Assembly: GCA_049642065.1 (NCBI GenBank)
Contig: JBAROK010000092.1
Location: forward strand, 17,613-81,612
Length of the DNA: 64,000 bases
Direction: 5' to 3'
Source of the DNA: Candidatus Omnitrophota bacterium
GTDB taxonomy: Bacteria; Omnitrophota; Gorgyraeia; Tantalellales; Tantalellaceae
Below are positions 1-64,000 of the stretch, one piece after another (positions within the stretch are counted from its first letter, which is position 1; every line of letters begins with the position of its first letter). The notes beneath the pieces were generated by a model. The model did not search any database and was not told where the DNA came from. It saw nothing but the letters and a program-made list of their open reading frames with translations. The translations under genes were made by a program, and so were the position numbers.

Positions 1-821
1 GAGATAAAGAGTTCGTGCCAAACGACCTTGTGATGGACAATGAGAGCAACCGGATATTCATAATAACCGGTTCAAACATGGCGGGTAAATCCACGTATAT
101 AAGGCAGGTAGCGCTTATTGCAATTATGGCGCAGATGGGAAGTTTTGTGCCGGCAAAGGCCGCTGAAATAGGTGTTATAGACCGTATTTTTACGCGTGTA
201 GGCGCTTCGGACCGCTTGTACAAGGGCATGAGCACCTTTATGGTAGAAATGCTAGAGACAGCCAATATACTGAACAATGCGACTGAGAAGAGTCTGATAA
301 TCCTAGATGAAATAGGCAGAGGGACAAGCACATTCGATGGCGTTTCTATAGCCTGGGCGGTCGTGGAGTTTATACATCATCATCTTTCCGGCGCAAAAGC
401 CATGTTCGCTACGCATTATCATGAGCTTACGGAATTATCCGGAGTGATGGAAGGGGTAAAGAACTACCATCTTGCGGTACAGGAGTGGGGCGATGAGATA
501 GTTTTTCTTTATAAGGTAACAGAAGGCAGTTGTGACGAAAGTTTCGGTATACACGTTGCTAAACTGGCGGGCTTACCGCAAGTCGTAGTGGATAGGGCGA
601 GGGATATACTTGAAAACCTGCAGAAGGATTCTTTAAGGGGCAACATACGGTCGCGGTTTTCAGAAAAAGAGATTCCGGAAAAACAATTTAATTTCTTTGA
701 AGGCGGGTATGCTGATCATCCGGTCATGGAGGAGCTGAAAAGGCTGGATGTAGACCGCCTTACACCGCTGGAGGCACTTAAAAAACTCTCAGAAATGAAA
801 GAAGATGCGCAAAAAGACTAA
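1..821 (+). CDS. mutS: DNA mismatch repair protein MutS, C-terminal ATPase part (5'-truncated by window edge)
   Basis: Reading frame is open from the window start. Walker [17 protein letters not shown] and ABC-like D-loop [11 protein letters not shown] align with E. coli MutS IITGPNMGGKSTYMRQ... Confidence 0.9.
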
Positions 822-840
822 TATAGTCAAAGGACGAGAC

Positions 841-2595
841 ATGGTTAGTAACAAGATAAATATTTTGACAGAAGAAGTTGTCGGGAAGATTTCCGCCGGT
901 GAGGTGGTAGAAAGACCGGCTTCTGTAGTAAAGGAGCTTGTGGAAAATTCGATTGATGCCGAATCTGACAGTATAGAGGTAGAGATACAATCTGCGGGCC
1001 AGACTCTTATACGGGTAGCCGATAACGGCGAAGGGATGAATGGCGAAGAGGCTAAAAGAGCATGTATGCGGTATGCTACGAGCAAAATAAAAGAGGCAGA
1101 TGATCTAGATGATATTAATTCACTAGGGTTCCGTGGTGAAGCTTTATCAAGTATCGCTGCTGTATCCCAGATGGACCTTACAAGTTGCGCTAAAGGGGAT
1201 GATTCCGGAGTTTATGTATATTTAGAAAGCGGGGAAGTCCTGAAATCAAGACCAGCAGGCCGTTCGAGAGGAACTACAGTGGAAGTAAGAAATCTTTTTT
1301 ACAATGTTCCAGCTCGCAGGAAATTCCTCAAAAAAGAATCTACAGAACTGGCGGAGATAGTCAATGTAGTCGGCAGATTCATAATTTCATATCCTGACAT
1401 AGAGTTTAAGCTTACGCAGGAAGACAGGTGTCTATTGCATGCGACTAGGGAGATGGGGCTTTCGGAAAGGATACGTCTTGTTCTTGGTGGTGATTTTGCG
1501 GATCATATGGTCGATCTCTCGGATGCTTCGAACGGTTTCGAAGTAAACGGTTATGTGAGCCGGCCTTCATGCACGAGACGCGATAAAAGAGCTCAGGTAT
1601 TCTTTGTCAACGGCAGGTTTGTAAGGAGTAAGATCCTAAGTGACGCTGTGTACGTAGCTTATAGGAGCATGCTGGAAAGAGGAAGATATCCTTCAGTTGT
1701 TCTTTTTCTGAGGGTAACGCCTCAAGAGGTGGATGTGAACGTGCATCCTACGAAACTGGAAGTAAAGTTCAGTAACGATAATGCGCTGAAAAATACTGTT
1801 ATAAGGAGCATAAAAGATAAGTTTGACGAGGCAAGATCAGCCGATTCGGATTTTATGGCTGCTCCTGTGGGAATTGAGAAAGCGGGTATAATACACGAGA
1901 ACCCTTTAATTATAGGGGATACAGAAGATCAGACTGAATTTGTTTATGCTTATCAGGAAAAAGAGGACAAAACCGATCTATCACAAAAAGATAAACCTGC
2001 TTGGACAGATAGGAGAGCGGTATTGGGTGAAGAAGAAGAGATTTTCCAGGTAGCTGATTGTTATATTGTTCAACTTAAGAAAGACGGTATCACGATAACT
2101 GACCAGCACGCGGCTCACGAAAGGATCCTTTACGAGTTTTTCTCTAAAACTTCCGAGGAGAGTCCTATTGAAGCGCAGAATCTGCTTTTCCCCGTAAGGA
2201 TCGATCTTTCAGCTGCAGAATCTGTTGTTATGGAGAAGGTCATGGAAGACTTTAGTGCGCTGGGGTTTCGGATAGAGCCGTTCGGGGAAAGATCCGTTGC
2301 GGTGCAGGCCGTGCCGGCGGTTCTTAAGGACAGGGACGTTAAGACGGTGGTATACGATGTGTTAAGCGATCTATCATCGCTTGACTTGGCGAAAGTGGAT
2401 CCTGTGGAAGAAATTGTTAAGCTGACATCCTGTCGTGCTGCTATCAAGGCGGGAGACCGGTTAACGCGCGAAGAGATGATATCGCTTTTTAGGCAGCTAA
2501 ATGAATGCGATCTGCCTTTCACGTGCCCACATGGAAGGCCTACCATGACAAAGATAATGGTGGACGATCTTGAGAAGATGTTTCGCAGAAAGTGA
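841..2595 (+). CDS. mutL: DNA mismatch repair protein MutL (alternative upstream ATG at 805 overlaps mutS stop)
   Basis: N-terminal GHKL ATPase signature ISAGEVVERPASVVKELVENSIDA. Size about 585 aa. Lies immediately after mutS. Confidence 0.9.
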   Translation: MVSNKINILTEEVVGKISAGEVVERPASVVKELVENSIDAESDSIEVEIQSAGQTLIRVADNGEGMNGEEAKRACMRYATSKIKEADDLDDINSLGFRGEALSSIAAVSQMDLTSCAKGDDSGVYVYLESGEVLKSRPAGRSRGTTVEVRNLFYNVPARRKFLKKESTELAEIVNVVGRFIISYPDIEFKLTQEDRCLLHATREMGLSERIRLVLGGDFADHMVDLSDASNGFEVNGYVSRPSCTRRDKRAQVFFVNGRFVRSKILSDAVYVAYRSMLERGRYPSVVLFLRVTPQEVDVNVHPTKLEVKFSNDNALKNTVIRSIKDKFDEARSADSDFMAAPVGIEKAGIIHENPLIIGDTEDQTEFVYAYQEKEDKTDLSQKDKPAWTDRRAVLGEEEEIFQVADCYIVQLKKDGITITDQHAAHERILYEFFSKTSEESPIEAQNLLFPVRIDLSAAESVVMEKVMEDFSALGFRIEPFGERSVAVQAVPAVLKDRDVKTVVYDVLSDLSSLDLAKVDPVEEIVKLTSCRAAIKAGDRLTREEMISLFRQLNECDLPFTCPHGRPTMTKIMVDDLEKMFRRK

Positions 2596-2607
2596 TCCTT
2601 TTCAAAA

Positions 2608-3246
2608 ATGGATAAGAAAAAAGCAAAAAAGATTTACGATATACTTAATAAAGAATATCCCGGAGTGACCACTGCTCTTACCCATAAGGATGCACTTGGA
2701 CTGCTTGTTGCTACGATATTGTCAGCGCAATGTACGGATGTACGGGTAAACATGGTCACTAAGGATCTTTTTAAGAAGTATAAGAAGGTGGCTAATTATG
2801 CGCAAGCTAAACAGTCTGTTTTAGAAAAAGAGATAAGGTCAACAGGGTTTTATAAGAACAAAACGAAGAACATAATTGCCGCAGCAAAAAAGATTGCTAA
2901 AGATTATGACGGAAAAGTCCCTAGAACGATGGAGGAGTTAACGGAGCTTCCTGGTGTGGCCCGGAAAACCGCTAATATAGTGCTTTTCCACGCATATGGA
3001 AAAAATGAGGGTATAGCGGTTGATACTCACGTGAAACGTCTTAGCGGAAGGATGGCTCTTACCCGTCATACGGATCCTGTAAAGATCGAAAAGGATCTTA
3101 TGGAACTGTTTGATAGGGGGAAATGGGGATATTTATCTAACCTTTTGATCGAACATGGCCGGAACGTTTGTAACGCCAGGAAGCCGTTGTGTCCGGAGTG
3201 CAAGCTTAACAATATATGTCCTTCAGCAAAGATATTTTACCCCTAA
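2608..3246 (+). CDS. nth: endonuclease III (HhH-GPD DNA glycosylase with FeS cluster)
   Basis: HhH-GPD motif LPGVARKTANIVL. C-terminal CX6CX2CX5C cluster CNARKPLCPECKLNNIC. Confidence 0.9.
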   Translation: MDKKKAKKIYDILNKEYPGVTTALTHKDALGLLVATILSAQCTDVRVNMVTKDLFKKYKKVANYAQAKQSVLEKEIRSTGFYKNKTKNIIAAAKKIAKDYDGKVPRTMEELTELPGVARKTANIVLFHAYGKNEGIAVDTHVKRLSGRMALTRHTDPVKIEKDLMELFDRGKWGYLSNLLIEHGRNVCNARKPLCPECKLNNICPSAKIFYP

Positions 3247-3263
3247 TAAAAGGCGCTAAAAGC

Positions 3264-4049
3264 ATGATCCGTATTTCAAGTAATGCCATCCGAAATTCAA
3301 GAGCCGTTCTGGCATTTATCCTGGTACCCTGTATAGCGTTTTCCGGATGCAGGCGAGAGTATGTTTCACCTAAAGGGTATCTTGTCAGGAACGTTATTGA
3401 CGGTGATACGGTGGAATTATCTAACGGCAGGCGTGTCCGATATATTGGCGTTGATACGCCGGAAACCATGAAAAAGGTTGCTGGTAGGTGGCTGCATAAT
3501 CCTGAACCTTTTGCTCTTGAAGCGAAAAAACTAAACAGGTCACTTGTTGGCGGGAGGCGGGTCAGTCTCGAGTTCGATTCTAAGAAAGAAGATAAATACG
3601 GACGCTGGCTGGCTTACGTGAAAGCTGATGGTAAAATGGTCAATACAGAACTTCTGCGGGACGGGTATGCGCTTCTTGTGGTGTATCCGCCGAATGATAA
3701 ACATCTTAAAGTTTTGGTAGAGGCGCAGAAAGAAGCAAAAGATGCAAGGCGGGGTCTCTGGAAAGATCTCAAGACCATCTCTGCTAGTGAAGCGAATGCT
3801 TATGTGGGACGGGTTGTTACCATCAAAGGGACAGTGGAAAGTGTTGTAAGTTCCGGTAATACCGTTTTCCTGAATTTTATTGAAAGAGGCGTATCAGTAA
3901 TAATATACGGTTCTAATCTGCAGTTTTTTGCCAACCCAGAGAGGAGTTATAAAGACAAGATCCTGGAAATAACCGGTAAAATAAAGGATAGGAACGGTCC
4001 CAGTCTTGTTGTTTACCACCCCACACAAGTTCGTATCGTCGGTGAATAG
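3264..4049 (+). CDS. thermonuclease (SNase-like) family lipoprotein with extra C-terminal domain
   Basis: Signal peptide ending in the lipobox-like IAFSGC. SNase core DGDTVEL...VRYIGVDTPE...RWLAY. The ATG at 3264 is preferred over 3216, which overlaps nth. Confidence 0.75.
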   Translation: MIRISSNAIRNSRAVLAFILVPCIAFSGCRREYVSPKGYLVRNVIDGDTVELSNGRRVRYIGVDTPETMKKVAGRWLHNPEPFALEAKKLNRSLVGGRRVSLEFDSKKEDKYGRWLAYVKADGKMVNTELLRDGYALLVVYPPNDKHLKVLVEAQKEAKDARRGLWKDLKTISASEANAYVGRVVTIKGTVESVVSSGNTVFLNFIERGVSVIIYGSNLQFFANPERSYKDKILEITGKIKDRNGPSLVVYHPTQVRIVGE

Positions 4050-4178
4050 GTTCCTGCAGCTGTTTTTTACCCGTTTTATGGAGATTTTTACCCCTTGTAA
4101 TATTCACGATATTATGATATTTTAACTTATTCATTGCAATATGTAATTACTTAATTTTAATATTATGGTGGGGGAAGA

Positions 4179-5345
4179 ATGATCCTTTCTGAAAAGATTA
4201 AGGCTATACAGCCTTCGGCGACTTTATCTATAACATCAAAAGCCAAGGCCATGAAAGCGGCTGGTGAGGATGTTATTATCCTTGCGGCCGGTGAACCGGA
4301 TTTTGATACGCCGGATGTGATAAAAGAGGCTGCTGTTGCGGCGCTTAAGCAGGGGCAGACCAAATATACACCAGCCAGCGGGACGAAGTCCCTGAAAGAA
4401 GCTATATGCAGCAAGTTAAGCAAAGATAACGGCTTATCATATGATATCGGTCAGATAGTGGTATCGAACGGTGCAAAACATTCGTTATATAATGCTCTTC
4501 AGGTGCTCTGCAATCCGGGTGATGAGGTTCTTGTCGTGAGCCCTTACTGGGTGAGTTATCCCGAGATGGTAAAACTTGCCGGTGCGATTCCGGTAGAGAT
4601 AATTACAAAAAAGGAAAACGGGTTCAAACTCACTGCCGAGGAAGTAAAAGGGGCTTTAACGAAGAAGACCCGGGCTTTGATCGTGAACAGTCCTTCGAAT
4701 CCTGCCGGCGTAGTCTACGATAAAGATGAACTTAAAGAAATAGCCGATATATGTGTGGCTAACGATGTGGTTATCATAAGCGATGAGATATACGAGAAAA
4801 TAATCTTTGATGGAAAAGAACACGTTTCTGTGGCGTCCCTTTCGGACGAAATAAAATCTTCCACAATTTTAGTCAACGGAGTTTCCAAAAGTTATTCAAT
4901 GACGGGTTGGAGAGTGGGGTACATGGCGGCGCCTAAAGAGATAGCAGATATGGTATCCACTTTTCAGAGCCACGCTACTAGTAATCCGTGTTCCATAAGC
5001 CAGGCTGCCGCAGAATGCGCGCTTACGACGGATCTTGATGAGGAGATTGAGAAGAATAGAAAGATGTTCCAGGACAGAAGAGATAACCTTATCAAAAATC
5101 TGTCGGAGAACGCAAAGCTGAAACCTTTCAAACCGGAAGGCGCGTTCTATCTTTTCTGCGACGTATCCGCGTGCGGACTGGATTCGCTAACCTTTGCGAA
5201 GAGGCTTCTTGAAGAGAAAAAGGTTGCGGTTATACACGGTGGCCCTTTTGGGGAAGACGGATTTATTCGCATAAGTTTTGCTACGGACATGGATACTATA
5301 AATAAGGGTGCTGATAGGATCAAGGAGTGGGTGGACAGTTTGTGA
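4179..5345 (+). CDS. class I/II pyridoxal-phosphate aminotransferase (aspartate aminotransferase-like)
   Basis: 388 aa. PLP-lysine region SKSYSMTGWRVGY. N-terminal AAGEPDFDTP typical of AspC-type enzymes. Confidence 0.85.
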   Translation: MILSEKIKAIQPSATLSITSKAKAMKAAGEDVIILAAGEPDFDTPDVIKEAAVAALKQGQTKYTPASGTKSLKEAICSKLSKDNGLSYDIGQIVVSNGAKHSLYNALQVLCNPGDEVLVVSPYWVSYPEMVKLAGAIPVEIITKKENGFKLTAEEVKGALTKKTRALIVNSPSNPAGVVYDKDELKEIADICVANDVVIISDEIYEKIIFDGKEHVSVASLSDEIKSSTILVNGVSKSYSMTGWRVGYMAAPKEIADMVSTFQSHATSNPCSISQAAAECALTTDLDEEIEKNRKMFQDRRDNLIKNLSENAKLKPFKPEGAFYLFCDVSACGLDSLTFAKRLLEEKKVAVIHGGPFGEDGFIRISFATDMDTINKGADRIKEWVDSL

Positions 5346-5384
5346 TCGCAATTTGAAAACATAAGGATTATAGGTGGTACGAAT

Positions 5385-6647
5385 ATGAGACAGACAATAG
5401 CAGAAAAGATATTATCCGATCATTCAGGGAAGAGGGCTAGAGCGGGAGATATTGTTATAGCCAACGTGGATTTTTGTTTCGGACAGGACGGAACAAGTGG
5501 GATGATAATCGACAGTTTCCGCAAACTGGGTGTAGAGAGCGTTTTTGATAAAGAACGGTATTGCATGGTCATAGACCATTCCGCCCCCAGTCCTAACATC
5601 GGGGTTTCTGCTATTCATGACAAAATACGCGGGTTCAGCAAGGAACACGGTGTTAAGGTTTTTGATATAGGTTGCGGGGTTTGCCACCAGCTGGTTCCCG
5701 AGGCTGGGTACGTTACTTGCGGAGATCTTGTGCTTGGAGCCGATTCGCATACGTGTACTTACGGCGCGCTGAATGTTCTTTCTACGGGCGTAGGGTCGAC
5801 TGATCTAGCGATAGCACTGGCAAGCGGTAAGAACTGGTTCAAGGTGCCTGAAACGATAAAGTTTGTCCTGGATGGGGATCTTCCTAAGGGAGTGTATTCA
5901 AAAGACGTTATTTTGTATCTTATCGGCCAAGTTGGGGCTGATGGCGCCACGTATAAAGCAGTCGAGTTTTACGGAGATGTTATTAATGGGTTCAGTGTTG
6001 ACGCGCGTCTGACCATATCCAACATGGCAGTTGAAATGGGTGCTAAATGCGGGCTTATGAAGGCGGACAGAAAAACCATGGATTGGGCGAAAAAACATTC
6101 CATAAGGGAGCCTAATCCGGTCGAAGCGGACGATGACGCCAGGTATTCTGAGACGTTAGAGTACGATCTCTCAGAGTTGACGCCTCAGGTAGCAAAACCG
6201 CATACCGTAGATAACGTTTGTGATGTTGACGAGGTTCTGGGTACGCCTGTTGATGAAGTAAATATCGGTACTTGTACGAACGGCAGGCTGGAGGATCTTG
6301 AGATAGTAGCAAAGATACTTAAGGGCAGGAAGGTAGCGCACGGGGTCAAGGTGCTTATCACTCCAGCGTCTCGAAAGATATACCTGGACGCCTTAAAGAA
6401 AGGGTACGTGGAGATTTTCGTTAACGCCGGCGCGGCAGTTAACAATCCCGGTTGCGGTGTATGCGTTGGCACACATCAGGGAGTGCTTGCCGACGGAGAA
6501 AGGGCTTTTTCTACCGCTAACCGCAATTTCAAGGGTAGGATGGGCAACCCGAACGCCGAGATATACCTGGGTAGCCCCGCGACTGCGGCAGCTACGGCAC
6601 TGGAAGGGAAAATAGCGGACCCAAGGGAACATAAGAGGCGATTATAA
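5385..6647 (+). CDS. leuC: aconitase-family dehydratase large subunit (3-isopropylmalate / homoaconitate dehydratase LeuC-type, short 420-aa form)
   Basis: Aconitase catalytic-domain signatures (GVCHQ, CTNGR, NPGCGVCVG Fe-S ligand Cys). Followed 17 nt downstream by the small subunit. Confidence 0.8.
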   Translation: MRQTIAEKILSDHSGKRARAGDIVIANVDFCFGQDGTSGMIIDSFRKLGVESVFDKERYCMVIDHSAPSPNIGVSAIHDKIRGFSKEHGVKVFDIGCGVCHQLVPEAGYVTCGDLVLGADSHTCTYGALNVLSTGVGSTDLAIALASGKNWFKVPETIKFVLDGDLPKGVYSKDVILYLIGQVGADGATYKAVEFYGDVINGFSVDARLTISNMAVEMGAKCGLMKADRKTMDWAKKHSIREPNPVEADDDARYSETLEYDLSELTPQVAKPHTVDNVCDVDEVLGTPVDEVNIGTCTNGRLEDLEIVAKILKGRKVAHGVKVLITPASRKIYLDALKKGYVEIFVNAGAAVNNPGCGVCVGTHQGVLADGERAFSTANRNFKGRMGNPNAEIYLGSPATAAATALEGKIADPREHKRRL

Positions 6648-6664
6648 TTCACAGGGAGGATAAA

Positions 6665-7165
6665 GTGGCATACGCGCATAGGCTTAAAATTCAGAACGAT
6701 ATAAACACGGACTATATAATCTCCGGCAGATATAAGTTCAAGATCCAAGACGAAAAAGAGCTCGCCAAATATATTTTCGCGGATGTTGAAGATGAGTTTC
6801 ATAAGCGGGTAAAATCCGGAGATTTCTTGGTAGCGGGAGAGAATTTTGGATGCGGATCGTCTAGGGAACAAGCTCCGGTGGCTTTGAAAGCGAGCGGGTT
6901 GCGTGCAGTGATCGCTAAAAGTTTTGCGAGGATTTTCTATCGCAATGCGTTTAACGTGGGACTTTGTCTTGTAGAATGTGAGACGAATTATATAGATGAT
7001 ATGGACGAACTTGAGCTTGACCTGGATAGGAACATGTTAAAGAACGTCTCTAAAGGCGTTAATATCGAGATAAAACCCATACCGAAGGTAATGCGTAAAC
7101 TGCTTGAGATGGGCGGGGTAGTCGAATATTTCAGGCAGCACGGTGATTTTGACGAAATGATCTGA
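6665..7165 (+). CDS. leuD: aconitase-family dehydratase small subunit (LeuD-type)
   Basis: 166 aa. [17 protein letters not shown] swivel-domain motif. Confidence 0.8.
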
Positions 7166-7173
7166 TAACTCTT

Positions 7174-7818
7174 ATGGATATAGTTGATCTGGGGATAGTC
7201 GGGTACGAAGAAGCCTTAAGTGTGCAGCAGGATCTTTTACGTAAGAGGATCGCTGGCAGTGTGCCGGATACTCTGGTGATGCTAGAACATAAGCCGGTAG
7301 TTACGCTTGGCCGTATCGATGACGGTAGAGGTATAATCGACCGCTCTTTTTTTGAGGATAATAATATTCCTGTGATTTCTACGGGTAGAGGCGGCCAGAT
7401 AACCTGCCATATGCCCGGACAGCTGGTCATATATCCGATTGTCGATCTTGCTGAAAAGAAAAAAGATGTTTCTTTCTATATTGATCTACTAGAGGCGGCG
7501 GCTTCAGCGGCTTTGGAACAGCTTGGTGTTTCCACGCTTTGCAATGAAGAAAGGCGAGGAGTATGGGCCGGAGGCCGTAAGATCGCCTTTATCGGCATAG
7601 CGGTAAAACGGTGGGTTACTTATCACGGCATAGCGATCAATATAAATAACGATCTGGAAAGTTTTATGCATATGCACCCCTGCGGGGAGAGTGATATACG
7701 CGTGACTAGCGCCAGAGAACAGCTGGGGCGAGGTCTTGAGATGGCAGAAGTAAAAAGAGTGTTCGCAGATAGGTTAGAAAATAGTCTAACGAGCGAATAC
7801 GCAATGCAGTCAGTATAA
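7174..7818 (+). CDS. lipB: lipoyl(octanoyl) transferase LipB
   Basis: LEHKPVVTLGR...GRGGQITCHMPGQLVIYP core. 214 aa. Confidence 0.85.
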   Translation: MDIVDLGIVGYEEALSVQQDLLRKRIAGSVPDTLVMLEHKPVVTLGRIDDGRGIIDRSFFEDNNIPVISTGRGGQITCHMPGQLVIYPIVDLAEKKKDVSFYIDLLEAAASAALEQLGVSTLCNEERRGVWAGGRKIAFIGIAVKRWVTYHGIAININNDLESFMHMHPCGESDIRVTSAREQLGRGLEMAEVKRVFADRLENSLTSEYAMQSV

Positions 7819-8054
7819 TGGAATTAAAGCTTACAGGGATATCCCAGGATGCTAAGGAAGCGACCATTACGCTTTGGCACAAAAGTGAAAGCGAAAGAGT
7901 GGTCAAAGGTCGGGATCTTGTTGAAATAGTTACAGATAAGGCAACGTTTGATGTCCCCGCACCGTGCGATGGGATATTAACAAAAATCAAGAAAGAACCT
8001 GGCGAAACGGTCACGACCGACGAGGTCATCGCTGTAATACTCGAGGATGAGTAG
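7818..8054 (+). CDS. stand-alone lipoyl/biotinyl-attachment domain protein (78 aa)
   Basis: Single hybrid-barrel domain with acceptor-lysine motif EIVTDKATFDVPAPCDGIL. Its start ATG overlaps the lipB stop (TAATG). Confidence 0.65.
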   Translation: MELKLTGISQDAKEATITLWHKSESERVVKGRDLVEIVTDKATFDVPAPCDGILTKIKKEPGETVTTDEVIAVILEDE

Positions 8055-8096
8055 CGTGCCCAAGTTACGCCGACAACAGGTCAATGCAGATCTGAT

Positions 8097-9212
8097 ATGA
8101 AGAAAAAGATCCTAATCTTTTACATATCGGAATTTTCCGGTCATTTTCACGCTGCTAGCGCGATAGAAAAAGCGTTGCTGCAGCTGCAAAAAGATCTTGA
8201 TATCGATAAGATAAACGCTCTTGATTATACTAATCCTATACTCGGCAAGATCATCAACAAAGCTTATCTGGAAGTTATCAAGAAAAAACCCGAACTTTGG
8301 GGCAATATTTACGACCACCCAAAAGTCGTTAAAAAGACCAAGAAAGCCAGAGAAGCCCTCCATAAACATAACATGTCCAAGATAAAACGGCTTATCGAAA
8401 AACATTCGCCATATGCGATTTTTTGCACACAGGCGATGCCGTGTGGAATGGTAGCCGATTATAAACGTTCAGGCGGGAAGGATGTAAAATTGATTGGGGT
8501 ATTAACAGACCATGCGCCGCATTCTTTTTGGATATTTGACGAAGTGGATTTCTATGCAGTGCCTTCAGAAGAGACCGGCAAGGTTCTTGAACAAAAAGGC
8601 ATTCCGCCATCGAAGATAAAGGTTTCCGGTATCCCTGTGGATCCTAAGTTTCGCAAGAGCCATGACGTGGAAAAAATAAATAAAGAATACGGGTTAAATA
8701 AGGATGATCCTACGATATTGATAATGGGAGGCACTCAAGGGTTGGGTGAGGTGGAACTTATCGTCAAGGCACTTTTGAAAGACAAAGAACATAACTATCA
8801 GCTTTTGATAGTTGCCGGTTCTAACAAGAAACTCTTTACGCGCCTTAAAAAGCTTGGCCGGAAAAAAGGCGGAGAAAACATGCGCGTTCTTTCATTTGTG
8901 GAGAACATTGACGAGCTTATGGAGATCTCCGATATAGTAGTGGGTAAAGCCGGGGGTATGACCACAGCTGAAGCTGCAGTGAAAGAGACCCCTATGATTA
9001 TCGTAAGTCCAATACCGGGACACGAACGCAGGAACACCGATTATATGATCGAAAAGGGCGTGGCAGTAGAGGTAGAGGATTTCGTCGAGGTGCCCAGAAA
9101 GATAAACGAACTGTTTGATTCAGAGGGCATGCTGGAGGGTATGAGAAAAAACGCGCGAAAAATTTCCAAACCCAAAAGCGCCTTGGATATCGCAAAACTG
9201 GTGCTAGATTAA
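8097..9212 (+). CDS. MGDG-synthase-like / GT28-family diacylglycerol glycosyltransferase
   Basis: N-terminal ILIFYISEFSGHFHAASAIEKAL resembles MGDG_synth/UgtP N-domains. C-terminal GT-B half with GGTQGLG. Confidence 0.65.
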   Translation: MKKKILIFYISEFSGHFHAASAIEKALLQLQKDLDIDKINALDYTNPILGKIINKAYLEVIKKKPELWGNIYDHPKVVKKTKKAREALHKHNMSKIKRLIEKHSPYAIFCTQAMPCGMVADYKRSGGKDVKLIGVLTDHAPHSFWIFDEVDFYAVPSEETGKVLEQKGIPPSKIKVSGIPVDPKFRKSHDVEKINKEYGLNKDDPTILIMGGTQGLGEVELIVKALLKDKEHNYQLLIVAGSNKKLFTRLKKLGRKKGGENMRVLSFVENIDELMEISDIVVGKAGGMTTAEAAVKETPMIIVSPIPGHERRNTDYMIEKGVAVEVEDFVEVPRKINELFDSEGMLEGMRKNARKISKPKSALDIAKLVLD

Positions 9213-9215
9213 AAA

Positions 9216-10088
9216 ATGTTGTACTCGTTATATATTCTAGGATTTTCGCTTGCGAATTTGTTGCCTCTCGGGGTAGGGTATGCGGTTGCCGTCTTTATCG
9301 CAAGAGGATACTGGTTCTTCGCCAGACGCGACCAGGCGGAGCTGAAAGAGAACCTCCGGGTCGTTCTTGGAGACGACGTGAGCGAGAAAGTGCTCGACAA
9401 GCATGTTAGGGCTATTTTCAAGAATTTTGCAAAATATCTTGTTGATTTTTTCAAGTTCACCCAGTTTACCGAAGAATACGTGGCGGAACATTTTAAGATA
9501 GAAGGACGCGAAAATCTGGACAGGGCGCTTGACGAAGGTAAGGGTGCGGTGCTGACTTCGCTACATTTGGGCAACTGGGAACTTGGAGGGGCGGTTGTTG
9601 GGGGCCTCAAATACCCCATAAGCGCTATAGTTCTTGAACACAAGAACAAACGTATAAATGATTTTTTTACGCGGCAGAGATCTATCAACGAGATGAAGTC
9701 CATCCCGATAGGTCTAAGTATAAAAGAATGCTTCAAGGCTTTAAAACGTAACGAATTTTTAGCTATAGCAGGCGATAAAGATTATACTTCCAATGGGATA
9801 TATGTGGATTTTTTTAACAGGAAAGCACTGATACCTAAAGGGCCGGCCGCGTTTTCGCTGAAAACGGGAGCCCCGATCATTATCACTATGCTCGTACGTG
9901 AGAAGGACGATTCTTTTAAGTTGATAATGGAAGAACCGATAAGATACAAGTCTACGGGGGATTATGAAAAAGATATAATAATCCTCATGGAACTGTATCT
10001 TAAAAGGTGCGAGAAATATATACGTAAATATCCGGACCAATGGTATGTTTTTAGGAGGATATGGGAGCCACAAACGATAACACGATAG
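9216..10088 (+). CDS. lipid A biosynthesis-type (LpxL/HtrB family) lysophospholipid acyltransferase
   Basis: HLGNWE acyltransferase motif. About 290 aa with an N-terminal TM segment. Follows the GT gene after 3 nt. Confidence 0.7.
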   Translation: MLYSLYILGFSLANLLPLGVGYAVAVFIARGYWFFARRDQAELKENLRVVLGDDVSEKVLDKHVRAIFKNFAKYLVDFFKFTQFTEEYVAEHFKIEGRENLDRALDEGKGAVLTSLHLGNWELGGAVVGGLKYPISAIVLEHKNKRINDFFTRQRSINEMKSIPIGLSIKECFKALKRNEFLAIAGDKDYTSNGIYVDFFNRKALIPKGPAAFSLKTGAPIIITMLVREKDDSFKLIMEEPIRYKSTGDYEKDIIILMELYLKRCEKYIRKYPDQWYVFRRIWEPQTITR

Positions 10089-10780
10089 TAGTAATACCGT
10101 CTTACAACGAATCCCGGACCATAGGAGGCATTGTCCGCCATATAGTCGGTATGGGCATGACGGTACTTGTTATTGATGACGGGTCCATTGATAATACGGA
10201 ACGTATCGCGCTTGATAACGGTGCTATGGTGATACGTCATCGGCGGAACCTGGGGAAAGGGTTTTCTGTACGGGAAGGGATAAGGCACGTTCTTAAGAAG
10301 ACGAATTTTGAATGGATGGTAATGATGGACGGTGACGGTCAACATCATCCGGAAGATATTGCCGCGCTTATGGACGGCACGCATGAAGAAGAAGTGGATA
10401 TAGTTATCGGTAACCGTATGCTCCAGACTAAGACCATGCCCTCTGCAAGATATTGGACCAACCGGTTCATGTCCTGGGTGATCTCAGGGATTTGCAAACA
10501 GGAGATACCGGATACCCAGTGCGGGTTCAGGCTTATCAGGACACATATTCTGAAGGCATTGAAGCTTACGTCTCAGAAATATGATATCGAGTCAGAGATG
10601 TTGATGCAGGCTGCGAACCATGATATGAAGATAGCCTCGGTACGGATACAGACGATCTATGGGGAAGAGACTTCCGAGATCCACCCGGTGAGGGATACCT
10701 TAAAGTTTTGCAGACTTGTTTTTACTCATCACATGAACTCCAATGGATTACTATATTCAAAGAAAAAAGATGGTGGATGA
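10061..10780 (+). CDS. family 2 glycosyltransferase (polyprenyl-phosphate sugar transferase-like)
   Basis: VVIPSYNESRTIGGIV...VIDDGSIDNT GT-A fold signature, with DGDGQ. Confidence 0.8.
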   Translation: MGATNDNTIVVIPSYNESRTIGGIVRHIVGMGMTVLVIDDGSIDNTERIALDNGAMVIRHRRNLGKGFSVREGIRHVLKKTNFEWMVMMDGDGQHHPEDIAALMDGTHEEEVDIVIGNRMLQTKTMPSARYWTNRFMSWVISGICKQEIPDTQCGFRLIRTHILKALKLTSQKYDIESEMLMQAANHDMKIASVRIQTIYGEETSEIHPVRDTLKFCRLVFTHHMNSNGLLYSKKKDGG

Positions 10781-11390
10781 GCAGCTGATGCCCAGGGGCA
10801 TAAACGACCCCAGGGTGCTTGAAGCGTTCATGAGTGTTCCGAGGCATGTTTTTGTGCCGGGACCTTTTGATGTGTCTTCCTACGCGGACAGGCCGCTTCC
10901 AATAGGCGAAGGACAGACGATCTCACAGCCATACATGGTAGCTCTTATGACCGAATGCCTGCGGCTTGAAGGTGATGAGAAGGTGCTTGAGATTGGTACC
11001 GGAAGCGGTTACCAAGCAGCAATATTAGCGAAGCTTTGCAAGCACGTGTATACGATTGAAAGAGAAAAGCGTTTACTTGATCGGGCACAGAAGATATTAC
11101 AAGAAGAGAGATATAATAATATCGAGTTCGAATGCGGTGACGGAACTGTTGGGTGGGAAGAAGAAGCTCCGTATGATGGTATAATTGTTACGGCGGGCGC
11201 TCCGCACGTTCCTGCGGCGCTGAAACAGCAGCTGGCTGAGGGGGGACGTTTAGTGATACCGGTAGGAGGACAGTACGGACAGATGCTCGTAGTAGTAACG
11301 CGGAGGGATAAGGATTTTACGCAAGATAGTGTTTGCGGATGTATTTTCGTGCCGCTTATCGGTGAAGACGGATGGCATGTAGGCGAATAA
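10743..11390 (+). CDS. pcm: protein-L-isoaspartate O-methyltransferase
   Basis: SAM motif LEIGTGSGYQAAILA. TISQPYMVA upstream motif. 215 aa. Confidence 0.85.
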   Translation: MDYYIQRKKMVDEQLMPRGINDPRVLEAFMSVPRHVFVPGPFDVSSYADRPLPIGEGQTISQPYMVALMTECLRLEGDEKVLEIGTGSGYQAAILAKLCKHVYTIEREKRLLDRAQKILQEERYNNIEFECGDGTVGWEEEAPYDGIIVTAGAPHVPAALKQQLAEGGRLVIPVGGQYGQMLVVVTRRDKDFTQDSVCGCIFVPLIGEDGWHVGE

Positions 11391-11406
11391 AATAGAAAGG
11401 TTCTGG

Positions 11407-12255
11407 ATGAAGAAAAAGTTAGTGGAAACAGTAGTACTGCTATTAAAGGGTGGGGCGATCGGAGTGGCGAATATAATCCCGGGAGTATCCGGCGGGACTC
11501 TTGCTGTGGTTCTTGGGATATACGACAGGCTGATAGAATCTATATCAAGGTTTTTTGACAGGCCGGAAAAACGCAAAGAATATATTTTCTTTTTGGTCAA
11601 GGTTTTCTCGGGTGCTGTTGCCGCGCTTGTTCTTCTTGCTAAAGTGATGGACTTGATGCTTACGGAACATTTCCATAAGACCATGTTTCTTTTTATGGGT
11701 CTTATACTTGGAGGTATCCCAGCTGTCATACGTTCCCACGGGGATATGAAAATAAGGACATCAAGGATACTTGCTTTTATCATTGGCGTGATACTAGTTT
11801 TGGGTATCTCCGTGGTCGGTAAAGCTCAGGGGCATGATTCGATGACGGTGGTTCCAGCTGTTCAGGGTACCAGCTCCTACGTGATGTTAGCTATAGCAGG
11901 CTTTCTTGCGGGGGGCGCGATGATAGTGCCGGGAGTAAGCGGTTCTTTTATCCTGGTTCTTATGGGTCAGTACGTGATAATAATAGGGGCTATCAAGGAC
12001 CTGGCGATGAAACCACTGGGATTCGTAGCTCTTGGAGCAGTTGCCGGAGTGATGGTATTCTCACGCATTATCGAGATATGTCTTGAGAAGATACCTTCTG
12101 TCACGTATTATTTTATTCTGGGGCTGATTTTAGCGTCATTTTACAAGATATTTCCGGGAATCCCGGCTGATAGAACCGTTTTATTATACTGCGTTGGCGC
12201 TTTTGTGGTCGGTGCGATTGTTTCGTATGCTCTTTCCAAAGTGTCTGCAGAATGA
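11407..12255 (+). CDS. DUF368-family polytopic membrane protein (putative undecaprenyl-phosphate translocase family)
   Basis: Two copies of the PG(V)SGG/PGVSGS repeat (IIPGVSGGTLAVVLG and IVPGVSGSFILVLMG) characteristic of DUF368. Confidence 0.65.
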   Translation: MKKKLVETVVLLLKGGAIGVANIIPGVSGGTLAVVLGIYDRLIESISRFFDRPEKRKEYIFFLVKVFSGAVAALVLLAKVMDLMLTEHFHKTMFLFMGLILGGIPAVIRSHGDMKIRTSRILAFIIGVILVLGISVVGKAQGHDSMTVVPAVQGTSSYVMLAIAGFLAGGAMIVPGVSGSFILVLMGQYVIIIGAIKDLAMKPLGFVALGAVAGVMVFSRIIEICLEKIPSVTYYFILGLILASFYKIFPGIPADRTVLLYCVGAFVVGAIVSYALSKVSAE

Positions 12256-12312
12256 TCAGCTATTGAAAAAATAGCTATTATAAGGTAATATATTGTCAAA
12301 AAGGAGAGGCTG

Positions 12313-12822
12313 ATGATAGCTTATATACTTATATTGATCGGTTTTTTACTGAGACTTGTTCCGCATATGCCTAACATGGCTCCTGTCGCTGCAATAGCTC
12401 TTTTCGCGGGAGCGTATCTGGACAAAAGGATCGTCCCGTGGGTTCCGCTTGCTATTATGATGATAAGCGACCTCATAATAGGACTTCATGGCGTGTTTCT
12501 TTATACTTGGGGCGCGTTCATACTTGTCGGGTTTATAGGCATGTGGCTTAAAGAGCGCAGGACGCCGGCGAACATACTCGGTGCGACAGTTGTATCGGCT
12601 CTTTTGTTCTTCGTCATCACGAATTTTGGTGTATGGATAGCGTGGTATCCGCGCACGCTGGACGGTCTTGTGATGTGTTACATTAAAGCCATACCGTTTC
12701 TGAGAAATACCATGGCTGGGAATATAGTGTTCGCAGCCGTACTTTTTGGCTCTTATGAGCTTGCAAGGAAACTGGCTGAAAATACCAGATTCCGCCGTGT
12801 TCTTTTAGCAGACGCTGAATAG
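12313..12822 (+). CDS. small polytopic membrane protein (ECF-S-component-like / unknown family)
   Basis: 169 aa with 5-6 hydrophobic helices. RBS aaaggagagg upstream. No recognisable catalytic motif. Confidence 0.5.
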   Translation: MIAYILILIGFLLRLVPHMPNMAPVAAIALFAGAYLDKRIVPWVPLAIMMISDLIIGLHGVFLYTWGAFILVGFIGMWLKERRTPANILGATVVSALLFFVITNFGVWIAWYPRTLDGLVMCYIKAIPFLRNTMAGNIVFAAVLFGSYELARKLAENTRFRRVLLADAE

Positions 12823-12854
12823 TTTAAGCTATTAAGCTTTGGAATGATCATGCA

Positions 12855-13060
12855 GGTAACCGCAAGGTTTTAATTGGGAAGTCCGTGAAAGTCGGACACG
12901 GTCCCGCCGCTGTTACCGGAGACGAAAGCTTCAAGCCAGGTCACTGCCTTTAAGAGGTGGGAAGGCCGAAGCGAGTAGGTAGACCCGGGAGTCAGAAGAC
13001 CTACCTGTGTGTTAAGAAGTATCCTGAATGCCCGAGGAGGCGAGAGGTACAGAATATAAG
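12855..13060 (+). promoter_or_regulatory. cobalamin (B12) riboswitch aptamer
   Basis: Conserved core ttaattgggaagtccgtgaaagtcggacacggtcccgccgctgt, GGGAAGGC element and B12-box-like gagtcagaagacctacc. Located in the 5' leader of a TonB-dependent receptor gene. Confidence 0.85.
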
Positions 13061-13078
13061 GGTTATAAAAACGGTTAA

Positions 13079-13111
13079 CCCCCGGTATCCATACGATGCC
13101 GGGGGTTTTTT
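13079..13111 (+). terminator. riboswitch expression-platform intrinsic terminator
   Basis: 11-bp stem CCCCCGGTATC/GATGCCGGGGG with loop CATAC, followed by TTTTTT. Ends 30 nt before the btuB-like ATG. Confidence 0.8.
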
Positions 13112-13141
13112 ATGCTTAGTTTTAGCAAGAAAGGAATTTAA

Positions 13142-15166
13142 ATGAAGAAGGGGAGAGTGTTTTTGAAATTTATTATTGTAGGGGTGTGTCTTTTATTATG
13201 TGTCTCGGCGCGAGTAAAGGCAGATGATGCGGGTGTAGTCAAACTGGATACGATATACATAACGCCCATGCGTTCGGACGAGCTTGAAAGCAAAACACCT
13301 GCAAGTGTATCGGTAGTTACGCGAAAAGATATCGAGAATTCAAATGCGCAGACCACCATTGGGCTGCTTAAGTCCGAGACCGGTATATTTGTCAAGGACT
13401 GGGTAGGGAACGGATCGACCGCTCAAGTGGATATACGCGGGTTCGGTGAACAGTCTCAGTTAAACGTTGCTGTTCTGGTGGATGGCCGGCGTGTTAACGA
13501 GGTGGACTTAAGCGGAGTTGACTGGACGCAGATTCCAGTGGACCAGATAGAGAGGATAGAAATAATACGCGGTGGTGCAGGTGCCGTACTTTATGGAGAC
13601 AACGCTGTTAGCGGTGTTATCAATATCATTACAAAAAGCGGTAAGGGAACGCCATACGTCAAGTACACCCAGAGGTATGGTAGTTACGATATGAACGAGG
13701 AAAAAGTGGAAGTAGGCGGAGAAGTTGAGAACCTGAGCTTTATCCTTACGGGTGGACGTAAAGCTACGCACGGGTACCGCAACAACACGTATTTCAGGAA
13801 CTGGGATTTCGCTTCAAAACTCATTTATGAAGTGGATCCCGAGTTTTCTCTGAAAGTGAGCCAATCCTGGCATAAGGCGGAATACGGTCTTCCCGGAGCG
13901 CTTTCAGCCGCTGATCAGGAAGCACACGATCGCACATTCTCCTCTTTCGGTGACGATTATGCGAAGAACACGGACTGGAATTTTGTCGGTGGGTTCGACA
14001 AAACTTTCGGCGATGGGGGTACTCTGTCTTCTGATTTCTCTTACAGGAGGAGATATGTTTACTCTAATTACGTGGGAGCGAACGGTGGCTGGAAACCCAT
14101 AAGGAGGGCAACGATAGACACTTACGGGATAACGCCAAAATATGTCTTGGATAGGAATATTTTCGGTTTCATTAACAACTTCGTCACGGGGCTTGATTAC
14201 TACCGGGAAGAGAACGATTCGGATGTTTTCAACGCGGCAAATACGATACAGAATATCACTGCCGTTAAAAAGAATACGATTGCGTGGTACGGGCAGGATT
14301 CTTTTTCTGTATTGCCGGAACTTACGTTTGTCGGAGGGATGCGGTACGAATATGCTAAATACGATTTGGATTACCAAGATCTTTCTGGATGGAACCCTAC
14401 TATAGATACCGATAAGATCAAGGTCGCCAGGATGTACAACCTAGGGCTTATATGCGAGTACATGGAAAATTCAGAAGTGTTCTTTACTCATAACCTTAGT
14501 TTTCGATTCCCCGCGACCGATGAGTACATAGTATGGGGAGCTCTTAATCCTAACCTCAAGGAGCAGATATCAAGGAACTACGAGGTAGGGGTGCGGCAGG
14601 CAATAGGAGATATCGCCAGGATAGATATAACTGGCTATTGGATGAACCTAAAGAACGAGCTATACTATAATCCGTTGGGCGGGGCTTTCGGTAGGGGTTC
14701 TAACGAGAACTATGGTAAAACCCGGCATCAGGGACTTGAAATGTCTGCAAAAGCGAAAGTGAATAAGAATATAGAGCTTTTTGGTAACTATGCTTTTACT
14801 TATTCAAAGTTCGTGGACGATACATATAGCGGTAAGTACGTCCCGATGGTCCCGCTTAATAAGGGGGCTTTGGGTATGAGACTGTTCTTTTTAGAGAACT
14901 TTACTTTCAATTTTGTAGGACTGTTCGTAGGAGAAAGACATTGTATAAATGACCAGCAGAACATATATAAACCGCTTAAGCCGTATTTTACGGCTGATAT
15001 TAATCTTTTCTACGAAAACGAACATTTCAGGGTAGGAGGGGGCGTGAATAACCTCTTCAATGAGAAGTATTATAATTACAGCGTACGTAACGCTACCAAT
15101 GGAAGGATAAATTATTATCCAGCTCCGGGAATGAACTTCTTTCTGGAAGGGACGCTTAAGTTCTGA
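13142..15166 (+). CDS. btuB: TonB-dependent outer-membrane receptor, BtuB-like (cobalamin/corrinoid uptake inferred from riboswitch)
   Basis: Signal peptide. TonB-box-like DTIYITPMR. Plug-domain and barrel motifs. C-terminal aromatic residue F. 674 aa. Confidence 0.8.
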   Translation: MKKGRVFLKFIIVGVCLLLCVSARVKADDAGVVKLDTIYITPMRSDELESKTPASVSVVTRKDIENSNAQTTIGLLKSETGIFVKDWVGNGSTAQVDIRGFGEQSQLNVAVLVDGRRVNEVDLSGVDWTQIPVDQIERIEIIRGGAGAVLYGDNAVSGVINIITKSGKGTPYVKYTQRYGSYDMNEEKVEVGGEVENLSFILTGGRKATHGYRNNTYFRNWDFASKLIYEVDPEFSLKVSQSWHKAEYGLPGALSAADQEAHDRTFSSFGDDYAKNTDWNFVGGFDKTFGDGGTLSSDFSYRRRYVYSNYVGANGGWKPIRRATIDTYGITPKYVLDRNIFGFINNFVTGLDYYREENDSDVFNAANTIQNITAVKKNTIAWYGQDSFSVLPELTFVGGMRYEYAKYDLDYQDLSGWNPTIDTDKIKVARMYNLGLICEYMENSEVFFTHNLSFRFPATDEYIVWGALNPNLKEQISRNYEVGVRQAIGDIARIDITGYWMNLKNELYYNPLGGAFGRGSNENYGKTRHQGLEMSAKAKVNKNIELFGNYAFTYSKFVDDTYSGKYVPMVPLNKGALGMRLFFLENFTFNFVGLFVGERHCINDQQNIYKPLKPYFTADINLFYENEHFRVGGGVNNLFNEKYYNYSVRNATNGRINYYPAPGMNFFLEGTLKF

Positions 15167-15273
15167 CGGACAGATGAACAGGGACGTAATCTATAAGTTG
15201 TAAGATAACGATATAAATATTATAATATGTTACTGATCTAACCGCATTATAGCTTACGGTATCTTTAGAAAAA

Positions 15274-15876
15274 ATGTTTACAGACCCATTATTCAGAATA
15301 GCTTTTACTATATCGCTTGCCGCGCATATTGCCGTGATAGCGCCGACATACCTCGTCTCGGATAAGGTTGAAAAGCCAGAGACTGAGGTGGTTGAGCTGA
15401 ACTATATGTTGATAAATGATCCTGCTATTGCCATAGAAGAGGAAATATATTCAAGTGCAAAAGTCGATGAGAATATGAAGGACGAAGAAGAGGATCGGAT
15501 TTCTGATACTACGGTCATGGATAGCCCGTCTCAGAAAGAGATGTATCTATCTGAGGAGATCCGTGAAACTGCTCAAAAGGTGCAGGAGCAGAGGGAGAAA
15601 GCATATCTTGAATATTTCAACCTTATACGTGAAAAGATACGGACAAGGGTATATTCTTCCGGATCTTCCAGCGAGGATGGCATAGTTGAAGTTGTGTTCA
15701 CGCTTTCCAGAGATGGCTGTCTCGCGCGGGTAAATAAAGCCTTCTCGAACCTTTCAAGAGATGTCAGAATGTCGGTTATACGTGCTCTAAGGCGGGCCCA
15801 GCCATTCCCGCCGTTCCCGGTAGAGTTGGGAAATGCTCCTATTACGTTCTCTCTTACCATAAGATTTGCTTCCTGA
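15274..15876 (+). CDS. TonB-like energy transducer (short form)
   Basis: N-terminal TM anchor. Acidic central region. C-terminal TonB domain (YFNLIREKIRTRVYSS...GIVEVVFTLSRDGCLARVNKA...PFPPFP). No exbBD adjacent. Confidence 0.6.
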   Translation: MFTDPLFRIAFTISLAAHIAVIAPTYLVSDKVEKPETEVVELNYMLINDPAIAIEEEIYSSAKVDENMKDEEEDRISDTTVMDSPSQKEMYLSEEIRETAQKVQEQREKAYLEYFNLIREKIRTRVYSSGSSSEDGIVEVVFTLSRDGCLARVNKAFSNLSRDVRMSVIRALRRAQPFPPFPVELGNAPITFSLTIRFAS

Positions 15877-15885
15877 AGAAAAAAG

Positions 15886-15914
15886 TTGACACTGGTCCTA
15901 TTTAAGGATATACT
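15886..15914 (+). promoter_or_regulatory. sigma70-like promoter upstream of marR-like gene
   Basis: TTGACA (15886-15891), 17-nt spacer, TATACT (15909-15914). An imperfect AT-rich palindrome overlaps the -10 and may be an operator. Confidence 0.45.
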
Positions 15915-15987
15915 TTAAATATAAAATAGTTTAATAAATAAAATATTTAGCTTTCTGAATATTTAATGGTTGAAGGGGGGGGCGATT

Positions 15988-16425
15988 ATGGTAAAAGGTG
16001 TAAGCACTGATTTTGCGAAAGAGATGGCAAAAATGCTGCCTACTTTGATGAGGGCGGTGACGAGTAAGATGGAGGTGCTTCTTACCAGAGAAAATCTGGC
16101 AGTATCGCATATCGTCGTTCTGGATATGTTGGGGGAAAAAGGGTCCTGCACCATGGGTGAGTTAGCTCAGGCGTTAAACCTCTCTATGGGCGCGGTAACA
16201 GGTGTGGTAGACAAGATGATAGAAATGGAGATTGTCGAAAGGGAGCGTTCCAGCGAAGACCGCAGAGTGGTTAAAGTAGGGCTTGTTGAAAAAGGTAAGG
16301 CGCTCGTATCTGATGTCAATAAGATGCGTATTGATGCGACCAAGGAGCTTTATTCTGCGCTTACGGATGAGGAAAGAGAAGAGTATCTGCGGATGATCCG
16401 CAAGATATACGGTAACCTTAGATAA
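15988..16425 (+). CDS. MarR-family transcriptional regulator
   Basis: wHTH region LGEKGSCTMGELAQALNLSMGAVTGVVDKMIEMEIVERERSSEDRRVV. RBS gaagggggg precedes the ATG at 15988 (the track's TTG start at 15970 is less likely). Confidence 0.8.
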   Translation: MVKGVSTDFAKEMAKMLPTLMRAVTSKMEVLLTRENLAVSHIVVLDMLGEKGSCTMGELAQALNLSMGAVTGVVDKMIEMEIVERERSSEDRRVVKVGLVEKGKALVSDVNKMRIDATKELYSALTDEEREEYLRMIRKIYGNLR

Positions 16426-16430
16426 AGACA

Positions 16431-17924
16431 ATGAGAAAAACTGTAACGTACTTGATAATATTGATGCTTTTAGCGCCATCCCAGGGCTTGGCAGTACAGG
16501 TTGCTGAGAGTATGGATGTCGAAAGCATACTGAAAGAGAAGGAGATCATGGTCCTTTCTCTGGACGACTGTGTCAGACTTGCCTTAGCGAACAGTTTTGA
16601 AGTTCAAGTGGCTAAACTTGATCTCTATGTGGCGGAGACTGAACTGTTGTATTCAGAAGCTGTGTTTGATACGTTTCTTTTCGGGAACATTGGATATTCT
16701 GAAGATAAGAGGCAAGAACTTTCCGTTTTCGCTCCGGATGACGATCAGACAAACGTATATTCTTTCGGCATTACGAAAGAACTGCCGACAGGAACTGAGA
16801 TCACGGCTAACTGGAGCGATACCAGGACCTGGTCGGACACTGTTTTTGTGTCGAAAAATCCGGCACATAATACAGAGATATCTCTGGAGGCAAGGCAGCC
16901 TGTAGGCAAGAACTCGTTCGGGTTTGTGGATAGAAGTACTATAACCCTAACGAAACTTGCTATAGAGAATGCCGATTTAGAGACGGTAAACCGCATAGAA
17001 GAGCATATAGCTAATACGATTAAAGGGTACGTGGATCTTATGTCGGCGAAAAAACTACTCAAGATCTTTCAAGACATATTGGAAAAGGCCAAAAAATTGT
17101 ATGAGGTTGAAAAGAAGAACTTTGATATAGGGTTAAAAGAAAAAGTTGATCTTTACGCTGCAGAAGCCAATGTAGCCAACCGCCAGGCCGAAGCGATAAT
17201 CGCTGAGAATAATTACAAGCGCACACAGGAGAACCTGAAACTTTTAATCAATATTCAGGAAAGCGTGGAGATAAATCCTGCTGAGGAGCTTAAGACGTAT
17301 CCTGTTGGCAGGGACCTGCCGCAGTGTCTTAAAGAAGCGTTTGAATATAGACGTGACTACAAGATAAGAAAACGTGAAGTTGATATAAAGGGGCTTGATC
17401 TCCGGGTAAAAGGGAACCAGATGTGGCCTGAGATAGACCTTATTCTTAGTATGAAGATGAACGGTATCAACGGGAAGTTCAATAAAGCGGCAGGTAAGGC
17501 TACGGTTGCCGATCATGCGGAATATTTCGCGGGGATAGAGTTCAATATGCCTATAGAGAATTCACAGGCACGTAGCCAGTATCAGAGGGCGACGTATGAG
17601 AAAGAGAAGTCGCTGGTAAGCTTGAAACAGACAGAAAGAACAGTTATCACAGAGGTAGTGAATACTTATAACGACACGAGGTCGTTCGGTGCCAGCCTTA
17701 AGTACACGCAGCAGGCCGTTGATTTGCAGTCGAAGAAGCTTGCTGAGGAAACGAAACGGTTCCGCCAGGGTCGCTCAAAGACGAAGATAATTATAGATTA
17801 CCAGAGGGATCTTTTGAGGGCGGAACTTGAAAATGTAGAGTTTATCAGGGATCACAGAAAGTCAAAGGTCGATCTTTTCAGGTCGATGAATGTATTGCTT
17901 AAGGAGTTTGAGGATTTAATATGA
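16431..17924 (+). CDS. TolC-family outer-membrane efflux protein
   Basis: 497 aa with signal peptide. Two-repeat OEP architecture and coiled-coil-rich composition. Immediately upstream of an RND pump. Confidence 0.75.
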   Translation: MRKTVTYLIILMLLAPSQGLAVQVAESMDVESILKEKEIMVLSLDDCVRLALANSFEVQVAKLDLYVAETELLYSEAVFDTFLFGNIGYSEDKRQELSVFAPDDDQTNVYSFGITKELPTGTEITANWSDTRTWSDTVFVSKNPAHNTEISLEARQPVGKNSFGFVDRSTITLTKLAIENADLETVNRIEEHIANTIKGYVDLMSAKKLLKIFQDILEKAKKLYEVEKKNFDIGLKEKVDLYAAEANVANRQAEAIIAENNYKRTQENLKLLINIQESVEINPAEELKTYPVGRDLPQCLKEAFEYRRDYKIRKREVDIKGLDLRVKGNQMWPEIDLILSMKMNGINGKFNKAAGKATVADHAEYFAGIEFNMPIENSQARSQYQRATYEKEKSLVSLKQTERTVITEVVNTYNDTRSFGASLKYTQQAVDLQSKKLAEETKRFRQGRSKTKIIIDYQRDLLRAELENVEFIRDHRKSKVDLFRSMNVLLKEFEDLI

Positions 17925-20900
17925 GTCTTCCAAGGTTCAGCGTAAATAATTCACTTTTTGTGAATCTAGTATCGGTTATTATTATAATAATCGGGCTGAT
18001 AGTCGTTTTCGGGATGAATAGAGAAATATTCCCTAACGTTTCGTTCGATATGGTGAGTGTTACCACCGTATTTCCTGGCGCGACTCCGGAAGATGTTGAA
18101 AAACTGATAACCGTTCCTATAGAAAAAGAGCTCAAGGAAGTGGATGGGTTAAAGGAGGTAAACTCGACTTCAGCGGCAAGCACTTCTCTGATATACGTAA
18201 AACTTGATCCCGACGAACCGGACAAGCAAAAGGTTATAAGGGATATACAGAGTGCGGTTGATAAGGTAAAGGATCTTCCCGCGGACATACAAGACGATCC
18301 TGAGGTCGTCGAGGTTACGAGTAAACAGTACCCGATCGTTGAGGTCTCATTGTCAGGAAAGATGAGCGAACGAAAGCTTCAGGAGTATGCTGATGCTCTT
18401 GAAGACGAAATTGAGGACATAAAAGGTGTTGCTCGCATCCAGAAAAGTGGGTACCGTGACAGGGAAGTGCAGGTCAGAGTAAACCCGGATAAGCTTGAGG
18501 AATATTACGTGTCCATGGATGAGATCGAAACTGCTCTGGCAGGTCGCAACGTGAGCCTTCCTGCGGGTAAGATTGATACGGCGACGACTGAATATAGCGT
18601 GAGGACTACCGGCGAGTTCCAGACCGCCGAAGAAGTTGAGAACGTGATCATAAGAGCGAATGATTCCGGGAACTGGCTTAAGATCAAAGATGTGGCCGAA
18701 GTAGTCGATACCTTCAAGGACGAGGATATAGTCAATAAGACGAAGGCTACGCGTTCGATAAACCTGGTTGTGTCGAAAAAAGAGTCCGGTGACGCTATAT
18801 CTATAGTTGACAATATAAAGACAATCAGCGACAAATTCCTGGAGCGGATCAAAGGCGAACTTGAGATATCTTACGTGAACGATTATTCCTTTTTTGCCAG
18901 ACGGCGCCTTAACGTTTTGAAGAATAACGCCTGGTTCGGTGTTATCATCGTTATAGTGATCATGCTGGTGTTTCTCCAGAAACGAGTCGCTTTATTCACG
19001 GTTCTTGGTATACCTATATCGTTTTTCGCTACGTTCATAGTAATGAATATGATGGGGATAACGATAAACATGATCAGCATGTTTGGGTTGGTGGTGGTAC
19101 TTGGTATGCTTGTCGATGACGGGATCATTGTCGCGGAGAATGTGTATAGGTACATGGAGGAAGGACTGTCTCCGCAGGAGGCGGCTATAAAGGGTACTGA
19201 AGAAGTCATGGGCGCGGTATGTGCTGCGGTTTTTACTACCATAGCTGCATTTTCGCCGCTTCTATTCATGACAGGAATAATAGGGAAGTTCATATGGAAT
19301 ATCCCCGCAGTGGTCATCACGGCACTGCTGGCATCGCTCGGAGAAGCTCTTATAATATTGCCCAGTCACATGGCGGATTTCGTGAAGATCAGGACGGATA
19401 AAAAGGGTAAACCCATGCTTAAAAGGGAACTGCCATGGTTTAAGAAGATAGTATCTTTTTATACGAAAACAGTTAATCTAGCTATCAGGCATAAATACAG
19501 GGTGCTTATCGGGTTTATTGCGGCACTTTTCTTTAGTTTCTTTTTGGCCACTCATGTGATGAAATTCATCCTTTTTCCAAGTGCAGGTATAAACTTCTTT
19601 TTTATACGCGCTGAAGCGCCAATAGGGACGCCTCTGGAAAAGACGGAAGAGATGATGAAGCCATTGGAGAAGCTCGTTGCTGAGCTCCCGGAGGAAGAGC
19701 TGGATGCCTATGTTACGGCAATCGGCAAGATCGAGGAGGATCGACAGGATCCGTTCGCAGGGCAGGCAAGCAACCTCGCGCAGATAACGGTGTACCTTAC
19801 TCCGGAGCAGGATCGTAAACGCAAGGTTGAACAGATCATTAAGGATCTTAGAAAAAAAGCGGGAAATATCAAGGGTTTCGACGATCTAAGGTTTGATATG
19901 CCGGAAGCGGGTCCGCCGGTAGGTAAACCGGTGGAAGCAAGGGTAAGGGGGGAAAATTTCGAAACGCTGGATGCTATCTCCACCGAATATATGGATTATA
20001 TTAAGACCATAGACGGTGCCACGGATATTAACTGGGACCATAAACCCGGCAAGGAAGAGATTCGCGTCAAAGTTGATCGCGAGAAAGCGACTATGGCCGG
20101 TCTTTCCGTACAGCAGATAGCCAGGACCATAAGAGGGGTGTTCCAGGGCAATATAGCGACTAAGATCAAGCCCGTAAAAGCAGAAGAAGAGACCGATGTT
20201 ACGGTAATGTTCGATAAAGAGAACGGCAGTTTCGATATGAACGTTTTCGATGAGGTTTTGGTCGTTAACAAATACGGGAATCTTATTCCCCTGAACAAAG
20301 TTGCTACTATCGAAAAAGTTCCTGGCAGTACGACTATCAAGCATCTGGATGGTAAACGTGTTGTTACTACCTCATGTAACGTGGATACAACCAAGGTTAC
20401 CTCACTTGAAGTTAACAAGAAGCTCATGAAGAAATTTCAAGATATTTCCGAGAGGCACATAGGCTATTCTGTAAAGTATGGCGGTGAGCAGGAAGAGTCG
20501 GTTGAGTCTTTAATAAGCCTCGCCAAAGCGTTCTTTTTTGCTTTTCTGGTGGTTTATCTTATACTTGCTTCATTTTTCAAGTCGCTTATTCAACCTATGA
20601 TAGTCATGCTGGCGATCCCGTTTGGGCTTATTGGTGTTATTGTAGCCTTTCTTTTGCACGGGCAGCCTTTTTCCTTTTTGGCTATTCTAGGTGTCGTGGG
20701 TTTGAATGGTATTGTTGTTAACGATTCCATTGTATTAGTAGATTTTATTAATAAACTCCGCAGAAGTGGAACAAATCGGCATGATTCGATCATCAGGGCG
20801 GGACAGATGCGGTTGCGTCCGGTAATATTGACCACTGTAACGACCGCTGGCGGTCTTTCAACAGTTGCATACGGTATTGGTGGTAAGGACCCCTTTCTTG

Positions 20901-21064
20901 TGCCCATGGCCATGTCGCTTTGCTGGGGTCTGGTATTCGCGACGGTTTTAACGCTTGTCATAATACCCTGCATTTACTCGATCCTAGATGACCTTACTAT
21001 CAAGGTCGCACATCACACCAGTATGATAGAGCCTCGTAAGCTGGAAGAAGAAAGCGGCAGTTAA
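17921..21064 (+). CDS. RND-family efflux transporter permease (AcrB/HAE1-like)
   Basis: 1047 aa with 12 TM segments and two large periplasmic loops. N-terminus MSLPRFSVNNSLFVNLVSVIIIIIGLIVVFGM. Start overlaps the tolC stop (ATGA). Confidence 0.9.
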   Translation: MSLPRFSVNNSLFVNLVSVIIIIIGLIVVFGMNREIFPNVSFDMVSVTTVFPGATPEDVEKLITVPIEKELKEVDGLKEVNSTSAASTSLIYVKLDPDEPDKQKVIRDIQSAVDKVKDLPADIQDDPEVVEVTSKQYPIVEVSLSGKMSERKLQEYADALEDEIEDIKGVARIQKSGYRDREVQVRVNPDKLEEYYVSMDEIETALAGRNVSLPAGKIDTATTEYSVRTTGEFQTAEEVENVIIRANDSGNWLKIKDVAEVVDTFKDEDIVNKTKATRSINLVVSKKESGDAISIVDNIKTISDKFLERIKGELEISYVNDYSFFARRRLNVLKNNAWFGVIIVIVIMLVFLQKRVALFTVLGIPISFFATFIVMNMMGITINMISMFGLVVVLGMLVDDGIIVAENVYRYMEEGLSPQEAAIKGTEEVMGAVCAAVFTTIAAFSPLLFMTGIIGKFIWNIPAVVITALLASLGEALIILPSHMADFVKIRTDKKGKPMLKRELPWFKKIVSFYTKTVNLAIRHKYRVLIGFIAALFFSFFLATHVMKFILFPSAGINFFFIRAEAPIGTPLEKTEEMMKPLEKLVAELPEEELDAYVTAIGKIEEDRQDPFAGQASNLAQITVYLTPEQDRKRKVEQIIKDLRKKAGNIKGFDDLRFDMPEAGPPVGKPVEARVRGENFETLDAISTEYMDYIKTIDGATDINWDHKPGKEEIRVKVDREKATMAGLSVQQIARTIRGVFQGNIATKIKPVKAEEETDVTVMFDKENGSFDMNVFDEVLVVNKYGNLIPLNKVATIEKVPGSTTIKHLDGKRVVTTSCNVDTTKVTSLEVNKKLMKKFQDISERHIGYSVKYGGEQEESVESLISLAKAFFFAFLVVYLILASFFKSLIQPMIVMLAIPFGLIGVIVAFLLHGQPFSFLAILGVVGLNGIVVNDSIVLVDFINKLRRSGTNRHDSIIRAGQMRLRPVILTTVTTAGGLSTVAYGIGGKDPFLVPMAMSLCWGLVFATVLTLVIIPCIYSILDDLTIKVAHHTSMIEPRKLEEESGS

Positions 21065-21077
21065 AGCCGTTTGCCAG

Positions 21078-23735
21078 TTGATAAGTCTAAGTCCCAGGTG
21101 TATAATACATCAGAACTCTGACGGAAGGAGGCACGTCATTCGATATCTTATCTGTACGTTGTTAACAATATCATTATTATTATTAAATCCCATAGCGGCA
21201 AAAGCCGATTTGTACACGACTGAATTCGAGAAAATAGTGCTGGATAACGGAGCGACTATTGTCTTCAACCATGTTCCGGATTCGTCACTTGTTAGTATAC
21301 AGATCAGGGTGCTTTCTGGTCTTTCCAATGAGGGTGAATACGCTGGTACCGGAGTCTCTCATTTTCTCGAACATCTACTTTTTAAAGGCACTGACAATAA
21401 AGAGGCTGAACAGATACGTAAAGAGATCAAATCCATGGGTGGATTTGTTAACGGATCCACAGGGTTGGATTCGGCAGAGTACCATATAACCGTCCCGAAC
21501 GAAAATTTTGAAAAAGCTTTTGATCTTTTGGTAAATATGGTAATGCAACCGGTATTTACTGATGAGCAGATGGCGACTGAAGGGGAGATTATACTCAAGG
21601 AGATTAAGCTTAACAGGGACGATCCTGCTAAGATGAGAATGAACCTGCTTTTTGCCCAGGCATACCGGGATAACGTATATAAATATCCCGTGATAGGTTA
21701 TGAGGATACGTTCACTAAACTCACCAGAAAAGACGTTTTGGATTATCATGCTGCAGCGTATACTCCCGACAGGATGGTTGTGGGTATAACCGGAGGTATA
21801 GATCCTAGACGCGCTCTTATTACAGCAGCGGACAAGCTTAACGAATATAAAAGAGGGCGTCCCTGGAACGTTACGGTTCAGGAAGAACCCAGGCAGATAG
21901 ACCAGCGCGGGGTAGAGTTTCCCGCTGAGGTGGGGTTGGGCTACCTTGCCATAGGATTCCATACGACGAGTGTGTATTCATCTGACTTGTACGCGGCTGA
22001 CGTTCTGGCAATACTCTTGGGTGGTGGTAACGATTCCAGGCTGTACAGGAGGCTTGTTAAGGAAAAAGAGCTCCTTTATACGATCTCAAGCGTGAATTAT
22101 ACGCCGAGGTATCCGGGGCTTTTTATTGTCACGGGTGCGGGGGAGCCCGAGAATATGGAAGCGGCCAAAGAAGAGATATTTTCTGTTATTAATGAGCTTA
22201 AAGCAGGCAAGATTAAGAAAGAAGAAGTTGCCCGAGCAAAGACCATTGTGGTCTCGGATTATCTGCGGTCTCATGAACGTATAGAGAGTATAAATTCTTC
22301 CATGACCAGTTCGCAGCTTCTTGTTGGTGACCCGGGATTTTTTAAAAGATATGTGGACAAAATACAAGAGGTCAGTGCGGATGAGATAAACAGGATGGCT
22401 TCCAAATATTTAATAGCTGACAATTCCACTAAAGTTGCGGTTCTCCCTGAAGGCTTTAAAAAGAAAACTGAAGAAGAAGCGCAGCGGGAAGAAGTAACTG
22501 CTGTCGGGCAGGAAAAGTCAGTTACTCTTGATAACGGGCTTAAAATCATCGTTAAAAAGAGAGGGCAGCTTCCGCTTGTTTCAATAACAATGGCCGCTCC
22601 CGGCGGGCTCCGGGCCGAGACTGAAAAGAATAATGGGGTTTCCAATCTTACGGCGCTTGTGATGCTTAAAGGCACCAAGAAACGAAGCGAGAACCAGATA
22701 ATACCGGTCATAGAAGAGATAGGTGGTCGCATCAATGCTTTTAGCGGCATGAATAGTATCGGTCTGTCAATGAGCTTGATGAGTCAGGACCTTGATGCGG
22801 GGCTGGATGTATTTGAGGATGTTGTCAAGAACTCTACTTTTCCGGAAGACCAGATCGAAAAACAGAAAAAGAAAGTGATTGCAGCGATACGGGAACAGGA
22901 CACCGATATATTTGAGAACGGTATGCTTTATCTATTGAACGAGCTGTACGGGGATCATCCTTACGGCATGAGGATACTTGGAGAGGCGCAAACAGTGACT
23001 CCTTTAAAACGAAAGGACATCCTTTCGTTTTACGAAGAGCATTTGGTTCCTGCAAAAGCTGTCTTAACAGTCGCCGGGAACGTGGATGTGGGATACACGA
23101 TGAGCGTTCTTACAAAGAAGTTCAGCAACTGGAAGGGCGAGGGAATAGGGATAAAGATGCAACCCGTAGCGCCGTTAGAAGGGATAAAAGAAAAAGACAT
23201 TTCGATGTATAAGGAACAGACTCTTTTTCTGATGGGGTTTCAGGGGGTAAAGATAACAAATAAAGAGAAGTATGCGCTTGAAGTTATAAGTGCGTTTCTT
23301 TCGGGGTCCGACGGGCTTTTGTTTCATGCTGCGCGGGAAGGAGAAGGGCTTAGTTATGCTTCCGGAGCCGTTTCCGTACCCCAGGTGGATAAAGGATATT
23401 TTGTTCTTTATATCGCTACTACCGAAGACAGGCTTGAAGAAGCGGAAAAGACGGCACAAGATGTGTTGAAAGAAGTTCTTAATGGACAACTTTCGGAGGA
23501 GGATATCGTGGCCGCAAAGAACCGGCTTATTTCACAACACGCTCATTCTTTGGAAGCCAATTTGCCTGTTTCGATGACGGTTACTCTGGACGAACTTTAC
23601 GGTCTAGGCGCGGATAATTACCAGAAGTATCCGTCTCAGATACGGGCAGTCAAAAAAGACGATATTGTGAACGTTGCGAAAAAAATCTTTAACCTAGGCG
23701 GATACGCAGTCGTAATAGTCCATTCCGGGCGGTGA
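21078..23735 (+). CDS. tandem (double) M16-family zinc peptidase (pitrilysin/insulinase-like)
   Basis: Inverted zincin motif HFLEHLLFKG...E in the first half. A second M16 unit follows. Signal peptide present. The true start may be downstream of 21078. Confidence 0.8.
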   Translation: MISLSPRCIIHQNSDGRRHVIRYLICTLLTISLLLLNPIAAKADLYTTEFEKIVLDNGATIVFNHVPDSSLVSIQIRVLSGLSNEGEYAGTGVSHFLEHLLFKGTDNKEAEQIRKEIKSMGGFVNGSTGLDSAEYHITVPNENFEKAFDLLVNMVMQPVFTDEQMATEGEIILKEIKLNRDDPAKMRMNLLFAQAYRDNVYKYPVIGYEDTFTKLTRKDVLDYHAAAYTPDRMVVGITGGIDPRRALITAADKLNEYKRGRPWNVTVQEEPRQIDQRGVEFPAEVGLGYLAIGFHTTSVYSSDLYAADVLAILLGGGNDSRLYRRLVKEKELLYTISSVNYTPRYPGLFIVTGAGEPENMEAAKEEIFSVINELKAGKIKKEEVARAKTIVVSDYLRSHERIESINSSMTSSQLLVGDPGFFKRYVDKIQEVSADEINRMASKYLIADNSTKVAVLPEGFKKKTEEEAQREEVTAVGQEKSVTLDNGLKIIVKKRGQLPLVSITMAAPGGLRAETEKNNGVSNLTALVMLKGTKKRSENQIIPVIEEIGGRINAFSGMNSIGLSMSLMSQDLDAGLDVFEDVVKNSTFPEDQIEKQKKKVIAAIREQDTDIFENGMLYLLNELYGDHPYGMRILGEAQTVTPLKRKDILSFYEEHLVPAKAVLTVAGNVDVGYTMSVLTKKFSNWKGEGIGIKMQPVAPLEGIKEKDISMYKEQTLFLMGFQGVKITNKEKYALEVISAFLSGSDGLLFHAAREGEGLSYASGAVSVPQVDKGYFVLYIATTEDRLEEAEKTAQDVLKEVLNGQLSEEDIVAAKNRLISQHAHSLEANLPVSMTVTLDELYGLGADNYQKYPSQIRAVKKDDIVNVAKKIFNLGGYAVVIVHSGR

Positions 23736-23837
23736 GCCTGCTTGAGCATACCTTTTGCTTTACCAGTAGGGCGCTTTCGCTTATAATATTATACTATAAT
23801 ACGAATGGTGTTGTATGGTTGACCGAGGGGGTGAAGT

Positions 23838-24638
23838 ATGGTTAGGGAACCAGCTGTATCAGGCCAGTTTTATCCGGGAAGCAAACAGCTTTTGCTTGAA
23901 GAGCTGGAGAACCTTATTCCGCAGAACCAGGAAAAGGTGGATGCTATTGGGGCAGTGGTTCCTCACGCGGGATACATGTATTCCGGTGCGATAGCTGGCG
24001 AGGTATATGCGCGCTTAACCCACAGGAAAACGTACGTGGTGATCAGTCCGAACCATACGGGTTACGGGAGCAGGTTTGCTTGTTCTTCAGAACCTTGGAA
24101 GACGCCACTAGGGAATGTTGAAGTAGATAAGGATCTTTTGGCAGCTATTATGAAAAACACTTCGCTTCTTACTGAAGATCCGTCAGCGCATCTTTACGAG
24201 CACTCAGTTGAAGTTCAGCTACCGTTCATACAACAGGTATCGCCTGATGCGAAGATATTGCCGATAACAGTACAGCGCGGGGCACCGGAACATTTGCGGG
24301 AAGTAGCTGATGCGATCGCTTTGGCTGTAAAAGAATCTGCCGGTGACGTTACTGTGATAGCTAGTAGTGACATGACTCATTACGAGTCTAGAAGCTCAGC
24401 CGAGCAAAAGGACAAACTGGCTATACAGAAGGTGCTTGATCTGGATCCGGAAGGTCTCATGGAAGTAGTTGAGGCGAGGAACATCTCAATGTGTGGATAT
24501 ATTCCTGTTGCACTGATGCTCCTGTACGCCCAAAAGATGGGCGCAACTAAAAGCGAGCTTATCCGGTATACCGATAGCGGCGAAGTTACCGGTGACACCG
24601 ACCAGGTTGTCGGATATGCAGGGATAATAGTCTCCTGA
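23838..24638 (+). CDS. Memo-like protein (MEMO1 / AmmeMemoRadiSam system protein B family)
   Basis: GQFYPG...VVPHAGYMYSG...His/Asp/Cys metal-site motifs. 266 aa. Confidence 0.75.
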   Translation: MVREPAVSGQFYPGSKQLLLEELENLIPQNQEKVDAIGAVVPHAGYMYSGAIAGEVYARLTHRKTYVVISPNHTGYGSRFACSSEPWKTPLGNVEVDKDLLAAIMKNTSLLTEDPSAHLYEHSVEVQLPFIQQVSPDAKILPITVQRGAPEHLREVADAIALAVKESAGDVTVIASSDMTHYESRSSAEQKDKLAIQKVLDLDPEGLMEVVEARNISMCGYIPVALMLLYAQKMGATKSELIRYTDSGEVTGDTDQVVGYAGIIVS

Positions 24639-24648
24639 GGAGGAATAA

Positions 24649-25449
24649 ATGGGCTTACTCAGAAAACGAAAGATAGCGCTGGTTTTAGGAGGAGGAAGCG
24701 CAAGAGGTTTATGTAATATAGGGGTACTTAAAGTGCTGGAAAAACATTTCGGTCGCGACAATATGCCGTTCGATATCATTGTGGGTACTAGTATAGGTAG
24801 TCTTATCGGTGCGGCTTACGCGCTTGGTGTTGCTCCCGAAGAAATGGAAGAAAGATCGCTCAAGTTCACTTTACCCAGACTGGTAGATATTGGTATGCAT
24901 CCTACCGGTCTTATCAAGGGCGACAAGCTTGAAAGTATTATCGTAGATATTATCGGTACCAACAAAAGGTTTGAGGATATGAAATATCCTTTTGCTCTTA
25001 CGACTACGGATATCGAGACAGGTGAAGAGCTTATTCATACATCAGGGAACCTGCTCAAGTTGATACGTGCCAGTTGTTCGTGGCCGGCGATATTTTCCGC
25101 AGTGGAAGTAGATGGACGGCTTTTGGCCGACGGTGGGGTAAGGAACAGTATACCGACCAAAGCGGCCTTTAGTATGGGTGCAACATTTCTTTTAGCTGTG
25201 AATCCGGGGTTTGCCGTGAAGAATCAGAAGATAAATAGTCTTATGCAGGCAACCGTTCAAATGGTGCAGATAATGGGAGAAGAGCTGAACGCTTATCAGG
25301 CAAAGGTGGCAGATGTAATTATCAAACCCGAACTTAAAGATATCGACCAGTTCGATTTCGATAAGGGGGCGATAATCATAAAACAGGGAGAAATCGCCGC
25401 AGAAGAAGAGATGCTAAGATTCAAAAGAAAACTCTTTTTCCACCGGTAG
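24649..25449 (+). CDS. patatin-like phospholipase
   Basis: GGGSARG oxyanion motif, GTSIGS nucleophile elbow, and DGG Asp of the dyad (LADGGVRNSIP). Confidence 0.85.
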   Translation: MGLLRKRKIALVLGGGSARGLCNIGVLKVLEKHFGRDNMPFDIIVGTSIGSLIGAAYALGVAPEEMEERSLKFTLPRLVDIGMHPTGLIKGDKLESIIVDIIGTNKRFEDMKYPFALTTTDIETGEELIHTSGNLLKLIRASCSWPAIFSAVEVDGRLLADGGVRNSIPTKAAFSMGATFLLAVNPGFAVKNQKINSLMQATVQMVQIMGEELNAYQAKVADVIIKPELKDIDQFDFDKGAIIIKQGEIAAEEEMLRFKRKLFFHR

Positions 25450-25458
25450 GAAGAATTT

Positions 25459-26466
25459 ATGAAAGCAAAGATAGCCAATCTAATACGTATTCTGATCAGT
25501 TTCGGGCTTTTAGGATTGCTCTTTTGGGTCATGAGGGATGACGTCCACAGCATGTGGCAGACGGTTATCGCTGGTGATATGAGGTTCATTGCCATAGGTC
25601 TGGTTTTCATTATGGCCAATGTGTTAATGCTCTCATACCGGTTCAAGATAATATTTTTGGGAGAAGACCTGAAGATCACGATGGGCGAAGCGTTCCAGCT
25701 TACTGTTGTGGGATATTTCTTCAATAATTTTATGCCGACAGCCGTAGGCGGAGACATAATAAAAGCTTATTACGCGGCACATGGTAGTGATGAACGATTG
25801 AAAGCGTATGCAAGCGTGTTTATGGACCGCTTCATTGGGCTTTATACGTTTCTGGTAGTGGCAGCCGTAGCATTAGTGGTGGACAGGGGAAGGTTTCACT
25901 TAGAAGCGGTAAGAACGCTTGTTTTTGTTCTTATTGTCGTAGGATTAGCTGGTTTTGTTATAGCAACGAACAGAAATATAGCGCGTTTTGTGGGACGATC
26001 TTTCAAGGGGCTTAAGATGTTCCACCTGGGTGAAAAGCTTGGTGCTTTGTATAACATAGTCCATGATTACAGGAACAGGGGCGGTGTTGTTCTCAGGTCT
26101 TTTGCGATATCAATCTTGGCCCAATCGCTTTATTTTTCGATAGTATATCTATTTTTTCGTTCGTTGGGACATAACGTAAGTCCGGGGAACATATTCCTCA
26201 TAATGCCGGTAGTTACATTCGTCAGTATGATACCTTCGCTTGGAGGACTCGGTGTAAGGGAAGGGGCGTTCGTTGCGCTTTTTGCGGCTTTGACAGGCAA
26301 GGAAACTGCCTTTGCTGTCAGCCTGATGCTTCTTTTTGGTCTTTTTATTGTCAGTATCGTCGGCGGAGTCACATACCTGTGGTGGGGTATCTCCGGAGTG
26401 CGAACGAAAAAAGCGAAAGATATAATTGAAATAGAGAGAAAAGTAGAAGAGGAAGTGAACGTATAG
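25459..26466 (+). CDS. flippase-like / lysylphosphatidylglycerol-synthase-TM-domain family (UPF0104) membrane protein
   Basis: 335 aa with about 8 TM segments. N-terminus [23 protein letters not shown] is typical of the family. Confidence 0.5.
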
Positions 26467-26474
26467 GGGGTAAT

Positions 26475-26906
26475 ATGAAAAAGATACTAGTAATACACGG
26501 GCCGAATCTGGACCTATTGGGTAAACGGGAAACGAATATTTATGGCGACGAAACGTTGGAAAAGATCAACATAGAAATAAAAGGTCTTGCGGAAGAAAAC
26601 GGGTTCGAGATTGAGTTTTACCAGTCCAATCACGAAGGTGACCTGGTGGATAAGATAGGCGCTACTGATGCTGTTGGCATAATGATAAACCCGGCTGCGT
26701 ACACGCATACCAGTGTTGCGTTATGTGACGCTCTGAGCGCTAAAGAAATACCGTCAGTGGAAGTGCATCTATCGAATATTTACGCGAGAGAAGAGTTCCG
26801 GCATAAATCGCTGATTGCTCCGGTTGTTAGCGGACAGATAAGCGGGTTTGGTAAAGATAGCTACCTTTTGGGTTTGAAAGCCCTTATAGGACTGATTAAT
26901 GGATAA
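26475..26906 (+). CDS. aroQ: 3-dehydroquinate dehydratase, type II
   Basis: [20 protein letters not shown]-terminus, and [13 protein letters not shown]. Confidence 0.9.
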
Positions 26907-27963
26907 GAAGACGTTTTTCAGGAATAGTATTTTGACAAAGTTACGGCGCAAGATAAAGGGAGCTGGGATTGACGCTATTCTTGTAACGGGTAAGGAAGAT
27001 ATATATTACCTTGCAGGATACTATTCGAAGGGCGCGAAGCTTCTTATTTCCGCTAAAGAGCCCCCGGTATATTTTATAGACCATATGAACGAGGAGCTTT
27101 GCCGTAATAAGCTTAAGGGGCTAAAATTGGGAGAGATAATAGCCGGGCAGGTTAACGGTAAGCTCAAGGGGTATATCAAAACCAAGAAGATCAAAAAGAT
27201 CGCTATTAACGAGAAGCTGATTCCGGTCTTTGAGTATAAATTCCTCCTAGCGGGTGCGGGATTCACGTTCAAGCATGTTCCTTCTCTGCTTGAGGATATG
27301 CGTGAAGTAAAAGAGCAGCAAGAGATCGCTCTTCTAAGGAAAGCTGCTCGTCAGACGGTAAAGATTTGGAAAGAGGTCAAGAAGAACGTTGAACCGGGCA
27401 TGAGTGAGAAGGAAATAGCCGATATGATAGATGTGCTGACAAAGGCTTTAGGCTATGAAAATTCGTTCCCGACCATAGCCGCAATAGGTAAGAATACCGC
27501 TTATCCGCATGCTGTAGCCGGGTCAAAGCGCTTTAAGAATGCTGATCATTTACTAGTGGATTTTGGGATACGGCGGGAAGGCTACTGTTCTGACTTGACA
27601 AGAACATACTCGAAGGGTAGAATAAACCGAAAAATTACGGATTTCAAAAAATTGGTCCGTAATGCCCACGATCATGCTATAAAAATGATCAAGCCCGGGG
27701 CGGTTATCGGTTCCGTGGCGGGGACAATAGATATATACTTTAATAATAATGGCGTGGGTGACTACGTGCTTCACGGGCTTGGCCATGGAGTGGGGCTTAA
27801 TGTACATGAGAAGCCTTTACTTCACAGAGATAGCCGTGCTCGCTTCAAAAAAGGCATGGTTGTTACGGTAGAGCCGGGTCTTTACCTGCCCGGTGTCGGT
27901 GGAGTCAGAGAAGAGGATATGGTACTGGTTACCGCGAACGGATGTGAGGTGCTAACGAGATGA
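26899..27963 (+). CDS. M24-family Xaa-Pro aminopeptidase/dipeptidase
   Basis: Pita-bread metal ligands DFG...D...[13 protein letters not shown]...E...E. Confidence 0.85.
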
Positions 27964-28517
27964 TTAAATCAGTTAATTTAAGGCCGGGTAAGATAATAAC
28001 TTTTAAAGGCGCTCTTCATGAGGTCGTCGAATATCAGCATATAAAACCGGGTAAAGGGCCTGCTTTTGTGCGTGCAAAGTTAAAGAACGTGGATAGCGGA
28101 GCTATTTTCCAGGAAACGCTCAGACCCGACGACTCGTTTGAAGAGGCTTTTATCGAACAGAAAAACATGCAGTATCTCTATAAAGACGATATGGGGTATT
28201 GTTTCATGGATGAAGAGACTTTTGAGCAGGTACATCTGTCTGAAGAGCTTCTGGGAGATAAAGCGGAATACCTTAAAGAGAACATGACGGTACTGGCCAA
28301 GGTGCATGAAGGCAGGATAATGAGTGTGGATCCTCCTATAACCGTGATCCTTGAGGTCGCGGAGACCGATCCGGGGTTTAAAGGTGATACGGTAAGCGGC
28401 GCGACAAAACCCGCGACGCTTGAGACCGGTAAGGTGGTTAAGGTGCCGTTATTCGTTGAGCAAGGGCAAAAGATCAGAGTGGATACCCGTACCGGGGAAT
28501 ATATAGAAAGAGCGTGA
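27960..28517 (+). CDS. efp: translation elongation factor P
   Basis: KPGKGPAFVRAKLKNV loop with the modified-Lys position. 185 aa. Start overlaps the previous stop (ATGA). Confidence 0.9.
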   Translation: MIKSVNLRPGKIITFKGALHEVVEYQHIKPGKGPAFVRAKLKNVDSGAIFQETLRPDDSFEEAFIEQKNMQYLYKDDMGYCFMDEETFEQVHLSEELLGDKAEYLKENMTVLAKVHEGRIMSVDPPITVILEVAETDPGFKGDTVSGATKPATLETGKVVKVPLFVEQGQKIRVDTRTGEYIERA

Positions 28518-28546
28518 ACTACAGTTCACGGTAAAAGGGAGAGGAT

Positions 28547-29005
28547 ATGAATATCAAGAAGATCAAAGAACTTGTGGAACTTATGAACGATAACGATCTA
28601 ATGCAGGTCGAGATCGAAGAGGAAGGCACAAAAGTAAAACTCACCAAGAATGGCGCAGGCGCAATAGAACAGGTTGTAACGCCTGTTGCGGCTAAAGCGC
28701 CTGTTACAGCGGCGGCACCGGCAGCAGTAGAGGTAGCCGAACAACCGGCCACAGTTACCAAAGGTGGCAAAGATGTAAAATCGCCTATGGTAGGCACTTT
28801 CTACAAGTCAGCGTCACCAGACTCTGATCCTTACGTAAAGGTCGGAGACGTGGTGCAGAAAGGCGACGTGCTTTGCATCGTTGAAGCTATGAAGCTAATG
28901 AACGAGGTAAAGGCGGAGTTTGGCGGTAAGGTGCTTGAGATATGCGTAGATAACGCCGATCCTGTTGAATACGGTCAGAACCTTTTTATTATTGAACCCG
29001 CGTAA
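28547..29005 (+). CDS. accB: acetyl-CoA carboxylase biotin carboxyl carrier protein
   Basis: Ala/Pro linker, then biotinyl domain with EAMKLMNE. Confidence 0.9.
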   Translation: MNIKKIKELVELMNDNDLMQVEIEEEGTKVKLTKNGAGAIEQVVTPVAAKAPVTAAAPAAVEVAEQPATVTKGGKDVKSPMVGTFYKSASPDSDPYVKVGDVVQKGDVLCIVEAMKLMNEVKAEFGGKVLEICVDNADPVEYGQNLFIIEPA

Positions 29006-29030
29006 CAAATATTTAAGACGAAAGTAGCAT

Positions 29031-30380
29031 ATGTTTACAAGAATATTAATAGCAAATAGAGGAGAAATAGCTCTAAGGATCATAAGGGCTTGCAAAGAGC
29101 TTGGGATAAAGACCGTAGCGGTTTATTCCGATGTGGATGCAACGTCGCTTCATGTAAGGCTCGCGGACGAAGCTGTTTGTATAGGTAAAGCGATGCCGTC
29201 TTCCAGTTACCTGAACATACCGGCAATAATCAGCGCAGCGGAGATAACCGATGTGGAAGCTGTGCATCCGGGTTACGGGTTTCTTGCCGAGGACGCTCAT
29301 TTCGCGGAAATCTGTGAGTCGTGCCAGATAAAGTTCATCGGACCGACGCCTGAGAATATGCGACTGATGGGCGATAAGATGACCGCTAAAGATACCATGA
29401 AAAAAGCGGGTATTCCGGTTATCCCAGGTTCAGCCGGATTGCTTAAGACCAAGGAAGACGCCCTTAAGGAAGCCAAACGGATAGGTTACCCAGTTATCAT
29501 CAAAGCGTCCGCCGGAGGCGGAGGTAAAGGAATGAGGGTATGTCACAACGATGTGCGTCTTGTGAGCGCTTTTTTGACGGCGCAAAGCGAAGCGGAAGCT
29601 GCTTTTGGTAATTCTGCTGTGTATATGGAAAAATATATCGAAGCGCCGCGTCACATAGAGTTTCAGATACTTGCCGATGAGAAAGGTAACATTGTTCATC
29701 TGGGAGAGAGAGATTGCACTATACAGCGACGTCACCAGAAACTTATTGAAGAGGCACCGTCACCGGCATTGAGCGCGGCGATGCGTAAAAAGATGGGCGA
29801 AGCGGCGGTAAAGGGTGCTAAAGCCGTTAATTATCGCGGTGCGGGAACTGTCGAATTCCTTGTTGATGGAGACGAGTTCTATTTTATGGAAATGAACACC
29901 AGGATACAAGTTGAGCATCCTGTTACCGAGATGGTGACAGGCATAGACCTTATTAAAGAACAGATAAAGGTTGCGGCCGGCCAGAAACTTTCGGTAAAGC
30001 AAGAGGACATAAACATCAAGGGGCATGCTATAGAATGCCGTATTAACGCGGAGGATCCTGATCATGATTTCCGCCCGTCACCGGGTAAGCTGGTCGCTAT
30101 ACATGTTCCTGGAGGGTTGGGCGTAAGGGTGGATACCCATGTTTATGCAGGATACGAGATCCCGCCGTTCTATGATTCTCTGATAGCTAAGCTTATAACA
30201 TACGGCAAGGACAGAAAAGAAGCTATAACGATTATGAAAAGGGCTCTGGATGAATTTCTGGTGGAGCCGATAAAGACAACGGTCAGTTTTCATAAAAAGG
30301 TCATGATCGATTCTGATTTTCGGAAAGGGGACGTCTCGACCCATTTTGTGGAAAAGTATTTCCCGAAGGAAGAGAAATAG
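29031..30380 (+). CDS. accC: acetyl-CoA carboxylase biotin carboxylase subunit
   Basis: ATP-grasp with [26 protein letters not shown] carboxylase motif. 449 aa. Confidence 0.9.
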
Positions 30381-30431
30381 GATCATTAACCGTAATCCGT
30401 GATCCGCGGAGGAGACGGAGAAGGAGGATCT

Positions 30432-31028
30432 ATGAATTTTTTCAGAAGAATTGGTATGCTGGTTTTTATGCTTATGATGCTGGGAACAGGAGCTCTACTT
30501 ATACTGCTTTCTGTGAACATCGTCGCCCCCGAACAGTGGGCTGACGCTATTTCACGTATCGGCGATAGCTTTGGCACTCAGGCCGTTGCCGGAGCGGTTG
30601 GTGCGCTGTTTGTGCTGATCGGGTTAGTTGCGCCGTACAGGCAGGCTAAATCGATGAAAAGGGGCCGAGTGCTTTCTTTCCAGAATCCTGATGGCGAGGT
30701 CACTGTTTCACTTGCGGCGATCGAAGAATATATTCACAAGATAGCCAAGGGTATTCCCGGGATAAAAGAGGTTCGTTCAAAGGTGGATATTACGAAAAAA
30801 GGTATAGATGTGATCGCTGATGTTGCGCTGTCCGCGGGTTCAAACATTCCTCAGGTAACCGAGACCATACAGATGGAAGTGCGTGATAAGGTCCAAGGGA
30901 TGCTCGGCATTGAAGAGAAGATCAACGTCAAGATGCATATCAAGAAGGTTATGACAAAAGGCGGGTACTCGGAAGACGCCGGTGTAGCGGATATGCCGGA
31001 AGAGGCGCATATTCCTTTCAGGGAATAA
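30432..31028 (+). CDS. Asp23/Gls24-family envelope stress protein with N-terminal membrane anchor (AmaP-like)
   Basis: TM segment followed by VSLAAIEEYIHKIAKGIPGIKEV...DVIADVAL, resembling the Asp23 domain. RBS aaggagg 5 nt upstream. Confidence 0.5.
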   Translation: MNFFRRIGMLVFMLMMLGTGALLILLSVNIVAPEQWADAISRIGDSFGTQAVAGAVGALFVLIGLVAPYRQAKSMKRGRVLSFQNPDGEVTVSLAAIEEYIHKIAKGIPGIKEVRSKVDITKKGIDVIADVALSAGSNIPQVTETIQMEVRDKVQGMLGIEEKINVKMHIKKVMTKGGYSEDAGVADMPEEAHIPFRE

Positions 31029-31042
31029 CTCTTAGGAGTAAC

Positions 31043-31615
31043 ATGATAGAAACGGTAAAAAAGATACTCGAAGACAGTATCGCTGCTAAACAAGAGTTCC
31101 TTGCCGATGAGAAAAACCTCTCCGCTGTGGTACACGCGGCAGAGGTAATGATAGAAAGCATTAAAAAGGGAGGGAAAATTCTCCTTTTTGGAAACGGTGG
31201 CAGTGCGGCTGACAGCCAGCATTTTGCTGCTGAACTGGTAGTGAGGTTCGAGAAGGAGAGAAAAGGCCTTCCAGCAGTGGCGCTCACTACCGATACCTCT
31301 ATTTTAACGGCGTCCGCGAATGATTACGACTATAATAAAATTTTCAGCCGGCAGATAGAAGCGCTTGCCGGAGCAGATGACGTTATTGTAGCCATATCCA
31401 CCAGCGGTAATTCCCCGAACGTGCTTGAAGGTGTGAACGTTGCAAAAGAGAAAAAGTTAATCGTCGTGGCTCTTACGGGCAAAGACGGCGGCAAATTGGT
31501 GGGGGAAGCAGACGTCGCTATCGTGGCGCGTTCCGATAACACCGCAAGGGTCCAGGAAGTCCACGAGACCGTTATCCATATCATTTGTAAACTCGTTGAA
31601 GACGCGTTTGCGTGA
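31043..31615 (+). CDS. gmhA: D-sedoheptulose-7-phosphate isomerase (SIS domain)
   Basis: LLFGNGGSAADSQHFAAELV SIS motif. 190 aa. Confidence 0.85.
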   Translation: MIETVKKILEDSIAAKQEFLADEKNLSAVVHAAEVMIESIKKGGKILLFGNGGSAADSQHFAAELVVRFEKERKGLPAVALTTDTSILTASANDYDYNKIFSRQIEALAGADDVIVAISTSGNSPNVLEGVNVAKEKKLIVVALTGKDGGKLVGEADVAIVARSDNTARVQEVHETVIHIICKLVEDAFA

Positions 31616-31622
31616 TTCTTAA

Positions 31623-32117
31623 ATGATCAGAGGGCATATGATGGTGAAAAGCAAAATTAAGTCATGGGAAGAGCTTTCCGAGGCGATTGACCAGGAGAAA
31701 GCGTCCGGTAAAAAGATAGGGTTCACTAACGGATGTTTTGATATACTTCATCTGGGTCACGTAAGGTACCTCAAAGAGGCAAGAAATGATTGTGACTTAC
31801 TGGTAGTAGGCGTAAATAGTGATGGGTCGGTAAAGAATATCAAAGGTGATGACAGGCCGTTAAATACCGAATGGGTCAGGATGGAAGTTCTTTCAGCACT
31901 TGAATGCGTAGATCTTGTGGCGATGTTCGATGAGGATACCCCTGAAGAACTCATAAAGACGATAACGCCTAACATTCTCTTTAAAGGCGGAGACTGGAAA
32001 GAGGAAGATATTGTTGGCGGTGATCACGTCAAAGCTAATGGGGGAGAAGTTAAAGTGATACCGTTTGTTGAGGGGTTCTCGACGACGGGGATCATTGAGA
32101 GGATGAAAGAAGAATAA
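31623..32117 (+). CDS. D-beta-D-heptose-1-phosphate adenylyltransferase (HldE C-terminal-domain / RfaE-II type cytidylyltransferase)
   Basis: GFTNGCFDILHLGHVRYL (GxFDxxHxGH) nucleotidyltransferase motif. 164 aa. Adjacent to gmhA. Confidence 0.8.
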   Translation: MIRGHMMVKSKIKSWEELSEAIDQEKASGKKIGFTNGCFDILHLGHVRYLKEARNDCDLLVVGVNSDGSVKNIKGDDRPLNTEWVRMEVLSALECVDLVAMFDEDTPEELIKTITPNILFKGGDWKEEDIVGGDHVKANGGEVKVIPFVEGFSTTGIIERMKEE

Positions 32118-32119
32118 TT

Positions 32120-32548
32120 GTGGATAGAGGCGTATACAGGATAATAGATGCGAACTTAAATAGGGTTATGGAAGGCGTACGCGTGTGTGAGGACATCATC
32201 AGGTTCGCTTCCGATAACGAGAGACTGACGGCGAAGTTAAAGAACCTGCGGCATGAGATATTTGACTCGATAAAGGATCTCAGGAAAAAACATCTTGAAG
32301 AGCTCGTAGAAGCCCGCGATCTAAACAATGATGTAGGCAGAAAATCTAACGCATCCGAAAAGTCCAGGGAAAACCTGGTGGATCTGTTTCTTGCCAACAC
32401 TCAGAGGGGAAAAGAGTCTCTTCGTGTGCTTGAGGAAGTGCTTAAGCTTTTTGATGGCGACCTGTCACAAAAATTCAAGAAGTTCCGGTTCAAACTTTAT
32501 GGAATAGAGAAGTCCGCCGTGAAAGATCTGGAAACGATCAAATTATGA
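32120..32548 (+). CDS. hypothetical protein (142 aa, GTG start), upstream of and coupled to thiC
   Basis: Charged helical protein with no recognisable motif. Its stop overlaps the thiC start. Confidence 0.4.
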   Translation: MDRGVYRIIDANLNRVMEGVRVCEDIIRFASDNERLTAKLKNLRHEIFDSIKDLRKKHLEELVEARDLNNDVGRKSNASEKSRENLVDLFLANTQRGKESLRVLEEVLKLFDGDLSQKFKKFRFKLYGIEKSAVKDLETIKL

Positions 32549-33810
32549 AAACGATAAAAATTAAAGAATCATTATTTAAAAATGCTGCTAAGCAGGAAGA
32601 TGCTAGTGTAGCTGAAATCCAGAAAGGCCTTGAAAAAGGTTGGGTGGTCGTGCCTGGGAACAAGAAACGCGATCTTGTTAAACCGTGTGCAATAGGAAAA
32701 GGTATGACCACGAAAGTTAACGCTAACCTTGGGCTTTCCCCGGGACATTCAAGTATAGACAAAGAGATGAAGAAAATGGATGTTGCTTGTGAAGCCGGGG
32801 CTGATGCTCTCATGGACCTTTCTACGGGTCCTGAACTGGGGAAGCTGCGCAAGAAGATACTTTCCGAATGTCCCGTTCCCGTTGGCACGGTGCCTATATA
32901 CGAGATAGCCTGTAAAGGCGGTAACTTTCTTTCCAGAAAAGAAGACGATTTTATTGATGTCCTGCGACAGCAGGCGGAAGAAGGAGTGGACTTTTTCACT
33001 ATACATTCTGGAATAACCCTGGAAGCTACACGACTTGTTGAAAAGAAGCCCCGAATAATGAACATAGTGAGCAGGGGAGGAGCGCTTCTGGCTTCCTGGA
33101 TGATGACTAACCAGAGAGAGAACCCATTTCTGTCGCGTTTTGACGAAGTCATAAAAATAGCTAAAGAATACGATATAACATTGAGCCTGGGAGATAGCCT
33201 GAGACCCGGAGCGATAGCGGATGCTACTGACAGGTTACAGATAGAAGAGCTTTTTGTTCTTGGTGATCAGCAGGAAGTGGCTTTTAAGGAGGGTGTGCAG
33301 GTGATGATAGAAGGTCCAGGACATGTTCCCCTTGACCAGATAGAAGCTAACGTTAAGCTGCAAAAGTCTGTGTGCCATGGCGCGCCTTTTTACGTGCTGG
33401 GGCCGCTTGTTACTGATGCGGCGCCGGGATATGACCATATCGTGGGTGCGATAGGTGGGGCTATAGCCGCATGGCACGGTGCGGATTTCCTGTGTTATGT
33501 TACGCCGGCGGAACACGTAAGTCTGCCGGTAGAAGACGACGTTAAGCAAGGGGTTATAGCTTCTAAAATAGCGGCCCATGCGGCAGATATTGCTAAAGGC
33601 ATCCCTTCGGCCGCAAAGAGGGATAGACAGATATCAGAAGCGCGTGCTCAGCGTGACTGGAAGAAACAATTCGCTCTTTCGCTTGACCCACAGAGTCCGA
33701 CGGAAAGACGCAGGGCGGACAAACCGAAGGAATCGGATGTTTGCAGTATGTGCGAAGATTTCTGTTCGATAAAGATTATAGAGAAAAGTTTAGCGGATCG
33801 AAAGAAATAA
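32545..33810 (+). CDS. thiC: phosphomethylpyrimidine synthase ThiC (short, anaerobe-type)
   Basis: ThiC core motifs (GTVPIYE, HGAPFYVLGPLVTD, C-terminal CSMCEDFCS Fe-S cluster motif). Confidence 0.9.
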   Translation: MKTIKIKESLFKNAAKQEDASVAEIQKGLEKGWVVVPGNKKRDLVKPCAIGKGMTTKVNANLGLSPGHSSIDKEMKKMDVACEAGADALMDLSTGPELGKLRKKILSECPVPVGTVPIYEIACKGGNFLSRKEDDFIDVLRQQAEEGVDFFTIHSGITLEATRLVEKKPRIMNIVSRGGALLASWMMTNQRENPFLSRFDEVIKIAKEYDITLSLGDSLRPGAIADATDRLQIEELFVLGDQQEVAFKEGVQVMIEGPGHVPLDQIEANVKLQKSVCHGAPFYVLGPLVTDAAPGYDHIVGAIGGAIAAWHGADFLCYVTPAEHVSLPVEDDVKQGVIASKIAAHAADIAKGIPSAAKRDRQISEARAQRDWKKQFALSLDPQSPTERRRADKPKESDVCSMCEDFCSIKIIEKSLADRKK

Positions 33811-33811
33811 A

Positions 33812-34711
33812 ATGAAACTTACCGTAATAGGATCAACAGCACTGGACAGTATAGAGACGCCTTTCGGCAAGAAGAAAGATATACTGGGTGGGTCGGCTAC
33901 TTACTCTTCTATAAGCGCGTCTTTTTTTGCCCCGGTTAACCTTATAAGCGTTGTAGGCGCGGATTTTCCCCAGAAATACATCCGTCTTTTCGAGAAAAGA
34001 AGTATAGACACTACGGGCCTTGAGCAGAAAAAAGGTAAAACCTTTCGCTGGAAGGCTAAGTATCATTATGACATGAGCTATGCCGAGACTTTGGACACGA
34101 AACTCGGTGTTTTCAATGGTTTCAGGCCGGTTATACCATCCAACGTGAGCCCTAAGACAAATCTTCTTTTAGCGAATATAGATCCTGAACTTCAAAGTTA
34201 TATCTTTCATCAGATAAAGCCTACGGGTCTTGTTGCGTGCGATACCATGAACCATTGGATATCAACCAGTAAGAAGGCGCTGGTGAGATTACTTAAGAAA
34301 GTGGATCTATTTTTGTTGAATGATGCTGAAGCGCGTCAGCTTTCAGGGGAGACTAATCTTTTGGAAGCGGCAAGATTTATATCCTCAAAGGGTGCGAAGA
34401 TGACGGTGATCAAGAAGGGGGAGCATGGTGCACTTTTCTTTTCCAAGGGGTTGCGTTTTATGGTTCCCGCATACCTTCTTGAGACGATAAAAGACCCGAC
34501 TGGGGCGGGGGATACGTTTGCCGGCGGTATGCTGGGATATCTGTCAAAGTACCCGAAGCTTACCGACAAGGTCTTGAGGCGGGCTCTTGTCTATGGCAGT
34601 ATAATGGCTTCTTTTGCAGTGGAAAGATTTTCTGCAGACGGGCTATTGAAAACAAAACCTGCGGATATAAAGAAGCGGGTTAAACACTTTGAAAAGTTAA
34701 CTAAATTCTAG
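33812..34711 (+). CDS. PfkB/ribokinase-family carbohydrate or small-molecule kinase
   Basis: N-terminal GG motif (ILGGSATY). C-terminal anion-hole DPTGAGDTFAGGM. Confidence 0.75.
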   Translation: MKLTVIGSTALDSIETPFGKKKDILGGSATYSSISASFFAPVNLISVVGADFPQKYIRLFEKRSIDTTGLEQKKGKTFRWKAKYHYDMSYAETLDTKLGVFNGFRPVIPSNVSPKTNLLLANIDPELQSYIFHQIKPTGLVACDTMNHWISTSKKALVRLLKKVDLFLLNDAEARQLSGETNLLEAARFISSKGAKMTVIKKGEHGALFFSKGLRFMVPAYLLETIKDPTGAGDTFAGGMLGYLSKYPKLTDKVLRRALVYGSIMASFAVERFSADGLLKTKPADIKKRVKHFEKLTKF

Positions 34712-34784
34712 CGAGTGTAGTACAATGGCAGTACACCAGCTTCCCAAGCTGGCTACGGGGGTTCGATTCCCCTCACTCGCTCCA
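34711..34784 (+). tRNA. tRNA-Gly (anticodon CCC), CCA-encoded
   Basis: Cloverleaf read by eye: acceptor GCGAGTG/CACTCGC, D-stem GTAC, anticodon stem CCAGC/GCTGG with loop TTCCCAA, T-arm GGGGG-TTCGATT-CCCCT, discriminator T, then CCA. Confidence 0.85.
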
Positions 34785-34793
34785 TCTTATTAA

Positions 34794-34824
34794 AAGGGCG
34801 ACCATAAATGGTTGCCCTTTTTTT
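34794..34824 (+). terminator. intrinsic terminator after tRNA-Gly
   Basis: 11-bp stem AAGGGCGACCA/TGGTTGCCCTT with loop TAAA, followed by a T-run. Confidence 0.7.
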
Positions 34825-34885
34825 GTCTTGCAGCTTGTAGTGATAAATGTCCCGATGTATACTCATTCTTAATAAGGAGGATACT

Positions 34886-35062
34886 ATGTCCGAAAATATC
34901 TGGGTAAAGTGGTGCGGGGAGTGTTTTATGTGCAGGTTCACGCGAAATTGCGAAATAAATTCAATCTGGTGTAAAATAGCCAGGGCAATGCAGAGGATTT
35001 GTCCTATTTGTATCATGGCGAATAGGGCTCTCAAAAAGAACTTTCAGGAACGAGAAAGATGA
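34886..35062 (+). CDS. small cysteine-rich protein (58 aa; CxxC...C...C...C...CxxC)
   Basis: Strong RBS aaggagg 7 nt upstream of the ATG. Seven Cys include two CxxC pairs (zinc-ribbon-like). Confidence 0.45.
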   Translation: MSENIWVKWCGECFMCRFTRNCEINSIWCKIARAMQRICPICIMANRALKKNFQERER

Positions 35063-35240
35063 ACAGCGGAGTTGATGCTTTACAAAACTTGTCGCTACCA
35101 GCCTCATTCTAAGCCGCATAATAATTTGATTAAGTAAGACCCGTTAGGGTTTCAAAAAGAAAGCCACATATGAAGTTTTAGTAGGTATACTTGATTATGT
35201 GATATGGCATTCTCTTAATTAGTACAGGAAGGAGGAAGGT

Positions 35241-35546
35241 ATGAAGATTTTATTGGTTTTGCTAATGGCTATGGCGCTTGTGTGCGCGTATGCTGCTCCC
35301 GGTATGGCAGGAAAAGCTGACAATCCGGTAACCAACGTGGTTACAGGTTCGGTAAATACCGTGGGTAAGGCCGCAGAAGGGACGGTCAAGACAGTAGCCG
35401 CTCCTGTGGAGGCGCTGGGTGACTCCATGAAAGGCGAGGGCACCCCAGACAAAATAATAACGGGTCCTGTTGAAAAAGGTGGCGAAACAGTGTATGATGC
35501 TACGGTAAATACAGGCAAGACCGTCACTGGCCAAAAAGTGGAATGA
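35241..35546 (+). CDS. small secreted Gly/Thr/Val-rich repeat protein, paralog 1
   Basis: RBS ggaaggagg. Signal peptide. Two internal ~30-aa repeats (V.TG.VNT.GK..EGT.KT). Its paralog follows directly downstream. Confidence 0.6.
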   Translation: MKILLVLLMAMALVCAYAAPGMAGKADNPVTNVVTGSVNTVGKAAEGTVKTVAAPVEALGDSMKGEGTPDKIITGPVEKGGETVYDATVNTGKTVTGQKVE

Positions 35547-35600
35547 TCCGTAAGAGACGGACGTTCACAGGCCGCAGGTAGTTAACAGAGAGGAGTTGGT

Positions 35601-35915
35601 ATGAAGAGGGCAGTTGTACTTGTTCTAGTCATAGCCTTAGTATGTGCTTACGCGATGCCCGCAGTCGCACAAGAAAAGGCGAAAGACCCGGTAGAGTATT
35701 CGGGTAACGTGGTCACCGGAACGGTGAACACGGTTGGCAAAGCCACCGAAGGCACCGCTAAGACCGCAGTAAGCCCGATAGTGGCTTTCTGGAACGCCAT
35801 AACCGGCAAAGGTAAACCAGAAAATGTAGTTACCGATCCGGTTAACGAAGGCGGCAAAACGGTATACAATGCCAGCGTAAATACTGGCAAAACGGTTACC
35901 GGACAGAAACAATAA
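35601..35915 (+). CDS. small secreted Gly/Thr/Val-rich repeat protein, paralog 2
   Basis: Same architecture as paralog 1, including the C-terminal VNTGKTVTGQK. Confidence 0.6.
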   Translation: MKRAVVLVLVIALVCAYAMPAVAQEKAKDPVEYSGNVVTGTVNTVGKATEGTAKTAVSPIVAFWNAITGKGKPENVVTDPVNEGGKTVYNASVNTGKTVTGQKQ

Positions 35916-35941
35916 CCGCTTTTAAGGTTATTAAAGAAAAA

Positions 35942-35975
35942 CCGGGAATGCAACAGCTGCATTCCCGGTTTTTTT
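35942..35975 (+). terminator. intrinsic terminator
   Basis: Stem CCGGGAATGCA/TGCATTCCCGG followed by TTTTTTT. Confidence 0.8.
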
Positions 35976-36012
35976 ATGGCAACTTTTAATCATAAGGGGT
36001 ATACTACAAGAG

Positions 36013-36633
36013 ATGAAAAAAACATGGTTTAAAATATTACTGTCAGCAGGTATATTGTGCGTGTTATTCGCTCATACCGCTCATGCTATCTCCTGGCATC
36101 GCAGTTTGAACTCAGCTCTTAGAGCATCTAACAAGCAAGGGAAGCCGGTTCTTGTTGATTTCTATACTGAATGGTGTGGCTGGTGTAAGAAGATGGATAA
36201 AGATACGTATTCCCATGCTGGTGTAGAAAAAGAGGCTGTTAATTTTATTTGTGTGAAGGTAGATGGAGATAAAAACAGAGACCTTGTTCGTAAATATAAT
36301 ATAAAAGCTTATCCGACAACACTTTTTCTCAACGGTAAAGGGGTAGCAATAGACAGGATCCGGGGATATCTTCCTCCGGACCAGTTCCTTCCCAAGATGA
36401 AATCCATAGCGACTAGGTATAAACCTTCTGTGCAAACAAAGAAGGGCAAGACGGCGCCATCAGGATTTAACCTTTCCGGGATAATCTTTTCACAGGATGA
36501 TCCTAAAGCTATAGTCAATAACAATATCGTGGGTATTGGAGATACTGTTGGCGGCGCCAAAGTCGTCGCTATCACCCAATACGGTGTCATTCTATCCGGC
36601 CAGGACGGTGAGATAGTTCTTAAGCTGGAGTAG
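36013..36633 (+). CDS. secreted thioredoxin-fold protein (CGWC) fused to a GspB/T2SSB-like C-terminal domain
   Basis: Signal peptide. VLVDFYTEWCGWCKKMD thioredoxin active site. The C-terminal 50 aa (SGIIFSQDDPKAIVNNNIVGIGDTVGGAKVVAI...) aligns with the C-terminus of the GspB-like protein at 56204-56860. Confidence 0.65.
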   Translation: MKKTWFKILLSAGILCVLFAHTAHAISWHRSLNSALRASNKQGKPVLVDFYTEWCGWCKKMDKDTYSHAGVEKEAVNFICVKVDGDKNRDLVRKYNIKAYPTTLFLNGKGVAIDRIRGYLPPDQFLPKMKSIATRYKPSVQTKKGKTAPSGFNLSGIIFSQDDPKAIVNNNIVGIGDTVGGAKVVAITQYGVILSGQDGEIVLKLE

Positions 36634-36698
36634 CTTGCCAGAAGCCTCTCACTCCATTATACTTAATATGTACTTATAATAGAAAGAGGGGCTACCGA

Positions 36699-36947
36699 AT
36701 GAAAGATATAAACGAAATTATTCCTGTCGTTATACGAGAGCTTGCAGTTTTAACGATGTTTGTCGTTTTTCTGTATGTAACGCTTCTACTGGGGATAGTG
36801 CTTTTCAAGCTCACGGGACTGGAACTTACTCGAGAACACGCCAAAACGCTTCAATTATACGTATCAGTTGGATTTTTTATCCTCTACGCTTTATGTCAGC
36901 TCAAAAGGCTCATTCAATGGGTTATGAAGGGAAGAATCCTTTGGTGA
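36699..36947 (+). CDS. small 2-TM membrane protein, paralog 1
   Basis: 82 aa with two hydrophobic helices. A paralog lies 40 nt downstream. Confidence 0.45.
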   Translation: MKDINEIIPVVIRELAVLTMFVVFLYVTLLLGIVLFKLTGLELTREHAKTLQLYVSVGFFILYALCQLKRLIQWVMKGRILW

Positions 36948-36989
36948 TCCATTAACGGGCCGGCCTAGAGAGAACCGGCAGGTTCAGGA

Positions 36990-37223
36990 ATGATAAAAGA
37001 CGCCATTAGGTTTATTGCCAAGGAAATCATTGTCCTGGCGGGCTTTATCGCAGCATTATATGCGGTTCTTTTTCTGATATCGTTGTGGCTCAGGTCAAGC
37101 GGGATAGAACTTGTGCTGAATGATGCCGTATCGCTTGAAATAACTATTTCATGGATATTTGTTGTCCTGTACATACTTTATTTGATCGGCAGATTTATTG
37201 TATGGAATGTCAAGGGGGGATAA
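36990..37223 (+). CDS. small 2-TM membrane protein, paralog 2
   Basis: 77 aa with the same topology, ending ...RFIVWNVKGG (paralog 1 ends ...IQWVMKGRILW). Confidence 0.45.
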   Translation: MIKDAIRFIAKEIIVLAGFIAALYAVLFLISLWLRSSGIELVLNDAVSLEITISWIFVVLYILYLIGRFIVWNVKGG

Positions 37224-37225
37224 TA

Positions 37226-37905
37226 TGAAAAAGGTGTTATGTATTGTTCTTTCTCTCAGTGTGTTATTTTGTCTAAGCGTCGATACGACAGAAGCTGTAG
37301 GGAGTAAATGGACGAAGCTGGTCGAAACCTCCGGGGATGTTCTGTCGGAGATACAACATATGCCGGACCAGAGCGTGCCGGAAGATCTTATGAAAAAATG
37401 TGCTGCTATTGCGATATTCCCTAATACGATCTCGGCAGGCCTTGGGATTGGAGGTAAATACGGGCAGGGGATAATTATGGTCCGTAAAAAACGCGGTAAG
37501 TGGTCACCGCCGGCGATCTTTACGATAGCCGGTGGAAGTATAGGGTTCCAGATAGGAGGGCAAGCTTCTGACATAGTGCTGCTCATAATGACCGAACGAA
37601 GCGTAGAAGGTATATTGAAAGGCAAATTCAAACTGGGTGCTGACGCTGCTGTCGCAGCCGGCCCTGTTGGCCGTGATGCTCAAGCTGCTACTGACGCTCA
37701 TCTTGGTGGGATATTGTCGTATTCAAGGAGCCGGGGTTTGTTCGCAGGGATAAAGTTGGAAGGAGATGTTATCACCGAGCACTGGGAAGGGAATGAAGAG
37801 CTTTACGGAAAAAAGCTCTCGGCTGAAGAGATATTAATAGAGAATAAGGCGAAGATGCCGAAATCCGCGAATGGTGTCTTAGGAATGCTGAAAAAATATA
37901 AATAG
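37226..37905 (+). CDS. SYLF (DUF500, Ysc84-like) lipid-binding domain protein, secreted
   Basis: Signal peptide. CAAIAIFPNTISAGLGIGGKYGQG...GAD core typical of SYLF. Confidence 0.65.
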
Positions 37906-37988
37906 GGGCATGAAAATAAGATTAGACATTGAATAATTTAAAGGAATGCGTTAAAATACAAAAAAGTTATAACTGATCTGATGGGAGT

Positions 37989-39239
37989 ATGTCCATGAAC
38001 GGTTTTACGTTCTCTACTATAGGTGAAGCTCTAAAAAATATGGCTATAGGTGCGGTTATAGAGGCCATCAGAAAAGGCCAGAGAGTACTTATCAGTGACA
38101 CTACCTTAGGGGACGGGGAGCAGGCACCCGGGTCTAGTCTGAACCCTCAGCAGAAGCTTGCTATCGCAAAACAGCTTGATAAACTCGGAGTAGATACGAT
38201 AGAAGCCGGGTTTCCCGGATCCTCTGAACTGGAATATGAAGGAGTAGAGCTCGTAGCCAAGAACATAAAAAGGCCAACGATTTCCGTTCTTTCCAGATGT
38301 ATGAAAAGCGATATAGATGCAGCCGTGCAGTCTCTTGAAAAAGCGAAGAACTGGGGGTTGGCGCTTTTCATAGGGACTTCTCCCAAACTTCGCCAGTTCA
38401 GCCTGGACAATAAATCCCAGGATGAAATTATCGAAACACTGACCGATGCAATCAAATACGCTAAAAAGTATACAGACAGTATTGCTTTCGGGGCGGAAGA
38501 CGCCACTAGGACAGAACCTGAGTTTCTGTACAGGGTCTATGAAGCGGCTATAGATAGCGGGGCGGTTGTTATAGGGGTCCCGGATACGGTCGGGTGGCTC
38601 ATTCCTGAAGAGACCGCCAGCCTCATGGAGAAGATAAAACAGAACGTTCCGAACATAAAAAAAGCGCTCATAGGAGTACATTTCCATAATGACCTTGGTT
38701 TGGCGGTAGCTAATACTCTGACGGCGATCAGGCACGGGGCGAATATAGTCCAGTGTACGATAAACGGTATCGGCGAGAGAGCCGGGAACACCTCGCTGGA
38801 AGAGTTTGTAATGGCGCTTAAGACCAGAGAAGACGTATATAACATCAAGACTAACGTAAACACCAAAGAGCTTTATGCTACAAGCAAGCTAGTAGCAGAG
38901 CATACCGGGATGCACGTGGCGCCCAACAAAGCCGTGGTTGGGGATAATGTTTTCGCGACAGAAGCGGGAATGCACCAAGTGGCACTTTTAAAGGAAAGGT
39001 CAACGTACGAGATAATCGCGCCGGAAGAGGTTGGACAACTTGACACTACGTTGTTTCTGGGTAGACATTCTGGTAAACATATGGTTTTGTATAAATTGAA
39101 CGAAGCAGGTATCAAGCTAGATGATGTTAAGGACCAGAAAAAAATAGACTTAATATACCAGAAGTTCAAGGAGCTGGCTTTAACGAAAAAGAAGGTGGAA
39201 GACGAGGAGCTTATAAATATCGCAAGGGCGGTGATATAG
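37989..39239 (+). CDS. short LeuA/HMGL-family synthase (2-isopropylmalate / homocitrate / citramalate synthase-like, no regulatory domain)
   Basis: DRE-TIM barrel motifs LGDGEQAPG and HFHNDLGLAVANTL. 416 aa. Confidence 0.75.
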   Translation: MSMNGFTFSTIGEALKNMAIGAVIEAIRKGQRVLISDTTLGDGEQAPGSSLNPQQKLAIAKQLDKLGVDTIEAGFPGSSELEYEGVELVAKNIKRPTISVLSRCMKSDIDAAVQSLEKAKNWGLALFIGTSPKLRQFSLDNKSQDEIIETLTDAIKYAKKYTDSIAFGAEDATRTEPEFLYRVYEAAIDSGAVVIGVPDTVGWLIPEETASLMEKIKQNVPNIKKALIGVHFHNDLGLAVANTLTAIRHGANIVQCTINGIGERAGNTSLEEFVMALKTREDVYNIKTNVNTKELYATSKLVAEHTGMHVAPNKAVVGDNVFATEAGMHQVALLKERSTYEIIAPEEVGQLDTTLFLGRHSGKHMVLYKLNEAGIKLDDVKDQKKIDLIYQKFKELALTKKKVEDEELINIARAVI

Positions 39240-39320
39240 CATGCAGGCAGCGCAGCATGTCTTTAATCCGTTAATCCCGCTGCTTTTTACGGTGGGAACC
39301 AAAAAGGAAAGGCTTACATT

Positions 39321-40301
39321 ATGAAAAACCTTGTGACCGGTGCTTCAGGATTTATCGGTAGCCATATAGCTGAAGCTCTCAAAAAACGCGGTGTAGAAGT
39401 GATCGCGCTGGTACGTACTACCAGTAAGGTCGATTTTCTTAAAGAGATCGGCGTGGAGCTCAGGTACGGTGAGCTTAACGATCTGGATTCTTTGAAAGAA
39501 GCGCTTAAGGGAATCGACAGGATATATCATTCTGCCGCTTTAGCCGATGAATGGATCTCGCCCGAAGTAGCCCATAAAATAAACGTTGAAGGTACAAGAA
39601 ACCTTCTTGAAGCTGCCAGACAGCATAACGTGGGACGGGTTGTATACGTAAGTTCACTTGCCGTTCTTGGTATGCATGATCATCATGGTACACCGGCTGA
39701 TTCACCTTACCAGAAAAGCGGAGATCCTTATATAGACTCAAAGATCGATTCTGAGCAGCTGGCCCGCGATTATAACCGGGGATATGGGCTTCCCGTTACT
39801 GTAGTGCGGCCGGGTTTCGTGTTCGGCCCCAGGGATAATAAATTCATTCCGCGCGTTCTGGAAAAGATCAAAGAGAACCGGTTCATGTTCGTCGGTAGCG
39901 GCAAGAACAAGATAAATGCTGTCTATATAGAGAACCTTACCGATGCAATACTGCGGGCAGGCGATTCCGACAAAGCCATGGGGCAAGTTTATAACGTTAC
40001 GAATGACAGTGGGATGGATATACAAACTTTCATATATAAAGTGTCCGATGTGTGGGGTATTGATAGACCCGTTAAACATATACCGAAAGCGATTGCGTTT
40101 TTTATGTGTCAGTTGCTTGAAGGATGGGCGAGGATGACACATTCGGACAAACCGCCATACATAACGAAGACCAGGATCAAGCTTCTTACCCTGAACCTTG
40201 ATTTTGATATCGATAAGACTAGAAAAGAACTGGGGTATGAACCGCTGGTTAATATTGAAGATGGCCTGAAAAGAACAAGGAACTGGATGGATGCCCGGTG
40301 A
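39321..40301 (+). CDS. NAD-dependent epimerase/dehydratase (extended SDR)
   Basis: GASGFIGSHIAEAL Rossmann motif. YIDSK catalytic YxxxK. Confidence 0.8.
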   Translation: MKNLVTGASGFIGSHIAEALKKRGVEVIALVRTTSKVDFLKEIGVELRYGELNDLDSLKEALKGIDRIYHSAALADEWISPEVAHKINVEGTRNLLEAARQHNVGRVVYVSSLAVLGMHDHHGTPADSPYQKSGDPYIDSKIDSEQLARDYNRGYGLPVTVVRPGFVFGPRDNKFIPRVLEKIKENRFMFVGSGKNKINAVYIENLTDAILRAGDSDKAMGQVYNVTNDSGMDIQTFIYKVSDVWGIDRPVKHIPKAIAFFMCQLLEGWARMTHSDKPPYITKTRIKLLTLNLDFDIDKTRKELGYEPLVNIEDGLKRTRNWMDAR

Positions 40302-41124
40302 GTTGAAGAACTACAGAGCAGCTGATGGTACGGACATCTACTATCGCCAATGGAATAGTGACAGCGATAGAGGGGTGATTGTCTATCTGCACGGTATAAA
40401 GAGCCATACGGGATGGTTTGCTGATACTGCTGATAAGCTTAATCAGCGCGGGTTCACGATCTATGCTCTTGAAAGAAGGGGTTCCGGTGTTAATAAGACA
40501 GATCGTGGCTATGTTGAGAACTATAATGTGCTTATCGATGATTTGAAAGGAGCACTGGAACTGGTAAAGAAAGAGAATCCTGGCAAGAAAGTCTATCTGA
40601 TGGGTTTATGCTGGGGCGGAAAACTTGCTGTTGCGTTTGCTAGCCTTTGGCAGGATATGATAGACGGGCTGATACTCGTCACCCCGGCGATAAAGGCCAG
40701 AGTGGATCTTACCTTTCCACAGAAACTGGACGTTTTGGTAAGCAATTTCATACGTCCCCGAAAGCTTTTCAATATCCCTATAGAAGATGAACTTTTTACG
40801 AAGAACCCGAAATATCTCGAATTTATCAAAAGCGACCAGCTGAAACTCACGAAAGCTACAGCGAGGTTCTTTTTTGAGACCGCTATGCTGGATATGTACA
40901 ATAACGGGGCAGCACCAAAGATAACTGTGCCGATTCTTTTGCTTCTTGCCGGGAACGATCTTGTGGTGAATACGGTAGAGGTACGAAGATGGTTCGGCAA
41001 AACAAGCACTAATGATAAAACATTAAAGATCTACGAGGGGTCATGCCACAGTTTAGAGTTCGAGGATGAGGCAAAAGATCTTGTGGAGGATATCACTGGG
41101 TGGGCGGATGAGCACAAGGGTTAA
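40291..41124 (+). CDS. alpha/beta hydrolase (lysophospholipase-like) with Cys in the nucleophile elbow
   Basis: Hydrolase_4-like fold. The elbow reads GLCWGG, where GxSxG is expected. Overlaps neighbours on both sides. Confidence 0.65.
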   Translation: MPGELKNYRAADGTDIYYRQWNSDSDRGVIVYLHGIKSHTGWFADTADKLNQRGFTIYALERRGSGVNKTDRGYVENYNVLIDDLKGALELVKKENPGKKVYLMGLCWGGKLAVAFASLWQDMIDGLILVTPAIKARVDLTFPQKLDVLVSNFIRPRKLFNIPIEDELFTKNPKYLEFIKSDQLKLTKATARFFFETAMLDMYNNGAAPKITVPILLLLAGNDLVVNTVEVRRWFGKTSTNDKTLKIYEGSCHSLEFEDEAKDLVEDITGWADEHKG

Positions 41125-42229
41125 GAAGATAGACATACTGGAAGTTGAACTTCCGTTCAAAAGGGCTTTTAAACACGCACAGCATGAGAGAAAAAGCTCT
41201 GGTTCGGTTTTTGTTAGGATACATCTTGAGGATGGTACAACGGGGTACGGAGAAGCTCTTCCCAGAGAATATGTAACTGGTGAAGACCCCTCTATGGTGA
41301 GCAAGAAGCTTCTTAACGGATCTTTGACGGGTCTTGTGAGGGTTGAGTTTTTATCTTTAGAGGACGCCGCGGATTTTATGCGCGGGAAGGAAGATCTTGA
41401 TGGACCTGCCAGGTGTGCGGTAGAACTTGCCCTATTGGATGCTGTCGGAAAGTGTTATGGCGAATCGGTTCGGTTGGTCTTGGGAGACAATGTCGCCAGC
41501 GAAGTTTATTACAGCGGTGTTATTTCCGCAGGAAGCACAGCTTCGGCTGCTATGGACGCACTAAAGTTCAAGTTGTACGGGTTCGGTCAGGTGAAAGTAA
41601 AAGTAGGTCTTAAGGACGATATCGAGAGACTTCGTGCGATCAGAGGTATACTGGGAGCTAATGTGGATCTCAGGGTAGACGCTAATTGCGCGTGGAGTGA
41701 AGATGAAGCAATAGACAGAATAGCAAAGCTGAGGCAGTTTGGTGTAAGTGCGGTAGAACAGCCCGTAAGAGCTACAGATATCAAGGGTCTCAAGAAAGTG
41801 ACTGGATCTGTTGCGGAACGGATCATAGCTGACGAATCGATATGTACCATAGACGATGCTCGGGAGCTGGCTGCGGAAAAAGCTTGTAACATGTTTAATA
41901 TTCGCCTGTCAAAATGTGGTGGCCTCCTCAACGCGCTTGAGATAGTCCGTATTGCCCGAGAGAACTCCATCAGTTACCAATTAGGTTGTCAGGTAGGCGA
42001 ATCCGGCGTCCTTTCAGCGGCTGGGAGACATTTCGCGTGTTGCGTGGAGGACATAGAATATTTCGAAGGCTCCTACGGCAGGCATCTTCTGAAGGAAGAC
42101 GTAACAAAAGAGGATACGACCTTTGGCCGTAAAGGAAGGGCGGTTTCTTTAGATGGTCCCGGGCTGGGAGTCAGTGTCGCAGATAATGTGCTTGAAAAGT
42201 ATGCTGTTAGAATCTCAACTATAGAATAG
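41108..42229 (+). CDS. enolase-superfamily enzyme, MR/MLE subgroup (dipeptide epimerase / N-acyl amino acid racemase-like)
   Basis: KVKVG (KxK) motif. Metal-ligand Asp/Glu/Asp pattern (DANCAW, ..EQP.., ADES). About 374 aa. Confidence 0.75.
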   Translation: MSTRVKKIDILEVELPFKRAFKHAQHERKSSGSVFVRIHLEDGTTGYGEALPREYVTGEDPSMVSKKLLNGSLTGLVRVEFLSLEDAADFMRGKEDLDGPARCAVELALLDAVGKCYGESVRLVLGDNVASEVYYSGVISAGSTASAAMDALKFKLYGFGQVKVKVGLKDDIERLRAIRGILGANVDLRVDANCAWSEDEAIDRIAKLRQFGVSAVEQPVRATDIKGLKKVTGSVAERIIADESICTIDDARELAAEKACNMFNIRLSKCGGLLNALEIVRIARENSISYQLGCQVGESGVLSAAGRHFACCVEDIEYFEGSYGRHLLKEDVTKEDTTFGRKGRAVSLDGPGLGVSVADNVLEKYAVRISTIE

Positions 42230-42246
42230 CTAAGAGGTGAACTAGC

Positions 42247-43905
42247 ATGAATATACTTTATTATACGTTGAAGATTTTGGTACCCAAGGTATTGATGTTC
42301 GAAGAAACTACTAAAGATCCCATGAAGTCGCAGGAGAAAGTGCTTTTTGAGTATCTTAAACGTAACAAGCATACTGAGTACGGAGGCAGGCACAATTTTG
42401 CCGGAATCAAATCTATAGAGGATTACCGCAAGAACGTTCCTTTGAACGACTATCTTTCACTTGAGCAGTATATCGAAAAGATGAAAAAAGGCGAGGATAA
42501 CATACTTACTGTAGATAAGCCTATACTTTTCGGGACAACGAGCGGGACAACCGGTCGCCAGAAATACATCCCCGTAACGGAATATTCGCGTGTAAAGAAA
42601 ATAGATCTTATGGATCTGTGGGTGTATTACATATCTAAGGATCATCCCGATATATTTGATGGTAAGATACTGGCAATAGTAAGTCCGGAAGTCGAGGGTT
42701 ACACTGAGTCAGGTGTCGCTTACGGAGCGGAGTCGGGTCATGGTTACAGGAACATGACAGACGTTGTAAAGTCCCTATATGTTCTGCCGTACGAAGTACT
42801 CGACATAAAAGATTACGACTCTAAATATTATTGCATATTACGTCTGGCGTTAATGGAGAAAGTGACAACCATTGCCAGTATGAATCCGAGTACAATAGTG
42901 CTTTTATGTCAGAAACTTAACGAGTTGAAAGATGACCTTATCAAGGATATCGATAACGGTACTTTAAAAGAGGATCTTAAGATTTCCAGTGAGCTGCGCG
43001 CAATGCTGGAAGAACGGCTAGAACCGGCCCCAGAAAGGGCAGTGGAATTAAGGCTTATTTTTTGTGAGAAGAAAGAGCTTTTGCCGAAAGAGGTGTGGCC
43101 GAAGATACAGCTTATTGAGTGTTGGAAGGGTGGTACCGTAGGTGTTTATTTAAAAGAGTTCCCCAAATATTTTGGTGAGGTGCCAATAAGGGATTTTGGT
43201 TACCTGGCTAGTGAATTGAGAGGATCGGTCCCCATAACTGATGAAGGCGCGGGAGGGATACTGGCGATAAATTCGAATTTTTACGAATTCATCCCTAAAG
43301 AGGATATGGGCAAAAGGGAGAAGAGGGTGCTACTTTGCGATCAGCTAAAAGAAGGCGAAGAATACTTTATAATAATTACGACTCCTGCCGGTCTTTACAG
43401 ATATAACATTGATGATATCGTCCGGGTCACGGGCTTTTTTAATAAAACGCCCGTAATAGAGTTCGTGCAGAAAGGTCTTAATGTTACCTCAGTTACAGGA
43501 GAAAAACTTTACGAATCTCAGGTTTGTGAAGCCGTACATAAAGCGGTGGATCATCTTGATGTGCCGATAAAGTTTTTTACCGCATGCGTGCAGAGCGGTA
43601 GCCCTTTTTGTTATCAATTTCTCGTGGAATTCATGCAGAACCCACCGTCCCAGAAAAAAGAAGAGTTCATAAAGTTTGTGGATGAGGAGCTGTGTCGGTT
43701 GAACTGTGAGTATGAAACAAAGAGGAAATCACAAAGACTGTCCCATCCGGTGCTTAAAGTCGTAAAGAACGGAGAGTTTGATAAGTACCGTAAAAAGAGG
43801 GTAGATGAAGGCGCTCATGATGGCCAGTTCAAGATATGTGAGCTGACCTGTTCTATGGATTTTCACGAACATTTCGATATTGAAGAGCATATTACTATCG
43901 ATTAA
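42247..43905 (+). CDS. GH3-family acyl-acid amido synthetase (adenylate-forming)
   Basis: GTTSGTTGRQKYIP P-loop-like motif. About 550 aa with typical GH3 length and motifs. Confidence 0.75.
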   Translation: MNILYYTLKILVPKVLMFEETTKDPMKSQEKVLFEYLKRNKHTEYGGRHNFAGIKSIEDYRKNVPLNDYLSLEQYIEKMKKGEDNILTVDKPILFGTTSGTTGRQKYIPVTEYSRVKKIDLMDLWVYYISKDHPDIFDGKILAIVSPEVEGYTESGVAYGAESGHGYRNMTDVVKSLYVLPYEVLDIKDYDSKYYCILRLALMEKVTTIASMNPSTIVLLCQKLNELKDDLIKDIDNGTLKEDLKISSELRAMLEERLEPAPERAVELRLIFCEKKELLPKEVWPKIQLIECWKGGTVGVYLKEFPKYFGEVPIRDFGYLASELRGSVPITDEGAGGILAINSNFYEFIPKEDMGKREKRVLLCDQLKEGEEYFIIITTPAGLYRYNIDDIVRVTGFFNKTPVIEFVQKGLNVTSVTGEKLYESQVCEAVHKAVDHLDVPIKFFTACVQSGSPFCYQFLVEFMQNPPSQKKEEFIKFVDEELCRLNCEYETKRKSQRLSHPVLKVVKNGEFDKYRKKRVDEGAHDGQFKICELTCSMDFHEHFDIEEHITID

Positions 43906-43940
43906 ATAATATATATCGTTTTTTTTTTTTTTTTTTGAGT

Positions 43941-43970
43941 CCCCTTGATTAGCGTCAAGGGGATTTTTTT
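43941..43970 (+). terminator. intrinsic terminator preceded by a T18 homopolymer
   Basis: T18 at 43919-43936, stem CCCCTTGA/TCAAGGGG with loop TTAGCG, then ATTTTTTT. Confidence 0.75.
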
Positions 43971-44037
43971 GCAATTTTCTAAAAGGGTAGTATACTAATA
44001 ATGTGTTATTTCTAGCGCCTAAACATAAGGACTGCAT

Positions 44038-44751
44038 ATGAAAAGAAAAGGAACTTTTTTCTATCTTCTACTAAGTCTTTTATTTATTCTTCTTGCTTAT
44101 CCTACCTTCGAAAAGGCCTTATGGGCTGGAAAACTGTTAGCGATATTCTTTACCTTTGGTCTTGTTGCAGGAGTATATGCAGTAAGTGGCGAACACAAGA
44201 TAAAATTCAGAATATCGCTTTTTCTGGCAATTCCGACCATTTTATTTCTCTGGACTGATCAGTTTACTCCCCAAGATCGCAGCTGGAGCTTCTATCTTGA
44301 TATTGTGGCAGAAGCATTTATAGTGATGTTTACGTTCTATACGGCTGTTTGCATTCTTTTGCATCTAATGAGAGCAAAAAGAGTAACCGCTGATATTCTA
44401 GCGGGAGCGGCTTGCACATACCTTCTTTTTGGCATCAGCTGGGGGATACTTTATTCGATGATCGAGTTGGTGGTGCCCGGGTCGTTTATTGCTTCTGATC
44501 ATTTGATGCCTCTGTCTTCACAAAACTGGCCGATTTTCAATTATTACAGCTTTAGTACCCTTACAACTCTTGGATATGGGGACATAACTCCCGTTACTTT
44601 ACGTGCCCAATCTTTAGCAATTCTTGAAGCTGTTACAGGTGTTTTATTTACGGCACTTCTAGTGTCCCGACTCGTCGGTATGTATTTGTACCAATTGAAG
44701 GAAGAAAATAACGTAAATGGCAGGGAAAAAGGTATACAAAGCGATCGTTGA
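44038..44751 (+). CDS. two-TM-type potassium channel
   Basis: Selectivity filter TLTTLGYGDITP. About 6 hydrophobic helices. 237 aa. Confidence 0.85.
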   Translation: MKRKGTFFYLLLSLLFILLAYPTFEKALWAGKLLAIFFTFGLVAGVYAVSGEHKIKFRISLFLAIPTILFLWTDQFTPQDRSWSFYLDIVAEAFIVMFTFYTAVCILLHLMRAKRVTADILAGAACTYLLFGISWGILYSMIELVVPGSFIASDHLMPLSSQNWPIFNYYSFSTLTTLGYGDITPVTLRAQSLAILEAVTGVLFTALLVSRLVGMYLYQLKEENNVNGREKGIQSDR

Positions 44752-44965
44752 TGCGGTAAAGAAAGGCAAGCTCAAGGAGCCTTTTTCGGAGGACGATTTT
44801 CGCGAAGCGTGTCCCGGGTTCGGTGATGGAACCTATTATGCCTATCTTTATAAACACAGAGCTGGCAATCCGGGTGGATACGAGGCGTTTTTTAAGCTTG
44901 TATCCACCCGTACTTTTAAGCTGGTAAGACCGATTAAAAAGAACCAGTTTCCTAAAAATTTATAA
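44717..44965 (+). CDS. hypothetical small basic protein (82 aa)
   Basis: ORF overlaps the channel gene 3' end by 35 nt. No recognisable motif. Confidence 0.3.
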   Translation: MAGKKVYKAIVDAVKKGKLKEPFSEDDFREACPGFGDGTYYAYLYKHRAGNPGGYEAFFKLVSTRTFKLVRPIKKNQFPKNL

Positions 44966-44977
44966 TAAGAATATTGA

Positions 44978-45154
44978 GTATCCCGCCAAAGCATCTTTAA
45001 AAGGGTAGGGGTGAGTAAGTTCCTTTCTCACGTTCTTCGGCATGATCCTGAAAAAAGCGGACTAAAGCCTAGCGAAGAAGGATTCGTGCATTTTAATGAT
45101 GCGATAAGTGTTCTCAAGCGCAGGTTTAAAGGATTTCTGATGAAGAGATTTTAA
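44978..45154 (+). pseudogene. kptA: remnant of RNA 2'-phosphotransferase gene (Tpt1/KptA N-terminal fragment)
   Basis: In-frame translation ...VSKFLSHVLRHDPEKSGLKPSEEGFVHFNDAISVLKRR matches the KptA N-terminal motif SKFLS.VLRH.PE.(I)GL..D..G(W). No Met start. Stops after about 58 codons; full length would be about 180 aa. Confidence 0.6.
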
Positions 45155-45403
45155 GCTTTTTGATTTATCTATTAATGATTATACGGTCAAACGCAAAAAA
45201 TCCAAAGCAGATGTACGGAAATTTAACGAGGAAAGGTTGCCGCGAAGAGCAGAACAGTTTTCAGGTCATTTTTCCGACACGCTACAAAGCCTTATTTTCA
45301 AGGGTTTTAGCTTCTCCTAATTTGAATGACGTAAGGTGCTTTAATGTCAAGGAATATTTCTGCCCCTTGGGCTTACAATACGGAAAAAATCTTTTTTCCG
45401 TTG

Positions 45404-45432
45404 TTGACAATAAAATACAAAAATATATAATA
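45404..45432 (+). promoter_or_regulatory. sigma70-like promoter in AT-rich spacer upstream of ATPase gene
   Basis: TTGACA (45404-45409), 16-17 nt, then TATAAT/ATAATA (45426-45432). Confidence 0.4.
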
Positions 45433-45554
45433 TTCTTCGCGATCAGTAATTATATAGTTGTTTATTTTATATAGATTTTTTATAAGCGGGAGAGAGGATA
45501 GTGTTTTTGTGATTCTCTCGACCGTTTCAATTCATCTTCATTATATAGAACGTT

Positions 45555-47189
45555 ATGTTCATAGAACCAGTTTTTGGTAAAAAATTTTTCGGACGAGAAG
45601 AAGTCCTTGCAACTCTTCATAAGAGGGTTACGGCATTAAAGGGAGGGTATAGGCAGAACCTTGCACTTACCGGACCGATGCTTGCGGGCAAATCTTCCGT
45701 TCTGCGTCATTTCCTGATGAACGTCAAGGATTCCGACGTGATACCTCTCTATATCGAGATGGGGGAAGAAGACTTCAATAATTTCTGCACCCGTTTCATG
45801 GCGTCTCTTCTTTACAGGTACCTGAAATCAAAAGGGGAAAAAGCCGAAGGAGATTTCAAAGAGCTTAAAAAGGTGTGCCGGCCACAGATACCTCAGACCA
45901 TGAGTTGCGTTGATCAAGTATGCAAAGCGCTTAAACAGCGCAAAGATAACGACGCGTATGAAACTCTTCTCGAAATTACTTCTACTTTCAAGACAGAGAC
46001 CGGGAAGAGCTGCATAGTTATTCTGGATGAGTTTCATAACCTATCGAATTTTTCGCTTAAAAGGCCCTTTCAGACCTTTGGAAAGTTCATAATGGTTCAG
46101 AAGAGCACTATGTACATAGTGTCCAGTTCCCAGAAATCTCTTTTGAAAGAGATCCTTTCCAATAAACTATCGCTTCTTTTTGGGAATTTCGAAGTGATAG
46201 AGGTTAATGGATTTGATAACCAGACGGCCCGTTCTTTCATCTCGGACAAGATTGAGAATGCCGATTCTTGTGAGAATATACGCAACTATCTTATACAGAT
46301 TTCCCAAGGCAGTCCATTTTACCTGGAAACTTTGGCAGGCAGGTTCTCGGAACTTGTAAAAAATTGCCGCGAAAAAAGTGACGCGAAAGAATGTCTCTTG
46401 GATGCCTTTGCAGATCTTCTTTATGAATCCAGTGGGCTACTTAACCAGTATTTCGAGAACAGTGTGAACTTTTTTCTGGAGAAGAGGTCCCGGAAAAAGT
46501 TCATACCCATACTTATTTCGTTGGCTAGAGGTAACAGCACGATAAAGGCTATACAGGAGGACTTGGGCAAGACGGATAAAGATCTGGGGCAAAAGCTCCA
46601 GAAACTCCAGGATATGGATCTGGTGCATAATAGCGGTATTTTCTACAAGATAGCCGACAAACTTTTTGAGTACTGGCTTAAGTGCGTTTACAGCATGAAA
46701 ACCCGCACTATGATAGACGACATGGATATCAAGTATCTGGAGTTTAAGCGCATGTTCGAGGAAGATTACCAGAAATATTGTGAGTTCAACTCCAAGAGCA
46801 TCGTAGACGTTATTTCGGATCTATTCAGCAGTTTCGGCGGCGAAAAGGTACAGATCAGCATGAACGACCGGAAAATGCCTCGGTTTGAGAAAGTAGAAGT
46901 TAGCCCATTCGGTGAGAATGTGTTCCAAATAACAGGCAGCGTGAAGAACAAGAAATGGATCTGTCACGTTAAAACAGGCGATATCACCGAAGAATACGAC
47001 ATCTGTAATCTTTGGGATCTTAAGTCCCAAAAAGATAAGGATAAGATAGCAAGAAAGATCTTCATTCCGCTTAAAGGCATAGAACAAAATGCGTTCCTTC
47101 TGGCCAAAGAACAGAATATCTGGGTTTGGGACACGCAGCAACTTAATAAGATACTCCGTTTGTTCGGAAAATTCGAGCTGGTATTATGA
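45555..47189 (+). CDS. AAA ATPase of the PF01637/Orc1-like (archaeal-ATPase) type with C-terminal nuclease-like (DUF234-like) region
   Basis: N-terminal FFGREEVL signature. Walker A GPMLAGKSS, Walker B CIVILDEFH. 544 aa. C-terminal ~150 aa (..EYDICNLWDLKSQKDK..) is unassigned. Confidence 0.65.
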   Translation: MFIEPVFGKKFFGREEVLATLHKRVTALKGGYRQNLALTGPMLAGKSSVLRHFLMNVKDSDVIPLYIEMGEEDFNNFCTRFMASLLYRYLKSKGEKAEGDFKELKKVCRPQIPQTMSCVDQVCKALKQRKDNDAYETLLEITSTFKTETGKSCIVILDEFHNLSNFSLKRPFQTFGKFIMVQKSTMYIVSSSQKSLLKEILSNKLSLLFGNFEVIEVNGFDNQTARSFISDKIENADSCENIRNYLIQISQGSPFYLETLAGRFSELVKNCREKSDAKECLLDAFADLLYESSGLLNQYFENSVNFFLEKRSRKKFIPILISLARGNSTIKAIQEDLGKTDKDLGQKLQKLQDMDLVHNSGIFYKIADKLFEYWLKCVYSMKTRTMIDDMDIKYLEFKRMFEEDYQKYCEFNSKSIVDVISDLFSSFGGEKVQISMNDRKMPRFEKVEVSPFGENVFQITGSVKNKKWICHVKTGDITEEYDICNLWDLKSQKDKDKIARKIFIPLKGIEQNAFLLAKEQNIWVWDTQQLNKILRLFGKFELVL

Positions 47190-47677
47190 AAATTGGCGTT
47201 ATAGCCGATACACATATTCCTGTTTCTGCCAGGAAGCTTCCTCAAAAAGTCTATGATTATTTCAAGGATTGTGACCTGATTATTCATGCCGGGGATCTTG
47301 TCGATATGTCTGTGATAGAAGAGCTTGAAAAGCTGGCAGAGACAAAAGCGGTCAAGGGCAATATGGATGGTTATGAAATCAGCCAAAAACTTCCCGATGA
47401 GCTTTTGATAGAAGCGGCAGGAAAGAAGATAGGGGTTATTCACGGCAGAGGCCCGGGATTCAAGGTCCAGCAGATGGCGAAAGAATCTTTCGGAAATAAG
47501 GTCGACATCATTATCTTCGGACATTCCCATACCCCGGTCAACGAAAAAAAAGACGGTATTCTTTTCTTTAATCCAGGCAGTCCGACCGATACAGTGTTTT
47601 CTCCATATCGTTCTTTTGGTATTATTGAGATCGAGGGTGACGATATCCGGGCGGAGATTATAAAAATAGACGATTAA
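47186..47677 (+). CDS. calcineurin-like metallophosphoesterase (YfcE/MJ0936 family)
   Basis: Motifs DTHIP, AGDLVD, GNMDG, GHSHT. The ATG overlaps the ATPase stop (ATGA). Confidence 0.8.
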   Translation: MKIGVIADTHIPVSARKLPQKVYDYFKDCDLIIHAGDLVDMSVIEELEKLAETKAVKGNMDGYEISQKLPDELLIEAAGKKIGVIHGRGPGFKVQQMAKESFGNKVDIIIFGHSHTPVNEKKDGILFFNPGSPTDTVFSPYRSFGIIEIEGDDIRAEIIKIDD

Positions 47678-47689
47678 TTTTACGGACAT

Positions 47690-48667
47690 ATGGTTTGGCT
47701 TGAATTTATATTATGCGGATCATTTCTGACATTCTTTGCATATAACCTTTGCAAGGAAGGCGTCATTCTCTCCGAAAAGACTAATATCGAAAAGGGCATT
47801 ATAGGCATGCTCTTTCTTGCTATAGCTACATCTTTCCCTGAAATAGTAACAGCGTCTGCGGCGATATTCTCCCTTGGCCGGATAGGTCTGGGTTACGGTG
47901 ATATCATGGGTTCTGTCATAGTGAACCTGATGATACTGGTGTTTCTCGATTATTACGTGGGAAGGGGAAGGATTCTTCTCAAGGTTTCTCCGGTGAATAA
48001 GGTAACGGGCCTTTTTGTGTTAGTTGCGGGCGTACTGATTCTGGGAGCGTCTCTAGTGCGTTTAGCCGGAGTTAACTTACCGGTTATAGGCGTGTTTGGT
48101 ATTGAGAACATAGCCGTAATATTAGTTTATGTAGCAGCGCTTGGAATAATAAGAAAAAGTGGCACGAAAGAAGAGCACGAGATCTATCCTGGAGTCAAAG
48201 AACCCTTCTGGCAGATCTGGGGTAAGTTCATTTTCTTCCTTGTCATTGTTATGTTCTTAGGTGTGTGGATGGCCAAGTCGGGTGAAAAGATCGTTGTGGA
48301 GACGGGGCTTTCCCAGACTTTTACCGGTACGCTGCTTTTGGGGTTCGCAACGTCGCTACCTGAGATAATCGTTTCTTTCGCTGCTATTAGAGCTTCGTCG
48401 ATTGATATGGCCGTCGGCAACATCCTAGGCAGTAATCTGTTTGATCTGTGTATAGTGCCTTTTTTGGATCTATTGACCAAGAAGCCTATTCTCGGTGTTT
48501 TGACGACTGGGCAGGTAGTAGCTACTGCTTTAGTAGTCTTTCTTTGCGGTATAACCGTGGCTGGATTATACGTCAGAAAAGATACATCGCGCCGGATAAA
48601 CTGGGACACCGGACTGATTTTTATTGTAGGTTTCCTGGGCTTTGTGATATTATACTTTGTACAATAA
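47690..48667 (+). CDS. Ca2+/cation antiporter (CaCA family, YrbG-like)
   Basis: Two alpha-repeats with TSFPEIVTA and TSLPEIIVSFAAI. 10 TM segments. Confidence 0.75.
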   Translation: MVWLEFILCGSFLTFFAYNLCKEGVILSEKTNIEKGIIGMLFLAIATSFPEIVTASAAIFSLGRIGLGYGDIMGSVIVNLMILVFLDYYVGRGRILLKVSPVNKVTGLFVLVAGVLILGASLVRLAGVNLPVIGVFGIENIAVILVYVAALGIIRKSGTKEEHEIYPGVKEPFWQIWGKFIFFLVIVMFLGVWMAKSGEKIVVETGLSQTFTGTLLLGFATSLPEIIVSFAAIRASSIDMAVGNILGSNLFDLCIVPFLDLLTKKPILGVLTTGQVVATALVVFLCGITVAGLYVRKDTSRRINWDTGLIFIVGFLGFVILYFVQ

Positions 48668-48690
48668 TTAATAGTTTATCCGTTTAAAAT

Positions 48691-49863
48691 GTGCCCAAAA
48701 TGACAAACGCGATCCTGACACGAGAAGAGATCGAAAAAAGAGAACACGAATGGCTTGCGCCGTACGCTATGAAGAGTTCTGAATCTTGCGGTCGGCACCA
48801 TGACGAAAAAGAGCATCCCTACCGTACTGTCTACCAGCGAGACAAGGACAGGATCATCTATTCCACAGCGTTCCGCAGACTTGAATACAAAACACAAGTT
48901 TTTGTTAACCATGAAGGCGATTATTACAGGACCCGGCTTACACATACGCTTGAAGTAGCCCAGATCGCAAGGACTTTCGCCAGGGCGCTTCGTCTTAACG
49001 AGGACCTTGTCGAAGCGCTGGCTCTTGCTCACGATCTTGGACACACGCCGTTCGGTCATGCGGGAGAGGATACGCTGAATGAACTGTTAAAAGACCATGG
49101 TGGGTTCGATCATAATACGCATGGGCTCAGGGTGGTGGACGTTCTTGAGGAAAGGTACCCACAGTTTTCCGGCTTGAACCTTACCCAGGAAGTGCGTAGA
49201 GGTATAATCCGGCATTCTACTCCCTTCGACAAAAAAAGATCATGCGATATGAACATAGAAGGTCCCTGGCTTATGGAGATACAGGTAGTGGATATAGCCG
49301 ACGAAATAGCTTATGATAATCACGATCTGGATGACGGGCTTAAAAGCGGTCTTTTAAACGAGGATGATCTAGCAGGCTTAGTACTCTGGAACGAGGCAGT
49401 CTCAAACGTTAAGACGCGCGGTGAAGGGCTTGCTGAACAGACAAAGCGGGCCCAGATAGTAAGGCACCTTATCAATTTGCAGGTATCCGACGTTATTAAC
49501 AGTACACTTGAGCGGATCCAGTCGCTTGGTATCGGAAGCGTTGACGATATCGAAAAACATACGGGAAAAGTGGTAGATTTTTCTAAAGAGATGTCCGTGA
49601 AAAGGGCACCCTACAGGACTACGCTGCTTAACAAACTCTACAGGAATTTCAGGGTAGTAAGGATGTCCAACAAAGCGTCCCGGTTTTTGAGGGCTTTGTT
49701 CAATACGTATTGCGATAATCCGCAACAGCTGCCGCCGCAAGCTTTGGAAAAGGTAGACGAGATCGGGAAGTATCATGTTATCCGCGATTATATGGCCGGG
49801 ATGACCGACAGGTATGCGCTGGACCAGTATAAGAAATTTTTCGAACCGTACGAAAGAGTATAG
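48691..49863 (+). CDS. dgt: dGTP triphosphohydrolase-like HD-domain protein
   Basis: YRTRLTHTLEVAQIAR...HDLGHTPFGH HD motif and length typical of Dgt-type enzymes. Confidence 0.85.
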   Translation: MPKMTNAILTREEIEKREHEWLAPYAMKSSESCGRHHDEKEHPYRTVYQRDKDRIIYSTAFRRLEYKTQVFVNHEGDYYRTRLTHTLEVAQIARTFARALRLNEDLVEALALAHDLGHTPFGHAGEDTLNELLKDHGGFDHNTHGLRVVDVLEERYPQFSGLNLTQEVRRGIIRHSTPFDKKRSCDMNIEGPWLMEIQVVDIADEIAYDNHDLDDGLKSGLLNEDDLAGLVLWNEAVSNVKTRGEGLAEQTKRAQIVRHLINLQVSDVINSTLERIQSLGIGSVDDIEKHTGKVVDFSKEMSVKRAPYRTTLLNKLYRNFRVVRMSNKASRFLRALFNTYCDNPQQLPPQALEKVDEIGKYHVIRDYMAGMTDRYALDQYKKFFEPYERV

Positions 49864-49869
49864 CTGAAT

Positions 49870-51372
49870 ATGGAAAAGTTGTATTTGAAATTAAAAGAGA
49901 ACTGGGATCTTAGGCAGGAGATAGCAGCTTTCAGCAAACATCTCAAGAACCCCGTATGGACTATCCTGCCGGTTTTTTCAGGTGGCACGAACGAGCTAAA
50001 AAATACAGATCTTGGAAAAAGCGTTAAAGCCGCCGTAGCAGACGCTAAAAAAATTCCGGACGAGCTTACTAATATACTTAAGTCCATTAAAAAGGCGAAA
50101 AATGATAAAGTGCTGGAACGGTTCCGGTATGGCAGGATGCATGGGCTGTGCTACCCTTTGATGGCAGATGAAGAGGTGATAGGGTTTATTATCCTGGCGG
50201 GACTTAAAAAGCCCATGTCCGCGGATCTTGAAGGGATCTTTACGGCATTTACCGATGCTGTTATACGGGAAAGCCAGAAAGAGATCGAACTTGAAGAGAT
50301 AAACAAGACTATAAGGCCCAGGGCCGTTGCTCTTTCAACGGTTCATACCGTTCACAGGCTTATGTCCTCGACGCTGGACATAAACGAGCTTCTGCCGAGG
50401 ATAGCCAGGCTTTCGTTACAGGTGATACGGTCCAACCGCTGTTCGATAAAGCTGGTGGACAAGACCCGGAAAGTGCTTCTTCCTGTTGCTACCATTGACC
50501 TCAGGAAAGAGAAGACTAAGCTTAAAAAAGTGATTATTGGTCGTTACGCCCCAGGTAAAGCCGTTAAGGAAGGGATGTCTGTGCGTTCGACACGGTACCT
50601 GGCCACTCCCATGATCGATGAAGACGTCATCGGCGCAATAACGCTCTATGATAAGATCGACGGCAAGGAATTTACCCCTTTTGATGAAGAGATCATGAAG
50701 ACTCTTGGTGAGCAGGCGGCGATCGCTATCACGAACGCACAGCTTTTCCGCGAGCAGGAAGAACTTACGCTGAGCAGCATTCGGTGTATAGCTCATCTTA
50801 TGGAATCCCGGACGCATGGCACGCATAGAGCGGAAGGCTCGTTCCTCAAACTGATAAACATTATCGGCCGGAAATATAATATGAACGAGCTGGAGATCAA
50901 GATGCTTCAGTATGCCGCTATGCTTCACGATGCCGGGCAGATAAGTATTCCAGAAAAAGTGCTTATGAAACGAGGGGAACTTACGGGTAAAGAGCTGGAC
51001 ATCATAAAGAAACATCCTTCCAGGGGAGCTAATATCTTGGCAAAGTTTAAGCCACTTAAACCCATAGTTCCGATAATCCTGTATCATCATGAGAATTATG
51101 ACGGGACGGGGTACCCCAAGGGTTTGAAGGGTGAAGAGATACCTTTATCCGCACGGATACTTGCAGTTGTAAGCGCTTTTGAAGCGATGATAACAAAAAA
51201 ACCTTATCGCAGAGCTCTTTCGATAGGTTCGGCAGTGAGGGAAGTGAAAAGAAACTCAGGCACACAGTTCGATCCTGGTATCGTAGAAGTTTTTGGCGAT
51301 GCCATAAAAAGAAAAGACGTGAAAAAGCTCCTGGAAAAAGAGCTTGGGAAAACGCAATGGAAACAAGATTAA
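49870..51372 (+). CDS. GAF-GAF-HD-GYP domain protein (predicted c-di-GMP phosphodiesterase / sensor)
   Basis: Two GAF-like N-terminal domains. HD-GYP signatures LHDAGQ and HHENYDGTGYP. Confidence 0.8.
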   Translation: MEKLYLKLKENWDLRQEIAAFSKHLKNPVWTILPVFSGGTNELKNTDLGKSVKAAVADAKKIPDELTNILKSIKKAKNDKVLERFRYGRMHGLCYPLMADEEVIGFIILAGLKKPMSADLEGIFTAFTDAVIRESQKEIELEEINKTIRPRAVALSTVHTVHRLMSSTLDINELLPRIARLSLQVIRSNRCSIKLVDKTRKVLLPVATIDLRKEKTKLKKVIIGRYAPGKAVKEGMSVRSTRYLATPMIDEDVIGAITLYDKIDGKEFTPFDEEIMKTLGEQAAIAITNAQLFREQEELTLSSIRCIAHLMESRTHGTHRAEGSFLKLINIIGRKYNMNELEIKMLQYAAMLHDAGQISIPEKVLMKRGELTGKELDIIKKHPSRGANILAKFKPLKPIVPIILYHHENYDGTGYPKGLKGEEIPLSARILAVVSAFEAMITKKPYRRALSIGSAVREVKRNSGTQFDPGIVEVFGDAIKRKDVKKLLEKELGKTQWKQD

Positions 51373-51629
51373 AAAATCTATTAGATAAGAAGCTGTACAG
51401 GGATATCCTTACCTTTTTCTACAAGAACCAGACGAGTGTTGATAGTGTCGGTGGAATATCGACCTGGGTCGGTGACAGCCGCGAAAACGTACACTCTGCT
51501 CTTGATAAACTTGTCAAAATGGGAGTCCTTAACGAGGACAGCCAAGGTGTTACTAAAGGATATTGCTACACGCGTGACGAAGAGATAATGGACATCATTG
51601 AGGAATTGATGCAGGATGCCAAGAGTTAG
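51357..51629 (+). CDS. hypothetical small protein (possible wHTH), coupled to HD-GYP gene
   Basis: 90 aa. Start overlaps the HD-GYP gene end by 16 nt. Confidence 0.4.
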   Translation: METRLKNLLDKKLYRDILTFFYKNQTSVDSVGGISTWVGDSRENVHSALDKLVKMGVLNEDSQGVTKGYCYTRDEEIMDIIEELMQDAKS

Positions 51630-52164
51630 TATTTCAAAAGGATCCATATCTTTTCGCGTGCTTATCGTCCCAACCATTCTTATAGTCCTCGGAACGATTA
51701 TTTTCTTGAACATTAACGGTCTTGCCACGTTCTGTGTAAATAAGCTGACCGATTACACGTTGACGTACGATAAATGGTCAGGCAACTTATTGACAAACAG
51801 TGAAATACATAACATAAGGGTGGAATCGGGGAAGGACAAACTCCTTATCAGCGCAAAAGACGTATTCCTTGATTTCAGGTTAAAGGATTCTCTCAAGGAC
51901 ATGAATATAGTGGTGGGGTGCAAGTTGCAGGATGTTGCCTTCGGGTCCATAACTGAAACTAGCAAAGAAGTGTCTGAAGAGGAAGGGGACATAGGAGATT
52001 CGCTTTCAGGCGCGCTGACAGATCCTTTCGGTCCAGGACAAAGATATAGCAAAATTACCTTCATATTACTGCTTGAGTGGGACAAAGTAACGCTATATGA
52101 TTTCCAGGCGTATTCAAAGGAAATCGAGATCAAGGCAAAAGAATTCACATCTACCCTGAGATAA
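51616..52164 (+). CDS. hypothetical membrane-anchored protein
   Basis: 182 aa with an N-terminal TM helix. Start overlaps the previous ORF by 14 nt. Confidence 0.4.
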   Translation: MPRVSISKGSISFRVLIVPTILIVLGTIIFLNINGLATFCVNKLTDYTLTYDKWSGNLLTNSEIHNIRVESGKDKLLISAKDVFLDFRLKDSLKDMNIVVGCKLQDVAFGSITETSKEVSEEEGDIGDSLSGALTDPFGPGQRYSKITFILLLEWDKVTLYDFQAYSKEIEIKAKEFTSTLR

Positions 52165-52259
52165 ATCATTTACCTGCCAAAAATACTTGCCCAGAAAGCT
52201 AAAATCAGTATAATACTACTCTTGCTATTTAACAGTAATATGCTAGAATATAAGCCCAA

Positions 52260-52871
52260 ATGACCGATAAAGAGTTTCAAAAGGATTTTTTTGGAGACCG
52301 GAAATACGAAGAGAAAGCAAGAATACCGCTTTTAACTAGGCGGTACCCGGATCGTATTTTCCTGCCTCATCTGAAGATACCGGTTGAATATGCCGTTATT
52401 ATTTCTATTGCTGTATTAGTGCTAGTAATAATCGCGTATGCTGCCGGGGTTGAAAGAGGTAAAAGGGTTGGTTCTGTTACGACGGTAGAGGAAAGTTTTC
52501 AGGCTGAAACTGTTGCGGTAAAGCCCGCCGAGAGTGAAGCTATAGTGAGTGAAGAGGCTGTTGCAGTTACAGAGCCTGAGGAAGCCGTAGTGGAAGAAGC
52601 TCCAAAGCAGGGAACCGTTAAAGAAGTTGTTAAGATACCGGAGGGCCCTGTTGGCAAATATGTGATACAGCTGGCTTCTTTCAAGAATCTGGACTCAGCG
52701 GAAGAGGAAATAGAGAAATTGGAAAAGAACGGTATCCCGGCTGATGTGACCAAAAAGGGAGCCTGGTATCAGGTGTACGCTTCCGGATATACGACCATTG
52801 AAAGCGCTAAAAGAGCGAAAAAGCTACTCAGCGCTGATTACGAAGATTGTTATATAAGACGGTTAAAATAG
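52260..52871 (+). CDS. SPOR-domain protein (peptidoglycan-binding, cell-division type)
   Basis: N-terminal TM segment. C-terminal SPOR domain YVIQLASFKNLDSAEEEIEKLEKNGIPADV...WYQVYASGYTTIESAKRAKKLL. Confidence 0.7.
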   Translation: MTDKEFQKDFFGDRKYEEKARIPLLTRRYPDRIFLPHLKIPVEYAVIISIAVLVLVIIAYAAGVERGKRVGSVTTVEESFQAETVAVKPAESEAIVSEEAVAVTEPEEAVVEEAPKQGTVKEVVKIPEGPVGKYVIQLASFKNLDSAEEEIEKLEKNGIPADVTKKGAWYQVYASGYTTIESAKRAKKLLSADYEDCYIRRLK

Positions 52872-52882
52872 GAGGAATTTAG

Positions 52883-53179
52883 ATGTCACAACATTCAAGT
52901 TTAAAAGGCGGCAAGGGCGAAGGCGTGTTTCGTTCGGTCTTGAAACGTTACGAAAAGATAAAGGAATTGTCCGGAAAGGATAAATGGGACGAGGAGAAAG
53001 ATTCCATTTACGGATTGCCTAAGGTCAGACGTATCAAGTTCAAGGTCAAAAAGGCCAAGGGTCCTGATGAAGAGAAACTGGAAGGCGCAGCACCCGCAGA
53101 AGGCGCAGCATCCGCAGAAGGTGCGGCTGCTAAAAAAGCACCTGCGGCTGGAGCGGGCAAGAAAGACGCTAAAAAATAA
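52883..53179 (+). CDS. small basic protein with Ala/Lys-rich histone-H1-like tail
   Basis: 98 aa. RBS ggagg. C-terminal GAAPAEGAASAEGAAAKKAPAAGAGKKDAKK tail. Confidence 0.45.
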   Translation: MSQHSSLKGGKGEGVFRSVLKRYEKIKELSGKDKWDEEKDSIYGLPKVRRIKFKVKKAKGPDEEKLEGAAPAEGAASAEGAAAKKAPAAGAGKKDAKK

Positions 53180-53191
53180 AGAGGGGTTGGG

Positions 53192-53512
53192 ATGGTATCT
53201 TTTGAAGATTTCAAGAAACTTGATCTTCGTGTTGCTAAGGTAACGGAAGTTAAGGAACATCCTAACGCTGATAAGTTATACGTGCTGCAGATAGATACCG
53301 GATGTGAGACGAAGCAGATAGTTGCGGGTATACGCGCACAATATTCTCCGGATGAGCTGGTCGGTAAAAAGATAATCGTGATCAATAATCTTGAACCGGC
53401 TACCTTAAGAGGGGAAGAATCTAGCGGGATGCTTCTTGCTGCTAATGATGAAGGGAACCCGATTATACTTGTACCCGAGCGGGATGTTCCTGAAGGATCC
53501 CCGGTATCTTAA
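53192..53512 (+). CDS. tRNA-binding domain protein (CsaA/Trbp111-like, OB fold)
   Basis: DLRVAKVTEVKEHPNADKLYVLQIDTG...QIVAGIRAQYSPDELVGKKIIVINNLEPATLRGEESSGMLLAA matches the MetG C-terminal/EMAPII-type domain. Confidence 0.8.
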   Translation: MVSFEDFKKLDLRVAKVTEVKEHPNADKLYVLQIDTGCETKQIVAGIRAQYSPDELVGKKIIVINNLEPATLRGEESSGMLLAANDEGNPIILVPERDVPEGSPVS

Positions 53513-53548
53513 GTGCATAGAACGGAATAAGCAAAATATAAAAGAAGC

Positions 53549-53580
53549 AGAGAGTTAACAATCTCTGCTTCTTTGTTTTT
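53549..53580 (+). terminator. intrinsic terminator
   Basis: Stem AAGAAGCAGAGA/TCTCTGCTTCTT with loop GTTAACAA, then TGTTTTT. Confidence 0.75.
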
Positions 53581-53595
53581 AAAACGGGAGATGTA

Positions 53596-54258
53596 ATGGC
53601 TAAAGGTGTTACCACCGAACAAATGGCTGAAATTGACAGGAAAGCCCAAGAAGAGTACGGTATTGCCCAAGTGGATCTAATGGAAAATGCCGGCCGGTCA
53701 GTAGCAGAAGAAATCCTTTCCGATTTTGGATCACTCAGAGAGGAGAAAGTAGCTGTTCTCTGTGGCAAGGGTAATAACGGTGGTGACGGGTTTGTCATAG
53801 CCAGACATCTTGCGGAGAAGGAACCGCAGTGCCTAGGAGTGTATATCACTGATCCCGAAGGCGTCAGGAAGGGATCAGCGCTGGACAACCTACAGCTAAT
53901 ACGCGGAAAGAAGATCGATATACGGTCTATGAACGAATTTGTTCAAGAAGAGGAAAGTTTTACTTTAGTCATCGATGCTATCTTCGGTACTGGGTTCAAG
54001 GGTGAATTGACTGAAGAACTGAAGCGTATAGCTAAAAAGGTCACTTCTTCATCCGCAAGGGTATACGCTGTTGATATCCCTTCCGGGCTGAACTCTACGA
54101 CAGGCAAGGCCTCGGAAAGCTCTTTTAAGGCGGATAAGACCGTAACTTTTGGGCTGCCAAAAACCGGTTTCTATCTGGAGGATGGGCCCGCGTTATGTGG
54201 CCAGATCATAGTCAAAGATATCGGGTTCCCCAAGGTTCTTCTTGAAGAGTACCTGTGA
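53596..54258 (+). CDS. NAD(P)H-hydrate epimerase (YjeF N-terminal domain)
   Basis: VAVLCGKGNNGGDGFVIARHL motif. 220 aa. Confidence 0.8.
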   Translation: MAKGVTTEQMAEIDRKAQEEYGIAQVDLMENAGRSVAEEILSDFGSLREEKVAVLCGKGNNGGDGFVIARHLAEKEPQCLGVYITDPEGVRKGSALDNLQLIRGKKIDIRSMNEFVQEEESFTLVIDAIFGTGFKGELTEELKRIAKKVTSSSARVYAVDIPSGLNSTTGKASESSFKADKTVTFGLPKTGFYLEDGPALCGQIIVKDIGFPKVLLEEYL

Positions 54259-54300
54259 TTTTTGCCTTTTCCAGTTTTATATGTTATATTTGACGGTATT

Positions 54301-55392
54301 ATGAAGAGAATAAAACTTAATTTAGGAGAAAAAAGCTACAATATTCTTATCGGATCGGGGAGTATCACGGAACTATCCAATCTGGTAAAATCCATGAAGT
54401 TTACTGGCCCTGTGGTCGTAGTGACCGATAATACGGTAAAGACCAAGACAGCCCGGCGGATCGCACCGGTACTCAAGAAACTTAAGAATGAGCTTATCCA
54501 GGTATCGGTACCGGCTTCAGAGAGGTCTAAATCCGTATCAGTATTCCGTGATGCGATCCAGAGAATAAGCAAAAAGACAAAGACGCACCGGCCGCTGATC
54601 GTAGCTCTTGGCGGAGGTGTTGTAGGCGACCTGGCAGGGTTCATCGCAGCTACTTACAGAAGAGGCGTACCTCTTATACAGGTGCCGACGACTTTACTGG
54701 CTCAGGTAGATTCTTCCATTGGGGGTAAAGTCGGTATTGACCTGCCGCAAGCCAAGAACCTCGTAGGTGCTTTTTACCAGCCCAAAGCCGTGCTCATGGA
54801 CCCGGATTTTCTGGCGTCACTTCCCAAAAGACAGGTTCGTAATGGTATGGCCGAGATAATAAAATACGGGATTATAAGCAGCCCAAGCCTTTTTGAATTT
54901 CTTGAGAACAATATGCAGGCTATTATTTCTCTGAAAAGAAAACCGCTTGAAAAGGTCATCTCAGAATGTGCTTCCATAAAAGCGCGTGTTGTTGAGAAAG
55001 ACGAATATGACTGTAAGGATGTTAGGATAGCGCTTAATTTTGGGCATACTATGGGTCATGCTATTGAAGCAGCTTCAGAATATTCTAAACTTTACAATCA
55101 TGGTGAATCCATCTCTGTCGGTATGCTGCTTGCTAGTGAGATCGCGGTGATGCTGGAGATGCTCAAGGAAAAGGATCTTAACCAGATCAAAGCCCTGATC
55201 AAGAAAGCAGGTCTACCGGTTAGCGTGAAAGGTGTTCCGATCGGAGAAATCCTAAAGTCTTTCAAATACGATAAGAAATTTACCAAAGGCGGGAACCGGT
55301 TTGTCCTCCCGCGCAAGATAGGTACCGTAGCAGTGGTCGAGGATATACCCGACCTATTGGTAAAGACCGTCCTGAAAAAATATGTCAGCTAA
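54301..55392 (+). CDS. aroB: 3-dehydroquinate synthase
   Basis: GGGVVGDLAGFIAATYRRGVPLIQVPTTLLAQVDSSIGGKVGIDL. The ATG at 54301 is preferred over 54262. Confidence 0.85.
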   Translation: MKRIKLNLGEKSYNILIGSGSITELSNLVKSMKFTGPVVVVTDNTVKTKTARRIAPVLKKLKNELIQVSVPASERSKSVSVFRDAIQRISKKTKTHRPLIVALGGGVVGDLAGFIAATYRRGVPLIQVPTTLLAQVDSSIGGKVGIDLPQAKNLVGAFYQPKAVLMDPDFLASLPKRQVRNGMAEIIKYGIISSPSLFEFLENNMQAIISLKRKPLEKVISECASIKARVVEKDEYDCKDVRIALNFGHTMGHAIEAASEYSKLYNHGESISVGMLLASEIAVMLEMLKEKDLNQIKALIKKAGLPVSVKGVPIGEILKSFKYDKKFTKGGNRFVLPRKIGTVAVVEDIPDLLVKTVLKKYVS

Positions 55393-55792
55393 GAAAATCA
55401 CTACCATAAGCGTCAAGTCTTCCAGAAAAGACCAGATAGTAGATATTACCGGTGAGGTGTCGGACATCGTACGGCAAAGCGGTGTCACTTCTGGCGTGTG
55501 CATAGTTTACGTGCCGCATACGACAGCGGGCGTTACTATAAACGAGAATGCCGATCCTGACGTTAAATCGGATTTTCTTATGGGTTTAAGCGAAATCGTT
55601 CCCTCGAATCTTGGGTACAGCCACGCTGAAGGCAATTCTCCCGCACATATTAAAGCGTCTTTGACGGGTATCTCCGCGAACATGATGGTTGATAACGGTA
55701 CGCTTGTTCTGGGTACATGGCAGGGGATATATTTCTGTGAATATGACGGTCCCAGATCGAGAAAGGTTCATGTAAAAGTAATAGAAGGATAA
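55382..55792 (+). CDS. YjbQ/UPF0047-family protein (secondary thiamin-phosphate synthase-like), copy 1
   Basis: 136 aa. VYVPHTTAGVTINENADPDV...HIKASL motif pattern of UPF0047. Confidence 0.7.
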   Translation: MSAKKITTISVKSSRKDQIVDITGEVSDIVRQSGVTSGVCIVYVPHTTAGVTINENADPDVKSDFLMGLSEIVPSNLGYSHAEGNSPAHIKASLTGISANMMVDNGTLVLGTWQGIYFCEYDGPRSRKVHVKVIEG

Positions 55793-55795
55793 AAC

Positions 55796-56191
55796 ATGAG
55801 AGAACACACAATAGAACACAGGGTAACTTATAAAGAGACCGACCAGATGAGGGTTGTTTATTATTCAAATTATCTGATCTGGTTCGAGATGGTTCGGACC
55901 GAATACTTCAGGGCCAAGGGGTTGGTCTATAAAGAGCTCGAGGATAATGAAAAGATATTTCTCCCTGTCACAGAAGCTCAGTGCGTTTATAAGGCGCCGG
56001 TAAAATACGACGACCTTATCGAGATAAAGGCAACTCTCAGTGAAATAGGCAAATCCAGGATCACTTTCGAATACGAGGTCATCAAAGACGGTAACGTTAC
56101 CACTACAGGCTATACGAAACATGTCTTTGTAAACGGAACGGGAAGAGCTATCCCTGTACCGGATAGAATCAAAGAATATCTCACCAAATAA
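55796..56191 (+). CDS. acyl-CoA thioesterase (4HBT / YbgC-like hotdog fold)
   Basis: 131 aa. YSNYLIWFEMVRTEYF hotdog-fold N-terminal pattern. Confidence 0.7.
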   Translation: MREHTIEHRVTYKETDQMRVVYYSNYLIWFEMVRTEYFRAKGLVYKELEDNEKIFLPVTEAQCVYKAPVKYDDLIEIKATLSEIGKSRITFEYEVIKDGNVTTTGYTKHVFVNGTGRAIPVPDRIKEYLTK

Positions 56192-56203
56192 ATTAAATTC
56201 TGA

Positions 56204-56860
56204 TCAGCGCATGCGTATTTCGTAATCTGTATCATGAGATGATACTATTACAGTGGACGGGTTTATCTTGCGGATCGTATAACCGGTCACGACGTCACCT
56301 TTGGTTACCAGAGCTCCGTTAATAATCGCTTGGGGATTTGTAGGCGAATACATGATACCGCTTACGATTGGAAGGTCCGCGGGGGCGATAGTTCCGTACG
56401 TTGTCTGGGTTTTCGGAACCGGCGCAGAAGGTTGTTTGACCGTTTCGGGTTCCAGGATAGCGGCGGGAACGGTCTCTTTAGGTGCCGGCATAGGCTTGTA
56501 AACAGCAGGAGCGGGTCTGGCTTGCTTAACTTGTTTCTCTGAAGCCGTTAGAAGGGGACGGATAAGCAAGACGGAACCGATAAGCACGATACACAAGAGG
56601 ACTATGCTGCCAGCTAAGATATGCGGGAACAGAGCCTTTTTATCCGGAGCTGCTTTAGCAGGTTTCGCTGCTAAAGGTGCAGCTATTTGCGGTTCGGTTT
56701 CGTTCGTCGGAGGGACAACTTCCTGCAGTTCTTGAGCTTTTTCTGGTGGCGCAAATTTGGCAGCCTCTTCAGCCCGAACTCTTTTCAGCTCTTCCGCTCT
56801 TCTCAATCTTACGGCGCGTTCTTTTTGCGCTTTTTGTAATGCTTTGGCTATAATGCTCAT
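56204..56860 (-). CDS. GspB/ExeB-like protein (Pro-rich linker, TM, C-terminal T2SSB-type domain)
   Basis: N-terminus MSIIAKALQKAQKERA is typical of GspB. Central TM segment, Pro/Ala-rich region, and C-terminal SGIMYSPTNPQAIINGALVTKGDVVTGYTIRKI. Confidence 0.6.
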   Translation of the reverse strand: MSIIAKALQKAQKERAVRLRRAEELKRVRAEEAAKFAPPEKAQELQEVVPPTNETEPQIAAPLAAKPAKAAPDKKALFPHILAGSIVLLCIVLIGSVLLIRPLLTASEKQVKQARPAPAVYKPMPAPKETVPAAILEPETVKQPSAPVPKTQTTYGTIAPADLPIVSGIMYSPTNPQAIINGALVTKGDVVTGYTIRKINPSTVIVSSHDTDYEIRMR

Positions 56861-57678
56861 ACGGTGATACTATATTGTCCTTCTATTTCTTCAATACTTT
56901 TTTCGACTATTTCAGGTTCAATAAGACGGGTTTCCCGCACAAATCCCATTAGAAGCGCCTTATCGCATAAGAGGTTAATCAGGCGTGGGATACCGTCTGA
57001 ATACGAATAGATAAGGTCACATGATTCGGGATAAAAGTTAATTATCTGTGAAGCCCCTGCGATTGCAAGACGATGGTGTATGTATCCATCCAGTTCGTTT
57101 CTTTCAAGCGCCCTTACGTGGAACCTTACGCTTATTCGCTGGCGAAGCTGTACCAGGGCGGGGGAGTTCAGTTTATCTCGCAGCTCCGGCTGGCCTACAA
57201 GTATTATCTGCAGAAGTTTTTCTTTGTCGGTTTCCAGGTTCGACAGCATACGGATAGTTTCGAGAGTGGATTTTCTCAGGTTCTGAGCCTCGTCGATTAT
57301 AAGAACCGTGTTATTGCCTCGTGAAAGCTGAGCCAGAAGGAATTCGTTCAGTTGTTTCAGGAAAGCGACTTTGTTGCGCCTTTCAGGTGTTATACCAAAA
57401 TCCGTGACAATAGCTTCAAGAAGCTGTGTTTCAGGCAAACTTGAATTGAAAATAAGGGAGGTCTTAGTATGTTCGTCCAGTTGCTTGATCAGCGCGCGGC
57501 ATAGGGTTGTTTTTCCCGCACCGATCTCGCCGGTTATTTCAATGAACCCTTTCCGGGCATGAATCCCATACAACAGGTGATCTAAAGCTTCTTTATGGGT
57601 ATGACTAAGATATAGAAAATCAGGATCACTGGTGACGTTAAAAGGGTTTTCCTTAAGACCATAAAAATCGAGATACAT
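56857..57678 (-). CDS. ExeA/GspA-like AAA ATPase (AAA_22 type; PEP-CTERM-locus / MshM-like)
   Basis: N-terminal FYGLKENPF, Walker A GEIGAGKTT, Walker B LIIDEAQ. Stop overlaps the gspB-like start. Confidence 0.7.
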   Translation of the reverse strand: MYLDFYGLKENPFNVTSDPDFLYLSHTHKEALDHLLYGIHARKGFIEITGEIGAGKTTLCRALIKQLDEHTKTSLIFNSSLPETQLLEAIVTDFGITPERRNKVAFLKQLNEFLLAQLSRGNNTVLIIDEAQNLRKSTLETIRMLSNLETDKEKLLQIILVGQPELRDKLNSPALVQLRQRISVRFHVRALERNELDGYIHHRLAIAGASQIINFYPESCDLIYSYSDGIPRLINLLCDKALLMGFVRETRLIEPEIVEKSIEEIEGQYSITV

Positions 57679-57794
57679 TAAGCGGACGACCTCCTTTTAT
57701 ATAGTATTATACCGCGTAAAAAATTACTGTAAAGCTAAAACTGACTGTGGGTTAATATTTACCTATGAGTTTCTTTGACAAGTGCCGAATTCTC

Positions 57795-57823
57795 TTGAAA
57801 TTGTAAAAATACTAAGGTAATAT
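57795..57823 (+). promoter_or_regulatory. sigma70-like promoter for PilZ gene in divergent intergenic region
   Basis: TTGAAA, 17 nt, TAATAT, ending 9 nt before the ATG at 57833. Confidence 0.4.
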
Positions 57824-57832
57824 TGAAGTGTT

Positions 57833-58201
57833 ATGATGTGGGACGGAATAAACCAGAGAAGATTTCCCCGGGTAAGTTACAGGTGCCTTATACTTGTTTC
57901 TAAAGACGGTCGGGAAGAGGTCATAGAGACCTTCACCGAGAATATCGGAGCGGGAGGGATTTGTGTTGTCCTGGACAGGGAGTTCAAACTATTTGAGAAC
58001 GTGGCAATGGAGATCTTTCTGGGGGAGGAAAAGGAGCCCATTAATTGCCAGGGGACGATCGTATGGGTCGTGAAACGGCATCCAACGACTGATGCAGAGA
58101 AAGTCGAGTACGATACTGGTGTTGAGTTTAGGGATATTTCGGACGAGGACATAAAAAAGGTGACCAAGCTCGTCGAAGATATATTAAAGGCCAAAACTTG
58201 A
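57833..58201 (+). CDS. single-domain PilZ protein (c-di-GMP receptor-like), copy 1
   Basis: QRRFPRV (RxxxR) and ENIGAGGICVV (D/NxSxxG-like) PilZ motifs. 122 aa. Confidence 0.65.
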   Translation: MMWDGINQRRFPRVSYRCLILVSKDGREEVIETFTENIGAGGICVVLDREFKLFENVAMEIFLGEEKEPINCQGTIVWVVKRHPTTDAEKVEYDTGVEFRDISDEDIKKVTKLVEDILKAKT

Positions 58202-58285
58202 CATCCTAAAAGGCGCATGATATACTTCAGGTAATTTTATTAGAGAGTTTAAAAATGATATATTAAGAAGGAGGTGAAGGAGAAA

Positions 58286-58612
58286 ATGAAGGCGATTAAA
58301 ACTTTAATGATTTGCTTAGTCATCATAGCTATGGTAGGAGTGGCTACTCAGTGTTATGCACAGGATCCTGCGAAGAAACTTGGCAGAGGTTTGGCCAATA
58401 TCCTAACAGGTTGGGTAGAGCTTCCTAAGAACATCTACGATACGAGTGTTGAAGAAAACGTACTTTCCGGCCTCACTATGGGTCTGGCAAAAGGTGTTGG
58501 TATGACGATAGTCAGAACGGGTGCCGGTGTTTATGAAACGGTTACTTTCCCGTTTCCGATACCCGAAGATTATCAGCCGGTTCTTGAGCCGGAATTCGTG
58601 TTCAGTGAATAA
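58286..58612 (+). CDS. small secreted protein resembling the exosortase-system-associated TIGR04073 family
   Basis: Signal peptide. KLGRGLANILTGWVELPKNI...G..KG...T..RTGAGVYETVTFPFP pattern as recalled for TIGR04073. RBS aaggagg. Confidence 0.5.
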   Translation: MKAIKTLMICLVIIAMVGVATQCYAQDPAKKLGRGLANILTGWVELPKNIYDTSVEENVLSGLTMGLAKGVGMTIVRTGAGVYETVTFPFPIPEDYQPVLEPEFVFSE

Positions 58613-58636
58613 TTCAACTATGGGTTGATTGCATTA

Positions 58637-58675
58637 CAGAAAGGGAGCGATTTCACATCGTTCCCTTTCTGTTTT
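58637..58675 (+). terminator. intrinsic terminator
   Basis: 13-bp stem GAAAGGGAGCGAT/ATCGTTCCCTTTC (one G-U pair) with loop TTCAC, then TGTTTTT. Confidence 0.8.
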
Positions 58676-58702
58676 TATAGGTTAATACCAAGAGGGGGCT
58701 AG

Positions 58703-59059
58703 ATGACAGGCGAGAAAAGAAGGTATATGCGGTTTAACGTGCTGCTTGATGCTATATGTCGTAAGAACGGTAACCAGAAGAAATTAAAGGTAAATAACTT
58801 CAGTAAAGAAGGGGTCGGCATACTTAGCAAGGAATCATTCTCCGAAGGGGAGAATGTTGAAATAGAGTTGATGATACCCGGCGATAATGTCCCTGTGTTG
58901 CTTCAGGGAGAGATAGCTTGGTCAAGTGATCCGATAGTGGATAATATTCATCATAAAAGCGGAATGAAGTTTCAGAAGGTCAGTAACGAGGACAGAAGCA
59001 GGATACTTGAATACATTTATCATAAGTGGATGATGCCTGCCAGTGCTGACGCAAAATAA
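58703..59059 (+). CDS. single-domain PilZ protein, copy 2
   Basis: KRRYMRFNV and NFSKEGVGI motifs. 118 aa. Confidence 0.6.
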   Translation: MTGEKRRYMRFNVLLDAICRKNGNQKKLKVNNFSKEGVGILSKESFSEGENVEIELMIPGDNVPVLLQGEIAWSSDPIVDNIHHKSGMKFQKVSNEDRSRILEYIYHKWMMPASADAK

Positions 59060-59076
59060 ATGAAAGTGGAGGAGAA

Positions 59077-59583
59077 ATGAGCCCGAATGAAGAACAGAAC
59101 GAACAGAAGGCACCTGAAGAAGCAGGTAAAGAGGAACAGCCTGTAGAAGAAAAAGCACCTGCTGAAGAAACACCTGCAGCAGAAGAGAAAAAAGAAGAAG
59201 CTCCTGTTGAAGAAGCACCGGCAGCTGAAGAGAAGAAAGAAGAAGCACCCGTTGAAGAAGCACCGGCAGCTGAAGAGAAGAAAGAAGAAGCTCCTGCTGA
59301 AGAAGCACCGGCAGCAGAAGAGAAAAAAGAAGAAGCGCCTGCTAAGGAAGCACCGGCAGCTGAAGAGGTGAAGAAAGGTCCTTCGCGGCAGCCTAAGGCG
59401 AAAAAACCGGCTCAACCGACAGAATGCGCCGGATGCGCAAAGGCTCTGCGAAAGAAACTTTGGTATTACAGAAATGATGCCTTCTATTGCACGAAAAAGT
59501 GTTATACGAGGAAGGTAGAAGAAGAACGCAAGAAAGCTGAAGAAGAGGCGAAAAAAGCGGCCGAAGAAGGCGCAAAGGAATAG
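59077..59583 (+). CDS. acidic tandem-repeat protein with C-terminal TRASH/YHS-like zinc ribbon
   Basis: Four or more copies of the 15-aa repeat EEKKEEAPVEEAPAA. C-terminal C-x2-C-x17-C-x3-C (ECAGCAK...FYCTKKCY). RBS ggagg. Confidence 0.6.
   Translation: MSPNEEQNEQKAPEEAGKEEQPVEEKAPAEETPAAEEKKEEAPVEEAPAAEEKKEEAPVEEAPAAEEKKEEAPAEEAPAAEEKKEEAPAKEAPAAEEVKKGPSRQPKAKKPAQPTECAGCAKALRKKLWYYRNDAFYCTKKCYTRKVEEERKKAEEEAKKAAEEGAKE
59150..59360 (+). repeat. 45-bp coding tandem repeat (about 4.5 copies)
   Basis: The unit gaagagaagaaagaagaagc(a/t)cc(c/t)gttgaagaagcaccggcagct is repeated head-to-tail inside the CDS. Confidence 0.7.
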
Positions 59584-59611
59584 AACCCAAGCGCTAAACA
59601 TAGATACTCCA

Positions 59612-59663
59612 AACAAACCCAAAGTTCAAAAGCATAAACAGTTTTTTGGATTTTGGGTTTGTT
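59612..59663 (+). terminator. long inverted repeat / terminator-like hairpin
   Basis: AACAAACCCAAA ... TTTGGGTTTGTT 12-bp arms around a 28-nt loop that contains a T6 run. Confidence 0.45.
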
Positions 59664-59678
59664 AATTATAGTTTAATG

Positions 59679-60161
59679 AAAATGTTACCTAAAATTCTAG
59701 TAAGCAGTTGCCTGATAGGCAAAAAGTGCGCTTATGACGGGGAGGCAAGGACTTCAACGGCCGTTAAAGAGTGCTGCGAAACCTACGGATACATCTCCAT
59801 TTGTCCCGAGATGGAGGGAGGGCTTGGATGCCCGCGGGAACGGCACGAGATCGTAGGCGGCTCCGGTAGTGACGTGCTGGATGGCCGTGTCCGTGTAATA
59901 TCGATATCCGGTAAGGATATGACAGACAATTTCTTCAGCGGAGCAGAAAGGACGCTTAAAACGGCAAAAGCAAATGCGATAAAAGTTGCCGTTCTGAAAT
60001 CCCGAAGTCCCTCCTGCGGCAAGAATATGATCCATACTGGCAACTTTGACGGTGAGGCACGTGAAGGCTGCGGAGTGACTACAGCGCTTCTTGTAAGAAA
60101 CGGGATAAAAGTGTTCACGGAAAATGAAATCGATGAGATCAAACGTGAATTAAAGCCCTAG
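59679..60161 (+). CDS. DUF523-family protein (TudS-like Cys-rich small enzyme)
   Basis: ILVSSCLIGKKCAYDG...ISICPEMEGGLGCPRE matches the DUF523 Cys pattern. The 59679 start avoids the hairpin. Confidence 0.6.
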   Translation, partial: KMLPKILVSSCLIGKKCAYDGEARTSTAVKECCETYGYISICPEMEGGLGCPRERHEIVGGSGSDVLDGRVRVISISGKDMTDNFFSGAERTLKTAKANAIKVAVLKSRSPSCGKNMIHTGNFDGEAREGCGVTTALLVRNGIKVFTENEIDEIKRELKP

Positions 60162-60225
60162 TTTCTTGTCAAACTCAAAACCTTTGCGTTGAAAAATACT
60201 CCTTCCGTGTTATAATAATCTTGTT

Positions 60226-60573
60226 ATGAGCGAAGATTGCCTTTTCTGTAGAATAGTACAAAAGGAGATACCGGCGGATATCGTTTTTGAAGACGACGAT
60301 ATGATCGCTTTTAAGGACATCGATCCAAAAGCACCGGTCCATATCCTTTTCATACCGAAAAAGCATTTTGCTAATCTGAACGACATGTCCGATGAGGACG
60401 CCTGCGTTCTGGGAAGGATTCTTTCAAAGGTGAAGGATATCGCTGCGGAGAATGATGTGGCAAAAAGCGGATATCGTGTTGTGATAAACTGTAACGCGAA
60501 TGCCGGACAAGAAGTGTTCCATCTTCACGTTCATCTTCTTGGAGGTAGGAGTTTTGCCTGGCCGCCGGGATGA
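60226..60573 (+). CDS. HIT-family (histidine triad) hydrolase
   Basis: HLHVHLLGG histidine triad. N-terminal CLFCRI. Confidence 0.85.
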   Translation: MSEDCLFCRIVQKEIPADIVFEDDDMIAFKDIDPKAPVHILFIPKKHFANLNDMSDEDACVLGRILSKVKDIAAENDVAKSGYRVVINCNANAGQEVFHLHVHLLGGRSFAWPPG

Positions 60574-60619
60574 TCCGGGCATGTGAGATAAACAAACAGA
60601 ACTTATCTTGGAGGAAACA

Positions 60620-60982
60620 ATGGCACCAAAGACAGAGAGAAGGAAATACCCGCGAGTTAAAGACAAAGATATTTCTATTAAACTATCTGGGGAAGGGTTT
60701 GATGCGCTAACTCAGAGCCTTGACGTAAGTGCCTCGGGAGTGTACTGCAAGGTCACAGAGAAGATACCGCTAATGACGAGGGTTCAGGTGCTTCTTACGA
60801 TTCCGGCAAAGAACAACTCGACTCGTTCTATTAATATGAACATTGATGGGGTAGTAGTTAGAGAACATCCCGTCATGAAAGACGGGCGGGTGGAACATTA
60901 CGATGTGGCGATATTCTTCAGTTCTCTTATGCCCAAGGAACGTGATCTTTTGGTCAAGTATATCGAATCTAAAACAAAGTAA
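60620..60982 (+). CDS. single-domain PilZ protein, copy 3
   Basis: ERRKYPRV and SLDVSASGVYCKV motifs. RBS ggagg 5 nt upstream of the ATG at 60620. Confidence 0.6.
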   Translation: MAPKTERRKYPRVKDKDISIKLSGEGFDALTQSLDVSASGVYCKVTEKIPLMTRVQVLLTIPAKNNSTRSINMNIDGVVVREHPVMKDGRVEHYDVAIFFSSLMPKERDLLVKYIESKTK

Positions 60983-60990
60983 TCTGCACG

Positions 60991-61407
60991 ATGGTTATCA
61001 CAAAATATATATCAGTCGAAACCCAGGGTAACACGGATATTATTAATATAACTCCGTACTGCCAGGATATTGTGGACTCTACGAACTTGAAGGACGGGAT
61101 CATGACGGTGTTCAACCCCGGGTCCACCGGTAGCCTTACGACCATAGAATACGAACCAAACCTGGTAAAAGACTTCCAAGAAGCACTTGAAGTAATTGCT
61201 CCTTCGGACAAGACCTATGAACATGCCAAGACCTGGCATGATGATAACGGTTCCGCTCATATACGCGCCTCACTTATGGGACCTTCCATAACCGTTCCTT
61301 TTGCCAACAATGACCTGACATTAGGTACATGGCAGCAGATCGTGTTCTGCGATTTTGATACCCGTCCGCGCAGACGAGAACTGATTGTTCAGGTAATGGG
61401 GGAATGA
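60991..61407 (+). CDS. YjbQ/UPF0047-family protein, copy 2
   Basis: Paralog of 55382-55792 (ITKYISVETQ...FNPGSTGSLTTIEYEPNL...HIRASL). Confidence 0.7.
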   Translation: MVITKYISVETQGNTDIINITPYCQDIVDSTNLKDGIMTVFNPGSTGSLTTIEYEPNLVKDFQEALEVIAPSDKTYEHAKTWHDDNGSAHIRASLMGPSITVPFANNDLTLGTWQQIVFCDFDTRPRRRELIVQVMGE

Positions 61408-61414
61408 TCTGTAC

Positions 61415-61945
61415 ATGGGAGTCCTCATGAACCAAAATCCGGTCAAATTAGTGGCCAGCATCATTTTTAAAGAAGACGCTTCTCTTGCCGGTGCCGAGAA
61501 AAAACTTATACAAAAATATGGACCTCTAACCTCACTTGAGCGAATTTTACCGTTCGACTTTACGGATTACTATGAGGAAGAGTTCGGCAAGCCCCTGAAA
61601 CGCAAGCTTCTATGCTTTGAAAAACCTGTTGATATGGAAAAAATAGCGGATATAAAGTTAACAACCAACAGAATAGAAGATAGTTTTCGCGAGGACGATA
61701 AAAGAACGGTCAATATAGACCCTGGATACATAACCGAGGCTAAACTGGTCTTGCTTACCACCAAAGATTATAACCACAGGGTTTATCTCGGCAGGCGGAT
61801 ATTCGCAGAATCCACTTTATATTTTCAGGAGGGCACCTTTAAACCGTGGCCATGGACATATCCCGATTACGGGTCGCAGCCGCTTATATCATATTTCAAT
61901 GAAGTGCGTGCCTTATATGCCGAGGGCTTAAAAAAGAGCAAGTAG
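61415..61945 (+). CDS. conserved hypothetical protein (DUF4416-like)
   Basis: 176 aa soluble protein. No catalytic motif identified. Confidence 0.4.
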   Translation: MGVLMNQNPVKLVASIIFKEDASLAGAEKKLIQKYGPLTSLERILPFDFTDYYEEEFGKPLKRKLLCFEKPVDMEKIADIKLTTNRIEDSFREDDKRTVNIDPGYITEAKLVLLTTKDYNHRVYLGRRIFAESTLYFQEGTFKPWPWTYPDYGSQPLISYFNEVRALYAEGLKKSK

Positions 61946-62010
61946 GCGCTTGACATATGCGGCGTTTAGATGTTAGATATTAGATTCATGTTCACAACCT
62001 ATTAAAAATT

Positions 62011-62580
62011 ATGTTCGTTAAGAAAAAACATATACTTGTAATACTCTTTTCGTCACTCATCATATCGGTGGTCTTTTTGTCGACGCTGGCAGGATACATG
62101 CTTTATATCCAGTGGAAAAAAGACAGTTTCGCGTTAAACTATCGTGATTCAATATACAAGCTTACAGCCGAGCTGTTTAATAAAGATGTGGTATTGTCGA
62201 ACGTAAGCTTCAAAATAGGTGATCAGGAGCCGTTCTTGGGGAAACCTTTGTTCTCGGGAAGCATAAAGAACAATTCTAACAAGTCAATAACCTCCATCCT
62301 GCTTGAAGTATATATCCAGGAACCAAACGGGAACGTTGTTTACAGGGGATGGTATTATCCGTTAGGGGAACAGCCTTATGGTAACCCTTCGGTCTTCTTT
62401 GGGGCACATCCTACGAGGAACGTCCTCCTGCCGGGTGAAGGGATATCGTTCAGGCATCCCTTGCTGAATTGCTCAAAACAGTTAGTAGCAGAGGTTTCGG
62501 GAAAAAGCAAGTTCGCAAAACGCGATTCGCATAGCGGTTTAACTTTGTCGTATTCGATAGCGGGAATGAGCGTATTATGA
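62011..62580 (+). CDS. hypothetical membrane-anchored protein
   Basis: N-terminal TM helix. 189 aa. Stop overlaps the next start (ATGA). Confidence 0.4.
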   Translation: MFVKKKHILVILFSSLIISVVFLSTLAGYMLYIQWKKDSFALNYRDSIYKLTAELFNKDVVLSNVSFKIGDQEPFLGKPLFSGSIKNNSNKSITSILLEVYIQEPNGNVVYRGWYYPLGEQPYGNPSVFFGAHPTRNVLLPGEGISFRHPLLNCSKQLVAEVSGKSKFAKRDSHSGLTLSYSIAGMSVL

Positions 62581-64000
62581 AGAAACTGGTGGCAGCATTG
62601 ATCGCAGCAATACTTTTAGTGATCGCGCTTCTAATCATTGCTTTTCTATACATTGATCTTAGCGGACATCGCAATTTTGCCTATGAGGTGTTCGTAGGCG
62701 AACGGCTTTTTGGTTCGGTAAAGGTGGATAGATACGTTACCGAAAACAAAATTGTCTATAAAAGCTCATTAATATATCCGTATTCTCCCGAATATCCCTC
62801 AATAAGCGAGAAGCTTTTCTTGAACAAGTGGACCATGATGCCGCTTAAGTTTACGCAGGAAGCGGTAGGGTCAAGGGGTCAGAAACGGATAATTTCACTT
62901 GTTCAAGCCAGGGGAAAAACCAATTTTCTTTTTCTGGAGCACCCAAGATACATCGCTCTGAAAGGATTTGAAACAGGGGAAAAGACAATGATATTTTCAC
63001 CAAACGATATCATGTCTTATATGCCCGTAATGGAAAAATATAATTTCTGGAAAAAAGGCGTTCAGTTCTTTGAGATCATGGTGCCACCGACAGAACCTAT
63101 TCCACCTATGCGTGAAAAGATTGAAGTGAAGTATTTGAGTGACGAATATATTCTTGTTATGGGGCGACGGGTCGAAGCGGAGTGTTACAGCTTAAGCGCT
63201 AGAGGCATTCCTGAAGCCAGGGTATTTTTGTCTAAGTACGGACACAGGGTGCTAGCGCTAGAACTTGAAAAAGAAAAGATGAGGTTTAATCTTGCCGGGT
63301 ATATCGAAGGTCCAGGGAAGAGGTTAAAACCCTTGATGAAAAAAGTTTCGGTGTTTCTGGATACGATAAAGGCTGGGAAGAAGTCTCTTGAACAAGATGA
63401 GGCCAAAAGAGAAGGGATCATAGAAAAGTTCAGCCTGGCCGATAAATCGCAACGAAACGATGACGGGTCCGAAGAGGTGTTTTTTGAAAGCGACAACCTG
63501 ATATTTTCTGGCAAGCTATGGTATCCTACTACGGGGAACGGGCCTTTTCCTGCGGCCCTTATGGTGCCCAGTGACGGACCGACAACTGCGGGTGAGCGAT
63601 CCATGCTTGAGGCTATGGGTAAAGGGTTATCGGAAGATGGATTTGTCGCGTTACTTTTCGATAGTCCAGGCCAGGGTAAAAGCCAAGGATCTTTTTCGGG
63701 GCTGGGTGATGAGAAAAGGACAAATGACGTCGAAGCCGCTATAGATTTTCTTACGCAGCAGCCGTCAGTCATGAAAAGTGCTATTAATCTTATTGGATAC
63801 GGTGGAGGAGGGTACATAGCTCTTAGGGCCGCTTCAGAAGTGCCGGATGTGCGTTCATGCGTTGTTGTGGGGTTACCTTCGGGATTTGAAAAGAACGTGC
63901 TTTTTCATGATACCCCCCAGAAAGATATCCAAAAGCTTCTAGACGAACAGGGGATCGGGCCGTTCGATGACAAATTCATGGAGACGGTAGCTGTGATGGT
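62577..64000 (+). CDS. membrane-anchored alpha/beta-hydrolase-fold protein with non-canonical GYGGG elbow (3'-truncated by window edge)
   Basis: ORF open to the end of the window. The six-frame track omits it and lists only an antisense ORF here. N-terminal TM helix. C-terminal dienelactone-hydrolase/S9-like region FPAALMVPSDGP...LLFDSPGQGKS...NLIGYGGGGYIAL. Confidence 0.6.
   Translation, partial: MKKLVAALIAAILLVIALLIIAFLYIDLSGHRNFAYEVFVGERLFGSVKVDRYVTENKIVYKSSLIYPYSPEYPSISEKLFLNKWTMMPLKFTQEAVGSRGQKRIISLVQARGKTNFLFLEHPRYIALKGFETGEKTMIFSPNDIMSYMPVMEKYNFWKKGVQFFEIMVPPTEPIPPMREKIEVKYLSDEYILVMGRRVEAECYSLSARGIPEARVFLSKYGHRVLALELEKEKMRFNLAGYIEGPGKRLKPLMKKVSVFLDTIKAGKKSLEQDEAKREGIIEKFSLADKSQRNDDGSEEVFFESDNLIFSGKLWYPTTGNGPFPAALMVPSDGPTTAGERSMLEAMGKGLSEDGFVALLFDSPGQGKSQGSFSGLGDEKRTNDVEAAIDFLTQQPSVMKSAINLIGYGGGGYIALRAASEVPDVRSCVVVGLPSGFEKNVLFHDTPQKDIQKLLDEQGIGPFDDKFMETVAVM

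Follow-up and report, generated by a model that had tools for sequence, protein, structure and literature searches.

Our results reveal that Omnitrophota keep, phylum-wide, a gene neighbourhood that forms a c-di-GMP signalling island of several separate transcription units, with housekeeping genes interleaved. In the window (the whole 64-kb stretch of DNA that we analysed, from an uncultured Omnitrophota genome), the island contains an HD-GYP enzyme, three PilZ proteins, an ATPase with a GspB-like partner and a small secreted TIGR04073-family protein (Table 1). Every component is a member of a known family, and we are highly confident that these assignments are secure. Gene position alone suggests that the parts of the block work together. 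The best explanation, to which we give a probability of about 0.4, is that the PilZ proteins read out c-di-GMP and act on the ATPase/GspB-like pair, and thence on a secretin or pilus machinery.

Table 1. Features of the signalling island; positions are those of the window
Feature	Position	Strand	Evidence and remarks
GAF-HD-GYP phosphodiesterase, 500 aa	49870..51372	+	HD_5 139.2 bits, GAF 39 bits
90-aa protein, predicted ArsR/SmtB- or MarR-like winged helix-turn-helix	51357..51629	+	AF2 and Foldseek; overlaps HD-GYP stop codon
182-aa protein, N-terminal hydrophobic segment	51616..52164	+	Poorly conserved; overlaps preceding gene by 14 nt
GspB-like bitopic partner, 218 aa	56204..56860	-	N-terminal MSIIxxALxKAQ, TM segment, C-terminal GspB/GspC-HR-like beta domain
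ExeA/GspA/MshM-type AAA_22 ATPase, 273 aa	56857..57678	-	AAA_22 100.5 bits; TIGR03015 327.5 bits (cut-off 324.5)
Promoter-like site of ATPase/GspB-like pair	57706..57733	-	TTTACA-16-TATAAT; 11/12 consensus matches
PilZ1, 122 aa	57833..58201	+	PilZ 54.1 bits; RRFPR and NIGAGG; divergent from ATPase
Near-consensus extended -10 promoter of TIGR04073 gene	58198..58226	+	TTGACA-17-TG-TATACT; kept in 24/26 orthologous loci
TIGR04073-family small secreted protein, 108 aa	58286..58612	+	TIGR04073 107.6 bits (cut-off 50)
Intrinsic terminator 3′ of TIGR04073 gene	58636..58672	+	16-bp stem and T run; 25/26 orthologous loci
PilZ2, 118 aa	58703..59059	+	PilZ 47.6 bits; RRYMR and NFSKEG
Acidic repeat protein, C-terminal zinc ribbon (FCS/TRASH-like)	59077..59583	+	CxxC-x17-CxxxC; 45-bp repeat, 4.9 copies
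PilZ3, 120 aa	60620..60982	+	PilZ 31.1 bits; RKYPR and DVSASG; ATG 60620 behind GGAGGA
DUF4416 protein	61415..61945	+	DUF4416 194.1 bits; 3′ of PilZ3 in 34 related loci
189-aa protein, N-terminal TM segment	62011..62580	+	Conserved in ~20 related loci
Alpha/beta-hydrolase membrane protein, 610 aa, N-terminal part in window	62664..64000	+	52% identity to the 623-aa protein of locus L001

The HD-GYP domain (residues 313-470) carries the HHENYDGTGYP motif recognised in the sequence-only reading and scores well above the HD_5 gathering score (GA) of 27.2 bits. Its best PDB relative is PmGH (4mcw, E=1.4e-35), followed by 5z7c; some HD-GYP enzymes are specific for 3′3′-cGAMP. Orthologues with an intact motif lie within the block in 24 related loci, and GGDEF proteins occur on the PilZ side in 4 loci beyond these. 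Two GAF domains had been claimed, but just residues 172-289 match: residues 1-165, an N-terminal domain of ~160 aa, returned nothing from Pfam or NCBIfam, and hhalign against the second GAF gave 0.6% probability, so that this domain shows no GAF signal. Overlaps of 16 nt and 14 nt join the HD-GYP gene to the 90-aa gene and the latter to the 182-aa gene, consistent with the translational coupling proposed earlier. The 90-aa protein, whose gene lies 3′ of HD-GYP in 12 related loci, stayed below the cut-offs of all Pfam and NCBIfam families. It is predicted to adopt an ArsR/MarR-like winged-helix fold, as its earlier wHTH-like label implied: with the best AF2 model (pLDDT 82.2, pTM 0.75), Foldseek against the PDB found the best TM-score fit in CzrA (6cdb; 0.75/0.72, rmsd 2.4 Å), with MarR and SqrR among the further top matches. 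The 182-aa protein had no Pfam match and, as its sole signal, a 17-bit sub-threshold match to the TamB N-terminal family; it is recognisable in 2-3 related loci, and other lineages have a UvrD-like helicase in its place.

All three PilZ proteins exceed the Pfam GA of 22.5 bits. RxxxR plus [DN]x[S/G]xxG is present in 45/45 orthologues of PilZ1, 33/36 of PilZ2 and 50/50 of PilZ3, so that the earlier description of stand-alone proteins with RxxxR and a D/NxSxxG-like motif stands, except that PilZ1, like most of its orthologues, reads NxGxxG, with glycine replacing the canonical serine. In the PDB, PilZ1 weakly matched 5vx6, the PilZ domain of YpfA/MotI. Judged by these motifs, PilZ1-3 appear to be canonical single-domain PilZ c-di-GMP receptors. 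PilZ genes are distributed around the ATPase one-sidedly, beyond what chance would give: across 80 related loci, with ~617 kb of sequence per side, a PilZ HMM found 147 ORFs on the PilZ side versus 4 on the other.

The ATPase pair lies ~6 kb downstream of the HD-GYP operon, its two genes overlapping by 4 nt. Profile scores (Table 1) agree with the earlier reading of a divergently transcribed ExeA-like AAA ATPase; the 273-aa protein is a short form, lacking both TM segment and peptidoglycan-binding domain. The GspB-like label of its partner is supported by T2SSB matches (E<=0.01) in 24/38 orthologues, the best at E=2.8e-8, but the window protein itself scored 23.0 bits, under the gathering score of 28.4. 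Profile matches to the GspC HR domain (2lnv, E=0.023) and GspB (4wfw, E=0.05) suggest a C-terminal domain of the secretin-binding GspB/GspC-HR type. The N-terminus is conserved as MSIIxEALKKA, and a MSIIxxALxKAQ-type motif also follows the ATPase gene in other phyla. Secretin, PilM and T2SSE genes were absent within 10 kb of the pair in most Omnitrophota loci and from the window. An orphan module of the MshM/ExeA-GspB type is the better reading of this pair. In Desulfobacterota, by contrast, ATPase homologues carry PG_binding_1 and sit in PilM/secretin/MshE clusters, between the secretin and an MshEN-bearing T2SSE ATPase and with a TPR (MshN-like) partner.

These observations are compatible with a model in which a signal sensed by the GAF or N-terminal domain would trigger the HD-GYP enzyme to lower c-di-GMP. 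The PilZ proteins would sense the amount of c-di-GMP and serve as adaptors by contacting other proteins, most likely the neighbouring ATPase/GspB-like pair, which in turn might control a T2SS/T4P-like secretin or pilus machinery whose genes lie elsewhere in the genome. Such control would resemble that of the MSHA pilus by c-di-GMP, where MshE itself senses the nucleotide through its MshEN domain. The model draws on the conserved PilZ motifs, the colinearity of the block, the one-sided concentration of PilZ, the HD-GYP and GGDEF genes at the locus, the GspB/GspC-HR-like features of the partner and the Desulfobacterota clusters. In 80 independent metagenome loci, moreover, PilZ lay directly upstream of TIGR04073 in 55/64 and directly downstream in 44/59, and a divergent ATPase gene stood no more than 1 kb away in 28/33. 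In V. cholerae, a c-di-GMP phosphodiesterase mutant is defective in motility, and insertions in mshM and mshN suppress this defect (PMC4624765); small pilZ genes near T2SS-like loci have been reported in Omnitrophota giant-gene regions (bioRxiv 10.1101/2023.11.21.568195). We counted against this model the separate transcription signals and the in-place inversion of the ATPase pair (both described below), the lack of nearby secretin, PilM or T2SSE, the absence of a diguanylate cyclase from the window, the glycine of PilZ1, the possible 3′3′-cGAMP specificity of the HD-GYP enzyme, and the lack of PilZ neighbours beside the ATPase pair outside Omnitrophota (among the related loci). A c-di-GMP-controlled secretion regulon is plausible but unproven, and a functional link between PilZ and the ATPase pair is suggested by gene position alone. 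The sequence-only reading had proposed an envelope or secretion regulon of this kind: the families and their co-conservation hold, with PilZ and TIGR04073 HMMs passing and the genes kept together in related genomes, but synteny does not discriminate, there are several transcription units and the exosortase link is nominal.

The block is several transcription units rather than one operon, since promoter- and terminator-like signals separate its genes. The TIGR04073 gene, likely starting at ATG 58286 behind AAGGAGG (its longest ORF begins at GTG 58274), appears from its own conserved promoter and terminator to be monocistronic; the terminator is a strong hairpin with T run whose stem sequences differ between lineages. 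Before the ATPase pair, a TT[GT]ACA-N16-18-TATAAT site occurs at the equivalent position in 25/46 loci. The assignment to TIGR04073 was confirmed. The protein carries a signal peptide, its mature part is nearly invariant, and no other gene of the block is as well conserved (96% identity to locus L001, against 81% for the ATPase); it is probably highly expressed.

A substantial possibility, although we would not call it probable, is that synteny is conserved without functional coupling, the PilZ, HD-GYP, ATPase pair and TIGR04073 genes being old neighbours that serve unrelated targets. On this view Omnitrophota, whose small genomes show a strong strand bias, rearrange slowly; PilZ would belong to the c-di-GMP network of the cell at large, and the ATPase pair would act on a pilus or secretion locus far away. 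Consistent with this, colinearity extends phylum-wide over all 17 kb of the block, shikimate, tRNA-binding, HIT and YjbQ genes included, down to ~52% ATPase identity, and the order of dehydroquinate synthase, SPOR protein, small basic protein, HIT and DUF4416 is kept equally well. Since these genes are equally colinear, synteny may reflect slow rearrangement instead of function. Nearly all genes of the window share one strand, promoters and terminators separate the units, and in L003 and L004 the ATPase pair alone is inverted where it stands, without the PilZ genes or other neighbours. Three distant TIGR04073 loci had unrelated neighbours, among them neither exosortase nor PilZ. However, mere synteny fits poorly with the extreme concentration of PilZ on one ATPase side, with the persistence of the cluster despite gain and loss of the genes in between (deep lineages retain only ATPase pair, PilZ, zinc ribbon, PilZ and DUF4416), with the additional HD-GYP or GGDEF genes that other lineages carry at this locus, and with the ties of this ATPase family elsewhere to a c-di-GMP-regulated pilus.

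It is unlikely that PilZ acts chiefly on the interleaved envelope proteins (TIGR04073, zinc-ribbon, DUF4416), or on transcription via the winged-helix protein, rather than on the ATPase pair. In favour of this reading, TIGR04073 and PilZ genes are adjacent in most of the metagenome loci mentioned above and at two places in the same genome. PilZ3-DUF4416 and PilZ/zinc-ribbon adjacencies survive in deep lineages, and the HD-GYP gene is coupled to that of the winged-helix protein. Yet the TIGR04073 protein is secreted whereas PilZ is cytoplasmic, its gene is a separate monocistronic unit, and several lineages (L025, L027, L029, L030, L038 and L045) have the three PilZ genes without TIGR04073 or zinc ribbon. 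The acidic repeat protein with zinc ribbon is real, as previously noted: its Cys motif and WYYRNG core are present in 37/39 orthologues. It gave sub-threshold zf-FLZ and LIM matches only, and in deep lineages is just 55-60 aa, without acidic repeats.

An exosortase/PEP-CTERM system for exopolysaccharide and protein sorting under c-di-GMP control, with the ATPase as the XrtA-associated TIGR03015 protein and TIGR04073 as an exosortase-system component, is very improbable, and we rejected it. The ATPase passes TIGR03015 narrowly, TIGR04073 is well over its cut-off, and the downstream alpha/beta hydrolase weakly resembles exosortase-A-associated hydrolases, though below threshold (23.6 / 19.6 bits versus cut-offs of 168 / 203). 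However, TIGR03015 does not separate the two contexts, since orthologues (289-341 bits; 316.4 for the closest relative, at 81% identity) and MshM-like ATPases of type IV pilus clusters (313.9 for one encoded amid PilM, secretin and MshE genes) straddle its cut-off. A crude regex found no PEP-CTERM-like C-termini, either within the window or among 7,302 ORFs from the 80 related loci, and ~36 window proteins scanned with Pfam or NCBIfam (~30 upstream ORFs lay outside the scan) included no exosortase or EPS genes; the three distant TIGR04073 loci likewise had no exosortase neighbour. The exosortase link drawn earlier for TIGR04073 and the ATPase is therefore nominal.

Downstream of DUF4416, the 189-aa protein matched no Pfam or NCBIfam family. 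Past the window end, 3′ of the alpha/beta-hydrolase gene, the gene list of JBAROM010000035.1 places another TIGR04073-like gene, along with a fourth PilZ gene, in the same genome, their 128-aa and 122-aa products scoring 117.9 and 104.6 bits with custom TIGR04073-like and PilZ HMMs, respectively.

Querying one genome per species with the window's ExeA/MshM-type ATPase yielded 80 loci, the best of them in Candidatus Omnitrophota MAGs (up to 81% identity); genes identical to those of the window are also on record in GCA_049642105.1. When 26 window proteins were mapped onto these loci using tblastn, a single colinear block emerged that spans the phylum, including loci with as little as about 52% ATPase identity. 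The genes run in the order STAND-like ATPase, YfcE-like protein, dGTPase, HD-GYP protein, 90-aa protein, SPOR protein, small basic protein, tRNA-binding protein, dehydroquinate synthase, thioesterase, GspB-like protein and ATPase (both on the opposite strand), PilZ1, TIGR04073 protein, PilZ2, Zn-ribbon protein, HIT protein, PilZ3, DUF4416, and a 189-aa protein. ATPase homologues from outside the phylum (Kiritimatiellia, Verrucomicrobia, Desulfobacterota, Nitrospirota, Brocadiales, Hydrogenedentota, and others) were without all of these neighbors.

When ~617 kb on each side of the ATPase was searched with an HMM built from the PilZ orthologues, the PilZ side gave 147 PilZ ORFs and the opposite side 4. 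Thus, the PilZ cluster is a real, localized, and conserved feature. Deep lineages retain a compact core consisting of the ATPase pair, PilZ, the Zn ribbon, PilZ3, and DUF4416, and in one lineage three PilZ genes stand in a row, with no TIGR04073 or Zn-ribbon gene. A metagenome scan aimed at the TIGR04073 proteins of other phyla gave only 70-95% identical Omnitrophota orthologues, providing an independent sample of synteny. Among these 80 metagenome loci, PilZ lay directly upstream of TIGR04073 in 55/64 and directly downstream in 44/59 (with the Zn ribbon downstream in 12 more), and the ATPase was divergent within 1 kb in 28/33.

Other members of the block also keep their places. The STAND-like ATPase gene, which overlaps the start of the YfcE-type phosphoesterase gene by 4 nt, is found at the upstream edge in 12 loci. 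The TIGR04137 "small basic protein" (a PVC-type family) always follows the SPOR-domain protein and is kept in 43 related loci. Two UPF0047/YjbQ paralogues, less than 6 kb apart, flank the ATPase/PilZ cluster, and close relatives carry them at both positions as well. ORF listing and HMM scans reproduced nearly all observations of the sequence-only reading, and two details failed (a second GAF domain and a T2SSB match at gathering score).

Features of the window discussed here, with family matches and the cut-offs that apply to them
Feature	Position	Strand	Match or content
Cobalamin riboswitch	12837-13022	+	RF00174, 102 bits
TonB-dependent receptor	13142-15166	+	Plug and beta-barrel
tRNA gene	34711-34781	+	
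STAND-like ATPase (544 aa)	45555-47189	+	ATPase_2/AAA_16
GAF-HD-GYP protein (500 aa)	49870-51372		HD_5 (PF13487) 139.2 bits, gathering cut-off 27.2
90-aa protein	51357-51629		best DUF7342, 20.7 bits against 31.6
Second coupled small ORF	51616-52164		no family assignment (Pfam, NCBIfam)
Small basic protein (98 aa)	52883-53179	+	TIGR04137 59.6 bits, cut-off 50
First YjbQ paralogue	55382-55792	+	UPF0047
GspB-like partner (218 aa)	56204-56860	-	T2SSB (PF16537) 23.0 bits, gathering score 28.4
ATPase (273 aa)	56857-57678	-	AAA_22 100.5 bits; TIGR03015 327.5, curated cut-off 324.5
PilZ1	57833-58201	+	PF07238 54.1 bits, gathering cut-off 22.5
TIGR04073 promoter	58198-58226		TTGACA-N17-TGnTATACT
TIGR04073-family protein	58286-58612	+	107.6 bits, curated cut-off 50
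TIGR04073 terminator	58636-58672		strong intrinsic terminator
PilZ2	58703-59059	+	PF07238 47.6 bits, gathering cut-off 22.5
Zn-ribbon protein	59077-59583		45-bp repeat in 4.9 copies; CxxC-x17-CxxxC
PilZ3	60620-60982	+	PF07238 31.1 bits, gathering cut-off 22.5
Second YjbQ paralogue	60991-61407	+	UPF0047
189-aa protein	62011-62580		no family assignment (Pfam, NCBIfam)
Alpha/beta hydrolase, cut off	62664-64000		

The three genes named as stand-alone PilZ proteins from sequence all pass the PF07238 gathering cut-off. The c-di-GMP-binding motifs are present in each of the three, and RxxxR plus [DN]x[S/G]xxG is kept in 45/45 PilZ1, 33/36 PilZ2, and 50/50 PilZ3 orthologues. As PilZ1 mostly has Gly in place of the canonical Ser (NxGxxG), its predicted c-di-GMP binding is less certain. 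The proposed start of PilZ3 also held, since the most likely start is the ATG at 60620, preceded by GGAGGA. In length (~120 aa), motifs (RxxxR and [DN]xSxxG), and single-domain architecture, PilZ1-3 resemble B. subtilis MotI/YpfA (PDB 5vx6). The three are distinct orthogroups that separated anciently. MapZ and DgrA are further single-domain PilZ adaptors. Unlike these adaptors, the proteins described here occur as three to four anciently diverged paralogues side by side, phylum-wide and beside an ExeA/GspB-type pair, and PilZ1 carries NxGxxG. No c-di-GMP riboswitch was detected in the window using Rfam at gathering threshold, with matches only to a cobalamin riboswitch and a tRNA. Motif searches by regular expression found no GGDEF in the window, and the EAL-like matches were only isolated E[AV]LxR pentapeptides.

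The best solved relative of the HD-GYP protein, which scores above the HD_5 gathering cut-off, is PmGH, a c-di-GMP phosphodiesterase with GAF-like and HD-GYP domains from Persephonella marina (PDB 4mcw; E=1.4e-35), followed by V-cGAP3 (5z7c), which is specific for 3'3'-cGAMP. The PmGH alignment spans the C-terminal part of GAF to the end of the HD-GYP domain; HD and HHExxDGTGYP are conserved, and the catalytic motifs LHDAGQ and HHENYDGTGYP are intact. Of the GAF-GAF-HD-GYP architecture described earlier, the HD-GYP domain and one GAF domain stand, with the HMM scan placing GAF at residues 172-289 only. Because residues 1-165 match no Pfam or NCBIfam model and align with the protein's own GAF domain at an hhalign probability of 0.6%, "GAF-GAF" is unconfirmed, and on these grounds we rejected a second GAF domain. 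In contrast to PmGH, the window protein has an additional conserved N-terminal domain (about 150-160 aa) of no recognized type, and its gene is translationally coupled to that of a winged-helix protein. The 352-355-aa orthologues of deep Omnitrophota lineages (related loci L055, L056, L058, and L068-L071) are without this N-terminal domain. In 24 loci the block retains an HD-GYP protein with intact motifs, and 4 others have GGDEF proteins on the PilZ side. In L046, a related locus on the complete chromosome CP070655.1, an HD-GYP-like gene (11388-12872; 34% identity) is convergent and lies directly after the GspB-like gene; there, the divergent neighbor of the ATPase is DUF4416, not PilZ.

As described from sequence, two small ORFs are coupled to the HD-GYP gene; each overlaps the gene before it, the first by 16 nt and the second by 14 nt. 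The 90-aa protein encoded by the first falls below the cut-off for its best match in Pfam and NCBIfam, and a word-index search found only six close homologues. Its best AF2 model (pLDDT 82.2, pTM 0.75; 45-68 in the other four models) has winged-helix topology and superposes on CzrA, SmtB, SqrR, and MarR-family repressors (TM 0.75/0.72 for CzrA; Foldseek E about 3e-3). With moderate confidence, we predict an ArsR/SmtB-MarR-like winged helix-turn-helix fold. The gene follows HD-GYP in 12 loci. A 17-bit match had raised the idea that the second ORF was the remnant of a large TamB/AsmA-like gene. We discarded this because sequence motifs mark the 3.1-kb gene at that place in related loci L008-L013 as a UvrD-like helicase.

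The ExeA/GspB pair of the sequence-only reading was upheld for the AAA_22 ATPase and its adjoining partner, the genes of which overlap by 4 nt, but the T2SSB match of the partner lies below the gathering score. Across partner orthologues, the C-terminal beta domain matched T2SSB in 24/38 at E<=0.01 (best 2.8e-8), CdsD_C in 16, and T2SSC in 5, and the family profile gave marginal PDB matches to the GspC HR (2lnv, E=0.023) and GspB (4wfw, E=0.05). The partner gene directly follows the ATPase gene in at least 44/80 loci, from several phyla (a lower bound from a motif-based start search), with the N-terminus MS(I/L)IxxALKKA in each. The small C-terminal beta domain is found on partners from Omnitrophota and other PVC-type genomes, and Desulfobacterota have a partner with TPR repeats and an ATPase with PG_binding_1 (as in homologue L078). 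Pairwise BLASTP between the window pair and the GspA and GspB proteins of E. coli K-12 gave nothing significant, the sequences being too divergent to inform. The pair is the sole clear minus-strand unit in the stretch examined. In related loci L003 (4659-6089) and L004 (about 10001-11400), it keeps its place between the thioesterase and PilZ1 but has the reverse orientation, which makes it co-directional with all neighbors.

In V. cholerae, the MSHA secretory operon encodes the secretin MshL, the ExeA-like ATPase MshM, the TPR protein MshN, and MshE, which carries a c-di-GMP-binding MshEN domain and through which the pilus is c-di-GMP-regulated. The window ATPase belongs to the same family as MshM. 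In Desulfobacterota, the homologous pair (ATPase, then a TPR partner beginning MSxIIxALKKAQ) has PilM/N and a secretin before it and an MshEN-bearing T2SSE ATPase after it; the cluster is a pilus locus of the MSHA type, and the pair its MshM/MshN equivalents. Insertions in mshM and mshN suppress the motility defect of a V. cholerae phosphodiesterase mutant (PMC4624765). In contrast to MSHA, the window pair is orphaned from pilus and secretin genes, its partner has a GspB-like beta domain rather than TPR repeats, and the predicted c-di-GMP receptors nearby are free-standing PilZ proteins rather than an MshEN domain. The pair also resembles Aeromonas ExeA/ExeB and enterobacterial GspA/GspB, the secretin-assembly factors of type II secretion, in its layout of two genes, the first for an AAA_22 ATPase and the second for a bitopic partner; the family-level similarity of the partner's C-terminal domain to T2SSB and GspC-HR profiles is putative. 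However, no gspC-O genes are near the window pair, and the ATPase is a short cytoplasmic form with no TM segment and no PG_binding_1 hit, unlike ExeA/GspA.

Within the same phylum, passages of a preprint on giant-gene loci (West-Roberts et al., bioRxiv 10.1101/2023.11.21.568195) describe a T2SS-like cluster on the upstream side and small pilZ genes on the downstream side, and thus small PilZ genes beside secretion-type genes, as here. The window differs in having no giant gene (the largest ORF is 1,047 aa) and no gspD/E/F, and the neighbor here is an ExeA/GspB-type pair, which those passages do not mention.

The small secreted protein assigned to TIGR04073 in the sequence-only reading is a clear member of that family. 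The called gene begins at ATG, not GTG, and the protein has a signal peptide and no conserved lipobox Cys. The mature protein is nearly invariant, with 96% identity to its counterpart in related locus L001, where the ATPase is 81% identical. The gene is preceded by a strong RBS; its promoter, with a near-consensus extended -10, is kept in 24/26 orthologous loci, and its terminator in 25/26, with a stem sequence that varies by lineage. From the RBS, promoter, and terminator, we infer that the gene is monocistronic and probably highly expressed. The conservation of promoter and terminator, together with the nearly invariant mature protein, suggests an envelope protein whose expression ranks with the highest in these bacteria. 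The AF2 model from 37 close homologues was unusable (pLDDT 52.1, pTM 0.25). Past the window end in the same genome (locus L086, 2332-5165), the alpha/beta hydrolase gene cut off in the window is complete (610 aa) and is followed by genes for another TIGR04073-like protein, of 128 aa, and a 122-aa PilZ protein, the fourth. Thus, TIGR04073-PilZ adjacency occurs twice in one genome. The same hydrolase/TIGR04073-like/PilZ extension is found in related loci L001, L007, and L016.

All components belong to described families. What is new is their phylum-specific, conserved juxtaposition: an orphan MshM/ExeA-GspB-type pair, a multi-PilZ cluster, a monocistronic and exceptionally conserved TIGR04073 gene, and an HD-GYP/winged-helix operon. 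We found no account of this arrangement in the searchable literature. At the level of HMMs and motifs, the neighborhood combines a single phosphodiesterase of the c-di-GMP type with three to four PilZ proteins of the receptor type, their motifs intact, and relatives of the ATPase/GspB-like module belong to secretin- and pilus-assembly systems. We give functional coupling of the PilZ proteins to the ATPase pair a probability of roughly 0.4. The HD-GYP protein would lower c-di-GMP when its GAF or N-terminal sensor responds, the PilZ adaptors would turn the c-di-GMP level into protein-protein interactions, and their most plausible target would be the neighboring ATPase/GspB-like pair. Precedents for this reading are the control of the MSHA pilus through MshE, the mshM and mshN suppressor insertions, the giant-gene loci, and the HD-GYP and GGDEF genes kept at related loci.

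An explanation about equally likely is that the neighborhood is purely inherited synteny, in which case it is an ordinary mixture of known families. Housekeeping genes (SPOR, TIGR04137 small basic protein, tRNA_bind, YjeF_N, dehydroquinate synthase, two YjbQ, thioesterase, 2-thiouracil desulfurase-like, and HIT) are kept in the same order, the block is divided into separate transcription units by promoter- and terminator-like signals, the ATPase pair inverts independently, and most Omnitrophota loci have no secretin or pilus genes within 10 kb, all of which argue against functional coupling.

Omnitrophota are uncultured, ultra-small, and probably host-dependent, and the likely role of their secretion and pilus apparatus is attachment or predation. 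If the PilZ cluster beside the ExeA/GspB-type pair is functional, its proteins are concrete candidates for c-di-GMP control of that apparatus. A more detailed version of functional coupling, which we regard as unlikely in its entirety, is that free-standing PilZ adaptors (with PilZ1 and PilZ3 as the ancient core) replace the MshEN-type c-di-GMP input of MSHA-like pili or T2SS. By docking on the orphan MshM/ExeA-GspB-type module, they would control secretin assembly or activity in a T2SS/T4P-like apparatus used for attachment or predation, the GAF-HD-GYP and winged-helix proteins would reset the signal, and the TIGR04073 protein would be an abundant periplasmic part of the same machinery, independent of exosortase.

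That the locus instead belongs to an exosortase/PEP-CTERM system is very improbable. The HMM names apply, TIGR04073 clearly and TIGR03015 marginally. Ten orthologues of the ATPase score 289-341 bits against TIGR03015, nine of them under the cut-off; the L001 ATPase fails at 316.4, and an MshM-like protein from a pilus cluster (locus L061) reaches 313.9. Thus, the label "XrtA/PEP-CTERM-associated" is not discriminating. Unlike at XrtA/PEP-CTERM loci, Pfam or NCBIfam models identified no exosortase or EPS gene among the ~36 proteins of the window to which they were applied. A motif regex gave no PEP-CTERM-like C-terminus either there or among 7,302 ORFs of 80 related loci, and TIGR04073 has no exosortase-type neighbor in the window or within the <=10-kb flanks of related loci. 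Three distant TIGR04073 members, found with a divergent TIGR04073 paralogue, have neither PilZ nor exosortase neighbors. Full-text searches for TIGR04073 and TIGR03015 gave no papers, and Omnitrophota with exosortase gave nothing relevant. The names "XrtA/PEP-CTERM system-associated ATPase" and "exosortase system-associated protein" have been put on Omnitrophota genes without contextual support. The main practical value of the analysis lies in this caution and in a set of candidates that can be tested for a part in controlling the envelope machinery of Omnitrophota by c-di-GMP.

The acidic repeats and zinc ribbon noted from sequence are both present in the protein encoded between PilZ2 and PilZ3. 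The conserved core of this protein is CxxCxKxxxKKxWYYRNGxxYCxKxC, and the whole protein is only 55-60 aa in deep lineages, indicating that the repeats are a lineage-specific expansion. The larger upstream genes of the window, among those scanned, encode ordinary metabolism and transport. The cobalamin riboswitch lies directly upstream of the TonB-dependent receptor gene, a classic B12-uptake arrangement, and the tRNA gene occupies the sole sizeable inter-CDS gap of the upstream part. The plus strand carries nearly all genes, and across positions 1-64000 each 2-kb bin has a positive GC skew (0.06-0.23).
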